Shown here: positions 1 to 64,000 of the stretch, piece after piece
Numbering within the stretch: position 1 is the first letter of the stretch
How the letters are laid out: each line of letters begins with the position of its first letter
Notes under the pieces: generated by a model
Databases searched by the model: none
What the model saw: the letters and a program-made list of their open reading frames with translations, nothing else
What the model was told of the DNA's origin: nothing
Origin: an uncultured Chloroflexia bacterium
Lineage (GTDB): Bacteria > Chloroflexota > UBA6077 > JACCZL01
Assembly: GCA_963765765.1 (NCBI GenBank)
Contig: CAVXYC010000001.1
Coordinates: 160,001 to 224,000 of the forward strand
Length of the DNA: 64,000 bases
Reading direction: 5' to 3'
Position numbers and translations under genes: made by a program

Positions 1-1486
1 TTGAGCCGCTGCTGCTACGGTCAGTGACTGAGCAGGTGCTGTTCCTTGAACAGAACATCGAATTTGATGTTCTAGGCAACCACTTACTGAAGAACCTGCG
101 AGCGCTCGTGCATTGCGGCCTAGCCCTCGATCATCCGGAGAGCCAGCGCTGGCGGCACCAGGGCGCACTCTGGACGTTCGATCAGGTTCGGCGCCAGATC
201 CTCCCCGATGGCGGGCACTACGAGCGCAGCCCTATGTATCAGATCCAGGTCTTCTGGGACCTCCTCGATATCCTGTCGCAGCTGCAGAACGTGGGCATCT
301 CCGTTCCATCGGACGTCACAGCTCGACTTCAAGGCAATGCTGAATTGGATCGCAGCTATGCGCCATCCAGACGGAGATATTCCGCTGTTCAATGATGCAG
401 TGCTGGGGGTGGTGGGACCGCCAGACGATGCGCTGGCGGCGGGGGCGAGGTTCTTCGGGGAACCCCATGAGCTTCTCAATTGGCGCGCCCTTGCGCTCCT
501 GGGCAAGCTCCCTCGCCCCTTGGGCGCGGGTTGGGGTGAGGGTAGACCGATGTCGTCGATCTCGAGTCCCTCACCCCGCCCTCGCCACAAGGGGCGGAGG
601 GGGCCGCCGTGTCGCTGACGGCTCCAGCTGACATCGCCCTCCCAGACTCCGGCTACTACGTCTTCAGTGGCCCCAATATCTGGCTCGTCGCTGACGCGGG
701 CGATCCTTGTCCGGATGAGCTGCCGGCGCATGCGCACGCGGACGCGCTTTCGTTTGAGCTGTCGGTCCGCGGACAGAGGATGATCGTGGACGGCGGTGTG
801 TTCGAATACCAGGCCGGGATGTGGCGGGACTTTATGCGCGGCACGGCCGCTCACAACACGGTCATGGTCGACGGGCAGGATCAGTCAGAGGTCTGGGGCA
901 GCTTCAGAGTAGGGCGGCGAGCTCGTGTGCATGCCCGATATTGGGCTCAGCACGATGGGGTGCGCGTGCTGGAAGCCGAGCACGATGGCTATCAGGAAAG
1001 CCTGGGAGTTCGACATCGACGCTGGATCGCTCGGATGGAGCAGCGCTTTTTCATTATCTCGGACTTGCTGGAAGGCTCAGGTGAACACGAAGCGCGCGAG
1101 CTTTATCCATCTCCATCCGGATGCCAAGGTGGGCGATGCGTCGCTCTCCGACGACGCACGCCTGATCGGAGCGGCAACGGCGAGGCGGGATTGCTGATCG
1201 CTCCGTTCGGATTCGACGAGCTCGATCACTATGTCGGATGTCTCAGCTCACCCAGGGCGTGGTACGCGCAGGAGCTCGGGCGGAGGTTGCCATCCACAGA
1301 GATCTCGCTTCTGATGCACGGAGTCATTCCACGAATCTCAGGCTACCTGATCCTGCTGGATACACCTACGTCGGTGAGCATCTCGAGCGGCGTCAGCGAC
1401 CCAATGGTGCGTCGATCTGCGGTTTGACGACGCAAGCATTCCAGGTTCATGCCACCGCGGCGGGAGTCCGCGTAGTCCGTCGGTGA
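1..1486 (+). CDS. Heparinase II/III family protein (5'-partial, several apparent frameshifts)
   Basis: ORF pieces 24-395, 208-618 and 609-1427 carry NHLLKN, DGGHYERSPMYQ, PDGDIPLFND, HAHADALSFEL and RGTAAHNTV motifs; the likely C-terminus overlaps the next start at 1483-1486. Confidence 0.85.
508..603. repeat. BoxC-like palindromic element inside the heparinase gene
   Basis: ctccctcgccccttgggcgcgggttggggtgaggg ... ccctcaccccgccctcgccacaaggggcggagggg; same family as 38254-38355. Confidence 0.7.
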
Positions 1487-2713
1487 GAATTGCTTACGTC
1501 TCCCATTACTTCGTGCCGGAGATCGCGGCGCCCTCGGTCAGACTCCGAGGCTTTGGACATCACTGGGCGACGAGCGGCCACCAGGTAACAGTGATCACCG
1601 GGTTCCCGAATCACCCGACCGGCGTCATTCCGAAGCGAGTACCGCGGCCGGCTCATGCAAAAAGAGCGCATCAACGGTATCCGCGTCCTGCGCAACTGGC
1701 TTTACGCCACGCCCAATCGCGGCATTGCGCTCAAGACACTCGGGCATCTGTCGTTCATGGTGACGGCAGTCGCTACAGGGCTGCCTCGTCTTGGTCCGGT
1801 GGACGTCGTTATCGCCTCGTCGCCCACGTTCTTCACTGCCATCTCCGCCTGGGTTATCTCTCGCCTACGAGGCGTGCCGATGGTGTTCGAAGTGCGTGAC
1901 CTCTGGCCGGCGGTGTTTGTGGACCTCGGGGTGCTACGGAATCCATTGCTCATCAAGATGCTGGAGGCGACGGAGATGTTTCTCTATCGCCAGTCCGCAG
2001 CGGTGGTTCCGGTGACTGAGGCGTTCCGTCAGACCATTGTGCAGCGCGGCATTCCGGCCGAAAAGGTGCACGTCATTCCGAACGGCGCGGATATCGAGAC
2101 GTATCGTCCGGAGGTCGACGGCCAGCGGATGCGGGAGAAGCTCGGTCTGGGCGACAAATTCGTGGTCAGCTATATGGGCTCGCACGGGATCTCGCACGGC
2201 CTGAGCGCCGTACTGGACGCGGCGGCGATGCACCGGGACCGTACGGACATCCTCTACCTTCTCATTGGTGAGGGCGCGGAGAAGGAGATGCTCCGGGCCA
2301 AGCGAGACAGCCTTGGACTGGTGAACGTTCGCATGCTGCCGCACCAGCCGCCGGAGTCCATGCCGGAGCTCTACGCCGCGAGCGATATCTGCCTCGTTCC
2401 GCTACGTGACGTGCCAATCTTCGAGACGTTCGTCCCGTCCAAGCTCTTCGAGATCCTCGCCATGGGCCGACCCATCATCGGCTCCGTACGCGGCGAAGCC
2501 CGCTCCATCCTGGAACGATCTGGCGGTGCGCTGCTCATTCCCCCTGAAGATCCCGCCGAGCTTGGTGTCAGCCATCGATGCGCTGCGCGATTGACCTCAA
2601 CGTCGAAGTGAAATGGGTCGGTCAGGGCGGGCGTTTCTGGAGGCGAACTATTCGCACGCGGCGCTCGCGGAGAGGTATCTCAGGGTATTGAAGGTTCGTT
2701 CAGGCCGCGGTGA
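1483..2713 (+). CDS. Glycosyltransferase family 4 (WbuB-like), frameshifted
   Basis: MRIAYVSHYFVPEIAAPSVR, FEVRDLWP, PSKLFE motifs across ORFs 1483-1899 and 1655-2611; end approximate. Confidence 0.88.
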
Positions 2714-3200
2714 TCGAGTTTCCTTCGGCCTATCTCTTGACGTTCTCCACGTATGGGACGCGGTTGCATGGAGATGAGCGAGGTTCGGTCAACCGCGAGC
2801 GGAATGGTTGGGAGGAGCCGATGCTTTCCGCACAACGTGCCCTTCGCTGATTCAGGCCGAGGTAGCTGCGATGAAACAAGAGCCATACGTCGTCGACGAT
2901 CGCCGCCGTGAGTCATCGGCGGAGGCGATTCGGAAGTCGTGCGCAGTTTCGCGGCTGGCGACTCTCGCGTCGAATCTTCGGTCGAATCATGTTCAGTTAG
3001 TAGTGCAGGCGTTCGTGCGTCCCGAGCGAATGTTGGATGACTTCAAATGATGCAAGTCGCAGCATTGCAGAGCAGCTCAGTGAGTTAGCGAAGCAGAATC
3101 GGTGGACTCGACATGGGAGCACACGATATCTCTGGACATCAAAAGCAGTCGAGGCAGCGGTGCGGTACATCATGGTAGACGGAATCAAGGGGCACGGCTC
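2710..3200 (+). pseudogene. Decayed REP-associated tyrosine (Y1/HUH) transposase, RAYT-like
   Basis: Manual translation gives AYLLTFSTYGTRLHGDERGSVNR, NLRSNHVQLVV and RWTRHGSTRYLW..AVRYI, with internal stops and frameshifts; adjacent to a REP dyad. Confidence 0.75.
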
Positions 3201-3240
3201 GATGCGGATATGAGAACACCGGCGAAATTGATCTCTAACA

Positions 3241-3348
3241 CCGACAGAGCCGCATCCCGTAAGGGTGCGGTTCCCTGGCGAGCACCTCCACACGGCGCCG
3301 GGTAATTCTCGAGAGGAACCGCACCCTTACGGGATGCGGCTCTGTCGG
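3241..3348. repeat. REP dyad (REPIN-like), perfect 34-bp inverted arms
   Basis: ccgacagagccgcatcccgtaagggtgcggttcc (3241-3274) and its exact reverse complement at 3315-3348. Confidence 0.9.
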
Positions 3349-3356
3349 ATCTAGGG

Positions 3357-4239
3357 ATGATCCTCCTCACCGGCGCCACCGGGTTCCTCGGCGAGCGCGT
3401 CGCACGGTACCTCGTTGGGGCGGGGCATGAGGTGCGCTGCTTCGTACGGCCGACTAGCGATCGCTCCATGCTCGCAGGCCTGAATTTGGAATACGCCGTA
3501 GGCGATCTGACCGACGAAGCAGCGCTCGCCGAATCAATGAATGGCTGTGACACGTTGGTGAATGTCGCATCAATCGGCTTCGGGCATGGTCCGGGGATCG
3601 TTCGCGCAGCGGAGCGGGCCGGCGTTAAGCGGGCAATCTTTTTCAGCACTACGGCAATCTTTACAACGCTGCCAGCACAGACTAAAGCCGTGCGGCTGGA
3701 GGCCGAGCAGGCGATCATCAACAGCCCGCTCGATTGGACGATCTTGCGTCCGACAATGATCTACGGCTCGCCACGTGATCGAAATATGTGGCGCCTGATC
3801 AGCTATCTGAAGAGATATCCGTTGATTCCGGTACCAGGTAACGGCGAGAGTTTGCAGCAGCCGGTGTTCGTCGATGACCTGGCTCAGGCAACCGCCGCGG
3901 CATTAGCCACACAGGCGAGCATCGGAAAAGCGCTCAACCTGGCTGGATCTAAACCGCTCAGCTACAACGAGGTGATTGACACGGTGGCAGGCCTGTTGGG
4001 ACAGCGAGTGCTCAAACTACACGTTCCGCTGCGTGTTGCGCTGCTTGGACTTGGAGCGTACAATGCGCTCCGTCGCCGAGCCGCTATTACGATCAGAGCA
4101 GCTCCTCAGATTGAACGAAGACAAGGCGTTCAGTATCCACGAGGCCAGGGCCTGCATCGGGTATGAGCCGCTCACATTCAGTGAGGGCATATCGCGTGAG
4201 CTTCAGGCGCTCCGTCGCACGGCCAGTGTGGCCTCCTAG
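3357..4239 (+). CDS. NAD-dependent epimerase/dehydratase (frameshift near 4090)
   Basis: MILLTGATGFLG Rossmann motif, WTILRPTMIYG, QPVFVDDLA; C-terminus continues in 3976-4239. Confidence 0.88.
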
Positions 4240-4254
4240 TCTCAGGAATCACTT

Positions 4255-5313
4255 GTGGCTGCTCTGGCGTTTCTCATTGGCGCGGCAGCGTTTTCCTATG
4301 TGGCCGTAGCCCTGGCCAAGCGCTGGGCACTTGCTCACCGGATCATGGACGTTCCCAACGCGCGCAGCTCACATACGCAACCAATGCCTCGTGCTGGCGG
4401 GATGGGCATGGTGGTCACGTTTTGCATAGCCTTCCTTGTTGCGGCCTTCATCACGACAGCGATGCAGGAGACAGTTGGACCGGCTGCCTGGGCCGTCGTT
4501 GGCGGCGGAATTGCTGTGGCGATCGTCGGTCTTGTTGATGACCTTCGACCTCTACCGGGACGGGCTCGTTTCGGAGTCCATCTTCTGGCGGCGATCGTAG
4601 TGGTGACGGCGGGCGCGCGTATCGAATGGATCACGCTGCCATTTGCTGGCAGCACCTCTCTGGGGATCTTCGGAGCCGCGTTGTCGGTGTTGTGGATCGT
4701 CGCCGTGACGAACATCTACAACTTTATGGACGGCATCGATGGCATCGCCGCGGGCGTGGCGGTGATCTCGAGTCTCGGTCTGGCGATTCTCGGGGTGCTC
4801 GGCGGCGATCTGCTTCTAGTTATGCTGGCCTGCGCGCTCGCCGGTAGCGCGCTCGGGTTTCTCGCGCACAACTTCCCGCCCGCCAGCGTGTTCATGGGTG
4901 ATGTCGGCAGCGGATTTCTTGGCTTCTTACTCGCGGGCTTGACGCTTCTGGCCGGATCAACGTCGTCCAACGGTATGTCAGGTTTTGCCGCCGGTGTTGT
5001 GCTTGCTCCGTTCCTTCTGGACGGCACACTGACGCTGATTCGTCGTATCGCCAGGGGCGAGCGCTGGTATGAGGCGCACCGCAGCCACTACTACCAGAGA
5101 CTGGTGATTCTCGGGAACTCACATCGCACGGTTTCGTTGTTGTATTACGGATTGACGCTCCTGGCAGTCCTCGGTGCCGTTGCATATGTCATATTTCCCA
5201 GCCCGATCGGCCTTCTTCTGACGCTCATAAGTGTGGCTCCATTTTTCGTTCTCACAGTTGCCGTCCCTCGTTGGGAATCGCGACGCGCTGGACCTACGCC
5301 GAGCCACAGTTAG
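4255..5313 (+). CDS. MraY/WecA-like undecaprenyl-phosphate glycosyl-1-phosphate transferase
   Basis: PNARSSH, GLVDD, NIYNFMDGIDG, FMGDVGS, AHRSHYYQRL motifs; multi-TM. Confidence 0.92.
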   Translation: MAALAFLIGAAAFSYVAVALAKRWALAHRIMDVPNARSSHTQPMPRAGGMGMVVTFCIAFLVAAFITTAMQETVGPAAWAVVGGGIAVAIVGLVDDLRPLPGRARFGVHLLAAIVVVTAGARIEWITLPFAGSTSLGIFGAALSVLWIVAVTNIYNFMDGIDGIAAGVAVISSLGLAILGVLGGDLLLVMLACALAGSALGFLAHNFPPASVFMGDVGSGFLGFLLAGLTLLAGSTSSNGMSGFAAGVVLAPFLLDGTLTLIRRIARGERWYEAHRSHYYQRLVILGNSHRTVSLLYYGLTLLAVLGAVAYVIFPSPIGLLLTLISVAPFFVLTVAVPRWESRRAGPTPSHS

Positions 5314-5356
5314 ATCTGCGCTCGAGCTTCAAGAATCGGTAGAGTTGCAATGATTC

Positions 5357-6667
5357 ATGGCTAACCCCGTTCCATTAGCCTCCCCCACGGACTCACCGAC
5401 CTTGTGCGTGCTGGGTCTGGGTTACATTGGACTGCCAACAGCCAGCATGTTCGCCGTCTCCGGTCTGCAGGTCCTAGGGGTCGATGTAAACCCGCGCGTC
5501 GTGGAGTGGCTGCAGGCAGGGCGCATCCACATCGAGGAGCCAGATCTGCAGACGCTGGTTCAGGCGGCGGTAAATTCGGGACAGCTGCGAATCAGCCTTG
5601 AGGCAGAGCTTGCAGACGCATTCATCATCGCCGTACCAACGCCTATCACTGAGGACCACAAGGCCGACCTGACTTTCGTCAGAAGCGCGGCTGAAACGAT
5701 TCTCCCGCACCTGCGCGAGGGCAACCTGGTGGTTCTGGAATCAACGGTTCCGCCGCGCACTACGCGCGATGTGCTTCAGCCTATCCTGGAGCTATCCGGC
5801 CTGAAGGCCGGTGTGGATTTCGCACTGGCTCACTGTCCCGAGCGCGTACTCCCCGGCAAGATTCTGATCGAGCTCGTGGAGAACGATCGAATCATTGGTG
5901 GACTCACGCCCGGATGTGCTGACCGTGCGACGGAGCTGTACCGGACGTTCGTGCGCGGAGCGCTTCACCAGACCGACGCCACTACGGCCGAGATGGTGAA
6001 GGTCATGGAAAATACATGCCGCGACGTAAACATTGCACTGGCCAACCAGTTTGCCGTGCTGGCTGAAGGATTTGGCGTTGACGCTTGGGAAGCTATAGAT
6101 CTGGCTAACAAGCACCCCCGCGTCCAGGTTCTGCGACCAGGACCCGGGGTTGGCGGACACTGCATAGCGGTCGATCCCTGGTTCCTTATCGAGTCCGCTC
6201 CTGAGCAAGCGCCACTCATCATCGCTGCCCGTAAGCTCAATGAGTCGATGCCGGGCCACGTTGTCGACCTCATCAAGACTCAGTCCCCCAATCCCTCCGA
6301 TGGACCCATCGCGGCCTTCGGCCTGGCATACAAGGGCGATGTGGGTGACGTGCGGGAGAGTCCGTCTGTCGAGGTGGTTCTTGAAGCCATCCGCGCAGGG
6401 TATGAAGTGCGCGCGCACGATCCTCATGTCAAGCATGATGGCGGCGGAGACCTGCCTCCCTGCTTCGACCTCGCCGGGGCGCTTGACGGCGCCCAGGCCC
6501 TGGTGCTGTTGACAGATCACAGCGCATTCCGACGATTAGATCCTCACGAGGCCGGTGAGCTCATGCGCACGAGGCGGCTCATCGATACCCGCAACGCATT
6601 GAACCATGACGCCTGGCGCGCAGCCGGATTCCAGGTCACAACGCTGGGTCGCGGTGCACCGTGCTGA
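5357..6667 (+). CDS. wecC: UDP-N-acetyl-D-mannosamine dehydrogenase / nucleotide sugar dehydrogenase
   Basis: GLGYIGLPTA, ESTVPP, HCPERVLPG, GPGVGGHCIAVDPWF. Confidence 0.9.
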   Translation: MANPVPLASPTDSPTLCVLGLGYIGLPTASMFAVSGLQVLGVDVNPRVVEWLQAGRIHIEEPDLQTLVQAAVNSGQLRISLEAELADAFIIAVPTPITEDHKADLTFVRSAAETILPHLREGNLVVLESTVPPRTTRDVLQPILELSGLKAGVDFALAHCPERVLPGKILIELVENDRIIGGLTPGCADRATELYRTFVRGALHQTDATTAEMVKVMENTCRDVNIALANQFAVLAEGFGVDAWEAIDLANKHPRVQVLRPGPGVGGHCIAVDPWFLIESAPEQAPLIIAARKLNESMPGHVVDLIKTQSPNPSDGPIAAFGLAYKGDVGDVRESPSVEVVLEAIRAGYEVRAHDPHVKHDGGGDLPPCFDLAGALDGAQALVLLTDHSAFRRLDPHEAGELMRTRRLIDTRNALNHDAWRAAGFQVTTLGRGAPC

Positions 6668-7768
6668 CGGTACTGACCATCTTCGGCACGAGGCCCGAAG
6701 CCATCAAGCTCGCGCCCGTGGTATTGGAGCTGGCGAGATTTCCGTCCGAAGTCTGCTCCGTGGTGTGCATCACCGCGCAGCACCGCGACATGCTTGACCA
6801 GGTACTGCGTATCTTTGAGATCCAGCCGGACCTGGATCTCGACCTCATGACCGAGAACCAGACTCTTCCAGACCTAACTTCGGCAGCTCTTCTGGGCGTC
6901 ACGAGTGTGCTGGAGCAGGTTCAGCCAGACGTTGTGCTTGTCCAGGGAGATACGACGTCCGCGATGGCGGCCGGGCTGGCGGCGTTCTACCGGAAAATTC
7001 CCGTTGGGCATGTGGAAGCGGGACTTCGAACAGGCGATCGTTATCAGCCGTTTCCCGAGGAGATCAATCGGAAGCTGCTCAGCGCCATCGCCACCTACCA
7101 CTTCGCTCCTACAGACGTGGCTCGCGAGTCGCTCTTGCGCGAGGGCATCCCGAGCGATTCGGTGCTCATGACCGGGAAATACCGTGGTGGATGCGCTACA
7201 GACCATCGCCCGGAAGGGTGAAGCTCATAACGGATTGGCTGCACTCGGCGTTGAGCGGCGACTCATTCTTATGACGGCGCACAGACGTGAGAACTTTGGA
7301 GCGCCGCTGGAGAACATCTGCCGCGCCGTATTACGCTTGGTGGAGCAAAACCCCGACGTCGAAATAGCTTACCCGGTGCATCGCAACCCCAACGTACGGG
7401 AGACCGTGGAGCGTATGCTGAGCGGGCAGGAGCGGGTCCATCTCCTCCCGCCACTCGAGTATGACCAGTTCATTCATCTCCTCTCACGCTCCACGCTCGT
7501 GCTGACTGACTCTGGCGGACTGCAGGAAGAAGGCCCGGTGCTGGGCAAGCCAGTCCTGGTCATGAGGGAGATGACCGAACGGCCGGAGGGCGTCGCCGCG
7601 GGCTCGAATCGATTGGTGGGAACAGACGCCGACCCGATCGTCAGCGAGGCTGAGCGACTGCTGCACGATCCCATCGCGTATCAAGCCATGGCCCGCGCCT
7701 CAAATCCCTTCGGCGACGGACACGCCGCCGCGAGAATCGTGGAGTTTTTGAGGGACAGGCGACGATGA
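6661..7768 (+). CDS. wecB: UDP-N-acetylglucosamine 2-epimerase (frameshift near 7175)
   Basis: IFGTRPEAIKLAP, VQGDTT, HVEAGLRT, TDSGGLQEE, NPFGDGHAA. Confidence 0.93.
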
Positions 7769-7775
7769 CCAATCG

Positions 7776-7852
7776 AGTGAAGAGTGAAAAGTTAAAAGTG
7801 AAGAGCGAACAGCCGGCCATAGACGCGAAGCCACCTCACTCTTCACTCTTCA
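7776..7852. repeat. Heptamer-based inverted repeat (STRR-like)
   Basis: agagtga-aaagtta-aaagtga-agagcga ... tcactct-tcactct; a related copy lies at 62978-63055. Confidence 0.65.
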
Positions 7853-7867
7853 ATCCCGCGAAGCGGG

Positions 7868-9763
7868 TTGCCTGTGCGCCTGATCAGCGCTGAGGGTTTC
7901 TGGTCGGACGTGCGGCGGCATGCTCCGCTGCTGGTCTTAGATGGCGTCCTCACGGTGTTGGCGTTCTTCGCGGCGCTGGCATTTCGCTTTGATGGCGAGA
8001 TTCCGTTTCGCTGGATCACGCGGTTTGTTCTCTGGTCGCCGTTCCTCGCAATCACGTTCTGCGGCGCCAACGTCTTCTTTGGCATGTATCGGCGGGTCTG
8101 GCGATTCGCCGGGCTCCATGATCTCATTCGACTGTGTTACTCCGTAGCCACGGCTGGGGGCATCGCCTTGCTCTTCTGCCTGGTGCTGACGCCAATTGAC
8201 CGCCGATTGCCGCTGACCGTTGTAATAGTGGGCACCGGGGCGGCGTTTCTTTGCTTCGTCGCGGTGCGACTGTTTCCCAGGATTCGCGAGTCCTACCGAA
8301 CAGGCCGAGAGTGGGGCGAAGCGCCCGGCGTCTTGATCGTAGGGGCCGGCCGAGTTGGTCAGGCACTCGCTCGTGATCTGCTCGTGAATCGAGCCTGGAA
8401 CTACCGGCCGGTGTGCTTTGTAGACGATGAGCCGGGAAATGCTGGCCTGCGGGTCCACGGCATTCCGATCCGCGGGACGCGGACCGACATTCCGGAGCTA
8501 GTGAAAGAGGAGAACATCGATGTCATCGCCATCGCAATGCCCTCCGCTTCGGGTGAGGCGATTCGCGAGCTCATCAGTATCTGTCAGCAGACGGACGCTC
8601 GGATCCTGACGGTTCCCGGCGTGCCGGAGCTACTGCAGCCAGGCGGCGAGGGACGGCAGCTTCTACGTGAAATGACGGTCATGGATTTGCTGGGACGAGA
8701 GGCCGTGGAGATCGATCTGGACGTTTGCGCCGGCTACGTGGCCGGCCGGACCGTACTTGTAACCGGGGCAGCGGGATCGATCGGCTCGGAGCTGGTTCGG
8801 CAGATCCTGCGCCTGGGTCCGTCGAGGCTGCTGATGCTGGATAACAACGAAACCGGCCTCTATGACCTCAACCTTGATCTCAGTCCGGATCGTGGCGAGA
8901 CGGAGCTCGTGAGCATCGTGGCGAATGTCGCCGTTTCCGAGAAGATCGAGGACATTTTTGACCAGTATCGGCCGCATGTGGTGTTTCACGCGGCCGCATA
9001 CAAGCATGTGCCGCTCATGGAGGAGCATCCGGATCAGGCCTTTACGGTCAATGTGCTTGGCACGCGGAACGTCTGTACCATGGCCGCGCGCGTCGGAGCA
9101 GAGCGCCTAGTGCTCATCTCCACCGATAAGGCCGTGAACCCGAACAACGTCATGGGCTTGTCCAAGCGGTTAGCGGAGCTCATCGTGATGTCATTCGCGG
9201 CACAGGGGCATCGCTTTTGTGCCGTACGATTCGGCAATGTCCTCGGCAGTCGCGGCAGCGTGGTTCCGACCTTCCTGCGTCAAATTGAACGGGGCGGCCC
9301 GTTGCAGGTCACGCATCCGGACGTGAAGCGCTTCTTTATGACCGTGAGTGAGGCGGTCAGCCTGGTCATTCAGAGCGGCGCATTTGCTGATTCCGGCTCG
9401 GTTTACCTGCTAGAGATGGGTGCGGAGATGCGCATCGCCGATCTCGCCGAGAACATGGCGCGTCTCAAGGGGCTGCGGGTCGGCAAGGACATCGATATCG
9501 TCTTTACTGGTCTCCGCCCGGGTGAGAAGATGAGCGAAGAGCTCTCGAGCACCGTCGAGTCGGTGGATCCGACCGACCATCGGCACGTGCGCCGAGTCCT
9601 GACGCCCGAGCTGCCATCGCGGACGGCCCTGGAAATCGAGCTGGAGAAGCTTGTCGATGACCACCATGACCTGGATTCGGCCGGCCTCGTGGCACGCATG
9701 TACGCTATCGCTGAGAGGTTCGCTACCAGCGAGCGGGAGCGGTCGCAGATCGCCGGGGCGTAG
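7868..9763 (+). CDS. Polysaccharide biosynthesis protein, CapD/PglF-like nucleoside-diphosphate sugar dehydratase
   Basis: N-terminal TMs, VTGAAGSIGSEL, HAAAYKHVPLME, STDKAV, RFGNVLGSRGSV; true start may be the ATG at 7765 with one indel. Confidence 0.92.
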   Translation: MPVRLISAEGFWSDVRRHAPLLVLDGVLTVLAFFAALAFRFDGEIPFRWITRFVLWSPFLAITFCGANVFFGMYRRVWRFAGLHDLIRLCYSVATAGGIALLFCLVLTPIDRRLPLTVVIVGTGAAFLCFVAVRLFPRIRESYRTGREWGEAPGVLIVGAGRVGQALARDLLVNRAWNYRPVCFVDDEPGNAGLRVHGIPIRGTRTDIPELVKEENIDVIAIAMPSASGEAIRELISICQQTDARILTVPGVPELLQPGGEGRQLLREMTVMDLLGREAVEIDLDVCAGYVAGRTVLVTGAAGSIGSELVRQILRLGPSRLLMLDNNETGLYDLNLDLSPDRGETELVSIVANVAVSEKIEDIFDQYRPHVVFHAAAYKHVPLMEEHPDQAFTVNVLGTRNVCTMAARVGAERLVLISTDKAVNPNNVMGLSKRLAELIVMSFAAQGHRFCAVRFGNVLGSRGSVVPTFLRQIERGGPLQVTHPDVKRFFMTVSEAVSLVIQSGAFADSGSVYLLEMGAEMRIADLAENMARLKGLRVGKDIDIVFTGLRPGEKMSEELSSTVESVDPTDHRHVRRVLTPELPSRTALEIELEKLVDDHHDLDSAGLVARMYAIAERFATSERERSQIAGA

Positions 9764-9772
9764 CAATCACTA

Positions 9773-9874
9773 GACCGCGGGCGTCCCGCCCGTCCTGATG
9801 CGACCGATTTAAGCCGCCGGAGTACGGATCAAAACCTGAGCTACCGGATCGGGATGGACGCGACGCCCGCGGTC
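9773..9874. repeat. REP-like inverted pair between convergent genes
   Basis: gaccgcgggcgtcccgcccgtcc (9773-9795) and ggatggacgcgacgcccgcggtc (9852-9874), 3 mismatches. Confidence 0.7.
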
Positions 9875-9887
9875 CCGGGGAAAACGA

Positions 9888-11363
9888 CTAGATTCGCTGT
9901 TCGCGAGCCGCGGTGCCAGCCGGGACGCTGGCAGGAGCCCCACGGTAAGTGCGCGACCATCCCATGGCGAGCTTCACCACCGCTAGAACGCCCGCTGTCG
10001 CCACCACGTGCATCATCACATCGGTGGGATGGTGGTAGCGCGGAACGAACGCCACGGTGGCCGCAGATGCAAGATAGAAGCTCAACGCCGTGAGCCCGGG
10101 CAGCAGACCCGGGCGCCAGGCGGGGGTCAGCAAGCAGGCAACCATGCCGATGACAAATAGTGTCGGGATGAGCAGTCCGAGGCGTGGACCCTGGTAAATG
10201 TTGACCAGGCGCTCGGCCAGATCAAAGCCGGCTTCTTGCTCGGCGGTGGCCGGGCCAATCAGGTAGTCCAGACGACGCGGCCAGTTGCGTGATTCCCAGA
10301 GCTTCCAGTGGTAGCCGAGCTCGTCCGGAATACCCATCCAGAGCAGCCGAAAGTCGTCGAGGACAAAGCGGACCCAGGTGAGCGGACGATCCTTGATTGC
10401 ATCGATAGCGATATCGCGCATGTAGGAATCCGCCTCGTTTTCACTCATCCGGAATTCTTCCATCAGCCGCGAATGGATCCCAATTCCGGTGACCTCCACC
10501 CAGGGCTTCTCCGCCTTATCGTCGGAGCGATCCTGGATGAATTTCCGCGCTTGCAGTCGTTTCGGATTCGGGTCATTGGGCGGGTTGGCAGGGTCGTAGA
10601 AGACGAAATTGCCGTAGTGGAAGACAGCCGTCTGGGCGATGAGGTTCTGGCCTACGGCACCGGCGACAGTGAATGCGCCATGCACCGCCTTGTTACGCGC
10701 CATCCAAGGAACGATAAGCAGCGCCGCGGCAACACCTGTAAGAATGGTCGCCCGGAGTGTCGGCCGCCATTTTCGAGTATGCAGCAGGACTATTGGCGGC
10801 CCGATAGCCAAAAGCATCTGGGCGTGTGGCCGGTTGAGCGTGGCCAATCCTATGGCAACGCCACTGGCCAGATACGCCCAGTTGGAGTCACGCCGTATAC
10901 CAAGGAGATACAGGAATACGGCAGCGGTGAGCAGAAAGGTGAATGTGGACTCTGTCATCAGGTACTGCTCGTAAATCAGCAGTCCACCTGACAGGGCGGC
11001 CACGAGCCCGCCCACAATTGCCGCGGCTCGTCCTATTGCCAGCTTACCGATTCCGTAGGCGAGCGCCACGGTGCCGAGTCCGATGACGTGCTGAATCGCG
11101 GCTACATTGCGCAGATCCTCGCCGAACGCGCGGCCGATGAGTGCCACGAAGACGGGGAAGAAGGGCGGTCGCTTGAGTGGCAGCGGGAAACCCTCACCCG
11201 TCATCAGCGCATGCGCCGGCACGTAGTACTGTGACGAATCTCCACCGATGAAGACGGGCGCGCGGGGAAAGAACGCGAGGCGCACTGCCGCGGCCACGAC
11301 CAGGATCAGCGTCAGCGCGAGAGCGTCGGGATGGGAGCGGAGCGTCCGAAGCATTGCAGACAT
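9888..11363 (-). CDS. GT-C fold (GT39/ArnT-like) membrane glycosyltransferase
   Basis: GDSSQY early loop, multi-TM, MTESTFTFL, PWMARN, PRYHHP. Confidence 0.78.
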   Translation of the reverse strand: MSAMLRTLRSHPDALALTLILVVAAAVRLAFFPRAPVFIGGDSSQYYVPAHALMTGEGFPLPLKRPPFFPVFVALIGRAFGEDLRNVAAIQHVIGLGTVALAYGIGKLAIGRAAAIVGGLVAALSGGLLIYEQYLMTESTFTFLLTAAVFLYLLGIRRDSNWAYLASGVAIGLATLNRPHAQMLLAIGPPIVLLHTRKWRPTLRATILTGVAAALLIVPWMARNKAVHGAFTVAGAVGQNLIAQTAVFHYGNFVFYDPANPPNDPNPKRLQARKFIQDRSDDKAEKPWVEVTGIGIHSRLMEEFRMSENEADSYMRDIAIDAIKDRPLTWVRFVLDDFRLLWMGIPDELGYHWKLWESRNWPRRLDYLIGPATAEQEAGFDLAERLVNIYQGPRLGLLIPTLFVIGMVACLLTPAWRPGLLPGLTALSFYLASAATVAFVPRYHHPTDVMMHVVATAGVLAVVKLAMGWSRTYRGAPASVPAGTAAREQRI

Positions 11364-11469
11364 AAAACGCGGCGACCCGCTCGGTCACCATACGGAAGCG
11401 GAAAGCGACCTGGCAAGTCGGCACACTCTCTGCCCGGTCTCTCGAACATCGCGCTAAAGGCCGAAAGAC

Positions 11470-12003
11470 ATGTGGGATCGAATCCGGAAATATGGACTAG
11501 GAACGCTGGCCGGATTCCTGGGGCTCAGCTTCGGTGTCGCCGCGGTTGGCGGCAAGATCACCGCGAAATCGGTGAACATCTGGTATCAGACCCTCCAACG
11601 TCCAAGCTGGACGCCGCCGGGCAGGCTATTTGGTCCGGTGTGGACGGTGCTGTACGGTCTGATGTCCGTCTCGGCATGGATGGTAACCAGAGCTGCGAAA
11701 AATCGCTTCGATCTCCGACATCCAGCAAAACTGGCTATCTGCGCCTGGTTCGCGCAGCTTGCGCTCAATCTCGCGTGGTCGGGGGTGTTTTTCGGCGCGC
11801 GACGAATAGGGGCAAGCCTCTATGTCATTGGCGGACTCTGGGCGGCCATTCTGGCCTACATGGTGTGGACCGCTAGAGTCTCACGCGTTGCCGCCTGGCT
11901 CTTTGCACCCTACCTTGCTTGGGTAAGCTTCGCGGCAGCCCTGAATTTCCGAATCTGGCGAATGAACCGCGGGCTCATCTCGCAAGTCACGCGGCGTATC
12001 TAA
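11470..12003 (+). CDS. tspO: TspO/MBR family protein
   Basis: WYQTLQRPSWTPP, FGPVWTVLY, LNLAWS, PYLAWVSFAAALN. Confidence 0.92.
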   Translation: MWDRIRKYGLGTLAGFLGLSFGVAAVGGKITAKSVNIWYQTLQRPSWTPPGRLFGPVWTVLYGLMSVSAWMVTRAAKNRFDLRHPAKLAICAWFAQLALNLAWSGVFFGARRIGASLYVIGGLWAAILAYMVWTARVSRVAAWLFAPYLAWVSFAAALNFRIWRMNRGLISQVTRRI

Positions 12004-12006
12004 GCG

Positions 12007-12186
12007 CTAGCACTCGCTACTTCGCTTGAACCGTCCCGCGCCACGCTCTGAAAGTACGTGAAGACTGCCTTCTCGGTCGACACGCTGTGCCTGAGTGTGG
12101 CAATGGGGACATTCCAGCAAATCCAATTCGTTCACACGCAGGCGCTCTTCGGAGCATCGTGGGCAATAGGGCAAGGGGGTTTCTGT
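12007..12186 (-). CDS. Small zinc-ribbon protein
   Basis: MTETPLPYCPRC...ECPHC, two CxxC motifs. Confidence 0.5.
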   Translation of the reverse strand, partial: TETPLPYCPRCSEERLRVNELDLLECPHCHTQAQRVDREGSLHVLSERGAGRFKRSSEC

Positions 12187-12284
12187 CATTTCGGTGTGCA
12201 GCAACAATCTATCGTAATCATATCCTTCGATTTCCCCTGACGGGCTTGACGTTTCGTGCATCCGCTCGCTATGGTCCGCGAGCC

Positions 12285-13019
12285 GTGTGGGAAGGCAAAC
12301 GCGTCTCCGTCATACTGCCCGCATACAACGAGGCAGACAATATCGCCCGGGCTGTCAGCGAATTCATCGGGATCTCGGCCATCGACGAGGTTGTCGTGGT
12401 GGACAACAATTCGCGTGACGGTACGGGACCTCTGGCCGCCGCGGCCGGTGGCCGCGTTGTCGTGGAGACCAAGCAAGGCTACGGTCACGCACTTCGCCGG
12501 GGCATGGCCGAGGCCGTGGGGGATCTTGTCGTACTGGCAGAACCAGACGGAACGTTTGTAGCTCGGGACGTGCTCAAGCTGCTCAGTTACACCGACGAAT
12601 TCGATATGGTGCTGGGCACGCGGACCACGCGTGAGCTGATCTGGAGCCAGGCCAACATGGGCTGGTTCCTGCGGGTCGGCAATGTCGCCGTGGCCAAGAT
12701 GATTCAGGTGCTCTACGGAGGCCCGTCGCTGTCTGACTGCGGCTGCACGTTTCGACTGATTCATCGCGAGGCACTCGCGAAAATTTACGATGATCTCACG
12801 GTAGGAGGCTCGCACTTTCTACCTGAGATGGTCATCCTGGGACTGCGCCGGGGACTCCGAGTCATTGAGATTCCCGTGAATTACCGGGGCCGCGTCGGCG
12901 AGTCAAAAATCACAGGGTCTCCCATGACGGCCATGAAAGTCGGCCTGCGAATGATTGGCCTGATCACGGAGTATCGATGGCATACGCTGCGCCGCATGGC
13001 TCGCCGATCGCCGCGTTAG
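12285..13019 (+). CDS. Glycosyltransferase family 2 (DPM1-like)
   Basis: VSVILPAYNE, VVDNNSRDGT, EIPVNYRGRVGESK. Confidence 0.9.
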   Translation: MWEGKRVSVILPAYNEADNIARAVSEFIGISAIDEVVVVDNNSRDGTGPLAAAAGGRVVVETKQGYGHALRRGMAEAVGDLVVLAEPDGTFVARDVLKLLSYTDEFDMVLGTRTTRELIWSQANMGWFLRVGNVAVAKMIQVLYGGPSLSDCGCTFRLIHREALAKIYDDLTVGGSHFLPEMVILGLRRGLRVIEIPVNYRGRVGESKITGSPMTAMKVGLRMIGLITEYRWHTLRRMARRSPR

Positions 13020-14723
13020 GGCGGCGACCCGCTGTAGCCGCGTCGGTCGGTGTCTTAGGCGCGCTAGCCATTGTCGCTTTCGGCCTTTTTGTGGGCCGGG
13101 AGATCGGGCGACCGTTTCTCTACGACGAAGTGAACTTTACTTTCGGCGCCGAGGCCGTGGCGCGAACTGGGATTCCGTTCGCTAACGCCGGCTGACATGA
13201 GCGACCGCTACGATTTCGGTCAGCGTGAGCAATGGGCGCTGTGGCATCCGCCACTCTATCTCTACGCGTTGGGGCTCTGGTACAAGCTGTTGGGTGTGTC
13301 GGAGTTGGTGGGCCGTGGCTTCGGGGTCGTCTGCACAATCATCTCGGCGTTGTTGATCGGGTACATCGGACGTAGAGTTGCCTCACCCACTGCGTCCGCC
13401 CTCACTGGATTACTGGCCTTCGCCCTATTCCTGCTCAGCCCTCTCACTGTCCAGAGCGCACTTATTCTGGATATTGACGGAACGGTCCTACTGCTGTTCG
13501 TGACGCTGCTGACGGCGCTTTATATACGTCACGTGCAGGAGCCGGCACGTTGGGACATCCCGGTGCTGACCCTGGTCTTCGCTCTGGCGCTCTGGGCCAA
13601 GATGACTACTCCTCTGGGCCTGCTATTCGCGATGGTGGGTTATCGGACGCTCGAGCGACGCCCACTGATTGGACTTCGGGAGGCCGCCATCGTGGGATTG
13701 GGAGGAGCCGCGCTCTTTGTCTCAACCTACGCTGTAGTCTTCATAGCTCTGCGAATGCCCATGGACCTCCCGTTCGCCACCCTTTGGCAAGAATTCATGG
13801 ACGCCTCGGAGAGCACCCGGCAGTGGCGCGAGTCGTTCGAAACATTCATATCTGCCGTCTCGCCGGTAGCCTGGTGGATCTCACCAGCGCTGCTGGTCTT
13901 GAGTTTGGCCGCGCTGATCCAGCGCGGCCGCGATTTCCTCGAGACCCGGCAGCCGCACGTGATAGATGTAGTGCTCATCCTCGCGGCAGGCATCTACGCG
14001 GTCTATCTCATCAAGTTGGCCGGCCTATTTCCGAAGTACCACATCACCGCGCTCCCGTTTATCTGCCTGGCCGCTGCCTGGCTGGTGGGTCGAGTCGTCG
14101 GACAGGTCCGACTCAGGGACGCTTTGGCGTGGGCGCTGGTGCTCATCCTGATGACGGCCTACTACTGGCGCGTTCCCGTGGAGTGGTTCCGCGAAGGATT
14201 TGGTTCGCTAGATACGCTCCTGGTGATCCGCCCGCTGATGCTCCTGGTGCTGGCATTTGGGCTCGCGGCCGTCATTGCCGGCGGACCGTTCAGTCGACAT
14301 CTCGCTATGGTGACGGCTTTGCTCGTATTTGGCTGGTCGCTGGGTATGGGATGGAGACAGTCTCGGGTCGACTTTTCCACGAACTATTGGTACGGCACGC
14401 ACGGCCAACGGGAAGCGGCCGCGTTTGTCGATACGCTAATCGCCCCCGATGAGTTCTGGGGCGGCGCAAAAGAAGTGGCCTATTACGCGCGGAATCAACA
14501 GTACATCGATCAGGACACCCTCCAGTACTGGATCGAGCACTACGGCGGCGGGCTCCAACAGCCCATCAATGGACACATGCCGCGCGTGCTCGCCGTCTGG
14601 ACGGGCCATTCATACGTTTCCTGGGTGTTCCATGTGGCTATCGAGAAGGAGTTCGAGACGGTCGGAGAGTTTGGAACGTACACCGTCTTGGTCCGAAGAC
14701 CAGCCCTTAGCGCGGGAGCCTAG
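12977..14723 (+). CDS. GT-C fold membrane glycosyltransferase (one apparent indel at about 13193)
   Basis: FLYDEVNF, WHPPLY, multi-TM; removing one base joins 12977-13195 to 13197-14723 (AGYMSDRY). Confidence 0.75.
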
Positions 14724-14797
14724 ACTCGTCGCTTGCCGCTGACCGAGTGGAATGACAGAATGGCCCCACGTGCAGCGATTCCCTGGAGTATCAATTC

Positions 14798-14998
14798 ATG
14801 GCCAATTTTTATGATCTGTCCCCGGACGACGCGCGCAGGTTGGCGAATCTTGCGGGTCAGACGTGGGATGACGCCACAGTAGCGCGGCTGCTTCCGCAGA
14901 TAAGGGGCGTGCTAAACGCGGGCAAGCGGATCTACGATCTGGATCTGGGCACCACTGAGCTGGCGGTCAGCTTTGAGCTGGCAGAGTCTGAGCGATGA
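14798..14998 (+). CDS. Small GatC/AtzG-like partner protein upstream of amidase
   Basis: 66 aa, ggag RBS, ATGA overlap with the amidase, ARRLANLAG pattern. Confidence 0.6.
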   Translation: MANFYDLSPDDARRLANLAGQTWDDATVARLLPQIRGVLNAGKRIYDLDLGTTELAVSFELAESER

Positions 14999-16392
14999 GT
15001 GACGCACTCTGCCGTGAATCGATCGCGGCGCTTGCGCCGCGTATTGAGCGGCGCGACATCTCCCCAACCGAGCTTACGCAGGCCACGTTGGAGCGGATCG
15101 AGCGACTGAATCCGAAGTTGAACGCGTTCCTGACCGTAACCGCCGAGCACGCGTTGGAACAGGCCCGCGGGGCGGAGGCCGAGATCGCTGCGGGAAACTA
15201 TCGTGGACCGATGCACGGAATTCCGATCTCGCTCAAGGACCTCTACCTCACAAAGGGTATCCGCACAACCGGTGGCTCGAAGATCCTGGGCGACTGGATT
15301 CCGGACATCGATTCAGCGGTAGGCGAGCGGCTGCGCGACGCCGGCGCGATTATGGTCGGCAAGAACCACATGCACGAGTTCGCTTTCGGAACCACCAATC
15401 TGAGTCCGCACTACGGTCCAGCGCTCAACCCCTGGGATCAAGGTCGAGTGACCGGCGGCTCTAGCGGTGGTACAGCAGTGGCGGTGGCCACCGGCATGAG
15501 CCAGATGAGCATGGGCTCTGACACCGGGGGGTCCATTCGCATGCCAGCTTCGTTTTGTGGCGTCTCTGGAATTAAGGCGACTTATGGCCGCGTAAGCAAA
15601 TATGGCGCTCTTCCATTGGCCTGGTCTATGGATCACACCGGACCATTAGCTCGGTCCGCCGAGGACCTTGCGATCGTGCTCAATGCTATCGCCGGGTACG
15701 ACCCACGCGATCCGACGACCGTGGAGCGCCCGGTTCCCGATTTTCGATCGAAGCTGAACCAGGGCGTTTCAGGACTTCGCCTCGGCGTCATTCAGGAATA
15801 CATGGATAACACCGTGGACGCGGAGTCGGCCAGCGTGACCCGAGCCGCAATTGCTGAGCTAGAGAAGCTAGGCGCTCAAGTAGAAGATGTGTCGTTCCAG
15901 GATGTCACAGGTTTCCTGGGCGCCGCGACCACGATCCTGCACGCTGAGGGCGCGGCATACCATGCCAAGTGGTTGATGGAACGGCCGCAGGACTACAGCC
16001 CAGCGGTGCTAGAACGTCTCCAGGTGGGCTCCGTGCTGCCTGCCATCGACTACGTCAATGCCCAGAGGGCCCGCCGCATCATTGTGGATCGCGCGCTTGG
16101 CATCATGGGCAGGTTCGACGCCCTCGTGTGCACAACAATGCCGGTTCTGCCGCCGTTGCTCGAAGAGGGGAGTCGTCCCGAGATCCACGGCAATCTTGCG
16201 CGTCACACGCGCCTCTTCAACCTGTTGGGATTCCCAACGGCGTCGTATCCGTGTGGATTCAGTGCCACCGGACTGCCCATCGGACTCCAGGTCGCCGGTC
16301 GACCCTGGGATGAAGCCACGGTCCTGTGCATCGGCCATGCCTACCAGCAGGCCACGAATTGGCACAATCGTTGGCCGGCGGTGGCGAACTAA
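14995..16392 (+). CDS. Amidase signature family protein (GatA-like)
   Basis: GIPISLKD, GGSSGG, GSDTGGSIRMPA, LPIGLQ. Confidence 0.93.
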   Translation: MSDALCRESIAALAPRIERRDISPTELTQATLERIERLNPKLNAFLTVTAEHALEQARGAEAEIAAGNYRGPMHGIPISLKDLYLTKGIRTTGGSKILGDWIPDIDSAVGERLRDAGAIMVGKNHMHEFAFGTTNLSPHYGPALNPWDQGRVTGGSSGGTAVAVATGMSQMSMGSDTGGSIRMPASFCGVSGIKATYGRVSKYGALPLAWSMDHTGPLARSAEDLAIVLNAIAGYDPRDPTTVERPVPDFRSKLNQGVSGLRLGVIQEYMDNTVDAESASVTRAAIAELEKLGAQVEDVSFQDVTGFLGAATTILHAEGAAYHAKWLMERPQDYSPAVLERLQVGSVLPAIDYVNAQRARRIIVDRALGIMGRFDALVCTTMPVLPPLLEEGSRPEIHGNLARHTRLFNLLGFPTASYPCGFSATGLPIGLQVAGRPWDEATVLCIGHAYQQATNWHNRWPAVAN

Positions 16393-16444
16393 TGCGTTGC
16401 CTTGAACGAAGGTGCGCGGCTGGCCGACAGGTGGGAAGCCGCGT

Positions 16445-17239
16445 ATGACCGGCAAACATCAGATTTTTCAGGTTGACGCGTTCACGGATCGGGTGTTTGC
16501 CGGCAATCCTGCCGCGGTCTGTTTACCGGCGGAGTCGCGTGATGCCGAATGGATGCATGCGCTCGCGCGCGAGCTGAATCAATCCTCCACCACGTTTATC
16601 GAGGAGCGGGGAGATGTGTTCGGCATCCGCTGGTTCACACGACGCGAGGAGCTCGTGCTAAATGGGACCGGTACCCTGTGTTCAGCCCATGTTCTATGGG
16701 AGACTGGACGGGTCCCGCGGGACCAGGAAGTGAAATACGAGTCGCAAAGTGGTCCCCTAGCAGCCCGCTGGGACGACGGCTGGATTGAGATGGATTTTCC
16801 GGCCGGGACCGTAACAGCAGTGGACCCGCCAAAGGGGTTGATCGATGGATTGGGGGCGACGCCCACGCTCGTGGTGCGGAGCAACCGAAACGTCATCGCG
16901 TTATTCGAGAATGAGGGCGAGGTGCGTGCTCTGGAGCCCGACTACCCGCTGCTCGCGACGATTGATACGCGGGGAATCATCGCGACCGCCGCGGATGCCG
17001 ACTCGAAATTTGACTTCATCTCGCGATACTTCGGCCCCGCCGGCGGGATTGGCGAAGACCCGGTGAATGGCTCGTCACATGCCGAGCTCGGCCCCTTCTG
17101 GGGCGCTCGGCTGGGTCGCGATGTGCTTCTGGCGCAACAGGCGTCACCGCGTGGTGGGCTCCTACGAATTCGACCTGAGGGTGATCGCGTCTGGATCGCC
17201 GGTAAAGCCGTCACCGTGGCTCGGGGCGAGCTGGCGTAG
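16445..17239 (+). CDS. PhzF family isomerase
   Basis: QVDAFTDRVFAGNPAAV, SRYFGP, EDPVNGS. Confidence 0.9.
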   Translation: MTGKHQIFQVDAFTDRVFAGNPAAVCLPAESRDAEWMHALARELNQSSTTFIEERGDVFGIRWFTRREELVLNGTGTLCSAHVLWETGRVPRDQEVKYESQSGPLAARWDDGWIEMDFPAGTVTAVDPPKGLIDGLGATPTLVVRSNRNVIALFENEGEVRALEPDYPLLATIDTRGIIATAADADSKFDFISRYFGPAGGIGEDPVNGSSHAELGPFWGARLGRDVLLAQQASPRGGLLRIRPEGDRVWIAGKAVTVARGELA

Positions 17240-17262
17240 GATCAGACGACTTCGCCACATCC

Positions 17263-18264
17263 ATGGTCTCAGCGGTCAGCGTCGCCATCACGGTCAAGAA
17301 CGAGGCCGCGTCAATCGAGACGTTGCTTCACTCGCTGGGACGGCAGACGCGCCCTCCGGACGAGATCGTCATTGTGGATGGCGGGTCTACTGACGGAACG
17401 CTTGGAATTATCGAGGCGGCGGGTCCGCCCGTACGCGCGATCTCAGCACCAGACTCAAATATCTCCGAGGGACGCAACATTGCCATCCGCGCCGCCCGAT
17501 ACAACGTCATTCTCGTCACGGACGCTGGAGTCTCGTTACCCGACGTCTGGGTAGAGACGCTGACGGACGCCTTCGCGGGTGACGAATCACTGGCGATGGT
17601 AGGCGGATTTTTCGAGTCAGCGCCTCAGTCGGTGTTTGAGTGGGCGCTCGGTGCCACCACACTCCCACGGGAGAACGAGGTTGATCCGACTACCTTCATG
17701 CCGTCGCATCGCTCCGTGGCGTTTCGCCGCTCCGTCTGGCAGTCGCTCGGCGGGTATCCGGAGTGGCTGGACTACTGTGAAGACCTGCTGTTCGACATGC
17801 GAGCTCGGGCGGAGGGATTCCGTGTTAGCTTCGAGCCCCGTGCGACGGTGGCTTTTCGCCCGCGATCCACACTGAGAGCCTTTGCACTTCAGTACTTCCG
17901 GTACGCTCGCGGCGATGGCAAGGCGCGCATTCTTCTAAAGCGACACATCGTACGGTATGGGGTCTACGGCTGGGCGACGATTGCTTCTGGGATTGTCCTG
18001 AGATACCCGAGATTGCGCGCAGTTATTCTCGGAGCCGCGGCGCTATTTGTCGGGATGTACTGTCGGCGTCCATGGGCTCGACTTCTGGCAACCCGAGGGG
18101 GTCACTCAACGATGGAGCTCGTTAAGGCCGTCACGCTCGTACCCGTGCTGCGGCTGACCGGTGACTTCGCCAAAATGGCGGGGTTCCCTACGGGCTTAGC
18201 ATGGGCTTTTCGAGTCGGAAAAAGCCGGATCAGCCCCACGAATGACTCTTTGACTAACGGGTAG
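17263..18264 (+). CDS. Glycosyltransferase family 2
   Basis: TVKNE, IVDGGSTDGT, TDAG, GGYPEWLDYCEDL, C-terminal TMs. Confidence 0.9.
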   Translation: MVSAVSVAITVKNEAASIETLLHSLGRQTRPPDEIVIVDGGSTDGTLGIIEAAGPPVRAISAPDSNISEGRNIAIRAARYNVILVTDAGVSLPDVWVETLTDAFAGDESLAMVGGFFESAPQSVFEWALGATTLPRENEVDPTTFMPSHRSVAFRRSVWQSLGGYPEWLDYCEDLLFDMRARAEGFRVSFEPRATVAFRPRSTLRAFALQYFRYARGDGKARILLKRHIVRYGVYGWATIASGIVLRYPRLRAVILGAAALFVGMYCRRPWARLLATRGGHSTMELVKAVTLVPVLRLTGDFAKMAGFPTGLAWAFRVGKSRISPTNDSLTNG

Positions 18265-19324
18265 ACGTATCGGCGCTGACCTTCTGGAGATGCTTGACAC
18301 CCGCGGCCATGAGCTCCAGTGAATCCTGCATGGCTCCCATCTCGGCATCGGCCAGCAGCGAGGAGGCGCTCACCTCCACATTCCCCACCAGACCCAGGCA
18401 GCTAGTGGCGCCATATGTACGCCCATCCAGCTCGCCCGCGCGCATGGCACACAGGACCGGATACGCATAGCCATCCGGGCGCGCGAGCTGTGACCCTCGC
18501 TCAGCCGCGCGAGCCGGGGCCTCTTCGAACGAAGATTGGGCTTGCACCTCACTTGGGTAGACGATGAACGTAATCCGATTTTCCGCACCCGGCCCATCAA
18601 CCTGGAGATCGATCTCGCCAACTGCCCCGTGTGCAAAGCCTCGGTCGCTGATGGGCGAGCGAATGATATTTCCGGAACTGAACCCCGTCGGCAGCTCATC
18701 TGAGAGGAATGGGGTGCGAAACAGTGCATCCGCGAGCGCGGGCGCGCCGTTGGATGCTCGAAATTTCTCGTACTTTGCGAGTGCCACGTTATTGAGATTG
18801 ATTGCCGATTGGATGGACGTCCCGGGTGCGGCTCCCTCGACAAGGGTGAACCAGATCAAATTGTCGCGTACACGCCCCGCGCCGAAGACTAACCGTTCCA
18901 GGCCATCGACATCGGCTTGACCTATGAGCTGGACGTCGGTGGCGTTGTTCTGACCCCCGGGGAAGATGCCAACGTTTTGATCGCCGATGATTTGATCGCG
19001 CACTTGACGAAAGTAGCCGACGGGAGGTATTGGCTGATCGATACGTATCACTTGCTGCCAGATCCGAACGGGGCCACCCGCAAGGTGCTCAGGAGATGGG
19101 TCTGTTCGCATAGCAATGGTGTAGCTCGGACCGACGTTCTCGATGAGTTGCTCTCGGGTCAGACCAGGCTCGATCTCAAATCCGTCCGGAACGTCGCCGA
19201 GGTCTAACGCGGTTTCCTGAGGAAGCATGCTTGGGACCTGCGCCTGAGCTGACCAGGGCATGAGCGCCGTAGAGAAGATGACAGCGAGGGCCACCATGAC
19301 GCTAATAGACGATGGCGAAGTCAT
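18254..19324 (-). CDS. Secreted hypothetical protein
   Basis: 356-aa ORF with signal peptide (AQA site) and ggag RBS. Confidence 0.65.
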   Translation of the reverse strand: MTSPSSISVMVALAVIFSTALMPWSAQAQVPSMLPQETALDLGDVPDGFEIEPGLTREQLIENVGPSYTIAMRTDPSPEHLAGGPVRIWQQVIRIDQPIPPVGYFRQVRDQIIGDQNVGIFPGGQNNATDVQLIGQADVDGLERLVFGAGRVRDNLIWFTLVEGAAPGTSIQSAINLNNVALAKYEKFRASNGAPALADALFRTPFLSDELPTGFSSGNIIRSPISDRGFAHGAVGEIDLQVDGPGAENRITFIVYPSEVQAQSSFEEAPARAAERGSQLARPDGYAYPVLCAMRAGELDGRTYGATSCLGLVGNVEVSASSLLADAEMGAMQDSLELMAAGVKHLQKVSADTSTR

Positions 19325-20239
19325 GAGGTGCTCCAGGACGCTGTTCGAGCTTTAGATTTGACGGTTGCCCAGTGTATCAGAACGCGCCCAGCGCCCTGAG
19401 CTGGCAAGCGTCCGAAACGCGCCAGAATCTCAGAGGGTTATCTCATGTGTGGGCGTCAATAGGGAGAAACCAGATCAAACGGCCTCGCAATAGGTCAAGC
19501 GACTCGCGGCGTGCCCGTGCTATGACTGATGATCACTGCACTGGTGGCGCTCAACCCATCCTCGTAACGGCGCCAGAGCTTCCAGGTTCGGCCTGCCCGA
19601 GTCCTACGAATCGACTCCCAGCGTCGATTCTCGACCACGGGAAGCATCCATAGACGCCTAGCCATTCCTTGTCGGCCAAATACCTCTCGACCTATCTATT
19701 GTTCGTCAATGACCTCTGTATCAAAATTCACATCACTAACACTTTATAGGGGACAGCAATACTTTTACTTCCTTCGCCGCCAATGTTTATTAGATCTTCT
19801 TGCCAGATATCTTTCCACTTGATTATTGAAGTCATTTTAGTCCTAGGTGGTGATTCGATAGTTAGTGCATCTGTTCGAGAAATCTCGGTAAGCCCTCCCG
19901 GAACAGGGGCGAAGTGTACGCGCTATCGTAATATTCGAAAAGTGGGTCGAAGGCGGACCGCCTATTGGAGGCGATCCCAACACGCTTGACTGCCGCGTCC
20001 TAAAAGATCGCACTCGCCGTGGTGCGCCCGCGCGGACGTCGGTTCTGGCGACAACGTTCGGTCTGACCTTGCTAGATATCCAGATACCTATGCCGTCTCT
20101 TAACGTTCGATTTTGGGCCTGCCACGCGATCACCCCGTCGCTGATCGGCACAAGGCGGAGCGCGTCTTATAAGCGTCTCGCAATTAACATCTCGGTGCCG
20201 ACCGCGTCTGATGAGTATTGAGACGGGCCAGCCTGACGT

Positions 20240-20267
20240 GTGAGCGCTAAGCCGGATTATCGAACGG
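20240..20267. other. Degenerate dif-like site A
   Basis: gtgagcgctaa-gccgga-ttatcgaacgg (TAA-N6-TTAT core). Confidence 0.4.
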
Positions 20268-20269
20268 GC

Positions 20270-22048
20270 AGTTCCTATAACCGGGGAGCCTGTTGAAAAA
20301 CGCGGGCATGGAGATCAAAAGCGCTGCCCTCGTCGGTGCGGCAGATCGTCTTCACGCGATGCTCAGACACGGGAAGGCGACCCTTGGAGTGGCTGGGGCG
20401 GTGGTCGGTGGGCGGACGGCCCCTCCGGCGCCCCACCCGGCCCTGGCCGCCGCCCCCAGCCAGCCCTTCGGAGCAGTCGCTTCAGGTTCTGGCCAGCCGC
20501 GACCACGAGCGCCTCGACGTGACCTGCCAGAGTCCGCGAAGCCGGAACGGCTCAGCCCGTGCCAGTCTTTGGCTTCGCCGAACAGCGGCTCAACCCAGAC
20601 CTTCCGCTTGGCCATGGCCTTCTCGTAGGCAGCCGTCTGGTGGTAGGCGTGCACACGCTCGAGGTACTCGGCGTACAAGGACCTCTGGACCTGGCGTCCC
20701 TGGCTGCCCTCGGTGCAGGCAGCCTTGAGCGGGCACGCCTGGCAGGTGGCGGCCTCAGCGCGGTAGACGACGACACCTTCGGTGTACTTGGCCGTCCGAC
20801 GTCGCAGCACCTGGCCTTCGGGGCAGCGGTACTCGTCGCGGTCCGAATCGTAGGTGAAGTGCGAGGCGCCATAGAACGGCGTCCGCTGGTCGAAGTCCGA
20901 CAGCGGAACGTAGGCGTAGATCTTCTGATCCTGGACCTCGACGATGTTCTCGACGGTCCCGTAGGTCGTGTCGCCGGTCACCTGGTCGGGGCGGATCCGC
21001 CAGCGGAAGCAGGCGCGCCAAAGCATGTCCAGGAATGGCTGGTTCTCCATCACGTCGGCCGGGGTCACCAGGACCTCGAGGATGATGCGGGCCTTGCCCC
21101 CATCAACGACGTAGTGGTCGTGGTACCCGAAGGAGAGTCCGCCTTTCTTGAGCGCCATCAGGGCGGCATCAGGATCGGTGGCGCTCGCCTCGAAATCAGA
21201 GCGGCGCCGATAGCCGTCTCGGATGATGGTCCGATCGGGTGCCCCGTTGCGGGCTAGCTAGTCGTGCCGCTCGCCATTGGTTTGAGCGAGCTGCTCTCGC
21301 TCGGCTTCCGTGATCGGGACCGGCAGGTCGATCGGCTGGCTCCCGTCTTCCTCCGGACTCGACTCATCGGGACCGTCACCGGTAAACAGCTCACCGAGGT
21401 GCGCCTCGACCGCAAAGCGCGGGGCGATCGAGTCAAGCGATGCATTACCCGGCACTTGCGTGGCATCGACGTACAGCTCTTTGCCCCAGACCAGCCCAGC
21501 CTCGCGGCACTGCTCGACGATCACTGCGAAGAAGCGGCGAAAGATGGCCAGGCCGTAGCGCTGTCGAATCCTGGAGAGGCTGGAGTGATCGGGCAGCGCC
21601 TCGTCCAAGGCGTACCCAAGGTACCAGCGGTGGGCGAGATGGAGGCTCGCGATCTCAATCAGGTGCCGCTCCGAGCGGATCCCCTCGAAGAACATGATCA
21701 ACTGGAGCTTGAAGAAGATGCTGGGGTCGATGCTCGGCCGCCCAGATCTCTTATACGTGCTACGGACCAGGTCGCGGACGAACGTCAGATCAAGCTCTGA
21801 CTCCAGAAGACGGTAGAAATGGTGAACGGGAACCAGCGCGTCCAGCGCTGCCAGCACCGGTTGGTCCACCCGGCGCACCTTGGCCGGGCCGAGCATGAAG
21901 AAAGAATCCAGTCTAGGGTCGGACGGCGGCCCCGACCGGCACGGGGCCGATCACGGCTCGCCACCCGGGCAATGATTTGCTTAGAACCGTACCAGCCGAC
22001 AGTGACGTGGCGTCGACTTTTTCAACAGGCTCGGGGGTTATCGGAACT
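20270..22048. other. dif-like site B, split by IS1182
   Basis: Left arm agttcctataa (20270-20280) and right arm ttatcggaact (22038-22048) are 10/11 inverted complements flanking the IS. Confidence 0.7.
20286..22032 (-). mobile_element. IS1182-family insertion sequence (transposase 20352-21896 disrupted)
   Basis: 15-bp perfect TIRs gagcctgttgaaaaa/tttttcaacaggctc; GRPSIDP, IRSER, PDHSSLSRIRQR, VEPLFGEAKDWHG motifs; internal TAG at 21258 and frameshifts. Confidence 0.92.
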
Positions 22049-22089
22049 TGGTTGACGTGCTTGGGAGTGCGGCGCATAGTACGGGTACC

Positions 22090-23088
22090 ATGGATCGGCC
22101 CACCCGTCGCGCATTCCTGCGAGGCACTCTGGCCGCGGCGGCGGCTGGCTTGCTGTCCGGCTGCGGGCTGGTAGCGCCACGGTCTCAGCAGGCAGTTCGG
22201 ACACCTCGCATCGGCTACCTGTGGTCCGGCGCACAGGAATGGGCCGACGCTTTCCGCGAGGGCCTGGCAGAGCTGGGTTACGTTGAGGGCAGCACGGTCA
22301 CCGTGGAGTGGCGACCGGCCGATGGACAGGTCGATCGCTTCCCCGGGCTGGCCGCCGAGTTCGTGAGCATGCCGGTCGACGTGATCGTGGCCTCCGGGAT
22401 CAGCCCTATCCGGGCCGCGATGCGCGCCACCAGCACCATCCCGATTGTGATGGTGCAGACGGCCGACCCGGTGGCGGACGGTTTTGTGGCCAGTCTGGCA
22501 CGGCCGGGAGGAAACATCACCGGACAGACCAGCATCGCCCGCGAGCTGATTGGCAAGCGGTTGGAAGTCCTGAGGCAGGCACTCCCGTCCGTGTCACGGG
22601 TGGGCGTTATCTGGAACCCCGACCCCGATATCAACCACGCCGGCCAGGTGCGGGATGCGGAGGCCACGGCCGGCGCACTGGGGATGACGCTGGTGTCGCT
22701 GGAGGCGCAGGAGACCGCCGCCATGGAGGGCGCATTCGAGCGAGCGGTGCATGAGCGGGTCGATGCGCTGACCCTGGTGGACAATGTCGTGCTGACGAGC
22801 AATCCGGCGCGTGTCGGCGGGCTGGCACTGGCGCATCGGTTGCCAATGACGTCGACCGGTCAATATGTGACGGCCGGCGGATTGATCGGCTACGGGCCAA
22901 ATCGTCCCGCCCAGGAGCGGCGCGCCGCCACCTACGTCGACAAGATCCTGAAGGGCGCCAATCCCGCGGAACTCCCCGTTGAGCGGCCGGAGAAATTTGA
23001 CCTGGTGATCAATCTCAAGACCGCGCAGGCGCTGGGTCTGACGATTCCACAGTCGGTCCTGGCCGAGGCGACCGAGATCATCCAGTAA
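22090..23088 (+). CDS. ABC transporter substrate-binding lipoprotein (ABC_sub_bind), orphan #1
   Basis: RRAFL signal plus lipobox LSGC, SLARPGGNITG, DKILKGANPAELPVERP, INLKTAQALGLTIPQSVL. Confidence 0.93.
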   Translation: MDRPTRRAFLRGTLAAAAAGLLSGCGLVAPRSQQAVRTPRIGYLWSGAQEWADAFREGLAELGYVEGSTVTVEWRPADGQVDRFPGLAAEFVSMPVDVIVASGISPIRAAMRATSTIPIVMVQTADPVADGFVASLARPGGNITGQTSIARELIGKRLEVLRQALPSVSRVGVIWNPDPDINHAGQVRDAEATAGALGMTLVSLEAQETAAMEGAFERAVHERVDALTLVDNVVLTSNPARVGGLALAHRLPMTSTGQYVTAGGLIGYGPNRPAQERRAATYVDKILKGANPAELPVERPEKFDLVINLKTAQALGLTIPQSVLAEATEIIQ

Positions 23089-23138
23089 CCCCACGAGTCT
23101 TTCTTCTACATCTCTTCGCTCATTCAGCTAGGTTGTCT

Positions 23139-23166
23139 CGGTCCGATAATGGGGGTTATCGGCACC
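23139..23166. other. dif-like site C
   Basis: cggtccgataa-tggggg-ttatcggcacc. Confidence 0.7.
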
Positions 23167-23355
23167 TGTTTGAAAAGGCGGAGCGTGTCTCAGTGGAGCA
23201 GGTTGTCTACCGAATGACGTGACCCTGTGGGCGACGACCGGTGGCTGAACCAGGGTGGGCCGCTACTCACCCGGTTGGTGTCTTGGCACATCGCCAATTG
23301 AGTGCTAGATTGCGCCGGAGTGCGCGATGACGCGCCCGAAACGAGAGGGAGCGCC

Positions 23356-24022
23356 ATGGACCCGTTGACCGTCCTCATGACCGCCCTTGGTGTGGTGCGA
23401 CCCTGCTCAAACCGGCGGCGGATAAAGCCGTCGCTGATGGCTACGACGCCCTCAAGACGCTCATCGTTCGCAAGTTCGGGAAGCGCGACCCGGCGCTCGA
23501 CTCGGTGCTCAGCCACCATGCGCAAGACCCGGAAGGGTGGAGACACCCGACCGAGCAACTGCTGGCTGGCGTGGGCGCTGATCGTGATCAGGAGGTGCTC
23601 GATCGCGCCACGGAGCTGATTCGGCGAGCCGAGACCACGAGGCCAGGTATCTCTCCGGGCTGATCGGACAGATCAACGCCCAGGGCGGGAGGGTCGTGGT
23701 GACCCACGCGGACCGAGGGGGCTATGCCGCCGGGCGCGACATCATCATCGGGGGACGGGTCGGGCAGGAACTCCTGCGGATACCGGGGTTGGTGAAAGCA
23801 CTGCTCGTCTTCGGCACGGTGCTGGCCATCATCGGCTTCGCGATCATCGGCGCCGGGGTGCTGTCGTGGATCGCGGCATTACCGAAGCTCGGGCCCAGTT
23901 CCCCGCCGCCCCAGTTCCCACCACCGGGGGTGATGACCGGGGCTCCGATCTTCTTCTCAGGGATCGTCCTGCTCGTCCTGACGGGACTGGCCTATGTCCT
24001 CACTCGACGGCCAGGCGACTGA
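23356..24022 (+). CDS. Bell/HeLo-like N-terminal domain plus amyloid-like motif and two TM helices (two frameshifts)
   Basis: Reconstructed MDPLTVLMTALG..AADKAVADGYDALKTLIVRKFG...GQINAQGGRVVV..GGYAAGRDIIIGG, followed by TMs; gaggga RBS. Confidence 0.55.
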
Positions 24023-24025
24023 CGG

Positions 24026-25158
24026 TTAGCCACCGAGTGCGGCTTCCATGCGGGTCGCGCTTTCTCGGCGAGCCTGTTCCAGAATGTGGCCGTAAATGTC
24101 CAGGGTCGTCTGACTGCGATCATGACCAAGCTGCTCCATAACCTCCCGCACGCTGGCGCCCATGGCGAACTGGAACGTGGCGCACGTGTGGCGCAGGTTG
24201 TGGAATGGAGTCCTCTGGATTCCCGCCTTCGCCAATGCGGCCTGAAAGCGGTGCGTCACGTTGGAGCGGTCCAATGGTGTGCCGGCCGCGGACGTGAAGA
24301 CGAGCCCAGCGGATTCCAGTGATCGGGTCGACCGGCCAAGAGATGGTCCTCCCTCTGCTTGGCTCGCTGCGCGTACAGGGCGTCCAACGCGGGTCCTGGC
24401 AGCGCCAGGTTTCGACGCGACCGGCGTGTTTTTGGTTCGACCAGTTGGTATTCCCCGCTGACCTTCTGAAGTTGCTTGCGTACGCGAAGCTCCTTCTGAT
24501 CCAGGTCCACATCTGCCCAACGAAGTCCTAGAACCTCCCCCTGGCGGAGTCCCAGGGCTAGCGCCACGGTGAACAACGCTTCGAGCGGATTCTGTTGGAT
24601 GGATTGCAGAAAAACTTTCGCTTCCTCGAGCGACAGAGGACGGCGCTCGACAGGCTCGTGCTTCGGCCCGTCGACAAGCGCAGCCACATTGCGTCCGACA
24701 ATTCCCCACTTCACCGCTCTACCGAGCGCGATACGTAGCACCGACAGAATGTATCGGACTGACGTGACGGACAGGCCCTCCGCCGACTTTGCCTTCAAGA
24801 GTCGCTGGATCGCCGACGGTTCCAGGCTTGAAAGGCGCGCACGACCAAGGCTCGGGCTGATGTGTAGCTTTACGGTGGCCGCGTAGCTCTCGTAGGTGCG
24901 TGGCCGGACGGACGGTTTCACATGGTTCTCAAGCCAGTCTGTGAGGAATTGATCGAGAGTCAGTCGCTCTGGTGGGACAGGCAATCCCTTCTGCAGGTCG
25001 CGTTTCAATGTATTGAGCCGAGAAATCAGATCGCGTTGCTCGCGGGCATAGAACGACTTCGTCCGACCGTTCAAAAGGGATACCCGAGCTTCCCAACGTC
25101 CGTCGGGGCGAAGGCGAATCATGCCCTCATGATTTGCGCGTCGCTTCATACCCGCCAT
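24026..25158 (-). CDS. Phage-type tyrosine recombinase/integrase (frameshift near 24320)
   Basis: RRANHEGMIRLRPDGRW arm domain, GLRQGEVLGLRW, FHNLRHT, QLGH, TTLDIYGH. Confidence 0.9.
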
Positions 25159-25225
25159 CTTTAGCTCCTGAGTGCTGTCCGAGATTTACTAGTTCGGTAC
25201 ACAGAACGGCATTTCATTGACCGCG

Positions 25226-25468
25226 TCATGTGACGTTTCCCCATTCCCGGCGCTCCAAACCTCTCACGCGGCAACCAGCAATGTCGAACGCGGGAGACGC
25301 GAGTCGGCCATTTACACATCCTCCTCCGTCAGCCTCGCGGCGAGTCTCCGCATACAGATACTTGCGTTGGCGCTTTCCGTCTTTCCAACCGAGGTCGAGG
25401 ACTGCGACCCAACGCCCATCTTGCCGCGGGTGAATCGAACCCTCACCGTGCCCTCGTCGACTAGTCAC
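25226..25468 (-). pseudogene. Truncated integrase N-terminus #2
   Basis: MTSRRGHGEGSIHPRQDGRWVAVLDLGWKDGKRQRKYLYAETRREA, then the similarity is lost. Confidence 0.75.
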
Positions 25469-25659
25469 TATCCCGCCTCCTCCGCTCGCTGCTCACGCTT
25501 GCGCCGCTGATACGCCCCCACGCGGCAGGCGTTCCCGCAGTAGATCTTCTTCGTAGTTCCCTCAATTGGAACCCCGCAAATGACGCACGCGCTCGTCACC
25601 CTTCGACGGTATGCTGCGAGGGCACGAGCTGCCTGCGCAGCCCCATCATCTTTGCCCAA
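25468..25659 (-). CDS. Small Zn-finger protein coupled to integrase fragment
   Basis: CVICG...YCGNACRVGAYQRRKR; ggagg RBS. Confidence 0.7.
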   Translation of the reverse strand: MGKDDGAAQAARALAAYRRRVTSACVICGVPIEGTTKKIYCGNACRVGAYQRRKREQRAEEAG

Positions 25660-25898
25660 ATGAGTACCTCCTGAAACATTATAAGCTAATAATGTCGTTC
25701 GACTGCCCTGCCAGAGATGTGCGGCCTAGCGATCTCGAAAGGTGGGTTTGGGACGGTCCGGCGATCTTGACCATGTGGACTGGCAAGGTCGAATACAGGC
25801 TGATCGACCTATTCGCGGCAAACAGCGAGCCGATTTGCTCCCGCAATTCACTTGAGGATGTAATAACGACCGCGTTGTCAGACGATGGCTACATAACA

Positions 25899-25977
25899 CC
25901 GTCCACAGCGTCCAGAGCGTCCAGGCCACAACCCCTGCCGTTGAAATACTGGACGCTATGGACGGTGTGGACGCTCT
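25899..25977. repeat. Inverted arrays of 9-bp GTCCA-containing repeats
   Basis: gtccacagc-gtccagagc-gtccagg ... ctggacgct-atggacggt-gtggacgct. Confidence 0.65.
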
Positions 25978-26105
25978 GCGGGGCCCTGTTTGGAGGACGA
26001 CTCGGAATTGTCCGCGATGGGGCTGCCCGTTCGCTGGTCATGATCGCGGCGACCATCGGGCTCTCTCACTCGTCCTCCATGGCGTACAAACTGCAACTGC
26101 GAGCG

Positions 26106-26156
26106 TCACGAGTCATCCTTGGAGATCGAGCCCTCCCCGTGGCCGCGGCGGGTCAT
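26106..26156 (-). pseudogene. Truncated integrase N-terminus #3
   Basis: Manual translation MTRRGHGEGSISKDDS*. Confidence 0.6.
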
Positions 26157-26157
26157 G

Positions 26158-26427
26158 CTAGTCCCGAACCCACAAATAGAATCCGGTGCGCACGGGCATT
26201 CGCTCCACCGTCATCCCGGCCGCTCGAAGCTGATCAGCCAGCGTTGTCAGGACGTCGGCCTTCGATGAGTCAGAGGTCTCTTCCGCTGGGAACGAGCCCT
26301 GTGGTGGTGGACGAAGTCGAATCGTCCATCCCCCTCCACCATTCGCCTCCAGATCGTAAAGACCGGCGTTCCCGCCAGCCTTCATTACAGCATTGACCTG
26401 TGCGCGTAGATCGGATGAAGTAGTCAT
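26158..26427 (-). CDS. Hypothetical protein
   Basis: 89-aa ORF abutting integrase relic #3. Confidence 0.5.
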   Translation of the reverse strand: MTTSSDLRAQVNAVMKAGGNAGLYDLEANGGGGWTIRLRPPPQGSFPAEETSDSSKADVLTTLADQLRAAGMTVERMPVRTGFYLWVRD

Positions 26428-26519
26428 GCTCGAGCCCCGCTTTCAGTCTGAGAAGATGGAGTCCTGGATCACGCGTGAGTGCGATTGCTCTAAAACCGGC
26501 GAGACGAAAGACTCTCACC

Positions 26520-26933
26520 TCAGCCGTCGATGAATTCATCCACGGCCGTAAATCTCTCCCAATTCTCAGTTCTTGCAAGATGAATCAGCGTGGAGGTGAT
26601 GGCTTCGACCAGCTTTGGCCCTGGTTCCAGGACATCCAGGTAGACGGGCTCATCGTGCATTTTGTGGATGAAGATCTCGCCGCTTTGCGGATACACGGCG
26701 ATCGTGAGCGATCGGGGCATGCCGTCCCCTTGCCACACGACGTGCCAGCCTCGAGAGCTTTCGTGAGTATCTGGCCTCATGCTCATAAGTGCCAGATGAT
26801 CGTTCGATAGAGCCACGGCCTCCTCGAGGATCTGCTGGATCGCAAGAATCAGATCGTCGGCTTTCTCCTGTCGCTCGTCTGCCTTTTCGCGAGAATTTCT
26901 GATTTCTGCTTTGAGGTCATCAGTCCAGGGCAT
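26520..26933 (-). CDS. Hypothetical protein
   Basis: 137-aa ORF with protein-like composition and N-terminal coiled coil. Confidence 0.6.
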   Translation of the reverse strand: MPWTDDLKAEIRNSREKADERQEKADDLILAIQQILEEAVALSNDHLALMSMRPDTHESSRGWHVVWQGDGMPRSLTIAVYPQSGEIFIHKMHDEPVYLDVLEPGPKLVEAITSTLIHLARTENWERFTAVDEFIDG

Positions 26934-27019
26934 TTGTCACACCACCTAACCCGTCTATCACCAGCAGCGGCCGCCGAGATGAGCGAAGGGAAGGTCGCTC
27001 GTAGGTCGGGTTCATGCGA

Positions 27020-27886
27020 TTAGCCGGATGACGATGATCGCCCTGCTAACTGCCGGCCGCGCTCAAGCGCGGCGTAGCTTCTCGGAGCGGCCGCGACGAT
27101 CATTCTGAAGCCCTCTTCGAGGCGTTGCTCGACGTCATTGACATCGGCGATGGTGCAGCATGGGACGCGGGCATCCTGGCAGGCGTGAAGAATCGCCTGA
27201 ATGGCCGCTTCTACCTCTGGATGTTTGCCCTGACCGGCGTGGCCCAGGTCGACCGATAGATCGCCGGAGCCTGCCCAGATGGCGCTCAAGCCTCTGACCT
27301 CCTTCAAGATTGCTGGTAGATTCTTAACGCCTTCCTTGTCCTCAACGATGGCCATGCAGAAGATCTCGCCTTGCAGACCGTACGGCCACAGCTCGGCGGC
27401 GGCGTAATACTCTTGGATATTGAGGCCCCAGTAACGCGAGGCGTGGCGCGGAAACCAGCCTCTCTGGCCATGATCGGCCTCGCCGGGTCTCGGATAGCGC
27501 ACCGCGGCCACCAGCGCCCGGGCTTGCTCGACAGTCGATAGATGCGGCTGGACAACCCCGTAGACGCCGCAGTCCAGCGTCTGCTTGATAACCCACTGGT
27601 TCATCTCACCCGCGTTCGGCGGCACCCGCACGAGTGGTACGACAGCCGGCGCAATCGAACCGCTCTTCGCAATACGCGCCCGATTCAACAGATGCTGGAG
27701 CGTGGACCTCAGATTGGGGAAATCGAAATCGAGGTGCTCCATGTCAAAGATGACGAAGTCGTTGTCCGACTCCGCTATGGCCATCGCATCATCCAGCGCG
27801 CCATTGGGCGCGGTCAGACCGAACGCGGGCTTGCCCGACTCCAGCAGGCCAATCAATGAGTTGAGCCGAGCCATGGTCAACTCCAA
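27020..27886 (-). CDS. HpcH/HpaI aldolase family protein
   Basis: FDMEH, PLVRVP, KQTLDCG, IVEDKEGVKNL, GSGDLS. Confidence 0.9.
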   Translation of the reverse strand: MELTMARLNSLIGLLESGKPAFGLTAPNGALDDAMAIAESDNDFVIFDMEHLDFDFPNLRSTLQHLLNRARIAKSGSIAPAVVPLVRVPPNAGEMNQWVIKQTLDCGVYGVVQPHLSTVEQARALVAAVRYPRPGEADHGQRGWFPRHASRYWGLNIQEYYAAAELWPYGLQGEIFCMAIVEDKEGVKNLPAILKEVRGLSAIWAGSGDLSVDLGHAGQGKHPEVEAAIQAILHACQDARVPCCTIADVNDVEQRLEEGFRMIVAAAPRSYAALERGRQLAGRSSSSG

Positions 27887-27978
27887 ATGCGGTGGGTTGC
27901 TGCGCGTAGAGTAGCACCGATCAGGTGACCTGCGAACGACGAGAGCGCCGGCGTCTCCCGATCTTGACCGCGGTCGTC

Positions 27979-29183
27979 TTACCGGAAGAAGAATCGCTCG
28001 AACATCTCCACATACTCGTTGTTGCGTTGAATCTGATCATCGGTACGACGCTGCGGATTGATCTCGCCAATGCTTGGGTAGCCGGCGGGCGGAGGGAGAT
28101 AGGCCAGGGCGGCGTGTGACTGAATGTGCTGCACCACTCCGCGCTGCCCATCCTCTGAGACAAGCCAGCTCACCCATAGCTTGGCAGCGTCCTCACCGGC
28201 GCGTCCTTTAACACGCCTACGTTTAATTCCACAGCGGTTGAGCCGCCATCACGCATCCACTCCACTTTTACGGGAGCGATCGCCTGCATATCGAGCAGCT
28301 CGCTGGTGATCCCGATCGGGAAATACATCGCGTATTCACCGCGAGCTATCTGCTGGGACACCGTGCCGCCTACCTCGCGAGACCAGGTCGGCTCCTGGTC
28401 TTTGAATTTGTCCAAGTACTCCTGGCCGAGCTGGTGGTAATTGATCGTGAAGTACTCCAGGCCGGTCCCACCCATCCGTGGATCGCTCACCAGCATCTTC
28501 CCCTTGCCCTTCCAGAACGGGTCCAACACGTCCTGACGCGTGCGCGGGATCTTGTTCTCAGGGACGAGGCTCGTGTTCAAAATCATCCCGAATACGTTGG
28601 TGCTATAGGGCCACCGGGTCTTGCCCGCGGACAAGGGCACGGGCGGCAGATCAGCAACGTTTGCTGGCCCTTCCCATTCCAGTAGATGACCGGCCTGCTC
28701 GATTGTCGTCATGGAGGTTGCGCCTGCGCTGGCGACGCTCGCGATGCGACGGCTGGCGGTGCCTTCCGCCGCCAGGCGCTGGATCATCTCCGGTGTGCGG
28801 AGCTGCACGCGCTCCACCTCGATGCCAGGGAAGGCCTTCTGAAACTGCTCGATGAGCGGATCAGCCTCCACCCCGAACGTCGCGTAATGGGTCACCTTTG
28901 TCTGACCCGACGTGAGCGCCTTCTGATAGTACTCAGCGAGTTTGGCAGCGACCACCGCGGCACTCGATGAGGTCGGGGCGGACGACTTGGGCTCGGCGGC
29001 TATGGCCGCGGAGGGGGCCGCTGTCACTGCGGGTGGGGCCGCTGTCGCCGCCGGCTGCGCCGTAGACGGCGCGATTGTCGGTGGCGGTGCAGCCAGCGGG
29101 GCGCACGCGGCGATGGTCAACGCGAGGATGATTCCGATGACAGGAAGCGAGCTGCGGCGCATGGAGAAAGGCATGGCAGCCAC
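27979..29183 (-). CDS. Extracellular solute-binding lipoprotein (Fe/thiamine-type; frameshift near 28190)
   Basis: Lipobox IAAC, Ala/Pro linker, DVLDPFWKG, WLVSEDGQ in the continuation ORF. Confidence 0.82.
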
Positions 29184-29626
29184 CCTTCACCCAGTGGACG
29201 TGTGGCGCGTCCTTCACATCGAAAAGCGCCGCGGCTCAGGGCCATCTCCCGAGCCCAACGCGTGCCCCACACGTAGCACCAGATACGCGACCTAGCGTAG
29301 TGCAGCCATGCGCACCTGTAAAGCTGTCCTAGGAAGTGTAAGTGTTCAGACTTGAGGGGATGAGTTTGTGACACGGCTGTGAGGTGCGGGCGAGTCACGC
29401 GGCCGTCACAGCCCGGTAGCGTGCGGCCATGATGCGCACGTGATCGACTTCACCGCTCATCCAGCAATTACGAGGCGAGGTGTGCGTAAGCAGGCCCTTC
29501 TGCTGGCGCGCGCCCCTGCAACAAGCCGTTTCGCCCAGCCGCGGTATCCGCAGCGGCCCGCCGGACCACCGAGACCTTCAAGCGTGCTGTGGCCGATCGC
29601 GACGTAGCGCTCGAGCCGCCTCATGG

Positions 29627-30499
29627 CTACTCGCAGAATCGTGGGACGCGGAAGACGAGCTCCTCGTCACCGATTTCGCGGCACAGGGTGTGGAGCTCGC
29701 TTCGCCGAGCACCTCGCCATTCGAGGTCCTCGAGGCTCTCGGCGAGCGGGACGTCGCGCCGGAGCGTCGCGAGCGTCTTATAGAGCGCCGCGTCGTCACG
29801 TCGCTCTCTCAAACTGGCAGCCAGCGCCGCGCCGCCTCGGACATTCACGTCCCATCGAGTCGGGTCGTCGGGGATGTCTTCGATCCGACCAAACCGACCG
29901 AGCACCGCGGACGCTGCTTTCTCGCCCCACCGCGGGATGCCGGGAAAGCCATCGGCCGAGTCGCCGACGAGAGCGAGCCAGTCCGGGATCGAACCCGGCG
30001 GCACACCGAACTTCTCGTTCACCTGCTTTTCGTCCATTAGGAGACGACGCATGCGATCGAAACGGACCACGCGCTGGTCGACGACGCACTGAGCAAGATC
30101 CTTGTCAGGGGTGCAGATCAGAATCTGTTCCACCTCGGGAATCGACGAGAAGCGCGCCGCGGCGGTGGCGAGAGCGTCGTCCGCTTCGAACTCGATCATT
30201 GACCACGTAGTGATTCCGAGTGCGCGCGACGCGCGTTCGGCGAGAGGAAATTGCGAGAGCAAGTCGTCCGGGATGCCCGCGCCGGTCTTGTACCCATCAA
30301 ACAGGTCGTTGCGGAACGACTCGATGACGTGGTCGAACGCGATGGCGACGTGACTGACTCCGTCCTCGCGCAGGAGCGAGAGCAGGGACCGAAGAATGCC
30401 GCGCGTCGCTCCTATTTCTCGATCGCCAACCTGGGCCTTGGGAGCTCCGAAGAAGGACCGAAACAACTCGTACGTGCCATCGACGAGATGGACCTTCAT
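29627..30499 (-). CDS. 5'-3' exonuclease / flap endonuclease
   Basis: HLVDGTYELFR, EADD, TPDKDLAQ, LVGDSADGFPGIP. Confidence 0.92.
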   Translation of the reverse strand: MKVHLVDGTYELFRSFFGAPKAQVGDREIGATRGILRSLLSLLREDGVSHVAIAFDHVIESFRNDLFDGYKTGAGIPDDLLSQFPLAERASRALGITTWSMIEFEADDALATAAARFSSIPEVEQILICTPDKDLAQCVVDQRVVRFDRMRRLLMDEKQVNEKFGVPPGSIPDWLALVGDSADGFPGIPRWGEKAASAVLGRFGRIEDIPDDPTRWDVNVRGGAALAASLRERRDDAALYKTLATLRRDVPLAESLEDLEWRGARRSELHTLCREIGDEELVFRVPRFCE

Positions 30500-31210
30500 C
30501 TGGTTGACTCGGTCAGCGTCTTCATGCCGAGATGAGCGTCCGCGATGCGCAACTCGTGCATCTGGTGCGCTTTCGGGGAAGGCGCGGCCACGAGATCCTG
30601 GTGCGTCCGGTGATCGTCGGCGGTGACTTGAATGCGGAATGATCTCGGCATACTGCGAGCATCCACCCCTCCGTCACTGGGTCACACCGATCGTTCTCGC
30701 CCGTACCAATGCAACCTTCCAGACCTCGTGTCACTGACTACCAGGCTGCGGATCAACGCTGGAGATGTTCGAGCCACTGCTCCCGCAGGATAACTGCGAC
30801 CCGTTTAGCAGTCGCCCCAATCCGACTGATTGAACGTGTAACTCACGGCCACAGCATAGACAGTGACGACGCCCATCTTAAACGGAATCCCTGCCCTCGG
30901 CTTATCACCGGGCAATCTCCGCATGCGGTCTCGCCAAAAGATGAACCAAGCGAACGGACGCCTTCAGGCCGCTCGGAAGGTCAGTGTGAAACGGAAAGGA
31001 ATGGAGGCGTTCGGCAACTCATTGTTATTGTTTTCCTAATAGTTATGCCGATGCATATTGCCCGGTGATAAACCGGCGGCACTCACTGAACTTCCATTCC
31101 GGGTAACCGTTTCGCTGTCATCACGCCGGGCCGACCCTCGTTCTCAGCTGGCGACCGAGCTTGGGATCAGACGGTGCGTCATTGTCAAGTCTGCAGGGGG
31201 GACCCAAATT

Positions 31211-31315
31211 GGTTCCGATAACCGTGTTCAAACTAACTCATCTGGGAACGTGACAATAGGAAACACGCTCGAGTGACCGTGGCAGCTGGTACTGGGAATC
31301 GGGGTTATCGGACCC
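31211..31315. other. dif-like site D, arms separated by about 80 bp
   Basis: ggttccgataa-cc at 31211 and gggg-ttatcggaccc at 31301-31315. Confidence 0.55.
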
Positions 31316-31453
31316 TGTTTCAAAGCGCGGAGCGTGCGCCGGGAGGGGCGTGAGAGATCCTTTCTGGATCGGCTCCGTTGCCTGGCCGATCGCCACCGCG
31401 GTGGGGGACTGGTTCGATTGCGGGCTCAAGCCGCCAGTTCTATACTGGCGGCC

Positions 31454-32462
31454 ATGGACCCGTGGAGTCGTCGAGACTTCCTGCGCGCTAGCCTTGGCCT
31501 CACCGGCCTCGGCCTGCTCGCCGGCTGCGCGGCCTTGCCGGCGCCAGGTCAAGGGACGGCGAGGATGCCGCGCATCGGCTTCCTGCTCGTCGGCACCCGC
31601 GAAGGTCGGGCGGACCTGATCGAGGACTTCCTCCGGGGGCTGCGCGAGCACGGCTACGAGGATGGAAGGAACATCGGCATTGAATACCGCTTCTCGGATA
31701 CCGTCGACAATCGGCTGTCGGAGCTCGCGACCGAGCTGGTCGACCTGCAGCTCGATCTCATCCTGACGATAGGCACCCCGGCGAGCCGCGCCGCCAAGGA
31801 GGCCACCGGCACCATCCCCATCCTTGCCGCCTCGGTCTCTGACCCGGTCGGGAGCGGCCTGGTCGCCAGTCTCGCGCGGCCGGGCGGGAACGTTACCAGT
31901 TTGAGCAACTCGGGCAATGACACCGACATGAAGCGCATGGAGCGGCTCAAGGAGGTGGTCCCCGCGGCCTCCCGCGTCGCCGTCCTCGGGGGCCAAAGCA
32001 CTCCAGCGACAGGGCGGCGGATGGCAAACTTCGAGGCGGCGGCCCAGGTCCTGGGGCAGCAGGTGCGGCGGGTGCCGGCGCGGACGGCCGACGACTTCGC
32101 CGGCGCCTTCCGCGGCGGTCGGCTGGGGTGCCGACGCGGTGCTGGTGCCATCGGACGGCCTGACCGTCAGTTACCCGACTCGGGTCGTCGAGCTGGCGAC
32201 GCAGCATCGGCTGCCGACCTTCTACGAACATCGGGAGTTCACCGATGTGGGCGGGCTTGCGACCTACGGGCCCAACTACGCCGAGATCTACTGGCGCGCC
32301 GCCACCTACGTGGACAGGATCCTCAAAGGGGCCACGCCGGCCGATCTCCCCGTCGAAGAGCCCACGACCTTCGACTTCGTGATCAACCTCAAGGCCGCCC
32401 AGGGGCTCGGGCTGATCATCCCGCAGTCGGTCCTGGCCCAGGCGACCGAGCTCATCCAGTAG
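31454..32462 (+). CDS. ABC_sub_bind lipoprotein, orphan #2 (frameshift near 32110)
   Basis: RRDFL plus LAGC, SLARPGGNVT, DRILKGATPADLPVEEP, INLKAAQGLG. Confidence 0.9.
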
Positions 32463-32463
32463 C

Positions 32464-32543
32464 GAGTGAGCTCGCTCGAGCAATCTCCCTCTTTCGCTGA
32501 GCCCCTAGGTAGGCACGTTCCGATAATGGGGGTTATCGGAACG
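32464..32543. repeat. 54-bp accessory repeat plus perfect dif-like site E
   Basis: gagtgagctcgctcgagcaatctccctctttcgctgagcccctaggtaggcacg followed by cgttccgataa-tggggg-ttatcggaacg (32516-32543). Confidence 0.85.
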
Positions 32544-32559
32544 TCGACCGCCCCGGTGA

Positions 32560-33585
32560 CTACTGGATGACTTCGGTGGCCTGCGTCAGGATGGACTGCG
32601 GAATGGTCAGCCCCAGGGCGTGCGCTGTTTTGAGATTGATGGCGAAGTCGAACTCTGTGGGCCGCTCCATCGGCAGGTCGCCGGGGCGGGCACCTCGCAG
32701 GATCTTGTCCACGTACGGTGCTGCGCTCCGGTAGATCGCGGCTCGACTCGAGCCATATGCCAGCAAGCCTCCCGCCCGAGCGAACTCCGGAAATTCCGTG
32801 ATCGACGGCAGCCGATACCGGAGTGCTAACTCGGCGATGCGTCCCCACGCAGAGTCCCACTGGGTGGCGGCGAGAAGCTTGACGGCATCAGCGCCGGCTG
32901 CGGATACGGCCACGAACGCGTCGTCGAGGCCGCTGATGTTCGGTATGTGGACGACGTGAAGGTGTACCCCGAGGCCGGGCGCGGCCTCCTGGAGCGCCCG
33001 CAGGCGGATCTCTGATCCCGAGGTCGCGTCGGCGCTGCCTTCGCGGAGCACGGCTACACGGGAGGCGTGCGGAACCGCTTCCTTCAGTAGTTGAAGCTGC
33101 TTGCCTTCGAATTGCGACCCGCTGATGCCGGCCGTCCCGGTGATGTTCCCGCCGGGCCGCGCGATGTTGTCGACGAGCCCCATCTCGATTGCCTCCGTGC
33201 TGAACAGGATCGTCACGAGCGGGACCGTGGCGGTCGCTTGCTTGGCGGCGAGGCTGGCCGGCGGCGAGCCCACTACAATCAGCTCGACCTTCCGCTCGAC
33301 GAGCTCGGTCGCCAGCGCCCCGTACCGTTGGGAGTCTCCCCCGGCCCAGCGGGACTCCACGGCGAGGTTCCGGCCCTCGACCCAGCCCAGCTCCCGCAGT
33401 CCATCCCAGAACGCGTCCCAACGCCCGCCAGGCGCGCCTCCGAGGACCCCGATCAGGCGCACCCGCTCGGACGTTGGGGCCTGGGGAGGGAGCAGCCCGC
33501 AGCCGGCCAACAGACCGAGGCCGGCCACGGACAAGCCACCCATCAGGAAGCGGCGACGGGTGCTCGATGGTCCGAGTGGCGTCAT
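32560..33585 (-). CDS. ABC_sub_bind lipoprotein, orphan #3
   Basis: RRRFL plus LAGC, NIARPGGNITG, DKILRGARPGDLPMERP, INLKTAHALGLTIPQSIL. Confidence 0.93.
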   Translation of the reverse strand: MTPLGPSSTRRRFLMGGLSVAGLGLLAGCGLLPPQAPTSERVRLIGVLGGAPGGRWDAFWDGLRELGWVEGRNLAVESRWAGGDSQRYGALATELVERKVELIVVGSPPASLAAKQATATVPLVTILFSTEAIEMGLVDNIARPGGNITGTAGISGSQFEGKQLQLLKEAVPHASRVAVLREGSADATSGSEIRLRALQEAAPGLGVHLHVVHIPNISGLDDAFVAVSAAGADAVKLLAATQWDSAWGRIAELALRYRLPSITEFPEFARAGGLLAYGSSRAAIYRSAAPYVDKILRGARPGDLPMERPTEFDFAINLKTAHALGLTIPQSILTQATEVIQ

Positions 33586-33623
33586 GATGGCGCTAGTGTA
33601 CGCCCGCGTGGTGCCACAACGCA

Positions 33624-33705
33624 GAGTGAGCTCGCTCGAGCAATCTCCCCTCTTTCGCTGAGCCCCTAGGCAGGCACGGGGCCGATAATGGCGATTATCG
33701 GAGTG
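33624..33705. repeat. Second copy of accessory repeat plus dif-like site F
   Basis: Near-identical to 32464-32517, followed by ggggccgataa-tggcga-ttatcggagtg (33678-33705). Confidence 0.85.
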
Positions 33706-33933
33706 ATCGGGTTCCACTGTCGGGCGCGGCGTGCCTCCCGCGCTCACGCTATGATCTCACGTTGTGGCTTCCGCGGAATCCTCGTTTGGGAATTCTGCTT
33801 GGCTGTGCGGTACGGTTCGCCGAAGACGGCGACATCGATTTCCATACGAACGAACCGTTGCACTACATTCACTATCGTTGAAGCGTACAAGTCGTGACGG
33901 TGATAACCGTCTGGGTTCGGAGAGATTGCTTCC

Positions 33934-34695
33934 ATGAGGACCGTGCTCATCATTGGCATTGGTGCAGGCGATCCCGACTACATGACGGTGCAGGCCATTA
34001 AAGCGCTCAATCGAGTTGACGTGTTCTTCGTCATCGACAAAGGGCCACGCAAAGACGAGCTGGCCCGTCTACGGACCACTATCTGCGATCGCTACATTGA
34101 GCATCGCTCCTATCGGTTCGTTGAGATCCAGGACCCAGAGCGCGACCGATCAGGAAACCATTACCGAGCGGCCGTTGAGGCGTGGCGTCAGGAGCGAATG
34201 GAGAAATATCAGTTGGCCTTGCTCAGCGAGCTCGACCCTGAGGCTACCGGGGGATTTCTCGTCTGGGGCGATCCAACAATTTATGACGGCACGCTGGGCA
34301 TGATCCATGAGATTGCCGCGCGTGGTGCGGTTGATCTGAACTACGAGGTGATCCCGGGAATCTCCAGTGTTCAGGCACTGGCTGCACAGCACAAGGTTCC
34401 TTTGAATCGGGTGGGCGAGCCCATTCACATCACGACCGGTAGGCGCGTATCCGAAGGGCTCACGGCAGACCAGGACAATCTGGTTGTGATGCTCGATGGC
34501 GATCAGGCCTTTCGTCAGGTCGCCGACGAAGGTTTTGATATCTATTGGGGCGCGTATGTGGGTACGGAGGATGAGATTCTCGTATCCGGCCATCTTGAAG
34601 ATGTGAAGGATGAGCTGGAAACGATCCGTGCTGACGCCCGCGAAAAGCACGGCTGGATTATGGACACCTATATCCTTCGGCGGCGGGAGTCTTGA
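33934..34695 (+). CDS. cobF: Precorrin-6A synthase (deacetylating)
   Basis: IGIGAGDPDYMTVQAIKAL, FLVWGDP, YWGAYVGT, GWIMDTYILRR. Confidence 0.92.
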   Translation: MRTVLIIGIGAGDPDYMTVQAIKALNRVDVFFVIDKGPRKDELARLRTTICDRYIEHRSYRFVEIQDPERDRSGNHYRAAVEAWRQERMEKYQLALLSELDPEATGGFLVWGDPTIYDGTLGMIHEIAARGAVDLNYEVIPGISSVQALAAQHKVPLNRVGEPIHITTGRRVSEGLTADQDNLVVMLDGDQAFRQVADEGFDIYWGAYVGTEDEILVSGHLEDVKDELETIRADAREKHGWIMDTYILRRRES

Positions 34696-35456
34696 GCCTC
34701 GTCACGGCGAGCGGACCGGTGCTCGTGCTTGGGGGGACCTCGGAAGCTCGCGAAGTTGCTGATGCGCTGGACCAAGCCGGTCAACCAGTTGTGTCCTCAA
34801 TGGCTGGCCGCATAGCCTCGCCGAGCTTTCCCGCTGGTGAGGTGCGGGTCGGCGGATTTGGCGGCGCCGAGTCACTGGCGGAGTGGCTTGAGGTCAACAG
34901 GTGCGCCGCGGTGATCGATGCGACGCACCCATTCGCCGTGAGGATCTCAAAGTCCGCCGTCTCGGCCTGCGGCGCCGCTCAGGTGCCGCTCGTGCGATTG
35001 AATCGGCCCGGGTGGGTCCAGCAACCCGAAGACCGTTGGTACTGGGTCGATGATATCGAGTCGGCCGCCGTTCTGGCGCCGCGGCTCGGGAATCGAATCC
35101 TGCTGACCATCGGACGTCAGTACCTGAATGCCTTCGCACATGTATCAGACGCGTGGTTCCTGGTCCGCTCCGTGGACCCGCCAACGTTGACCCTACCGAT
35201 GGACCATGAGCTGCTGTTGAGTCGCGGACCATTCACGCTTGATGCTGAGATGGAGCTGATCCAGAGACATCGGATCGACCTCATTGTGACGAGAGATAGC
35301 GGCGGAGCTGCCACCGAGCCCAAGCTTCTTGCTGCACGGGCACGCGGTCTCCCGGTTGTTGTCGTGCGCCGACCGCCTTGTCCTGATGTATTCACCGTGC
35401 CGGGAGCCCCCGAGGCCCTGGCGTGGCTGCAAGAAGTGGCGGGTCGGAGCTGGTGA
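34692..35456 (+). CDS. cobK: Precorrin-6A/cobalt-precorrin-6A reductase
   Basis: VLGGTSEA, RVGGFGG, IDATHPFA, RGPF, DSGG. Confidence 0.92.
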   Translation: MSLVTASGPVLVLGGTSEAREVADALDQAGQPVVSSMAGRIASPSFPAGEVRVGGFGGAESLAEWLEVNRCAAVIDATHPFAVRISKSAVSACGAAQVPLVRLNRPGWVQQPEDRWYWVDDIESAAVLAPRLGNRILLTIGRQYLNAFAHVSDAWFLVRSVDPPTLTLPMDHELLLSRGPFTLDAEMELIQRHRIDLIVTRDSGGAATEPKLLAARARGLPVVVVRRPPCPDVFTVPGAPEALAWLQEVAGRSW

Positions 35457-36697
35457 ACCGGGCTCCAGATCAGCACCGTCAACCTTGCCCTGTGCTTGTC
35501 GTTGGCGTGGACGATGCTGCGCCACGGACGGTTCCCGAGTCACTTAGCCGCCGTATCAAGGACGCGGATCTCGTATGTGGCGGCGAGCGACACTTCGATC
35601 ATTTTTCGGAGATCGTGCAAGAGCGATTGGTCATCAAGGCGCCCCTGTCCGACGTTTTAGAGCGAATCGAAGACGCGCACCGGTCTCACAAAAAAGTGGT
35701 TGTCCTGGCATCCGGCGATCCTTGCTGTTTCGGCATTGGCCCGTTGGTGGCGGAGCGACTCGGTCGCGAGCATGTCGAAATCATTCCGAGCGTCAGCTCA
35801 GTTCAGCTCTTGTTTGCCAGGCTGGGGGAGCCGTGGCAACATGTGCGCATCCTGAGCGCGCACGGTCGGCCGATCGAGCCGGTGATCGGCCCTGCGCTCT
35901 CGGCCCGTTACTCGGCCATTTTGGCCGACGATCAACACTCCCCAGCACGAATCGCAGCGGCGTTACTGGACGCAGGGATGGAAAACTGCAGAGCGGTGGT
36001 CGGAGAGCGCCTTGGCGGCCCTGCTGAACGGATCATTGACGGCACTCTCGCATCGATCGTGGATCAAACTTGCGATCCACTCTCAGTCCTGGCACTGTTT
36101 CGCGGTCAAGCTGACATTCGCGTCCCACGCATCGGGTTAGCAGAGCGCTTGTATCACCATCGAGATGGGATGATCACAAAGTCGGAAATCAGGGCCGTGA
36201 GCCTTGGTCATCTTGCTATACAACCCGGAGATATTGTCTGGGACATTGGTGCAGGCTGTGGCTCAGTAGGCCTGGAAGCAGCCAGTCTCGTTGATAGCGG
36301 ATTTGTCTATGCCATCGAGCGAGATGCCCAGCAGGTTGAGCTGATTCATCGCAATTTGAAGACGTTTCCCAGTCCGCTCCGGATCATCTTCGGCGAGGCG
36401 CCCGAGGCGCTCGCGGAGCTTCCCTCACCTGACGCGGTGTTCGCCGGCGGCTCTGGTGGGAATCTGGAGAAAATTGTCGATGTTGCACTCAAGCGACTGA
36501 GACCGGGAGGCCGGCTCGTTGCCAATTTTGTGATCCTGGAACATATGCTGGCGTTTCAGCGCCAGGTTCAGTTGGCCGGCTGGAGCTGCGATGTGTCGCA
36601 GGTGTCGGTAAGCCGGGGAGATGCACTTGGCAGGCTGGGGGCGCTGAACCCGATATTCGTCCTCAAAGCGGCGCGAATATCGGGCGGCAGCCAATGA
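35453..36697 (+). CDS. cobL: Precorrin-6Y C5,15-methyltransferase (CbiE/CbiT fusion)
   Basis: LASGDP, SAHGR, ITKSEIRA, WDIGAGCGSV, GGSGG. Confidence 0.9.
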   Translation: MNRAPDQHRQPCPVLVVGVDDAAPRTVPESLSRRIKDADLVCGGERHFDHFSEIVQERLVIKAPLSDVLERIEDAHRSHKKVVVLASGDPCCFGIGPLVAERLGREHVEIIPSVSSVQLLFARLGEPWQHVRILSAHGRPIEPVIGPALSARYSAILADDQHSPARIAAALLDAGMENCRAVVGERLGGPAERIIDGTLASIVDQTCDPLSVLALFRGQADIRVPRIGLAERLYHHRDGMITKSEIRAVSLGHLAIQPGDIVWDIGAGCGSVGLEAASLVDSGFVYAIERDAQQVELIHRNLKTFPSPLRIIFGEAPEALAELPSPDAVFAGGSGGNLEKIVDVALKRLRPGGRLVANFVILEHMLAFQRQVQLAGWSCDVSQVSVSRGDALGRLGALNPIFVLKAARISGGSQ

Positions 36698-36731
36698 GTC
36701 CACTCGGTGAACGCGATCACGGCTCAGCGCC

Positions 36732-37451
36732 ATGAGCGTCCTCCCAACGCTCCATGGCATTGGCGTCGGGCCGGGCGACCCAGAGCTGCTGACTATCAAA
36801 GGCGCCCGCCTGATTCGAGAAGCAGGAGTAATCTTCGTTCCCGCTGCGCGCTCCGGTCAGCGCAGCCTCGCTCGATCCATCGCCGCGCCGTACATCGATG
36901 GAGACAAGAGGGTCGTCGAGCTCATCTACCCAACAGATGGTCGAGCACGGCAGATGCTCGAGGATTGCTGGGACGCCAGCGCGGATACGATTGCGATCGC
37001 ACTCCAACGGGAGCCCATGGGTGTGTTCCTTACCGAGGGCGATGCGATGCTCTACAGCACGTTCATCTATACGATGGAGGCACTGAGCCGTCGGCATCCA
37101 GCGGTCAATATTGAGATTGTTCCGGGAGTTAGCTCCATACATGCAGCGGCTGCGGCTACGGGTGTTCCACTGGCCACGGCAGACCAGCGCGTCGCCATCC
37201 TTCCGTCCGACTCTCCTGAAGCCGTACTCCGCTCAACGCTAACCACAAGCGACACGACAGTGCTCCTGAAACTGAGTAGTGGCGCGGAGACACTCCTTAA
37301 CCTGCTGGACGAGCTACGGCTCATGGACCACGCCGTCTGGATTCGGAGATGCGGTCAGCCTGAGCAAGAGATCGTCCGTGACGTTCGTGCTCTCAGAAAT
37401 CAACGTTTGGATTACTTCTCACTCATGATCGTAAAGCGCCCTGGGCAATGA
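36732..37451 (+). CDS. cobI: Precorrin-2 C20-methyltransferase
   Basis: GVGPGDPELLTIK, TEGDAMLYSTF, YFSLMIV. Confidence 0.9.
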   Translation: MSVLPTLHGIGVGPGDPELLTIKGARLIREAGVIFVPAARSGQRSLARSIAAPYIDGDKRVVELIYPTDGRARQMLEDCWDASADTIAIALQREPMGVFLTEGDAMLYSTFIYTMEALSRRHPAVNIEIVPGVSSIHAAAAATGVPLATADQRVAILPSDSPEAVLRSTLTTSDTTVLLKLSSGAETLLNLLDELRLMDHAVWIRRCGQPEQEIVRDVRALRNQRLDYFSLMIVKRPGQ

Positions 37452-38348
37452 GCGGCATCGTCTATTTCATCGGCGCCGGGCCCGGCGGCGCCCGACCTCC
37501 TTACCGTCCGCGCCGACCGCTTGATCCGCGAGGCCGACGTGGTCATCTATGCCGATTCACTGGTGCACCCGAACGTAGCGCGTCTTGCGAAGCCGGATGC
37601 CACGATCGAAGCCAGCTCGCGGCTCACGCTCGAGCAGATGAGCGCGTTGACCATCGAAGCAGCGCAGGCAGGAAAGACAGTCGTCCGACTACAAAGCGGC
37701 GATCCCGCTGTGTACGGCGCGATGCTGGAGCAGATCTCCAGGCTACGAGAAGCCGGCATACCTTACGAGATCGTCCCAGGAGTGAGCTCCGCCTTTGCCG
37801 CCGCGGCGCTTCTAGATGCTGAGCTGACCGTGCCGGGTGTAAGTCAAACGATCATCATGACTCGAACCGCGGGCCGCACCGGCGCACTCCCCGAAGGCGA
37901 AGATTTGCGTGATCTGGCCCGACATGGGGCGTCGTTGGCGCTGTTCTTGAGCGGAGCATTGCTGCGCAAGGCCGTACCGGAGCTCATCGAAGGCGGATAC
38001 GCGCCAGGGACGCCCGCGGCGATCGTCTATCGAGCCACCTGGGAGGACCAGCAAGTCATCCGCGGTGCACTCGTCGACATGGTTGATCTGGCGCACGCCG
38101 CCGGTATCACGAAACAAGCGTTGTTGATGGTTGGAAACGCGCTGGACCCCGGCCTGCTGGATGACCCGGGAAGACGCTCACACTTATATGATCCGTCGTA
38201 TAGCCACGGGCGGAGAGTGGCGCGCGTGCCTTCTGTCGAGGGAGAGCATCCGCGGGACCCTCACCCCAGCCCTCTCCCAGGGGGAGAGGGAGCCGGCGAA
38301 TCCGGGGGCTCGCTGGCTCCCTCTCCCCCTGGGAGAGGGTTGGGGTGA
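37448..38348 (+). CDS. cobM: Precorrin-4 C11-methyltransferase (frameshift near 37490)
   Basis: VYFIGAGPG, YADSLV, RLQSGDP, SHLYDPSYSHG. Confidence 0.92.
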
Positions 38349-38355
38349 GGGTCCC
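38254..38355. repeat. BoxC-like palindrome, 46-bp arms, spanning the cobM/cbiG junction
   Basis: gggaccctcaccccagccctctcccagggggagagggagccggcga and its reverse complement with 2 mismatches at 38310-38355. Confidence 0.9.
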
Positions 38356-39406
38356 ACGAACACAACTCACTACAGCGGTCGTGGCCGTCACCCATCCAGG
38401 AGCGCGAATCGCCGAACGCATTGCCGCGGAGCTTCCCGACGCCCAACTGGAGAGAGCCGACGCGGCGTCCGGTGGTGTGCGCGGACTTCTCAAGCGGCTG
38501 TGGACTTCGTCTGACGAAATTATCCTGGTGATGGCGGCCGGCGCGGCGACCCGATTGATCGCGCCGCTGCTTTCCGACAAGCGTATTGATCCGGGCGTGG
38601 TCGTCGTTGACGACGCCGGTCGCTTCGCCATCAGCTTGATCGGCGGACATCGTGCCGAGGCGAACCGGCTCGCGGAGCGTGTGGCCGCGGTAATCGGCGC
38701 TCAAGCCGTCACGACAACGGCGGCCGAAGCGCTGGGACTGCCCTCCGTTGAATCGCTGGCCCACGAACAAGGCTGGACCATTGAGAATGATGGCGTAGCC
38801 GTGACACGCCTGGCGGCGGCCATCGTGAACGGGGAGCCCATTGGCACCCTGAGCCATGGCGCAAACACTTCGTGGTGGACCGGACCGGTAGACCAGGTCA
38901 TAGGCTTCGAATCGCTGGAGCAGCTTTCCGAAGCGAACGTTGATAGCGCGTTGGTGATTACTGATGGCGCTGTTCCCCGCACGTACGCCAGCAATCTGGA
39001 TCACTGGGTCATCGCGCGGCCCAGGACGCTTGTCGTTGGCGTTGGCTGCTCGACGGGCGCGTCGCCAGCCGATGTGGAAGCCCTGGTGCTTTCAGCCCTC
39101 GACGAAGCCCAGGTGAGCCCACTAAGCGTCTCGGCATTGGCGTCTATCGATCGGCGAGCGGACGAGCCGGCGATTCGCCAGCTCGCGGAGCGACTCGGAT
39201 GCGCATTGCAGACGTTCACCGCCGCGCAGCTCGCTGAGATGCACGTACCGTCGCCATCGGATGCCGTGAAGATCGCCGTCGGTACGCCAAGCGTGTGCGA
39301 GGCAGCGGCCCTTCTCGCCTCCGGCTCGGATCAATTACTGGTCACCAAGCGGAAAAACGCGGTCGCGACGGCGGCCATTGCGCGACTGGCTGATCCCGGA
39401 ATATGA
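38345..39406 (+). CDS. cbiG: Cobalt-precorrin-5A hydrolase
   Basis: DKRIDPGVVVVDD, SLIGGH, VGVGC, VGTPSVCEAAAL. Confidence 0.9.
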   Translation: MRVPRTQLTTAVVAVTHPGARIAERIAAELPDAQLERADAASGGVRGLLKRLWTSSDEIILVMAAGAATRLIAPLLSDKRIDPGVVVVDDAGRFAISLIGGHRAEANRLAERVAAVIGAQAVTTTAAEALGLPSVESLAHEQGWTIENDGVAVTRLAAAIVNGEPIGTLSHGANTSWWTGPVDQVIGFESLEQLSEANVDSALVITDGAVPRTYASNLDHWVIARPRTLVVGVGCSTGASPADVEALVLSALDEAQVSPLSVSALASIDRRADEPAIRQLAERLGCALQTFTAAQLAEMHVPSPSDAVKIAVGTPSVCEAAALLASGSDQLLVTKRKNAVATAAIARLADPGI

Positions 39407-40191
39407 CGTCTCAGGAAGCGCCCGGCTCCGAGGCATCTGGGGCCATTGACCTCATTGGCATCGGCCCCGGCGGCCCAGAGCATCTCACCTTTGCCGCCGC
39501 GGCGGCGCTGCGTCAGTCGGACGTCGTCATTGGCTATCACGTCTACGTGGATCAGGTCAGAGCCCGGCTGCGGGGCAAGCGTGTCATTAGTAGGGACATT
39601 GGTCTGGAGATGGAGCGCGCCTCGGAAGCCATCATCCTGGCATGTCAGGGGCATCGCGTGGCGCTGATCTCAGGCGGAGATGCCGGTATTTACGGTATGG
39701 CCGCACCACTCTTCGAGACACTGGAAGCCCGTGGCTGGCGACCCGGCCTGGCGCCGCGCGTACGAGTCATCCCGGGCGTCTCGGCGGCACAAGCCGCCGC
39801 ATCGGTTCTCGGCGCGCCACTTATGCACGACTTCGCCACCATCAGCTTGAGCGACCTCATGACTCCTTGGGAAGTCATCAGTCAGCGCATCGAAGCTGCT
39901 GCCCGTGCAGACTTCGTACTGGCGCTCTACAACCCCGCCAGTAAGAAGCGAGTGGAGCAGCTCGATCAGGCGTTTCGCATCGTTGGTTTGTTTCGCTCTG
40001 CCGAAACGCCAGTGGCTTTTGTTCGCAATGCGGGAAGAGCGGGCGAGGTGGCCGAGATCACTCGACTCGGAAGCGCGAAGGCGAGCCAGGCCGACATGCG
40101 CACGCTCGTCATCATTGGAAGCACACAGACCCGTAGGCTCGGCGACCTGCTGCTTACCCCGCGCGGCTACGCGAGCCGCAACGGGAATTAG
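39403..40191 (+). CDS. cobJ: Precorrin-3B C17-methyltransferase
   Basis: GIGPGG, ISGGDAGIYGMA, ISLSDLMTPW, LYNP, TPRGY. Confidence 0.92.
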   Translation: MTSQEAPGSEASGAIDLIGIGPGGPEHLTFAAAAALRQSDVVIGYHVYVDQVRARLRGKRVISRDIGLEMERASEAIILACQGHRVALISGGDAGIYGMAAPLFETLEARGWRPGLAPRVRVIPGVSAAQAAASVLGAPLMHDFATISLSDLMTPWEVISQRIEAAARADFVLALYNPASKKRVEQLDQAFRIVGLFRSAETPVAFVRNAGRAGEVAEITRLGSAKASQADMRTLVIIGSTQTRRLGDLLLTPRGYASRNGN

Positions 40192-40199
40192 CTCGCCGC

Positions 40200-41081
40200 A
40201 TGCCGCTATGGGCCAACTACGCGCTGCTATTGCTGGCTGTGCTGATCTGGGGATCGCTTCATCCCGTATCGAAGCTGACTCTGGCCGAGGTAGCACCGTT
40301 GCAGCTTGCCGCGTCTCGGGTCAGCCTCGCGGCGCTGGTACTCATACCGATCTGCCTGGTCACCGGACGTGCTTCGCGGCTGGCGCAGGCCGCGCGCAAG
40401 GCGCCCGGCACGATCATACTGCTCGGATTGCTCGGCTATCCGTTCTCAATGGCGCTATCCATGCTGGCGCTCACCTCGGTCCCGGCGGCCCTTAACGCGC
40501 TTTTCGCCAACAGCAGTCCTCTCTTTGTGGCGCTCTATGCCATCACACTGCTGAGGGAGAAGCCCAGCCGTCGGGCGCTCGCCGGTATCGTTCTGGGGTT
40601 TGGCGGCGTGGTCCTGCTCTCAATGGGAGGCGCTCCTGGCGGTGGCGCACTTGAGCCGCTGGCAGTGTTGCTGTCCCTCACCGCGGCGGCCTCCTGGGCC
40701 GCGTACTCGGCGGTGGCTCGTGGAATCCTGACGGACCTGGACCCGATTGCCGTCACCGCGCTGGCGGCCGCGGCGGGAGCGATTCCGGTGCTTCTGGCCG
40801 CGGTGATCTGGACGGGTGGCATGTCGGATCCGTTCCAAGCTTCGTCGCAAGTTCAGCTCTACGTGCTCTGGGTAGGACTGGTAGCAACGGGCGTCAATTT
40901 CACGATCTGGGCGGTCGCGCTCCGTCGATTACGAACGGTCAGCGTCTCCGCGTTTCAATACATGATCCCGGTGGTCGCAATGGTCATCGCCGCCATCCTG
41001 CTTGGAGAACAGCCCACTCCGCTTGTCATCCTGGGCGCCGGACTTGTCCTTGCCGGCGTCGCCGCGGCGCAGGCTGGATAG
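40200..41081 (+). CDS. DMT/EamA family transporter
   Basis: 10-TM pattern, IWG, LLREK, LLGE. Confidence 0.88.
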   Translation: MPLWANYALLLLAVLIWGSLHPVSKLTLAEVAPLQLAASRVSLAALVLIPICLVTGRASRLAQAARKAPGTIILLGLLGYPFSMALSMLALTSVPAALNALFANSSPLFVALYAITLLREKPSRRALAGIVLGFGGVVLLSMGGAPGGGALEPLAVLLSLTAAASWAAYSAVARGILTDLDPIAVTALAAAAGAIPVLLAAVIWTGGMSDPFQASSQVQLYVLWVGLVATGVNFTIWAVALRRLRTVSVSAFQYMIPVVAMVIAAILLGEQPTPLVILGAGLVLAGVAAAQAG

Positions 41082-41149
41082 GGACCCTTTGCAATGTCAG
41101 CGTACCTGAGGTCGCGCGGGCAGGCACACCCGATCTAGGATAAGGGCCC

Positions 41150-42403
41150 ATGGTCTCAGGACCCGCCTCCGCCGATCGGGAATTCACTGAACGTCTGCCT
41201 GAAGAGGTCACCGGTTGGCGCCGGGATGGCTTGATTACTGGGCCCCAGGCGCGGGCGATCATGATCCGCTACGGCCTGAGCTGGGCGGAGACCGACGAAA
41301 GCCGCCGACGAGGCAGACTTTCCAATGTGGTGATGACCCTGGGCGCCCTACTCACGGGCATCGGTGTCATTATCTTCGTGGCGTCAAATTGGGATCAGAT
41401 CGGCCGCGTTGCCCGAGTCGTTCTCCTCGTTGCCACGCTCGCTTCGGTGTACGCGGCAGCCGTCTGGGCCAATTGGCGTCAGCATCCGCTCCTGAGCGCC
41501 TCATTGGTGTTCCTCGGCAGTCTCATCTTTGGCGCCAACGTCTTCATCGTCGCCCAGACTTACCATGTCAACGCGGGAAGTCCGCAGCTTCTATTATTCT
41601 GGGCGGCTGGCGCTCTCGCGTCCGCTTACACCGCCGGCTCTCGTCCGTCGATGTATCTCGGCGTTCTTTGCCTGCTTCTCTGGTACGTCTTCCAGCTTGT
41701 GGACTGGGATACGTTCTCGCGCGGCTCAGAGGCAGCCGCACTGAGCGCGGCGGCATTTCTTCCTCTCGGTCTGCTCGGATTCAATCTGGGCGCTATTCAT
41801 CGCTCGTACCCAGGGCTTCGTCGCTTCGCCGGCGCGTTCGCCAACATCGGCGTCATCACCATGTTTATCGGGCTGCTGGCGTTCTCCTTCGCCGAGGTCT
41901 GGCGCAGCTTAGGCGCGGATTCCACTGAGAGAACATCCGGCGGCTCCTTCCAACCTATCCTCGCGGTCTACGTCGGGTTTTCAGTGGCGGCGCTCTTCAG
42001 CCTGGCGCTCGTGGCGATGCGACTTGGCGCTACTCGCCAGACCATGGTTCATGGGATGGGAGTGGTCTTGATCTGGCTCTCGAGCCTGCTGGTGGTCTTC
42101 CATCCCTTCGATTCGCCAGGTGCCTATGCCCTGGCGTTCAATTTGGTCCTACTGGCCACGGTGATCTGGGGGGTGGGCCTGGGGATCTGGATGCGTCAAG
42201 AGCCATTGATCAATCTCTCGCTGATCTTTTTCGCCCTGCAGGTGATGGCGCGCTACTTCGACTTCTTTTTCGCGTTGTTCGATCGATCGCTCGTCTTTAT
42301 TGGCGCTGGAGTGCTCCTTCTAGTTGGCGGCTGGATCATCGAGCGCTCACGGCGTGTATTGATTGCGCGGATGCTCGATGAAACAGAGCCGGCCGATGCC
42401 TAG
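41150..42403 (+). CDS. DUF2157 membrane protein
   Basis: WRRDGLIT, FVASNW, VAQTYH; paired with the GDYXXLXY gene. Confidence 0.85.
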   Translation: MVSGPASADREFTERLPEEVTGWRRDGLITGPQARAIMIRYGLSWAETDESRRRGRLSNVVMTLGALLTGIGVIIFVASNWDQIGRVARVVLLVATLASVYAAAVWANWRQHPLLSASLVFLGSLIFGANVFIVAQTYHVNAGSPQLLLFWAAGALASAYTAGSRPSMYLGVLCLLLWYVFQLVDWDTFSRGSEAAALSAAAFLPLGLLGFNLGAIHRSYPGLRRFAGAFANIGVITMFIGLLAFSFAEVWRSLGADSTERTSGGSFQPILAVYVGFSVAALFSLALVAMRLGATRQTMVHGMGVVLIWLSSLLVVFHPFDSPGAYALAFNLVLLATVIWGVGLGIWMRQEPLINLSLIFFALQVMARYFDFFFALFDRSLVFIGAGVLLLVGGWIIERSRRVLIARMLDETEPADA

Positions 42404-42902
42404 CACTATTGGCCGTCCGTTCATCATCGCGGCCCTCGTCCAGGTTGTCTCGATCATCGCGTTCGCCGGCGTTCGCGAGATGATGCTTCAAACTGGCCGC
42501 GAGTACGTTCTGGACACACGGCCGGTGGATCCGCGCGACATATTTCGCGGTGATTACGTGGTGCTGCGCTACGAGATCTCATCACTCAATTACTGCTGCT
42601 ATCAGGTGGGCGACACGATCTATGTGATGTTGGAAGAGCGCGACGGCGTCTGGCGCGCGGACGGCCACGAGCATCAGCCGCCCAACGACGCGCGTCCGTT
42701 CATCCGCGGCCAGGTGACGCGGATCGCGGCCGTCTCCGGCCGTCCCATTGAAGTCGAATACGGCATCGAGAGCTACTTCGTACCTGAGGGAGCTGGGCGG
42801 GATATAGAAGCCAGGATCCGTCAGGCCAATGGCCAGGTACGGGTTCGGATTGCCGTTGACCGATTCGGCGCCGCTGTCATCAAGGACTTGATCTTTCCGT
42901 AA
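42396..42902 (+). CDS. GDYXXLXY domain protein
   Basis: PVDPRDIFRGDYVVLRY, YGIESYFVPEG. Confidence 0.92.
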   Translation: MPSTIGRPFIIAALVQVVSIIAFAGVREMMLQTGREYVLDTRPVDPRDIFRGDYVVLRYEISSLNYCCYQVGDTIYVMLEERDGVWRADGHEHQPPNDARPFIRGQVTRIAAVSGRPIEVEYGIESYFVPEGAGRDIEARIRQANGQVRVRIAVDRFGAAVIKDLIFP

Positions 42903-42962
42903 CTCGAGACTTGCGCTCTTGCGCTCTAACAGTTCAGAGGTAGGGGAGCGAGGCGGTGTTCC

Positions 42963-43083
42963 TCGTAGCACGGGGGCTTGTCTCCTGTGCCTGGAGTATC
43001 GGACTGCCGATTTCGCGGTGTACGGCCCCGAGCTTGGTGGCTGCTCGCGCTCCAGGCACAGGAGACGAGCCCCCGTGCTACGA
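42963..43083. repeat. GTAG-type REP dyad, 34-bp arms
   Basis: tcgtagcacgggggcttgtctcctgtgcctggag and its reverse complement at 43050-43083 (1 mismatch). Confidence 0.88.
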
Positions 43084-43132
43084 CAATCGTCCGTGGATCG
43101 TCCCCGCAACTCTGAACACTTACACCGTCACT

Positions 43133-44040
43133 GGTAGTGTCAAGAAGCTTGTGTACTTTGGTGAGAAGGGACGATGCTCCAAGATGCATTCAGGTGGTGT
43201 AAGACGGCGTAGATGATCCGTTCACAGCTGGCGGTATTGCCAAAGCAGCTCATCGGCCGGGTCCACCGCCGCACCTCCCGAAAGCAGCGTTCGATGGCAT
43301 TCGTTGTGCGCGTTTCCTCCGATCCTCCACGGGGCACGCGTAGAACGTCAGCAGCTCCTCGAGATCGCGCTCCAGGCAGGCCACGGCCTTGGGCGCCTGA
43401 TCCTGCCACTCTTTCTTCAGGCGCGGAACCGTTGACCGGCGAGCTGGCGTGGTTGACGTGTGTCGGGCGAGAAAACTTGAAAGGGTAGATCGCGTTTTTC
43501 GACGCAACGGGAGCACGCTGAGACACGCCGCCTGAATCTTCCGCGGCAGCAGACTGGCCACGTTCCGCAGTTTGTGCGCCCAGCAGCGCTGGTGGGGCGC
43601 TTTGGGATAGACGATTCCGATGGCTGCGCCCAGCCCCGTCCCGCCGTCGGTGGCGATCAACCGTAGTGCAGTCCCCTCCAGTCCCCGCCGATGCAGGTCT
43701 TCCAGAAAGCTTTCCCACTCGGCCTGACTCTCGGACTTGGCCAGCTTGAAATCGATCAGCTGGCGCGTCCCATCGGCGCGGATGCCATACGCTACCAGGA
43801 CGAGCTTCTTCTGCATGCCGCGGGGTGCTTCACCTTCATCGTCACCCCGTCTAGCAGCAGGTACACCCAGTCATCGCCAACCCGCCGCCAGTGGTAGCCG
43901 CCCTCCTGATCCAAGGCCTTGGCGATCGTGGAGACCGTCTGGGCCGACGGCTGCCACCCCAGGACCGGGGCGAGCACGGCGCCCACCTGGCGCGTGGAGA
44001 CCGCGCGCAGGAACGCTTGAGCGGATGAGCACGTCGACCT
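43133..44040 (-). mobile_element. IS256-family remnant (5'-truncated, frameshifted)
   Basis: End ggtagtgtcaagaagcttgtgta; YLLLDG, ESQAEW, TDGG.GL, QRCWAHKLRN, RTTNAIER motifs. Confidence 0.85.
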
Positions 44041-45160
44041 CGTGCTAGCGCCGCTGAAACGGCCCCAGCACTTGGACGCTGGTTCGGCTCTACGGGCGCG
44101 GGGCTGGAAGATATCCAGGAGCACAGCTTCGGCACTCTCAGATAAGACACCTCCGAGTGTTCTTATCGATGTGACCCGAAGAAATTGCGGCATTTCTTCG
44201 AACGACCAACGGTTGAACAACGTTTCAAGTTCTAAATGGTGTTCCCATGCTGTTGCGACGGCACGGACACCAGTGCTACAAATCCGGTCATCGATGGTGC
44301 GGTCGAACCGAGGCCAGGAAACGTCAACTATCTTTACCACTAATCGCAGACCGTCGGAATTGCCGCGCCAATTCAAAGCTAAATATTCCAGTAGCCAGAG
44401 AACATAGGTGTATGAGGATTCGCGGCCGATGCGACTCTCAATTGCACTCAACAAGTCAGTTCCTAACGACCATCCCTCCTGAAGAGCTTCGATAGCAGCT
44501 TGACGAACTCTCATATGGCCGTCAGTTCGAACTACCTTTAGCAGAGCCGCGCCAACACGTTCGTTTCCGGACCACTCACGTTCTAACGCAGCAATTGCAC
44601 CGCGACGCACCGACTCCCTCCCGATCGGCCAGCGCTTCCAAAGCAAACTCCAACCGCTCATCCCGTGACCGCTGAGCTAGTCCCATTTGCCATCCAGCCA
44701 TACGTTCCCGTACTGAGCTTGCCGTGCGAAGTCGATCAATCACTTCCTTAGCAGCCACGGGGACTGGCACCAGGAGAACGGCCGCAGGAAAGGCCTTCAA
44801 ACCCCGGTCGACAAACTGCATCGACGATGTGCGGCGGCCAAGAGCGGCATGCTCGGCAATCGCTTCGACAAGCTCACCTAAGAGAGCAGAGGCGGCCTGT
44901 CGATCTTCAATTACTCCCGACTCCGAAAGACACTGCACGGCAAAAGAAAGGTTGACCGGAGGACCTGAGAGCCTCATATTTCTGAGATACTCGATCATTT
45001 CTGCGACAGGCGACTGTTTTCCGGAAAGCATGGCAACCAAGAGCAGTAATACCTCTTGCCAGTCGTCCCTTTGCCATCGCCGCCGAATCACCGACCGCTT
45101 CAACCATTCATAATCAGCCTTACGAGCATTGTCGGACAGTGCTTTCACTATGGCCACGCG
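44040..45160 (-). pseudogene. C-terminal HEAT-like repeat fragment of a probable NACHT/NLR-type protein
   Basis: Lower GC; RWQRDDWQEVLLLL and VR..AI.AL repeats in ORFs 44576-45157 and 43792-44661. Confidence 0.5.
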
Positions 45161-45409
45161 TTGTAATTCCTTTTGTTGACTTCTAATCTTCGAGCGGCAG
45201 GATACTGCTTCCTTTTCTTTTTCCCAATCTTCTAGAAGAATTCTTTCGCTCCACCGTCACTCGATTCGTTGACAGGGAGTCTGGACCTCCTAGACTGCCT
45301 TCAAGTCAAAACACACCCTAGTCAGTACCTCAGGCATCGAATCAGCGAGCCCCTGCTACTCAACCGCATGCTCAGCGTGCGTTGCAGGGCGAAGGAGACA
45401 CGGATTTCC

Positions 45410-46630
45410 ATGACGGTCTCACGACGCCAGTTCATGCACTGGCTTGGCCTTAGCTCTACTGGACTCATCGCCGCGGCCTGCTCCGCGCCCGCTCCAGCGG
45501 CTCCTACTGCCGCGCCAAAAGCGGCAGCCCCCACCAGCGCTCCGGCGGCGGCTCCACCGCCCACCACCGCTGCGGCTGTCGCGCCTGCGAGCGCCCCGCC
45601 CGCGGCCACAAAGGATTTCCAGGCGACCTGGGATGCGTTGGTTGACGCGGCCAAGAAAGAAGGCAAGCTCGCCGTTAACACCTTCCCCGGCACCGGCTAT
45701 CGTCAGGCAATCGACGTGTTCACAGAGCGGTATCCCGGCATTGCGATCGATCACACGAACATGATCGCGCGCGAAGTCGCGGCACGCGTGATTCCGGAGC
45801 AGAAGGCCGGTGTTTACGCCTTCGATGTGACGCAGATGCCCGCAACGACGGCCTTATCGGATCTACTGCCCGCTGGAGCGTGGGCGCCCATCAAACCGGC
45901 CATCATTCATCCAGACGTGTTGGACGACAAAAATTGGCGCGGAGGGTTCGAAGCCGGGTTGCTGGACAACAGCAAGCAGTTTGGCTACGGGTTCGCGCTG
46001 AATAAGAGCCAGAATTTCTGGATCAACACCGACCTCGTAAAATCGGGTGAGATTCGTCTCATCAAAGATCTGCTGGACCCCAAGTGGAAGGGCAAGATCG
46101 TCGTGATGGATCCCCGCTCCGGTGGTTTTACGGCGGGTCCACTTACGCCCGCCCGCAAAGTCTACGGCGACGAGTTTTTGAAATCGTTCCTGGTCGAACA
46201 GGAGCCCGTGATCACACGCGATCAGCGCCAGGCTACTGAGATGCTCATTCGTGGCGGTATGGCCATTGCCACCGGGCCCACAGAGATACTTATCGATGAC
46301 TTCAAAAACTCGGGCGTGGATGTGAAGGTCGACAAGGTCATGTTCCCTGATGCGACGACGCTCTCGGGGGGCTCGGTGTGGCTTTTCAAGAACGCTCCCA
46401 ATCCCAACGCTGCCAAGCTCTTCATCAATTGGCTTCTCTCGAAGGAGGGTCAGACCATCTGGAACGAGAAGGCGCTGGTGGAGAACAGCCGCCGTACCGA
46501 TGTAGCGCCGGTACTTCCGGAGCGCTATCCCACGGACGATGAGATCAAGACGATGACCTATGCCGACACAGAGATCGAAGTCGAGGAGATCGCGAAGACG
46601 CAGAGGCTGTCGACTGATCTGTTGAAGTAG
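45410..46630 (+). CDS. Extracellular solute-binding lipoprotein
   Basis: SRRQF signal, AAC lipobox, Ala/Pro linker, AAKKEGKL, DLLDPKWKG, APNPNAAKLFINWLLSKEGQ. Confidence 0.9.
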   Translation: MTVSRRQFMHWLGLSSTGLIAAACSAPAPAAPTAAPKAAAPTSAPAAAPPPTTAAAVAPASAPPAATKDFQATWDALVDAAKKEGKLAVNTFPGTGYRQAIDVFTERYPGIAIDHTNMIAREVAARVIPEQKAGVYAFDVTQMPATTALSDLLPAGAWAPIKPAIIHPDVLDDKNWRGGFEAGLLDNSKQFGYGFALNKSQNFWINTDLVKSGEIRLIKDLLDPKWKGKIVVMDPRSGGFTAGPLTPARKVYGDEFLKSFLVEQEPVITRDQRQATEMLIRGGMAIATGPTEILIDDFKNSGVDVKVDKVMFPDATTLSGGSVWLFKNAPNPNAAKLFINWLLSKEGQTIWNEKALVENSRRTDVAPVLPERYPTDDEIKTMTYADTEIEVEEIAKTQRLSTDLLK

Positions 46631-47003
46631 CTCAAGGGGGTGGCTGACCTCGTGTACTCCCACCCGAATTCTTCGCTCGTTCTGATTCGTCGTACGGCGG
46701 TGCGCGCAACGCTGTGAGTCGGCCCATGGACTGTCGGTGACCAAATTTACGACTGTTGTGCCCGAGAATCATGAGCCGACGGGCGCGGCATAAACGGCCC
46801 GCGGGCAGTCTGCCGGTGAGGAGCATTAGCTCCCCGTTTAGTGCGACCGAGCTTATTTTTGGTCCGCTCGATAGGATGCACGACCGGACTCATCGAGTGT
46901 GTCGATTTTGTAACGTCCGCTTCTTCGACTTGTTTGGCAATCAGAGACTAGACTGAGTCAGCGAATCGACGTCAGCCGTCGCGCAAATTTCAAGGAGAGT
47001 CCT

Positions 47004-47171
47004 GTGTCCACGCCTGTCTGTGCGAACTGCGGATTGCCGCTGTCCAGCCAGGTGTATCGCTCCGCGAACGGCACGGCGTACTGCTGTCGCGGATGTGCCG
47101 AACGCATACTCTGCCAATGTCGGTTGGCCGTACTCCACAGCGGCAGGATGACCAGTGTTGTTCTCAGCTGA
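47004..47171 (+). CDS. Small Cys-rich metal-binding (metallothionein-like) protein, absent from ORF track
   Basis: aaggaga RBS; MSTPVCANCGLPLSSQVYRSANGTAYCCRGCAERILCQCRL... Confidence 0.6.
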   Translation: MSTPVCANCGLPLSSQVYRSANGTAYCCRGCAERILCQCRLAVLHSGRMTSVVLS

Positions 47172-47588
47172 CAGGGGTGTTGTCATCTGGGCGCTTCCTG
47201 TCGGACGAGTCCAACGACATCCGCAGGGTGTGACGCTCACCAGAACGTCAATACGTACAAGCCGCGGTTGAAAAGTCTCCAATTGGCGCTGTCCGAGCGC
47301 ACGTTCGATGAGCGGCAACCTCTACATCACTCCCGTCGACATGAGCGCACTGCCTACCTACAGCAGCATTCCGGCTTCTCGGGGCACCTGAAATGGGCCG
47401 CCATCTCGATCAGGAGCACCTTGCCCTTCTAGGAGCTCTGGCATCGTGGCGGCAGAACGACGAGGATTGTCGGACAACTGCAGCATCCAAAAATCCGATG
47501 TGCTGATGATATGTGCAAAGTTGCTCATGTCGAATGTCGGCCTGGCGGTGATACTCAAGGGGCGGAACTCCAGCAGCCAAGGATCACA

Positions 47589-48027
47589 ATGTCCAGCATC
47601 CACTCCCAGACGGTAGTCGTTGTGGAGTCCAACCCGACAGTTCTCGAGCTCTACACGCAGGCTCTGGCCCATCGCCGGGTACGTGACCATTCCCTGTGCG
47701 AATGACGCCCAGGCGATCGACGTACTCCACCAAGAGGTTCCGGCGCTACTGGTCCTCAATCCCGGCCCGCGAGGCGTTCCGACAGGCGACGTTGTTCACC
47801 TCGTCCAGCGTGACCCACGGCTCGTCGATGTTCCAATTCTGATTGGCTCGACCTCCCCGCGACCCATCGATCGCTCGCCCATAGGGCCTCGCTCGCGGTC
47901 ATGGGGAACGATCGCCAAACCGTTCGACCTGCCGTTGCTACTGGACGTCGTCGACTCGCTCGCGCGGCGATCTGTGGCGGCTGGTCCAGGGAGTGAACGG
48001 ACGGCGCCGGCGGCGCTCAGCGCTTAA
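47589..48027 (+). CDS. Atypical single-domain response regulator receiver (frameshift near 47670)
   Basis: VVVVES, PALLVLN (Asn at the usual Asp), DVPILIGS, IAKPFD. Confidence 0.65.
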
Positions 48028-48323
48028 GTTTCTGGATTGAGCGACCCTGATGGTCGCTGGCAAGCTCACTCACAACCCCACGATATCGAGTCAGCTGAAT
48101 AGCCAGGATACGCGCCAATCACCTGCGCAGTGTTTCCGACCCAGCGTCTCGACCGCTACTGTTTGGCTGAAGAACGTCCCCTATCACTGAGGCATTGGCC
48201 GTACATCAGCGCTCCTTTGATTTGGAGCTGTCTCGCGTTGGCCGATCGCCCTTAACTCTCTGCGAAGAGCTGCCTCGTCGATTTCCGCTCACTTCGATTG
48301 AATCGTTACAAGCGAGAACGACT

Positions 48324-49346
48324 TCAGGAATGAAGCGCCCGTCCCAGGGCATCCATGCAGTCCCGCATGAGCATTCTTCCCGATGTCGTGGGCGCGTTCA
48401 TAAACCCATGGGTTGCTCTGGGATACACCCGTAGCTCCGTCGCGACTCCTGAGCGCAAGAGACGTCGCGCGTACTCGATGTCTTCATCCAGAAAGAGGTC
48501 CAGAGTACCGACTCCAATGAACGTTGGCGGAAGCCCCGTTAGATCCTGAGCCCGAGCGGCCGCCGCATAGGGCGGCACGTCCGTGCCACCGGGTTCCTGG
48601 CCGAGTAGGGCGGCCCATCCTAACGCGTTGTACTCGCGGGTCCAGACGAACTCGCCAACATAGGGATTGAGATCCGTTGCCGTGACGGTGCGATCGTCCA
48701 GCATCGGGTAGATGAGCAATTGGAAGACGGGCAGTACCGCGCCACGGTCGCGAGTGAGTAACGCCAGGTTGGCGGCTAGACCTCCCCCCGCACTATCGCC
48801 TCCGATGGCGAGACGGTTGGAGTCCACTCCGAGAGTCGCCGAATTCTCGCGGAGCCAGCTGAGGGCAGCGAAGCAATCCTCCACGGGGCCGGGATGCTGG
48901 GTCTCGGGCGCCGGGCGATAGTCCACTGAGATCGCGGCACACCGGATGGTGTGGGCGATGCGATGAAGGAACGGGTCGGTCTCGTACGCCCGCCCGAGGA
49001 TGTATCCACCGCCATGTAGCCAGAGCAAGGCCGGTAAGGGCTCAGGAGCGGCCTTCGGTCGATAGATGACGATCCGAACATCGGGCGCGCCGTCCGGCCC
49101 CGGAATGCGCCGCGTGGTGACTTCAATATCGGGATAGGCTGAAGCGTCCGCTGCCATGGGATCGGATGCCTCGTTGTCGCTGGCTCGTATCCCAGGAAGC
49201 CGCTCGCGCATGATTGAAACCTTGGCAAGCACGCCCGCATCACCGGTCTTCAACTGGGATACCAGCTCCCTAAAGGACCGTGGCGGGGCGAAATCTTCCA
49301 GGTGCGGCAGGAGCTCGGGGTCCACAAGGTGTCTTGTGTTCATCAC
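48324..49346 (-). CDS. Alpha/beta hydrolase (HSL family esterase)
   Basis: HGGGY, GDSAGG, YPMLDDR, HGF. Confidence 0.93.
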   Translation of the reverse strand: MMNTRHLVDPELLPHLEDFAPPRSFRELVSQLKTGDAGVLAKVSIMRERLPGIRASDNEASDPMAADASAYPDIEVTTRRIPGPDGAPDVRIVIYRPKAAPEPLPALLWLHGGGYILGRAYETDPFLHRIAHTIRCAAISVDYRPAPETQHPGPVEDCFAALSWLRENSATLGVDSNRLAIGGDSAGGGLAANLALLTRDRGAVLPVFQLLIYPMLDDRTVTATDLNPYVGEFVWTREYNALGWAALLGQEPGGTDVPPYAAAARAQDLTGLPPTFIGVGTLDLFLDEDIEYARRLLRSGVATELRVYPRATHGFMNAPTTSGRMLMRDCMDALGRALHS

Positions 49347-49429
49347 AGGGAGACTGGCACCTGAGTGGCGTGGCGTCGAGCGCCTAATGGAGCCAGGTCG
49401 GCTAGCGGGTAGTCAGCCACGATCAGCGG

Positions 49430-50464
49430 TTAGGAGAAGGTCCTTCCATGGTCTACGCGGATGTGGGCCATGAAGCGAGACTCTGGATCAGGAGATTCAT
49501 CGTCTAACGAATCACCATACGCCGATAGCGCGCCTGCGCCAGCTCGAAGACCCCGTAGGCCATCAGACCAACCGCCGCGATCAAGAAGAAGCCATGGACC
49601 GAACGGCTGGTCCGCCAGGATCGTCAGAGCTCCGCCGAATCCCCGCGCCTGACCTGGATCTCCGGCGAGACCGGCGAGGATCAGGAACACGCCGACGATG
49701 AGAAATACGACCGCACGAGCCGCGTATCCGAAGCGACCCAGGCCCACGAGGAAGGACTGCAGGGACGGGGGCATATCGTTGCCCGTGAGATTTCGACGAA
49801 ACTCCGCTCGGTATGCACAGTAGGCCTGTCCCGCGGCCACGCCCAGCACCACCAGGCCGCCAACCAGGACCAGCGCCTGACCAAAGGATGCGTTCAGCAG
49901 CCGCGCCGTCCACTCCTGCGCTACGTCGTGCTCCGCTGCCCCACGGACGCCGAGAGTGAGCTGGAGCGCAGAGAGAGCCAGACTCAGGTAAACGATTCCG
50001 CTACCGGCAAATCCGGCGCGCGCCAGGAGCCCGCCAGGCTTCGTTCCCTTCGCCTCGGTATCTCGAATGGCCTGAACGAAGCGCCAAACCGCATAGCCAA
50101 TCAGTCCCGCGGCCATCACGCCCAGAAGGAGCTGCCCGAACGACGCTTCCAGGATCCAGACCAGGACCCCTTCGGGATCGGTAGCTGCCCCGCCAATTCC
50201 CAACGCCGCCTGCGCCGCCAAGAGTCCGACTGTCGCGTAGACACCGCCGTGCGCTGCGTGACCTACTCGGCCAAGTGCTTCCACCCACGGCGCGCTCTCT
50301 TGCACCGCCTTCCGAGTATGGGCTTCGATTTCTTCCGCCGATGACATGGCCGGCGGAAGCCGATGCTCGTGGATCATACGCAGTGGCAAGCGCACCGAGC
50401 GTGCCACAAACTGCGCATGCTCGGACATGGCGAGCTGGGCACCGTCGCTGTACGCAACAATCAC
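49430..50464 (-). CDS. DUF1206 membrane protein
   Basis: Repeated GR.G.AA.G.V motif, QPFGPWLL; C-terminal frameshift likely. Confidence 0.8.
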   Translation of the reverse strand: MIVAYSDGAQLAMSEHAQFVARSVRLPLRMIHEHRLPPAMSSAEEIEAHTRKAVQESAPWVEALGRVGHAAHGGVYATVGLLAAQAALGIGGAATDPEGVLVWILEASFGQLLLGVMAAGLIGYAVWRFVQAIRDTEAKGTKPGGLLARAGFAGSGIVYLSLALSALQLTLGVRGAAEHDVAQEWTARLLNASFGQALVLVGGLVVLGVAAGQAYCAYRAEFRRNLTGNDMPPSLQSFLVGLGRFGYAARAVVFLIVGVFLILAGLAGDPGQARGFGGALTILADQPFGPWLLLDRGGWSDGLRGLRAGAGALSAYGDSLDDESPDPESRFMAHIRVDHGRTFS

Positions 50465-50585
50465 AGGTACGGGCTCCTGGACCTGGTGAAGCGTCGAGAA
50501 ACAGCGGTGACCTTCGTGGACAGATGGGTCTAGACTTACGGTGGTGTCAGCCGCTTTGACAACGAAAAGGGGCGAGGTCGACAGC

Positions 50586-50942
50586 GTGAGACGAGACGAG
50601 GTTCTCGATCTGTGCGGCAGCTTCCCAGGGGCCGTCGAGGACTACCCCTTCGGCGGCGGTGTTGCCGTATTCAAAGTCGAAGGACGTATGTTCGCGCTCG
50701 TGATGCTCGATGAGGATCCGGGCCGCGTGAACCTCAAGTGCGATCCGGACCTTGCGCTCGAGCTGCGCGCCAGGTTCCCCGCGGTCAGCCCCGGCTACCA
50801 CGCGAACAAGCGCCACTGGAACACCGTGGAGCTGGACGGCTCCATTGAAAGAGACGAGCTTGAAGAGATGATCGACCACTCGTATGAGCTCGTTGTGAGC
50901 AAGCTCTCCCGAGCCGCACGAGCCCGATTTTCAGGCGACTGA
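50586..50942 (+). CDS. MmcQ/YjbR family DNA-binding protein
   Basis: EDYPFG, FKVEGRMFA, NLKCDP, PGYHANKRHWNTV. Confidence 0.92.
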   Translation: MRRDEVLDLCGSFPGAVEDYPFGGGVAVFKVEGRMFALVMLDEDPGRVNLKCDPDLALELRARFPAVSPGYHANKRHWNTVELDGSIERDELEEMIDHSYELVVSKLSRAARARFSGD

Positions 50943-51002
50943 TCGAGCGAACGGAGCCCTTGCGGCTAGTCGTCGGATCCTGTCAGGGTCGACAGCACCA
51001 GG

Positions 51003-51663
51003 TTAGGCCGCGTACCAGAGAACCGCGACAACGTGACAGGTGGTTCCCGCGACAACGAACAGGTGCCACACGAGGTGAAAATACCTGATTCGCTCGAACA
51101 TAAAGAAGACTACACCCGCGGTGTACGCAATGCCGCCGGCAAGGAGCCAGAAGAGTCCCCACTTCGGCACCAGAGTCCACACGGTGTCGGCCGCGATGAG
51201 AGCCAGCCAGCCCATAGCGAGATAGAGCATGGTAGAGACGATCGTCGCGCGAGCGCCGCCGATGATCTTCAGCGCCGTACCAACGACTGCCAGCCCCCAC
51301 ACGAGGCCGAACAGCGTCCATCCCCAGGTGCCGCTCAGCACCCCGAGCGTGAACGGCGTGTAGGTCCCGGCAATTAAGAGATAAATTGCCGAATGGTCGA
51401 GAAGCTCAAATAAGTCTTTTGCCCGGCCAGGGCGGTAACGCGTGAAAGATCGTGGATGTGAGATACATCAGCACCATGGCGGTCGCGAAAATGCTCGCGC
51501 CAACGATTCCCGTTACGTCTCCGCGCTGCTGTGCACCTGCGATGAGAATCGGGGCCGTTGCCAACGCCGCCAGCAGGCCAAGGCCATGGCTGACGCTATT
51601 GGCGATCTCCTCTCCGAGAGACTGTAGCCGCACGTCCGACCCCGCCACATTGACCATCTTCAT
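51003..51663 (-). CDS. Hemolysin III / PAQR family membrane protein (frameshift near 51410)
   Basis: EEIANSVSHG, STIFHA, YLAMGW, HLVWHLFV. Confidence 0.9.
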
Positions 51664-51988
51664 GTTCTCGCTCTATTCCCGATGGTCACCCTTGTCGCCC
51701 TGGCCCTTCCGTACATTGGTCTTCGCCTTCTGATCATTCTGTATCTGCTTATACTCGCAGATACAGTGCCGAACGCTCACGCTCCGCATCAGCGAGATAT
51801 CCGCTGGGTGATTCCGTGGGACTGTCATGACAAACCGAATTGCCGCTAGCGGCCACGCGTCGACTCTCAGGTAGCTCGAACTAGCCACGAAGCAGGGCTA
51901 CCATCACGGCCTCCAGCCCGGCGTGGCAGTGGCACCCTCGCAGGAACACACAGCCCACCGTCAGCTCTCCTAACCGCGCCAGTGGACC

Positions 51989-52110
51989 TTGTCATGCCGA
52001 GGGACGAGGCATCTCCCGGACATCGGATTACGCGGGATCGAAGTGGCCCCGGTGGCTTCGCTTCAGGGTCGTCGATGTCCGTGAGGCGCCTCGTCCCTCG
52101 GCATGACAAA
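51989..52110. repeat. GTCAT-type REP-like inverted pair
   Basis: ttgtcatgccgagggacgaggcatctc ... gaggcgcctcgtccctcggcatgacaa. Confidence 0.8.
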
Positions 52111-52177
52111 GCTACCTGGAATCGAACACTGATACCGCTGTTCTTAGCATGGTGGTGCGCCGAGCGCATGGAGTGCC

Positions 52178-52960
52178 TCAGGACAACTCAAGGACGGGCT
52201 GAAAGTGATCTTCCTCGTGCCACGAGCTGGCCAGAAGCTGAGCAGTCCGCTCGCGCAGGATCTCATCGTGAGCGCGTGCGGGCACGATGAAGAACAGCCT
52301 GCGTGAGCCGCGAGCAAACTGGACCGCCCACACTCGCTCGACATCCAACCGCTCACGGATCGCCGCCATCCGACGCTGAGCCTGCACTTGCGCAGAGCCA
52401 CTCCGATCAGCATGTTGGTAAATCACCAGACTCTGCCCCCGCTGCAAGAATGGCGGCAGATCATCGTAAAACGCGAACTTGGGGCCACGCGAGCGGAATG
52501 GCCCCGTGGAGAGGATCTCGAGCCCATTATCGGGATCGATAATTACAAGCTCACATCCCTCGGTAGCATCCATAGCACCTTGGAGCCATGACGCGCGTGT
52601 GAACGGCCGCAGAGCCCACGCAACATCCTGAAATGAGAGTGGCACTGCAAAGTGCCGGGTGGAGCCTGGAAAAATGCCCAGCTCCATGAGCTTCGCGACA
52701 CGGCGATCTCTGCGCCTGATCAGTACACCGAGTTGCCGATAGAGGTAGGAATCACAACACTCGTACCGGACGACTGGCGCATTCTCCTTGCCGAGATAGG
52801 CGATGTGTTTGCCATCATCTTTTTTGGACTCATCGGGCACCAGGTACCAAACGATCCCCAGTCGGAGCATCGGCTCCGCTCGCGGCTCAATCCCGCAGAG
52901 CCATCGAAGAAGTCCGAACTTACCGAAGTCGCCCACGTCACCCACATATCGGTCCTGCAC
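52178..52960 (-). CDS. Hypothetical protein with QDRYVGDVGDFGK and DPDNG motifs
   Basis: Long ORF with YVGDVGDFGKFGLLR, IDPDNG, VIYQH. Confidence 0.7.
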   Translation of the reverse strand: MQDRYVGDVGDFGKFGLLRWLCGIEPRAEPMLRLGIVWYLVPDESKKDDGKHIAYLGKENAPVVRYECCDSYLYRQLGVLIRRRDRRVAKLMELGIFPGSTRHFAVPLSFQDVAWALRPFTRASWLQGAMDATEGCELVIIDPDNGLEILSTGPFRSRGPKFAFYDDLPPFLQRGQSLVIYQHADRSGSAQVQAQRRMAAIRERLDVERVWAVQFARGSRRLFFIVPARAHDEILRERTAQLLASSWHEEDHFQPVLELS

Positions 52961-53164
52961 CAGTCTTTCCTCCACGGGCCCCCACCCGCGTTTAACACGG
53001 CTCGCTATGACTCCCGCCCGCGGCTCACTATGACTCCCGACCGACCAGTTTACCGGGAGCCATGACCGGCTGATTGTCATAGCTGAAGTTCGACAGCTTT
53101 GACAGTCGTCGTAACGCTGTTAACCGCCTTGGTGACTCCCCAGGTGCTGCGTACCTAGACTCGG

Positions 53165-54299
53165 CTAATCAAGGTTCTCGAAACAGTGCGCGGTGGGAGC
53201 GTTCAGGTCTACCGGCCTGGGGTCGCGCTCCATCATTGGCTTATCTTGCACCGAGGTCCACTCAGTGGGGCCCAGTCCGATAACGGTGTGCAGAGCGACT
53301 TCTATGGCGTCACCGTGCGCTCGAAGCGCGGGAGCAAAGTTCGGGAGATTTAGTGGAAAAACAATGTGCGGATACCAACCTTCACGAATGACTCCGAGGT
53401 CCAGATCAAAGTCTCCTAAACTCTCGTCGTTTGGCGCTTTCTTCAACACTCCGACTAATTAGTCGATGCCATGTGAATTCGTTGCAAGCAAGGCTCGCTC
53501 TGCTGAACGGGTGAAATGGAAAGAGCTCTGCATGTTCACTCCGCACTTCCGAGAGATGATGCTGAACACCGAGAATTGACTCCGTGTCGGTCCGAAAATC
53601 TCACGCCTGGCAAATCGAGCGATCTCATGGACCAAGGAATCGTGGTTCCCGATTGTTAGACGCCGGTGCTCAATTGGCGCAACCCATGAGCCCGCGCCCC
53701 ATCTCAACACGTGGCGATTCCGGCGAGGGACGACCCAAGAACGCAATTCAGGTTGAGTGGTATAGCAATGCCAAGCTCTCTAAAGAGCGGGTCAATGAAT
53801 GGTGTCCATCCCACGTCTGATGTTATAAGCGGCGTATCCTCCTGAGTGTGCATGACGATCCATCGGGCAGCCGTCACGGGAGCCAGAAGCCGCTGGACTT
53901 CGAAAGCCCGAGCGTCGCGATCGAGGGTCCCCTTGTTTCGTCGCATCTCAACTGAAAATCGATCTCTAAATCGTGCTTCCCAATCGGGACCGCGTACAAA
54001 CAGTGCGGTGACGAAGGGAACCAGGACACGCAGCCAGAGTTCGCCGTCTATCTCGGGCGCTCCACTCGCAAGAGCAGACAAGCCTTCTGGAAGGCGACTT
54101 TAGTAATCGAACCAGAGTGCGTCGAGTGCGTCGCCATAAAGATTCCGGACGTAGCCGACGCCTTCAACGCTGGATTCAAAGACTCTTGCGGGTTGGGACC
54201 GACAAATACTGTCCGTTTTCTAGGGTCGACCCGGTTGCTCTGCGAAAAGTTGGCGAGAAACCCTGCTGGCAGGTAGTGTTGCCTAGATCTCGAGGGCAT
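53165..54299 (-). pseudogene. DUF4238-like protein, fragmented
   Basis: RQHYLPAGFLANF N-terminus, PLITSD, IPL motifs across several ORF pieces. Confidence 0.6.
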
Positions 54300-54414
54300 A
54301 GCTCGATGGTACCCATGAATGTCGCGACATCCGAAACTTGTCGGACGCCGAGGCTTGGATTGCTCGGTAGCCCTAAATCAACGGCCAGCGTTCGGACAAA
54401 CGAGTTAATCGAAC

Positions 54415-55083
54415 TCAATACTTCGACGTATTGATCTCTTCCATCCGTCCGGTGACTTCGAACACGACGCGCTCGCAGATATTGGTGACACGGTCTGCGC
54501 AGCGCTCGAGGTTGTGTGAGACCCACATGAGCCAGGTGGCGCGATCAAAGTTACTCGGATCTTGCACCATGAGATTGATCAGCTCGCGGTAGACCTGCTC
54601 GTAGAGGCGGTCCACCTCGTCATCTTCGTCGGCGATCGCCCGTGCAAGGTCGGCGTCACGACGGATGTACGCGTCCAGACTGCGGCGCAGCATGTCCTGG
54701 GCCTTCTCCGCCATGAGCGGAATGTCGACCAGCGGCTTGAGCAGCGGGACGTCCTGGTGCATCAGCACGATTCTGGCGATGCCCTCGGCGTAGTCGCCCA
54801 TCCGCTCGAGGTCAACGATGATGTTGAGCGCGGCGACGATGCAGCGGAGGTCCGAGGCCATGGGCTGCTGCGTGGCGATAAGCTGAACGGCCTGTTCCTC
54901 GATGGCGAAGCGGCGAGCGTTGATCTCCTTATCGGTCTGGATGATGCGCCGCGCCTCGGTATGGTCGAGCCGTTTGAGTGCATCCACCGATCGCCCAATT
55001 GCCTTGTCAACCATGCTTCCCAGAGCCAGGATCTCGCTCTGAAGGTGCTGGAGCTCCGCGGTGAAATTTCTGCGCAGTGTCAT
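54415..55083 (-). CDS. phoU: Phosphate signalling complex protein
   Basis: QQPMASDLR, DLERMGDYA, LERCADRVTNICE. Confidence 0.95.
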   Translation of the reverse strand: MTLRRNFTAELQHLQSEILALGSMVDKAIGRSVDALKRLDHTEARRIIQTDKEINARRFAIEEQAVQLIATQQPMASDLRCIVAALNIIVDLERMGDYAEGIARIVLMHQDVPLLKPLVDIPLMAEKAQDMLRRSLDAYIRRDADLARAIADEDDEVDRLYEQVYRELINLMVQDPSNFDRATWLMWVSHNLERCADRVTNICERVVFEVTGRMEEINTSKY

Positions 55084-55197
55084 CGGTATTCTCCACACGC
55101 CGATTCGGCGAGGCCAGATGCGTCTCCCCAGAGCATGTTGCGCAAGCAATCTGACGCTGTCAAATCTGACGTTCGAAACTCCACAGGAAGCATTGAC

Positions 55198-56020
55198 CTA
55201 TCCGAACCGACCGGTGATGTAGTCCTCCGTCGCTTTCTTGGATGGAGCCGTGAACAGTGTTCGAGTATCGCCAAACTCCACCAGCTCGCCCACGCGCTCC
55301 TCGCCCGCGAGCATGAATGCTGTCTGGTCAGACACGCGCGAGGCCTGCTGCATATTGTGAGTCACAATGATGATCGTGTAGTTCATTTTGAGGTCGTCAA
55401 TCAGCTCTTCAATCTTGTAGGTGGCGATAGGATCCAGCGCGGAGCACGGCTCATCCATGAGCAAGATATCGGGCTCCACAGCCAGCGCTCGCGCGATGCA
55501 CAGCCGCTGCTGCTGTCCGCCCGAAAGTGATGCGCCCGAGTTCTGGAGCTTGTCCTTCACTTCGTCCCAGAGCGCTGCTCCACGCAGGTGCTTCTCCACA
55601 ACTTGATCGAGATTGACTCCGCGCGCTTCGCCGGTGAGCTTCAGCCCGGATGCCACATTGTCATAGATTGACATCATGGGGAACGGGTTGGGCTTCTGAA
55701 ACACCATGCCAATGCGACGCCGAACCCGCACCGGGTCCACGCGAGGAGCGTAGATGTCCTCGCCACGGTAATAGACTTTACCTTCGGCGCGCGCACCCCG
55801 CACCACCTCATGCATCCGATTCGAAACAACGGAGCACGGTGGACTTGCCGCATCCGGAAGGGCCGATGATGGCGGTCACTTTATGCTCTCGAAAGCTCAG
55901 GTTCACGTCTCGAACGGCAATCTTCCCGCCATAATAGGCGTTGAGATTCTCAGTTCGGAGTGCCAGCCCATCAGGGGAGCCCGTGGCCCCGACGGCTGGG
56001 TCTGCGACGTTGAGTGACAT
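55198..56020 (-). CDS. pstB: Phosphate ABC transporter ATPase (frameshift near 55820)
   Basis: [38 protein letters not shown]. Confidence 0.95.
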
Positions 56021-56033
56021 TGAGATGACCTCC

Positions 56034-56909
56034 TCAGGCCTTCCGCCGTACGGCGAGTCGTGCCAGCAGACTCAGACATCCGATGACAATCACGAGCACG
56101 AGAGCGCTGCCCCAGGCCTTGGTATGCCAGTCGTCGTACGGCGACTTCGCAAACGTATAGATCTGGACGGGTAACGCAGCCATGGGCTCCATGATGTTGA
56201 GATTGAAGAATTGATTCCCCAACGCTGTCATGATCAAGGGTGCGGTTTCACCGCCAGCACGGGCCAACGAAAGCACCACGCCCGTGACCACGCCAACACG
56301 TGCCGTGGGCAGTACCACGCCGAGGATGGTTCTCCATTGGGGCACTCCGAGCGCCAGTGAGGCTTCGCGCAGGTTGCCGGGTACCAGGCGCAAGATCTCT
56401 TCAACCGTGCGAGTGACGATGGGCACCATGATGATGGCCAGCGCGACACCACCGGCAAATCCGGAGAAATTGTTGAACACGGTACGCACCAGCACAGCCC
56501 AGACGAAGACGCCGACCACGATGGATGGCAGGCCGGCGAGCATATCGATGACGAAGCGCACGAATTGCGCGAACGATCCGCGACCGATCTCGGAGAGATA
56601 GATTGCCGTCCCGATACCAATAGGTATCGCAATCACGGCCGCCACGAGGAGCATGAGCAGCGTGCCAATGATGGCCGGCGCAACCCCACCGCCCTCCTCA
56701 CCGAAGGGGAGTGGGCGCTCGGTGAAGAAGGCCACATTCATGGCCGGCAAGCCGCGCAGAATCACGTAGCCCAGAATGAAGAGGAGTGCCGTGACGCCGC
56801 AAAGCGCAGCCAGGGTGATGAGCCCCGACGCGAGGTAATTCACATAGCGCCGACGGAGCTCAGATGGCGCTGGCGTCTGAAGTGAGGCAATTGCTGGTGT
56901 AGCCATCAT
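56034..56909 (-). CDS. pstA: Phosphate ABC transporter permease
   Basis: [26 protein letters not shown]. Confidence 0.95.
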
Positions 56910-56917
56910 TCAGCCCC

Positions 56918-57929
56918 TCAGATCCCGGCTTCCGTGCCCACTCCACTCGCGAATCGAGCTACAAGGAGACGGGCCAGAATATTCACCACCATCGCGACGA
57001 TGAGCAGAGCAACGGCAACCGCGACGATTGCGCTGAAATACATGTCCGTATCGGCTTCATTGAACTGGTTCGCGATAGCGCTGGCCATCGTGTAGCCAGG
57101 CGTAAACAGCGAGGCGTTGATGGACTTGGAGCTGTTGCCGATGACCATGGTCACCGCCATGGTCTCGCCCAGTGCGCGGGCCAGGCCCAGTCCCGCCGCA
57201 CCAGCCAGACCTCCGCGGGCATATGGGAGGACGGCGTTTCTAATGGTCTCCCACTTGGTTGAGCCCAGTGCTAGCATGCCCTCGCGCTGAGTATCAGGAA
57301 CTGCCCTGAAGATCTCTCTCGAGATGGCCATGATAGTCGGGAGGATCATGATCGCCAGGATCACGCCCGCTACCAGCATGTCCTTGCCCAGGATCGGACC
57401 CGAGAAGAGCGCTCCAATCACTGGAATCTGCCCCACGGTGCCTTGAAGCGCGGGCTCGACGTATGACCGCATAAAAGGGGCAAGGACGAAGAAGCCCCAG
57501 AGCCCATAAATGATGCTGGGAATGACGGCCAGCAGCTCGGTGATGAAAGAGACTGGCTCGCGCAGCCATTCGGGTGCATATTCCGCTACGTAGAGGGCCG
57601 CGCCAATGGCGATCGGCGCGGCGATCAACAAGCCAACCAGCGATGTAACAAGCGTTCCGTAGATGAAGTGAGCGGCGCCAAACGACGAGGAACACTGGGT
57701 CCCAGGTGGTGGTGGTGAAGAACGACAAACCGAAACGGTGAAGCGCCGGCATGGCGTAGACCAGGAGCAGTGCCACCAACGCGGCGAAGACGACGACAGA
57801 GCTGGCGGCCAGTACACGCGCTCCGCCGGCAAACCAACGGTCGCCGGTGGATGAGGGTCGGGACCGCGCAGCTTCCCGCGAGATCCCGACGCCACTCTCT
57901 TTAGTTACTTCAGCTTGAGCCGAAGACAT
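56918..57929 (-). CDS. pstC: Phosphate ABC transporter permease (frameshift near 57690)
   Basis: ELLAVIPSIIYGLWG, RALGETMAVTMVIGN. Confidence 0.95.
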
Positions 57930-57942
57930 GATCCGGTTTCTC

Positions 57943-58323
57943 CTATGCTTGCGGCTGCTGATCTTCGACAGCTTCTGTCGCGAGATCATCTCGTCGTGGC
58001 GGGGCCTGGGCGTAGGGCAGGTTGTCGGACTTGATGCCCAACGCTTGCGCATTCGGGGACACGCCGTCATGTCCGTAGATGCCTCGCGCTGCCGCCCCGT
58101 ACCATGCGCTCCAACCGTCGCGCGCGACGCCATCCAAAGCATAATCAACGCTGGCCTTCCACGCGTCCGGATCGCCCGGCTGGAAACCCGTCTGCGCGGT
58201 GAACGTGTTCCCCATGCCAGCAATATCGCCCAGATGCTCGTAACCTTTCCCGCCGTAGTGCAGCTGGAACGGCCACCAACTCGAGCCGGTCTTGAACGTG
58301 CCCCGCCGTGCGGGCTCAGTCAT
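57943..58323 (-). CDS. Hypothetical protein, lysozyme/transglycosylase-like fragment, inside pst operon
   Basis: SSWWPFQLHYGG...VDYALD...GWSAWYGA. Confidence 0.55.
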   Translation of the reverse strand: MTEPARRGTFKTGSSWWPFQLHYGGKGYEHLGDIAGMGNTFTAQTGFQPGDPDAWKASVDYALDGVARDGWSAWYGAAARGIYGHDGVSPNAQALGIKSDNLPYAQAPPRRDDLATEAVEDQQPQA

Positions 58324-58345
58324 GCTTCTCACTGTTTCTGCGGGC

Positions 58346-59579
58346 CTACTGGCCGGGGAACGCTTTCTGGCCACCTGTCGTTATCGAATTGATCATCTCT
58401 TCCGCTCGAGTCACGATCTCTGTGGGGAGCGTTGAGTAGCCAAGCTCGTTGTTCTGCTTCTGGCCTTCGTGCGTTGCCCACCACATGAGGCGAGTGAGGG
58501 CCGTCGCCTTAGCCTTGTCACCGAGCTCCTTGTAGCTAAGCAGCCAGGTGAACCCGGAGATGGGATACGCGGTGGCACCTGGGGCATTGACGATGGATGC
58601 GCGCATGTCGGCTGGCACCTGAGCGCTCATGGCGCTTGCTGCCGCCGTGACCCCCTCGAGCGTGGGCTCCACCCACTCACCGGCCGCATTCTTGATTGTC
58701 GCCACGCCCAATCGGTTCTGGAGTGCATAGATCTGCTCCACGTATCCGATGGAGTACGGGTTCTGCTTGACCTCTCCGGTCACTCCGGGATTGCCCTGAC
58801 CGCCAATGCCAACCGGCCAGTTCACGGAAGTTCCCAAACCAACTCTTGATTTCCAGGTTGGGGATACGGCGCTGAGATAGTCAGTAAAGATGTACGACGT
58901 GCCCGATCCGTCCGATCTGTGGACAACGACGATGGACTTATCAACGCTCGAGAGTCCCGGGTTGTCACTCACGAGCTTAGGGTCGTTCCACTTGGTGATG
59001 TCCCCCAGGAAGATCCCGGCAAGTGTGTCCGCGGATAGCTTCAACGGGTCTTTGAGCTCAGGAATGTTGTAGGTGCCCACCACTGCACCAAGCGCGGTGG
59101 GAATGTGAAGGATTGGGGCTCCCGCGGCCTGGAGCTGCTCTTCAGTCATGGGACCGTCGGTGGCTCCGAAGTCCACCGTCTTGTCGGTAATGGCTTTGAT
59201 ACCGCCACCCGAGCCGATCGCCTGGTAGTTGACCTTGACGTTGGTCAGCTTGTCGTAGTCGTTGAACCATTTGGTATAGAGCGGCGCCGGGAAACGTTGC
59301 ACCGGCCCCAGTGAGGCCGCCAGCTTCGCCGGAGAATGGCCCGGCAATGGCGATACTCGAGGCTGGTGCGCCGCCCGTAGCCCCAGCGGCGGGTGAGCCG
59401 GCCGGCTTGGCCGCCGCCGGAGATGCAGCGGGGGCGTCGCTCTTCGCGGCGGGCGCTGTTGTCGGCTTCGCCGCGTTTTGGTTGGCGGCCGGTGTTGAGG
59501 TACATGCTGCTACTGCAATCGTTGCGGTCAATGCCGCGCCGATCAGACGCCAGCGATGTAGCCAATTATTCATGTTCAT
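58346..59579 (-). CDS. pstS: Phosphate ABC transporter substrate-binding protein (frameshift near 59295)
   Basis: GAGATFP, YQAIGSGGG, DFGATD, HRSDGSGTS, YPISGFTW. Confidence 0.95.
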
Positions 59580-59663
59580 GTCTCAGAACCTCCATTCATC
59601 TCTCCCCTCGACGTCGCTTCCAGCTCAAGGGCGCTGGGCGGTACATTCCTGAGCCTGGATTCG

Positions 59664-60080
59664 TTACCCAAGCGGAAGCACGGCCTGTCGAAACAGCGGT
59701 GCACGCCGCATTGGTCGAACTTCCGCGGCGATCACTTCCGTCCGCATACGCCGTTCACCTCGACGCGTTTCCCAGGATCTCGTGCGTAATCGGCCAACGA
59801 CCTTGACGAGGGCGCCGCGGCGAAGATCGGCGGCAGCGCTTGCCACCGCTCCATCCGCGATGACACGATGCCAGTCGGTGAGCTGCCTGGTCTCGCCGTC
59901 CGAGCCTCGCAACGACCGATGCGTGGCCAAGCCGAACGACACGATGAGCTCTTGTTGGGTAGTACGGCGCTGTTCTGGATCCTGTCCGACGTATCCGACG
60001 AGCTCAACGCGATTAATTGTCGGATCGTCACACGCAGCACTCGGCCGATCTTCTGGTTTGAACCAGGTCGGCGCGTTCAC
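59664..60080 (-). CDS. ssb: Single-stranded DNA-binding protein paralog
   Basis: NRVELVGYVGQDPE, TDWHRV, GRLRTRSW, TEVIA; no acidic DDIPF tail. Confidence 0.85.
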   Translation of the reverse strand: MNAPTWFKPEDRPSAACDDPTINRVELVGYVGQDPEQRRTTQQELIVSFGLATHRSLRGSDGETRQLTDWHRVIADGAVASAAADLRRGALVKVVGRLRTRSWETRRGERRMRTEVIAAEVRPMRRAPLFRQAVLPLG

Positions 60081-60227
60081 TGGTCACACTGTGCGCACCG
60101 AGCCCATCGGCCTGGTGCCTGCTGGCTCGGGCGCTGTCTGCTTGATCAATGTGGCAGTGATCTGAATATGATCCATTGGTGTCAGTAGAAGAGTAAGTGC
60201 GCGACTTCAGCGAGCAGTGAGTCAAAG

Positions 60228-60266
60228 ATCAACACAACTTAAACGCTGCATTAGCACCGGATAACC
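60228..60266. promoter_or_regulatory. Possible Pho-box-like 11-bp periodic repeats
   Basis: atcaac/ttaaac/attagc/ataacc at 60228, 60239, 60250, 60261, upstream of ssb-pst. Confidence 0.35.
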
Positions 60267-60493
60267 AGGCGGCCACCGAAGCCAGCATCGGGCGGGGCGG
60301 TTCCGGGATCCGTATCCACGAGGGGCTCTGGCTCACTGGCATGAGACGTGGATGGGGACAGGCGCAGAGTGGCACAGCCGACAGAGTTCTATGAAGCACT
60401 CACTACATGCGTTCCTGGACTTCTGTTGACGGGCTTCCGGCTTGCACAGGACAATCCTGATAATCCCCGCGAAGCCAACTGAGGACAGGATTC

Positions 60494-61594
60494 ATGACCT
60501 TCGCCTATCGAGCTGACCACGTGGGCAGCCTGCTGCGACCGCCGGAGCTTCTCAAAGCCCGCCAGGACGTTGCCTCAGGTGTGCTCGATCCAGAGAAGCT
60601 TCGCGAGCTGGAGGACGCGGCAATCCTGGCGGTGCTAGACATGCAGAAGTCTGCTGGCGTGAGCGCACTGACTGATGGTGAGCTTCGCCGAGCAGCCTGG
60701 ATGACCGACCTGACGGAGGCCGTGGAAGGCTTTGTGCCGGAGCACGTCACGCTCGAGTGGCGCGGCGGGGAGGGGAACGAGGCGCGACCCAGCCTGGCGC
60801 GAGTGGTGGGCGGCAAATTGCAGCAGATCCGCCGCGTCACCGCCCATGAGTCGGGATTTCTCCTGAAGCACGCCCGAGGACCGGTGAAGATGACCATACC
60901 TAGCCCCATGCTTTATGGGCAGGTCGCCTACAAGCCGGGTCTCACCGACCAGTTCTATCCAACGCGTCTCGATCTGATGCTCGCCGTCGCGGCGATTATT
61001 CGCCTCGAGATAGCCGCGCTCATTGATGAGGGCGTGCGCTACATCCAGCTCGACGCGCCCACTTACACGTATCTCGCCGATGATCGCCTACGCCAGCGGC
61101 CAGAGCACAGTGGCGGAGATCCCGAGGCGCAGCTCGATGCATCGATTGCCGCCGACAATGCGGCCGTAAAGGGCCTGCATCGGCCCGACGTGACCCTGGC
61201 CATCCACCTCTGCCGAGGCAACTCTCGAAGTCAGTGGCTGGCTGAGGGCAGCTATGACCCAATCGCCGAGAGGCTTTTCAGCCAGCTCGATGTAAATGCG
61301 TTCCTATTGGAATACGACACCGACCGCGCCGGCGGCTTCGAGCCGCTCCGATTCCTGCCGCCCGGAAAAGCGGTGGTACTCGGGCTCGTCTCATCGAAGC
61401 TTCCAGAGATGGAGTCCAAAGACCTCCTCAAGCGGCGCATCGATGAAGCTTCGAAGTACGTCCCGCTGGAGAACCTCGCCCTGAGCCCCCAATGTGGCTT
61501 TGCCTCAACTGCCGAGGGCAATCTGCTCACGCAGGACGAGCAGCGCAGGAAGCTGGAGCTAGTGGCGGAGGTGGCGCGGGAGGTGTGGGGGTGA
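60494..61594 (+). CDS. Cobalamin-independent methionine synthase II family protein
   Basis: RADHVGSLLRP, TDGELRR, HLCRGN, LEYD, LSPQCGFAS. Confidence 0.93.
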   Translation: MTFAYRADHVGSLLRPPELLKARQDVASGVLDPEKLRELEDAAILAVLDMQKSAGVSALTDGELRRAAWMTDLTEAVEGFVPEHVTLEWRGGEGNEARPSLARVVGGKLQQIRRVTAHESGFLLKHARGPVKMTIPSPMLYGQVAYKPGLTDQFYPTRLDLMLAVAAIIRLEIAALIDEGVRYIQLDAPTYTYLADDRLRQRPEHSGGDPEAQLDASIAADNAAVKGLHRPDVTLAIHLCRGNSRSQWLAEGSYDPIAERLFSQLDVNAFLLEYDTDRAGGFEPLRFLPPGKAVVLGLVSSKLPEMESKDLLKRRIDEASKYVPLENLALSPQCGFASTAEGNLLTQDEQRRKLELVAEVAREVWG

Positions 61595-61629
61595 GCCTCG
61601 TTCGCTGATTGAGAAGTCCAGGCGGAGGC

Positions 61630-61794
61630 TTAACGCTTCTCAGGGGGCTCTTCAAGAACCTCCTGTGCATCGGAAATCACTCGCGCGATGGGACGTCCTC
61701 GCTCAGTGATTACGAGCTCACCGCCGGCACCGACATATTGCACGTACTTGTGGATATGGCGACGGAACTCGGTGACAGTCACTGTTGTGGCCAT
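61630..61794 (-). CDS. Phd/YefM-family antitoxin (orphan, absent from ORF track)
   Basis: MATTVTVTEFRRHIHKYVQYVGAGGELVITERGRPIARVISDAQEVLEEPPEKR*. Confidence 0.75.
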   Translation of the reverse strand: MATTVTVTEFRRHIHKYVQYVGAGGELVITERGRPIARVISDAQEVLEEPPEKR

Positions 61795-61901
61795 TGTGTA
61801 CGGGATTGTAAGTGAAGCCTGAGCGTCCTTAACACAGGTCCGATTGAAGCGGCGACAAGACGTCGGTGGTCGATGAGTCGGATGATGATTCCTGTTTCGC
61901 C

Positions 61902-61929
61902 GTGAGCCGGTAGTAAACTACCGGCTCAC
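61902..61929. promoter_or_regulatory. Perfect 12-bp hairpin/operator-like palindrome
   Basis: gtgagccggtag-taaa-ctaccggctcac between divergent genes. Confidence 0.5.
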
Positions 61930-61955
61930 TGAGTAATCCGGTCCGAGGCCCGACG

Positions 61956-62973
61956 ATGCGCTTTCACCTCCACCTTTTACCCACCTATCACCCCGACCGG
62001 GACGCGCCGTTTGACGTGTACTACCAACACGTGCTGGAACAGGTGGAGCTGGCCGAAGAGCTGGGATTCGAGACGTTCTGGTGTACGGAGCATCACTTTC
62101 TGCTCTACGGTGGACCAGTTCCAAACCCGGCGGTGTTCATGGCTGCCGTGGCGGCGCGAACGTCGAAGATTCGGCTGGGCTCGTCCATTTCTATCCTGCC
62201 GCTTCACCATCCGCTCCAGGTGGCGGAAGACTACGCCATGGTGGACGTAGCGTCAGGCGGGCGGCTGGACTTTGGTATCGGCATGGGGAATACCCCGGTC
62301 GACTTCGAGCACTACGGCATTCCGCGCGAACAGAGCCGTGAGCGCTTCGAGGAAGCCGCCGAGGTCGTGATCAAGGCCTGGTCACAGGAGCGCTTCAGCC
62401 ATCAGGGCAAACACTGGAGTATGGACGACGTGGAGGTGTACCCGCGTCCAGTCCAGCGACCCTACCCGCCATTCTGGGTAGCCGGTGGCTCTCCTGAATC
62501 GCTTGGCTGGGCAGGGCGACACGGCGCCGGCATCATGACCGTGGCGCATCCCTATCCGCCTGAGAAGCTCATCCCCGGGCATGGCCGCCTGGCGCGCCGG
62601 ACTCGAGGAAGGCGGCCACGATCCCGCTTCGGCGCACTGCAAGATTCATCTTCGGGTGTGGGTGGACGAATCGTCAGAGAAAGCCTGTGAGACAGCCCAG
62701 GCGGCGATCCTTCGCTATGACGACCTCATGATGAAGGGCCGGGTGGCGCGCGAGTTTGCGCCGCCCGATCAGTACGACTGGGATGGCATGCGCGCGCGAG
62801 GACGCAATGTCTACGGCAATCCGGACGAGTGCATTCAGGGCATCCGCAATACGATGGCGAACTACGACTTCGATATCTTCAGCGCCACCTTTAATTTCGG
62901 CGGCATCCCGCATGAGGACGTGAAGCGTGCGATGAAGCTTTTTGCTCGAGAGGTCATGCCGGCCTTCAAGTGA
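61956..62973 (+). CDS. LLM-class flavin-dependent oxidoreductase (frameshift near 62575)
   Basis: WCTEHHF, HPLQVAEDYAMVD, PRPVQRPYPP, FAREVMPAF. Confidence 0.92.
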
Positions 62974-62977
62974 CGAA

Positions 62978-63055
62978 TTAAGAGTGCAGAGTTAAAAGTG
63001 AATAGTGAAGAGCGGATGACTTTCCTCGTCTTAACTCTGCACTCTTAACTCTCCG
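62978..63055. repeat. Heptamer-based inverted repeat (STRR-like), copy 2
   Basis: agagtgc-agagtta-aaagtga-atagtga-agagcgg ... ttaactc-tgcactc-ttaactc. Confidence 0.7.
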
Positions 63056-63084
63056 CCCTTGCCCATCCGGTTCGGTGCTGACTA

Positions 63085-63195
63085 AGATGACGTCGTCGTC
63101 AGGTGACGGGGAAAGTCCGGTGCGAGTCCGGCGCTGTCCCGCAACTGTGATGCCGCTCACCAGCGGCTGAGCCAGACCGCCTGCCCTGACGCTGA
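63085..63195 (+). ncRNA. Cobalamin (B12) riboswitch
   Basis: ggggaaagtccggtgcgagtccggcgctgtcccgcaactgtga ... gagccagaccgcctgcc, upstream of cobO. Confidence 0.92.
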
Positions 63196-63280
63196 GCCGG
63201 AGACCCGCGAGCGACGGGGCGAGGCCGTATCGCCGGATACGTCGCTCACCCCTTGTTTCACGGACGAGGGGTGTTTTGTT

Positions 63281-63845
63281 GTGACCGAGAATCGACGCAA
63301 GCCGCGCCAGCACAAGGGCCTGGTCATCGTCAATACCGGCAACGGCAAGGGCAAGACCACCGCGTCCATGGGGCTGGCGATCCGCGCCGCCGGAAATGGC
63401 ATGAAGGTTCTCATCGTCCAGTTCATCAAAGGTCGCTGGAAAAGCGGTGAGCGCGAGGCGCTGAAGCACATTCCCGGCATCGACGTGTATGTGATGGGCC
63501 TAGGATTCACGATCGACCGATTGCGGGACGAGCGAACCACAGACGAAGAGCATCAAGCAGCGGCGTCCGAAGCCTTCACTTTTGCGCGCGAGCGAATGCT
63601 CTCTGGAGACTACGCGATGATCGTCCTGGACGAGATCCTTGGATCGATCAAAGCGGGTCTCATAACCCTTGACCAGGTGCTCGAGCTCATCCAGGAGCAA
63701 GCCGCCGGCATCCCATCTCGTCCTGACCGGGCGCAACGCGCCGGATGCGCTGATTGATGCGGCCGATCTGGTTACGGAGATGCGTGAGGTCAAGCATCCC
63801 TACAAGCTTCAGGGAATTACGGCCCAGCGCGGGATCGAGTTCTAA
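63281..63845 (+). CDS. cobO: Cob(I)yrinic acid a,c-diamide adenosyltransferase (frameshift near 63700)
   Basis: [21 protein letters not shown]; continuation [26 protein letters not shown]. Confidence 0.93.
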
Positions 63846-63868
63846 TGGCCTTGAAGCGATAACCGCGC

Positions 63869-64000
63869 ATGATTCTCATCCTCACCACCGCCGATACGGA
63901 GATCCTGGCATTGAGCCAGGCAGTAGGGGCGCTTCCGAATGGTTTCCCGCCGGTGCGTGCCGCGAATCCGGCCTCGCTCGACGCCGACGACGTTCAGCGA
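63869..64000 (+). CDS. cobN: Cobaltochelatase subunit CobN, N-terminus (3'-partial)
   Basis: MILILTTADTEILAL...RAANP resembles actinobacterial-type CobN starts; follows cobO. Confidence 0.65.
   Translation, partial: MILILTTADTEILALSQAVGALPNGFPPVRAANPASLDADDVQR

Follow-up and report, generated by a model that had tools for sequence, protein, structure and literature searches.

The three PF04392 substrate-binding protein genes in a 64,000-nt stretch of DNA from an uncultured Chloroflexia bacterium (the window) lie between copies of a short palindrome, and this locus raises the question of whether these palindromes serve as recombination sites for the movement of genes. The preliminary description had counted up to six sites and read them as an integron-like array of Xer-type cassettes. 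Its observation was partly confirmed and is real in large part. From left to right, the array starts with site A (20240..20267; sequence reading), a hybrid or degenerate 11-6-11 element (GTGAGCGCTAA-GCCGGA-TTATCGAACGG) that forms the left edge; its single homologue in the genome (C27:88350) has similar flanks and borders another variable region. Site B is interrupted by an insertion sequence (IS), which separates the left half (arm AGTTCCTATAA plus 5 nt of spacer, 20270..20285; inverted repeat I7, sequence reading) from the right half (GGGGG plus arm TTATCGGAACT, 22033..22048; sequence reading). SBP1, site C (23139..23166, minus strand; motif scan), which is full with one mismatch to the 22-nt core, and an 8-kb segment with a phage-type integrase follow. 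Beyond this segment, we found a composite element together with site D, SBP2, the perfect 28-bp site E (CGTTCCGATAATGGGGGTTATCGGAACG; 32516..32543, minus strand; motif scan, sequence reading), on which SBP2 and SBP3 converge, SBP3 itself and finally site F (33678..33705, minus strand; motif scan), a full site that closes the array on the right and differs from the 22-nt core at three positions. C, E, and F are full, B is split by the IS and A is hybrid or degenerate, largely as had been claimed, but the elements at 31211 and 31301 do not form one split site. Instead, 31288..31315 (minus strand; repeat families D2 and D3) is the full site D, whose left arm has decayed (GGTACTGGGAA-TCGGGG-TTATCGGACCC), and 31211-31250 is a separate composite element.

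In a genome-wide scan of the 6.49-Mb assembly of this soil-type bacterium (G000), we found 37 places with the sequence CGTTCCGATAA-CCCCCA-TTATCGGAACG. The consensus of the 29 sites with a 6-nt spacer is a 28-base palindrome, and the dif-like 11-6-11 geometry proposed before holds in it. The spacer CCCCCA is conserved and asymmetric, and an arms-only search with unconstrained spacer yielded 24 places in this genome, all with CCCCCA-like spacers. Spacers of 5 and 7 nt differ solely in the length of the C-run and many genes adjacent to the sites read as frameshifted; both observations make assembly indels likely and the fine detail uncertain. In the window, CCGATAA-N6-TTATCGG occurs three times (shuffle mean 0.17), and three or more copies were reached in 0 of 100 shuffles. 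Lone half-sites were not enriched in the genome (38 seen, about 49.5 expected). The proposed likeness of the arm to the XerC half of dif was also borne out: in the available portions of the two papers, TCCGATAA is the XerC-side arm both of the dif suggested for Frankia alni (PMC3025954) and of the Myxococcales dif sequences tabulated in PMC2731167.

To describe the cargo, SBP1 (22099..23088, plus strand; Pfam 153.5 bits, translation) is an intact PF04392 protein with a Tat-like RRAFL leader, and a promoter scan indicated a promoter-like TTGACG-17-CATAGT at 22052-22080 ahead of it. SBP3 (32560..33585, minus strand; Pfam 126 bits, translation) is also intact when its start is taken at MTPLGPSSTRRRFL. 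For SBP2 (31454..32462, plus strand; Pfam), the frame is broken after about residue 254 of the 31334 ORF, two further in-frame pieces are present (C1:191616-192095 and C1:192130-192453), and the Pfam match covers, in one frame, no more than positions 17-173 of the 293-position model, which indicates that the gene is frameshifted or mis-assembled. Profile search and site positions agree with the earlier statement that each of the three genes is bracketed by sites. No ABC permease or ATPase was found nearby, as had been noted: none of the 20 ORFs at 17263-35456 encodes one (profile scan). The enrichment check beside PF04392 genes that had been proposed gave a clear result, since PF04392-like coding sequence lies within 300 bp of 21 of the 37 sites, compared with a random mean of 0.37 (maximum 4 in 5000 draws). 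Other bracketed cargo comprises a PFK gene, a SnoaL-like gene, a cluster of LMW phosphatase, MIP channel, and UPF0060 genes, and cydAB. Several PF04392 arrays in this genome are without sites.

All neighbouring site pairs within 10 kb (19 of 19) are co-oriented, and the genes between them run both ways; the inter-site spans in the arrays are 0.65-4.5 kb. For breakpoint analysis, the 600-nt flanks on each side of all sites were compared mutually and matches of at least 200 nt were kept (n = 76). In 30 of these, the similarity ends or begins no more than 20 nt from the centre of the site for both partners, and a single match extends across the site by more than 40 nt in either direction. A further 39 lie in coding sequence and end before the site is reached, and 6 are other cases. 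For instance, C1:192519-193702 and C7:35903-37177 are 86.5% identical over 1201 nt, starting with base 1 of the 5′ site, and their outer flanks are unrelated. Similarly, members of the right-flank family R1 adjoin six sites that have six differing left flanks.

One polymorphism was seen at strain level. The metagenome contig L137, which is about 92% identical to our genome, carries, in this order, a glyoxalase gene, a perfect site, a GNAT gene, a composite-like element, and a Rieske gene. The same glyoxalase and Rieske genes are 42 kb apart in our genome, whereas a single GNAT gene separates them on L137. The left breakpoint is the right edge of the site, and the right breakpoint is 60-140 nt from the closest site-like element, outside any spacer. 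A comparison of relatives for cassette gain, loss or inversion with junctions in the spacer had been proposed; what we found is this one replacement. Since 33 kb within the 42-kb segment consist of ordinary metabolic and transport genes, the difference may represent a large rearrangement or deletion instead of cassette traffic.

Additional repeated blocks adjoin the sites. An L-block of about 25 nt abuts site C (23164..23188; family D2, compared by eye with the end of the IS), follows site D (31313-31336; families D2 and D3) and lies beside further sites (C23:453585, C27:47295, C27:48704, C7:45097); overall, 6-7 sites adjoin such blocks, which resemble the terminus of the site B IS. An R-block of about 52 nt extends from the SBP2 stop codon to site E (32464..32515; families D7 and D8), and a second copy lies on the 5′ side of SBP3 (33624..33677; D7 97%, D8 100%). 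On inspection, each arm variant seems to accompany a particular flank: TTATCGGC is found with R1 and G/TCCGATAA beside the L-block. The composite element (31211..31250, minus strand; alignments) consists of GGTTCCGATAA and TCATCTGGGAACG with the arms 16 nt apart, and the pairing of a site with a composite element around TTGACA recurs at at least seven other loci. A type-2 module of about 290 nt, whose conserved non-coding part (30960..31210, minus strand) contains a TTGACA box and then ...ACGGTTACCCGGAATGGAAG...CCGGTTTATCACCGGGCAATATGCATCGG, is also present at C1:3102-3361, C6:22403-22677, C7:1-250, and C7:45085-45353 and as two tandem copies at C23:468615-469078; no Rfam family matched it. 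R-block, L-block, and this module are more than a simple cassette model needs.

The 37 sites sit exactly where single-gene modules, mostly orphan binding proteins, were shuffled, and this suggests a cassette system run by an Xer-type enzyme. From the sequence data, we put the probability that the sites are dif-like core recombination sites of such a system at about 0.55, and the preliminary interpretation is partly supported. The insertion of an IS into the spacer of site B, 5 nt from each arm, is in line with this reading, as IS that target dif sites are known (the IS1202 family; PMC10132070). The data show the family of sites, where they lie and how they are oriented, the breaks in similarity at them, and one strain polymorphism, whereas recombinase binding, strand exchange, and circular intermediates are the steps that we infer. 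The 28-bp element may be regarded as two identical XerC-type 11-bp arms around an asymmetric 6-bp CCCCCA centre, and an Xer-family tyrosine recombinase would bind both arms. The enzyme would pair two directly oriented sites and exchange strands where the arms meet the central region. The intervening DNA would exit as a circle with one site, and this circle could re-enter at any other site of the same polarity. Repeated rounds would lead to co-oriented arrays of small modules.

As recombinases to be assayed, the preliminary description had named host XerC/XerD-like proteins and the integrase at 24026..25158 (minus strand; Pfam PF14659 and PF00589), but the latter is a phage-type tyrosine integrase and not clearly the enzyme. 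Its coding sequence is spread over two frames that overlap, owing to one frameshift or assembly indel (three-frame view), and it has a homologue at C20:548.3-549.5k. Two Xer-like genes are candidates: an accessory gene (C30:~93950-94860) with a perfect site about 225 bp away and the same composite element as at 31211..31250 upstream, and a housekeeping gene (C29:~41.3-42.0k). The same-genus genome G001 encodes an 87%-identical homologue of the accessory recombinase with a differing upstream region, and its 650-contig assembly contains no site at up to two mismatches, nor at up to one by arms only. In G029, a 69% homologue and a single site are present on separate contigs. Searches that included the spacer detected the site in none of the 9 genomes of the same family and in 1 of all 40 relatives; by arms only, 2 of 40 were positive. 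Tandem PF04392 arrays in two relatives contain no comparable palindromes. Thus, the PF04392 expansions in general, which it had been suggested the system could help explain, are not explained by it. Among other genome records, TTCCGATAA-N6-TTATCGGAA is present in at least 120, with about 9 expected by chance according to our own arithmetic. Among the matches listed, which come from unrelated genomes, 34 of 120 loci have an Xer-like recombinase ORF within 1.2 kb of the palindrome, and in 19 of these 34 listed loci the palindrome overlaps the predicted recombinase start or precedes it by no more than 250 bp. The best NCBIfam models for these ORFs were XerC, XerD, and XerA, all under their cut-offs.

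REP-like extragenic palindromes are a less likely explanation of the sites, but they share many of their properties. Such selfish or structural hairpins evolve fast, are species-specific and would work without a dedicated cassette recombinase, drawing IS insertions and acting as hotspots of illegitimate or short-homology recombination. As in REP/REPIN-RAYT systems, our sites are short extragenic palindromes with many copies in one species, none were found in the closest relatives, copies are frequent at gene 3′ ends and between convergent genes, and extra repeated blocks adjoin them. Site E, as single-stranded DNA, folds into a stable hairpin (−12.6 kcal/mol, z = −5.4); it lacks a T tract, and the terminator scan did not call it. 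In addition, an IS is inserted in the loop of one palindrome, and some REP families are known with an IS in the loop. However, inverted pairs are absent among the 19 neighbouring ones, so that REPIN-like doublets do not occur, and no RAYT gene lies beside the sites, the three weak Y1_Tnp matches being all far away. The exact 11-6-11 dif geometry with an arm of XerC type, as in the accessible parts of the dif papers cited above, and the Xer-like recombinase genes beside the palindrome in 34 of the 120 listed loci of unrelated genomes also speak against REPs, and the strong enrichment at a single gene family and the strict local co-orientation are unusual for them.

It is considerably less probable that the sites are leftovers of a transposable element, that is, terminal inverted repeat tips, excision footprints or MITEs of the IS5/IS1182-like element in the site B spacer (20286..22032, 1,747 bp, minus strand; Pfam DUF772 and DDE_Tnp_1_6). 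The transposase of this element is split over the ORFs 21258-21896 and 20352-21158. Its ends are exact inverted termini (GAGCCTGTTGAAAA) with GGG on either side, and each site B arm is 5 nt away, within the spacer. Together with the two half-sites, the IS forms a 31-nt inverted repeat (87% complementary; I7), and a solo IS end at C10:138654 is likewise 5 nt from an arm (half-site); both observations and the IS-like L-blocks at 6-7 sites would fit a transposon origin. On the other hand, the genome contains one IS copy and 37 sites, and the arms of full sites face inward with 6 nt between them, unlike the product of abutted or excised IS ends. Moreover, the GGG duplication around the GAGCC...GGCTC termini fits insertion into a pre-existing site, and the link to Xer-like recombinases extends to other phyla without this IS.

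A purely regulatory role, with the palindrome as autoregulatory operator of an Xer-like protein or as binding site of a transcription factor on PF04392 genes and without any DNA exchange, is very improbable. Palindromic arms fit a dimeric DNA-binding protein, the composite element includes a TTGACA box, and the position just upstream of the recombinase start (19 of the 34 loci among the matches listed) would suit autoregulation. However, the sites lie 3′ and 5′ of genes as well as between convergent ones, and they have a conserved, asymmetric spacer. In addition, the similarity between loci breaks off at them, and an operator would leave the strain polymorphism unexplained. An assembly artefact, with the mosaic reflecting mis-joins at repeats of a metagenome-assembled genome, is extremely improbable in spite of an estimated contamination of 6.85%, many frameshifted genes and one site 229 bp from a contig end, because a 28-bp repeat is short for mis-joins, the sites are spread over 11 contigs, many of them deep in long ones, and two independent metagenome contigs bear the same site in other contexts.

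Among known systems, the Acinetobacter pdif/dif modules, according to the available parts of PMC6449649, PMC12907356, and PMC10132070, share the 28-bp 11-6-11 sites with an ATAA-N6-TTAT core, the site-bounded units of one or few genes that recur in differing contexts, and an IS that inserts at a fixed 5 nt from an arm. The analogy drawn in the preliminary description holds for these properties but not for orientation, since the flanking sites are direct here (19/19) and inverted in Acinetobacter. Within the same sources, the arms are C/D rather than C/C (both XerC-like), the cargo is resistance genes rather than housekeeping-type genes (binding proteins, PFK, cydAB), the loci are not on long, chromosome-like contigs as they are here, and the IS known to seek dif sites belongs to the IS1202 family (PMC10132070) and not to an IS5/IS1182-like one. 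With XerS/difSL, as presented in the accessible part of PMC2731167, our system shares the linkage of an Xer-like gene to a dif-like site (the accessory gene and 19 of 34 loci listed from other genomes), but there one site per chromosome serves dimer resolution, whereas here 37 sites bound gene modules. Like integrons, this genome has co-oriented arrays in which most units are single genes, recurrence of a unit in different arrays, a site immediately upstream of a recombinase gene (C30) and sites that are targeted by IS and other elements. Unlike integrons, it yielded no IntI-type integrase (top TIGR02249 score 49.5 bits, cut-off 265), its sites are short, conserved, perfect palindromes instead of variable folded attC sites, and its arrays are scattered over many loci and not tied to one platform. 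Taken together, the sites probably belong to Xer-type cassettes related to dif modules and integrons, and repeated rounds of exchange would have dispersed orphan PF04392 binding-protein modules to many loci of this genome.

When the window was searched for the core of the dif-like palindrome (CCGATAA-N6-TTATCGG), we found three matches, at 23143, 32520 and 33682. Shuffled sequences gave a mean of 0.17 and 0/100 shuffles reached three. Reading of the DNA yielded full 28-bp sites at 23139-23166, 32516-32543 (a perfect copy, site E) and 33678-33705. The preliminary description had counted 31211/31301 as one split site, but two elements have to be distinguished here, the first (31288-31315) being a full site whose left arm has decayed and the second a composite element (31211-31250), the arms of which are 16 nt apart. 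It had also stated that the three PF04392 substrate-binding protein genes are individually bracketed, and this was borne out. SBP1 (22099-23088), SBP2 (31454-32462, frame lost) and SBP3 (32560-33585, minus strand) all lie between consecutive sites, and SBP2 and SBP3 converge on site E. As described, no ABC permease or ATPase is nearby (0 of 20 ORFs scanned, 17263-35456). The G+C content was 0.64-0.67 in the SBP-bearing stretches (20000-24000, 31000-34000) vs 0.54-0.62 around them. Rfam searches of 19000-35000 returned three sub-threshold chance matches, none of them at any site or module. In the 8-kb segment that runs from site C (23139-23166) to site D (31288-31315), we observed a near-perfect 20-nt inverted repeat (25896-25968, 95% complementary, arms 33 nt apart), for which the Rfam match was at chance level only. 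A ~70-nt segment with a second kind of 11-6-11 palindrome (GCGCTAA-GCCGGA-TTAGCG) is present at 20160-20267 and at C27:88330-88400. The two copies have opposite orientations and each lies at the edge of a variable region; the right arm of the window copy is like that of the main site family.

Across the source assembly (G000; 6,493,169 bases in 33 contigs), 37 sites were counted when a few substitutions and C runs of 4-6 were allowed. Among these, 29 have a 6-nt spacer and give the consensus CGTTCCGATAA-CCCCCA-TTATCGGAACG, and the dif-like geometry proposed earlier (two 11-bp arms, a 6-bp central region and an inner ATAA...TTAT palindrome) was confirmed. When only the arms were searched for and the spacer was left free, 24 places were found and every spacer was CCCCCA-like; thus, the central region is conserved and each site is directional. 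Both arms are the same XerC-like sequence, and neither is the XerD arm (TTATGTnAAnT-like) that characterizes dif. An asymmetric site of the form ATAA-N6-TTATG..AA was not found in the assembly (92% complete), and four patterns for canonical asymmetric dif gave no match in it either. TTCGATAA-N6-TTAGCGTWAC (C30:14268; G001:C647:2565 in a congeneric genome) was ruled out as a conserved dif, since it is present in 3 of 41 genomes at 0-2 mismatches; an additional match in G000 is one of the palindromic sites. The 41 genomes include G006, which is flagged as unpublished; it contributes to counts over the whole set and to no other statement.

The predicted enrichment next to PF04392 genes was clearly seen on the genome scale: 21 of the 37 sites lie within 300 bp of a PF04392-like coding sequence, compared with a random mean of 0.37 and a maximum of 4 in 5000 draws. 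Further cargo bracketed by sites includes a PFK gene, a SnoaL-like gene, a cluster that includes LMW phosphatase, MIP channel and UPF0060 genes, and cydAB. Neighbouring sites (within 10 kb) are co-oriented in 19/19 pairs, for instance in the arrays at C23:452366-457691 (six sites in succession) and C7:35903-45097 (four sites). Tandem gene duplication is not the source of this pattern because modules carry different cargo and co-oriented sites enclose genes of either orientation. Genes near sites often read in two or three frames (PF04392 genes, integrases, transposase, MIP, PhoX), as at window 24026-25158, window 31334-32500 and C17:124180-131762. Spacers of 5 and 7 nt differ in the length of the C run alone, which suggests assembly indels. 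The frame breaks look like homopolymer indel errors in the assembly, with real pseudogenes as another possibility.

To compare the surroundings of all 37 sites, flanks of 600 nt per side were aligned all against all and matches of at least 200 nt were kept (n = 76). In 30 of these, one end of the match is no more than 20 nt from the centre of the site in each partner; another 39 are matches in coding sequence that end before the site is reached, and six are other cases, three being overlaps of neighbouring flanks. A single match (C20:551911 with C30:95085) passes through the site on both sides. The R1 block, a right flank repeated at six sites, has a different left flank at each of them, and by inspection of the flank listing arm variants appear to follow their own flank. 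Such a combination would be the expected outcome of crossovers inside the spacer. The alignment of the SBP3 module (C1:192519-193702) with C7:35903-37177 starts exactly where the 5' site starts (86.5% over 1201 nt), and the DNA outside is unrelated. We put the probability that the sites serve as crossover points for a recombinase and delimit mobile modules at roughly 0.55. At C20:548300-553000, a phage-type integrase, an SBP module between two sites and a terminase small-subunit gene occur together, and the 134 nt that follow site C20:551911 have their counterpart in the upstream region of a Xer-like gene on C30. In a genome of a different lineage (L050), two identical arm palindromes with the spacer GGCGCC lie in direct orientation 3 kb apart (100 and 3101). 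Their flanks are partly similar and the three ORFs scanned there gave no Pfam match; this locus may be a site-bounded module.

The XerC-like character of the arm, already noted in the preliminary description, holds: TCCGATAA is the XerC-side arm of the dif sequence suggested for F. alni (PMC3025954) and of the Myxococcales dif sequences as tabulated in PMC2731167. The palindrome TTCCGATAA-N6-TTATCGGAA is present in at least 120 other genome records from many unrelated phyla, where by our own arithmetic about 9 would be expected by chance. At 34 of the 120 loci listed, an ORF from one connected tyrosine recombinase family lies within 1.2 kb; for 19 of these 34 ORFs, the site overlaps the predicted start or precedes it by no more than 250 bp. 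Among the loci listed, the best NCBIfam matches of the linked recombinases were XerC, XerD and XerA models, all under the cut-offs. The arm match and these Xer-like neighbours give indirect support to a Xer recombinase that would bind and cut the sites. Palindrome-recombinase pairs are seen, for example, at L052:638-1983, L076:4827-6042 and L098:1933-2931, and in many copies across phyla the palindrome reaches 13 bp per arm (ctacTTCCGATAA...TTATCGGAAgtag). On viral contigs, the arm palindrome was found at 24 loci and a related recombinase ORF on three of the loci fetched, which adds little. G000 itself has 21 PF00589 matches, and three of these genes have a site no more than 1.5 kb away: C30:~93950-94860 (Xer-like, with a perfect site at a distance of about 225 bp) and two phage-type integrases, at C20:548.3-549.5k and at 24026-25158 in the window. 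Relatives did not tie the C30 recombinase to the sites. G001 (same genus, 650-contig assembly) carries an 87%-identical homologue with a different upstream region and no sites, and in G029 the homologue (69%) and the one site are on separate contigs.

Among the alternative explanations, a REP-like repeat agrees with the number of copies, their restriction to one species, the stability of the hairpin and the insertion of an IS. However, inverted doublets (REPINs) were found in 0/19 neighbouring pairs, and the RAYT (Y1) transposase is represented by three weak PF01797 matches (C20:197901, C18:113651, C23:350604), all far from sites. A REP-like origin also leaves the exact dif geometry and the recombinase link in other phyla unexplained.

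The site at 20270/22038 had been described as split by an insertion sequence, and half-sites (20270-20285 and 22033-22048) do flank a 1,747-bp IS. This IS carries two ORFs (DUF772 and DDE_Tnp_1_6) and is bounded by GAGCCTGTTGAAAA in exact inverted repetition (GAGCC...GGCTC ends), with GGG on either side. It follows from the half-sites, the inverted termini and the GGG that the IS sits inside the site spacer, 5 nt from each arm. If the sites were remnants of this IS, the half-sites at its ends would be accounted for, as would the L-blocks, ~25-nt blocks beside sites that resemble the IS terminus. Against such an origin, G000 contains just one copy of the IS but 37 sites, and the arms face inward. 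The dif hunters of the IS1202 family (PMC10132070) have a TnsB-like transposase and TGT...ACA ends and insert 5 bp outside the XerC arm. In contrast, the present IS has other transposase domains and ends and lies inside the spacer, so that the 5-nt distance from the arm is its only likeness to that family.

Upstream of the C30 Xer-like gene, a site is accompanied by a composite element, the arms of which are 16 nt apart around TTGACA. This architecture recurs at no fewer than seven loci (window 31211-31315 included), often followed by ~200 nt of conserved non-coding sequence. A ~290-nt non-coding module consisting of site, composite element, TTGACA box and a conserved stretch with the hairpin CCGGTTTATCACCGG at its end occurs at window 30960-31315, C1:3102-3361, C23:468615-469078 (two in tandem), C6:22403-22677, C7:1-250 and C7:45085-45353, and has no Rfam match. 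As a regulatory leader this type-2 module was rejected: no common regulon is evident and the downstream genes vary (5'-3' exonuclease, PhoX, unknown ORFs). A role of the sites as operators only leaves the junctions unexplained, and intrinsic terminators were dismissed, none of 12 terminator-like matches being a site. Returning to the sites as crossover points, we hold it possible, if doubtful, that they belong to a self-contained integron-like gene-capture system based on a Xer-type recombinase and not on IntI. In such a system an accessory Xer-like gene would have its own core site and a composite promoter/operator upstream, and single genes would hop between chromosomal arrays at dozens of symmetric dif-like sites.

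The exact site was found on two metagenome contigs. L137, a metagenome contig ~92% identical to G000, has the order glyoxalase gene, perfect site, one GNAT gene, composite-like element and Rieske/DUF2231 gene. The outer genes of this locus are 42 kb apart in G000 (C27:45864 to 88419), where site C27:45975 marks the start of the intervening segment and site C27:88180, together with a composite element, its end. The preliminary description had looked to related genomes for module changes with junctions in the spacer. In L137 the left breakpoint coincides with the site's right edge, but the right one lies 60-140 nt from the nearest site-like element. Since ordinary metabolic and transport genes occupy the inner 33 kb of this segment in G000, the difference may be a large rearrangement and not cassette traffic. 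The five nearest genomes show at most 68% nucleotide identity over the genes flanking the array and their contigs break near its edges. The exact 22-mer gave no record in the species-representative genome collection; 1 of 40 relatives has the site with its spacer and 2 of 40 have the arms. Moreover, the tandem PF04392 arrays of G009 and G001, both relatives, contain no comparable palindromes and several PF04392 arrays in G000 are without sites. Thus, the system is lineage-specific, and the suggestion that it could help explain the large PF04392 expansions has to be abandoned as a general statement.

The closest known kind of system is the Acinetobacter dif module, with which G000 shares 11-6-11 sites, small modules and their reuse in new contexts (PMC6449649, PMC12907356), as well as an IS 5 nt from an arm (PMC10132070). 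G000 differs in its symmetric C/C arms, chromosome-like contigs, non-resistance cargo and IS family. The likeness drawn earlier stands for the C1 and C7 modules, bounded at sites in different contexts, and for the flank matches ending at sites. It does not extend to orientation: pdif modules have inversely oriented flanking sites (C/D and D/C), whereas in G000 all 19 neighbouring pairs are direct. The designation as an integron-like array fares similarly. The co-oriented arrays agree with it, but no IntI-type integrase (TIGR02249) was found in G000 over the cut-off (best 49.5 bits vs 265). Integron attC sites are imperfect, variable palindromes recognised as folded single strands, whereas the G000 sites are conserved in sequence and perfect over 10-11 bp. 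The layout is integron-like, yet by these defining tests the G000 system is not an integron.

In the literature surveyed, nearly all descriptions of Xer-dependent modules concern Acinetobacter, where the modules are mostly plasmid-borne and are studied as vehicles of resistance genes. If the sites are indeed crossover points, the Xer-module principle on the chromosome of an uncultured environmental bacterium would be new, as would symmetric direct-orientation sites in integron-like arrays and ordinary metabolic and transport genes as cargo. There would also be a concrete route by which orphan substrate-binding genes spread within one genome. Because the arm sequence lies beside Xer-like genes in at least 34 genomes of many phyla, such systems could be widespread and so far unrecognised, and this link points to a recombinase-and-site pair that is directly testable.
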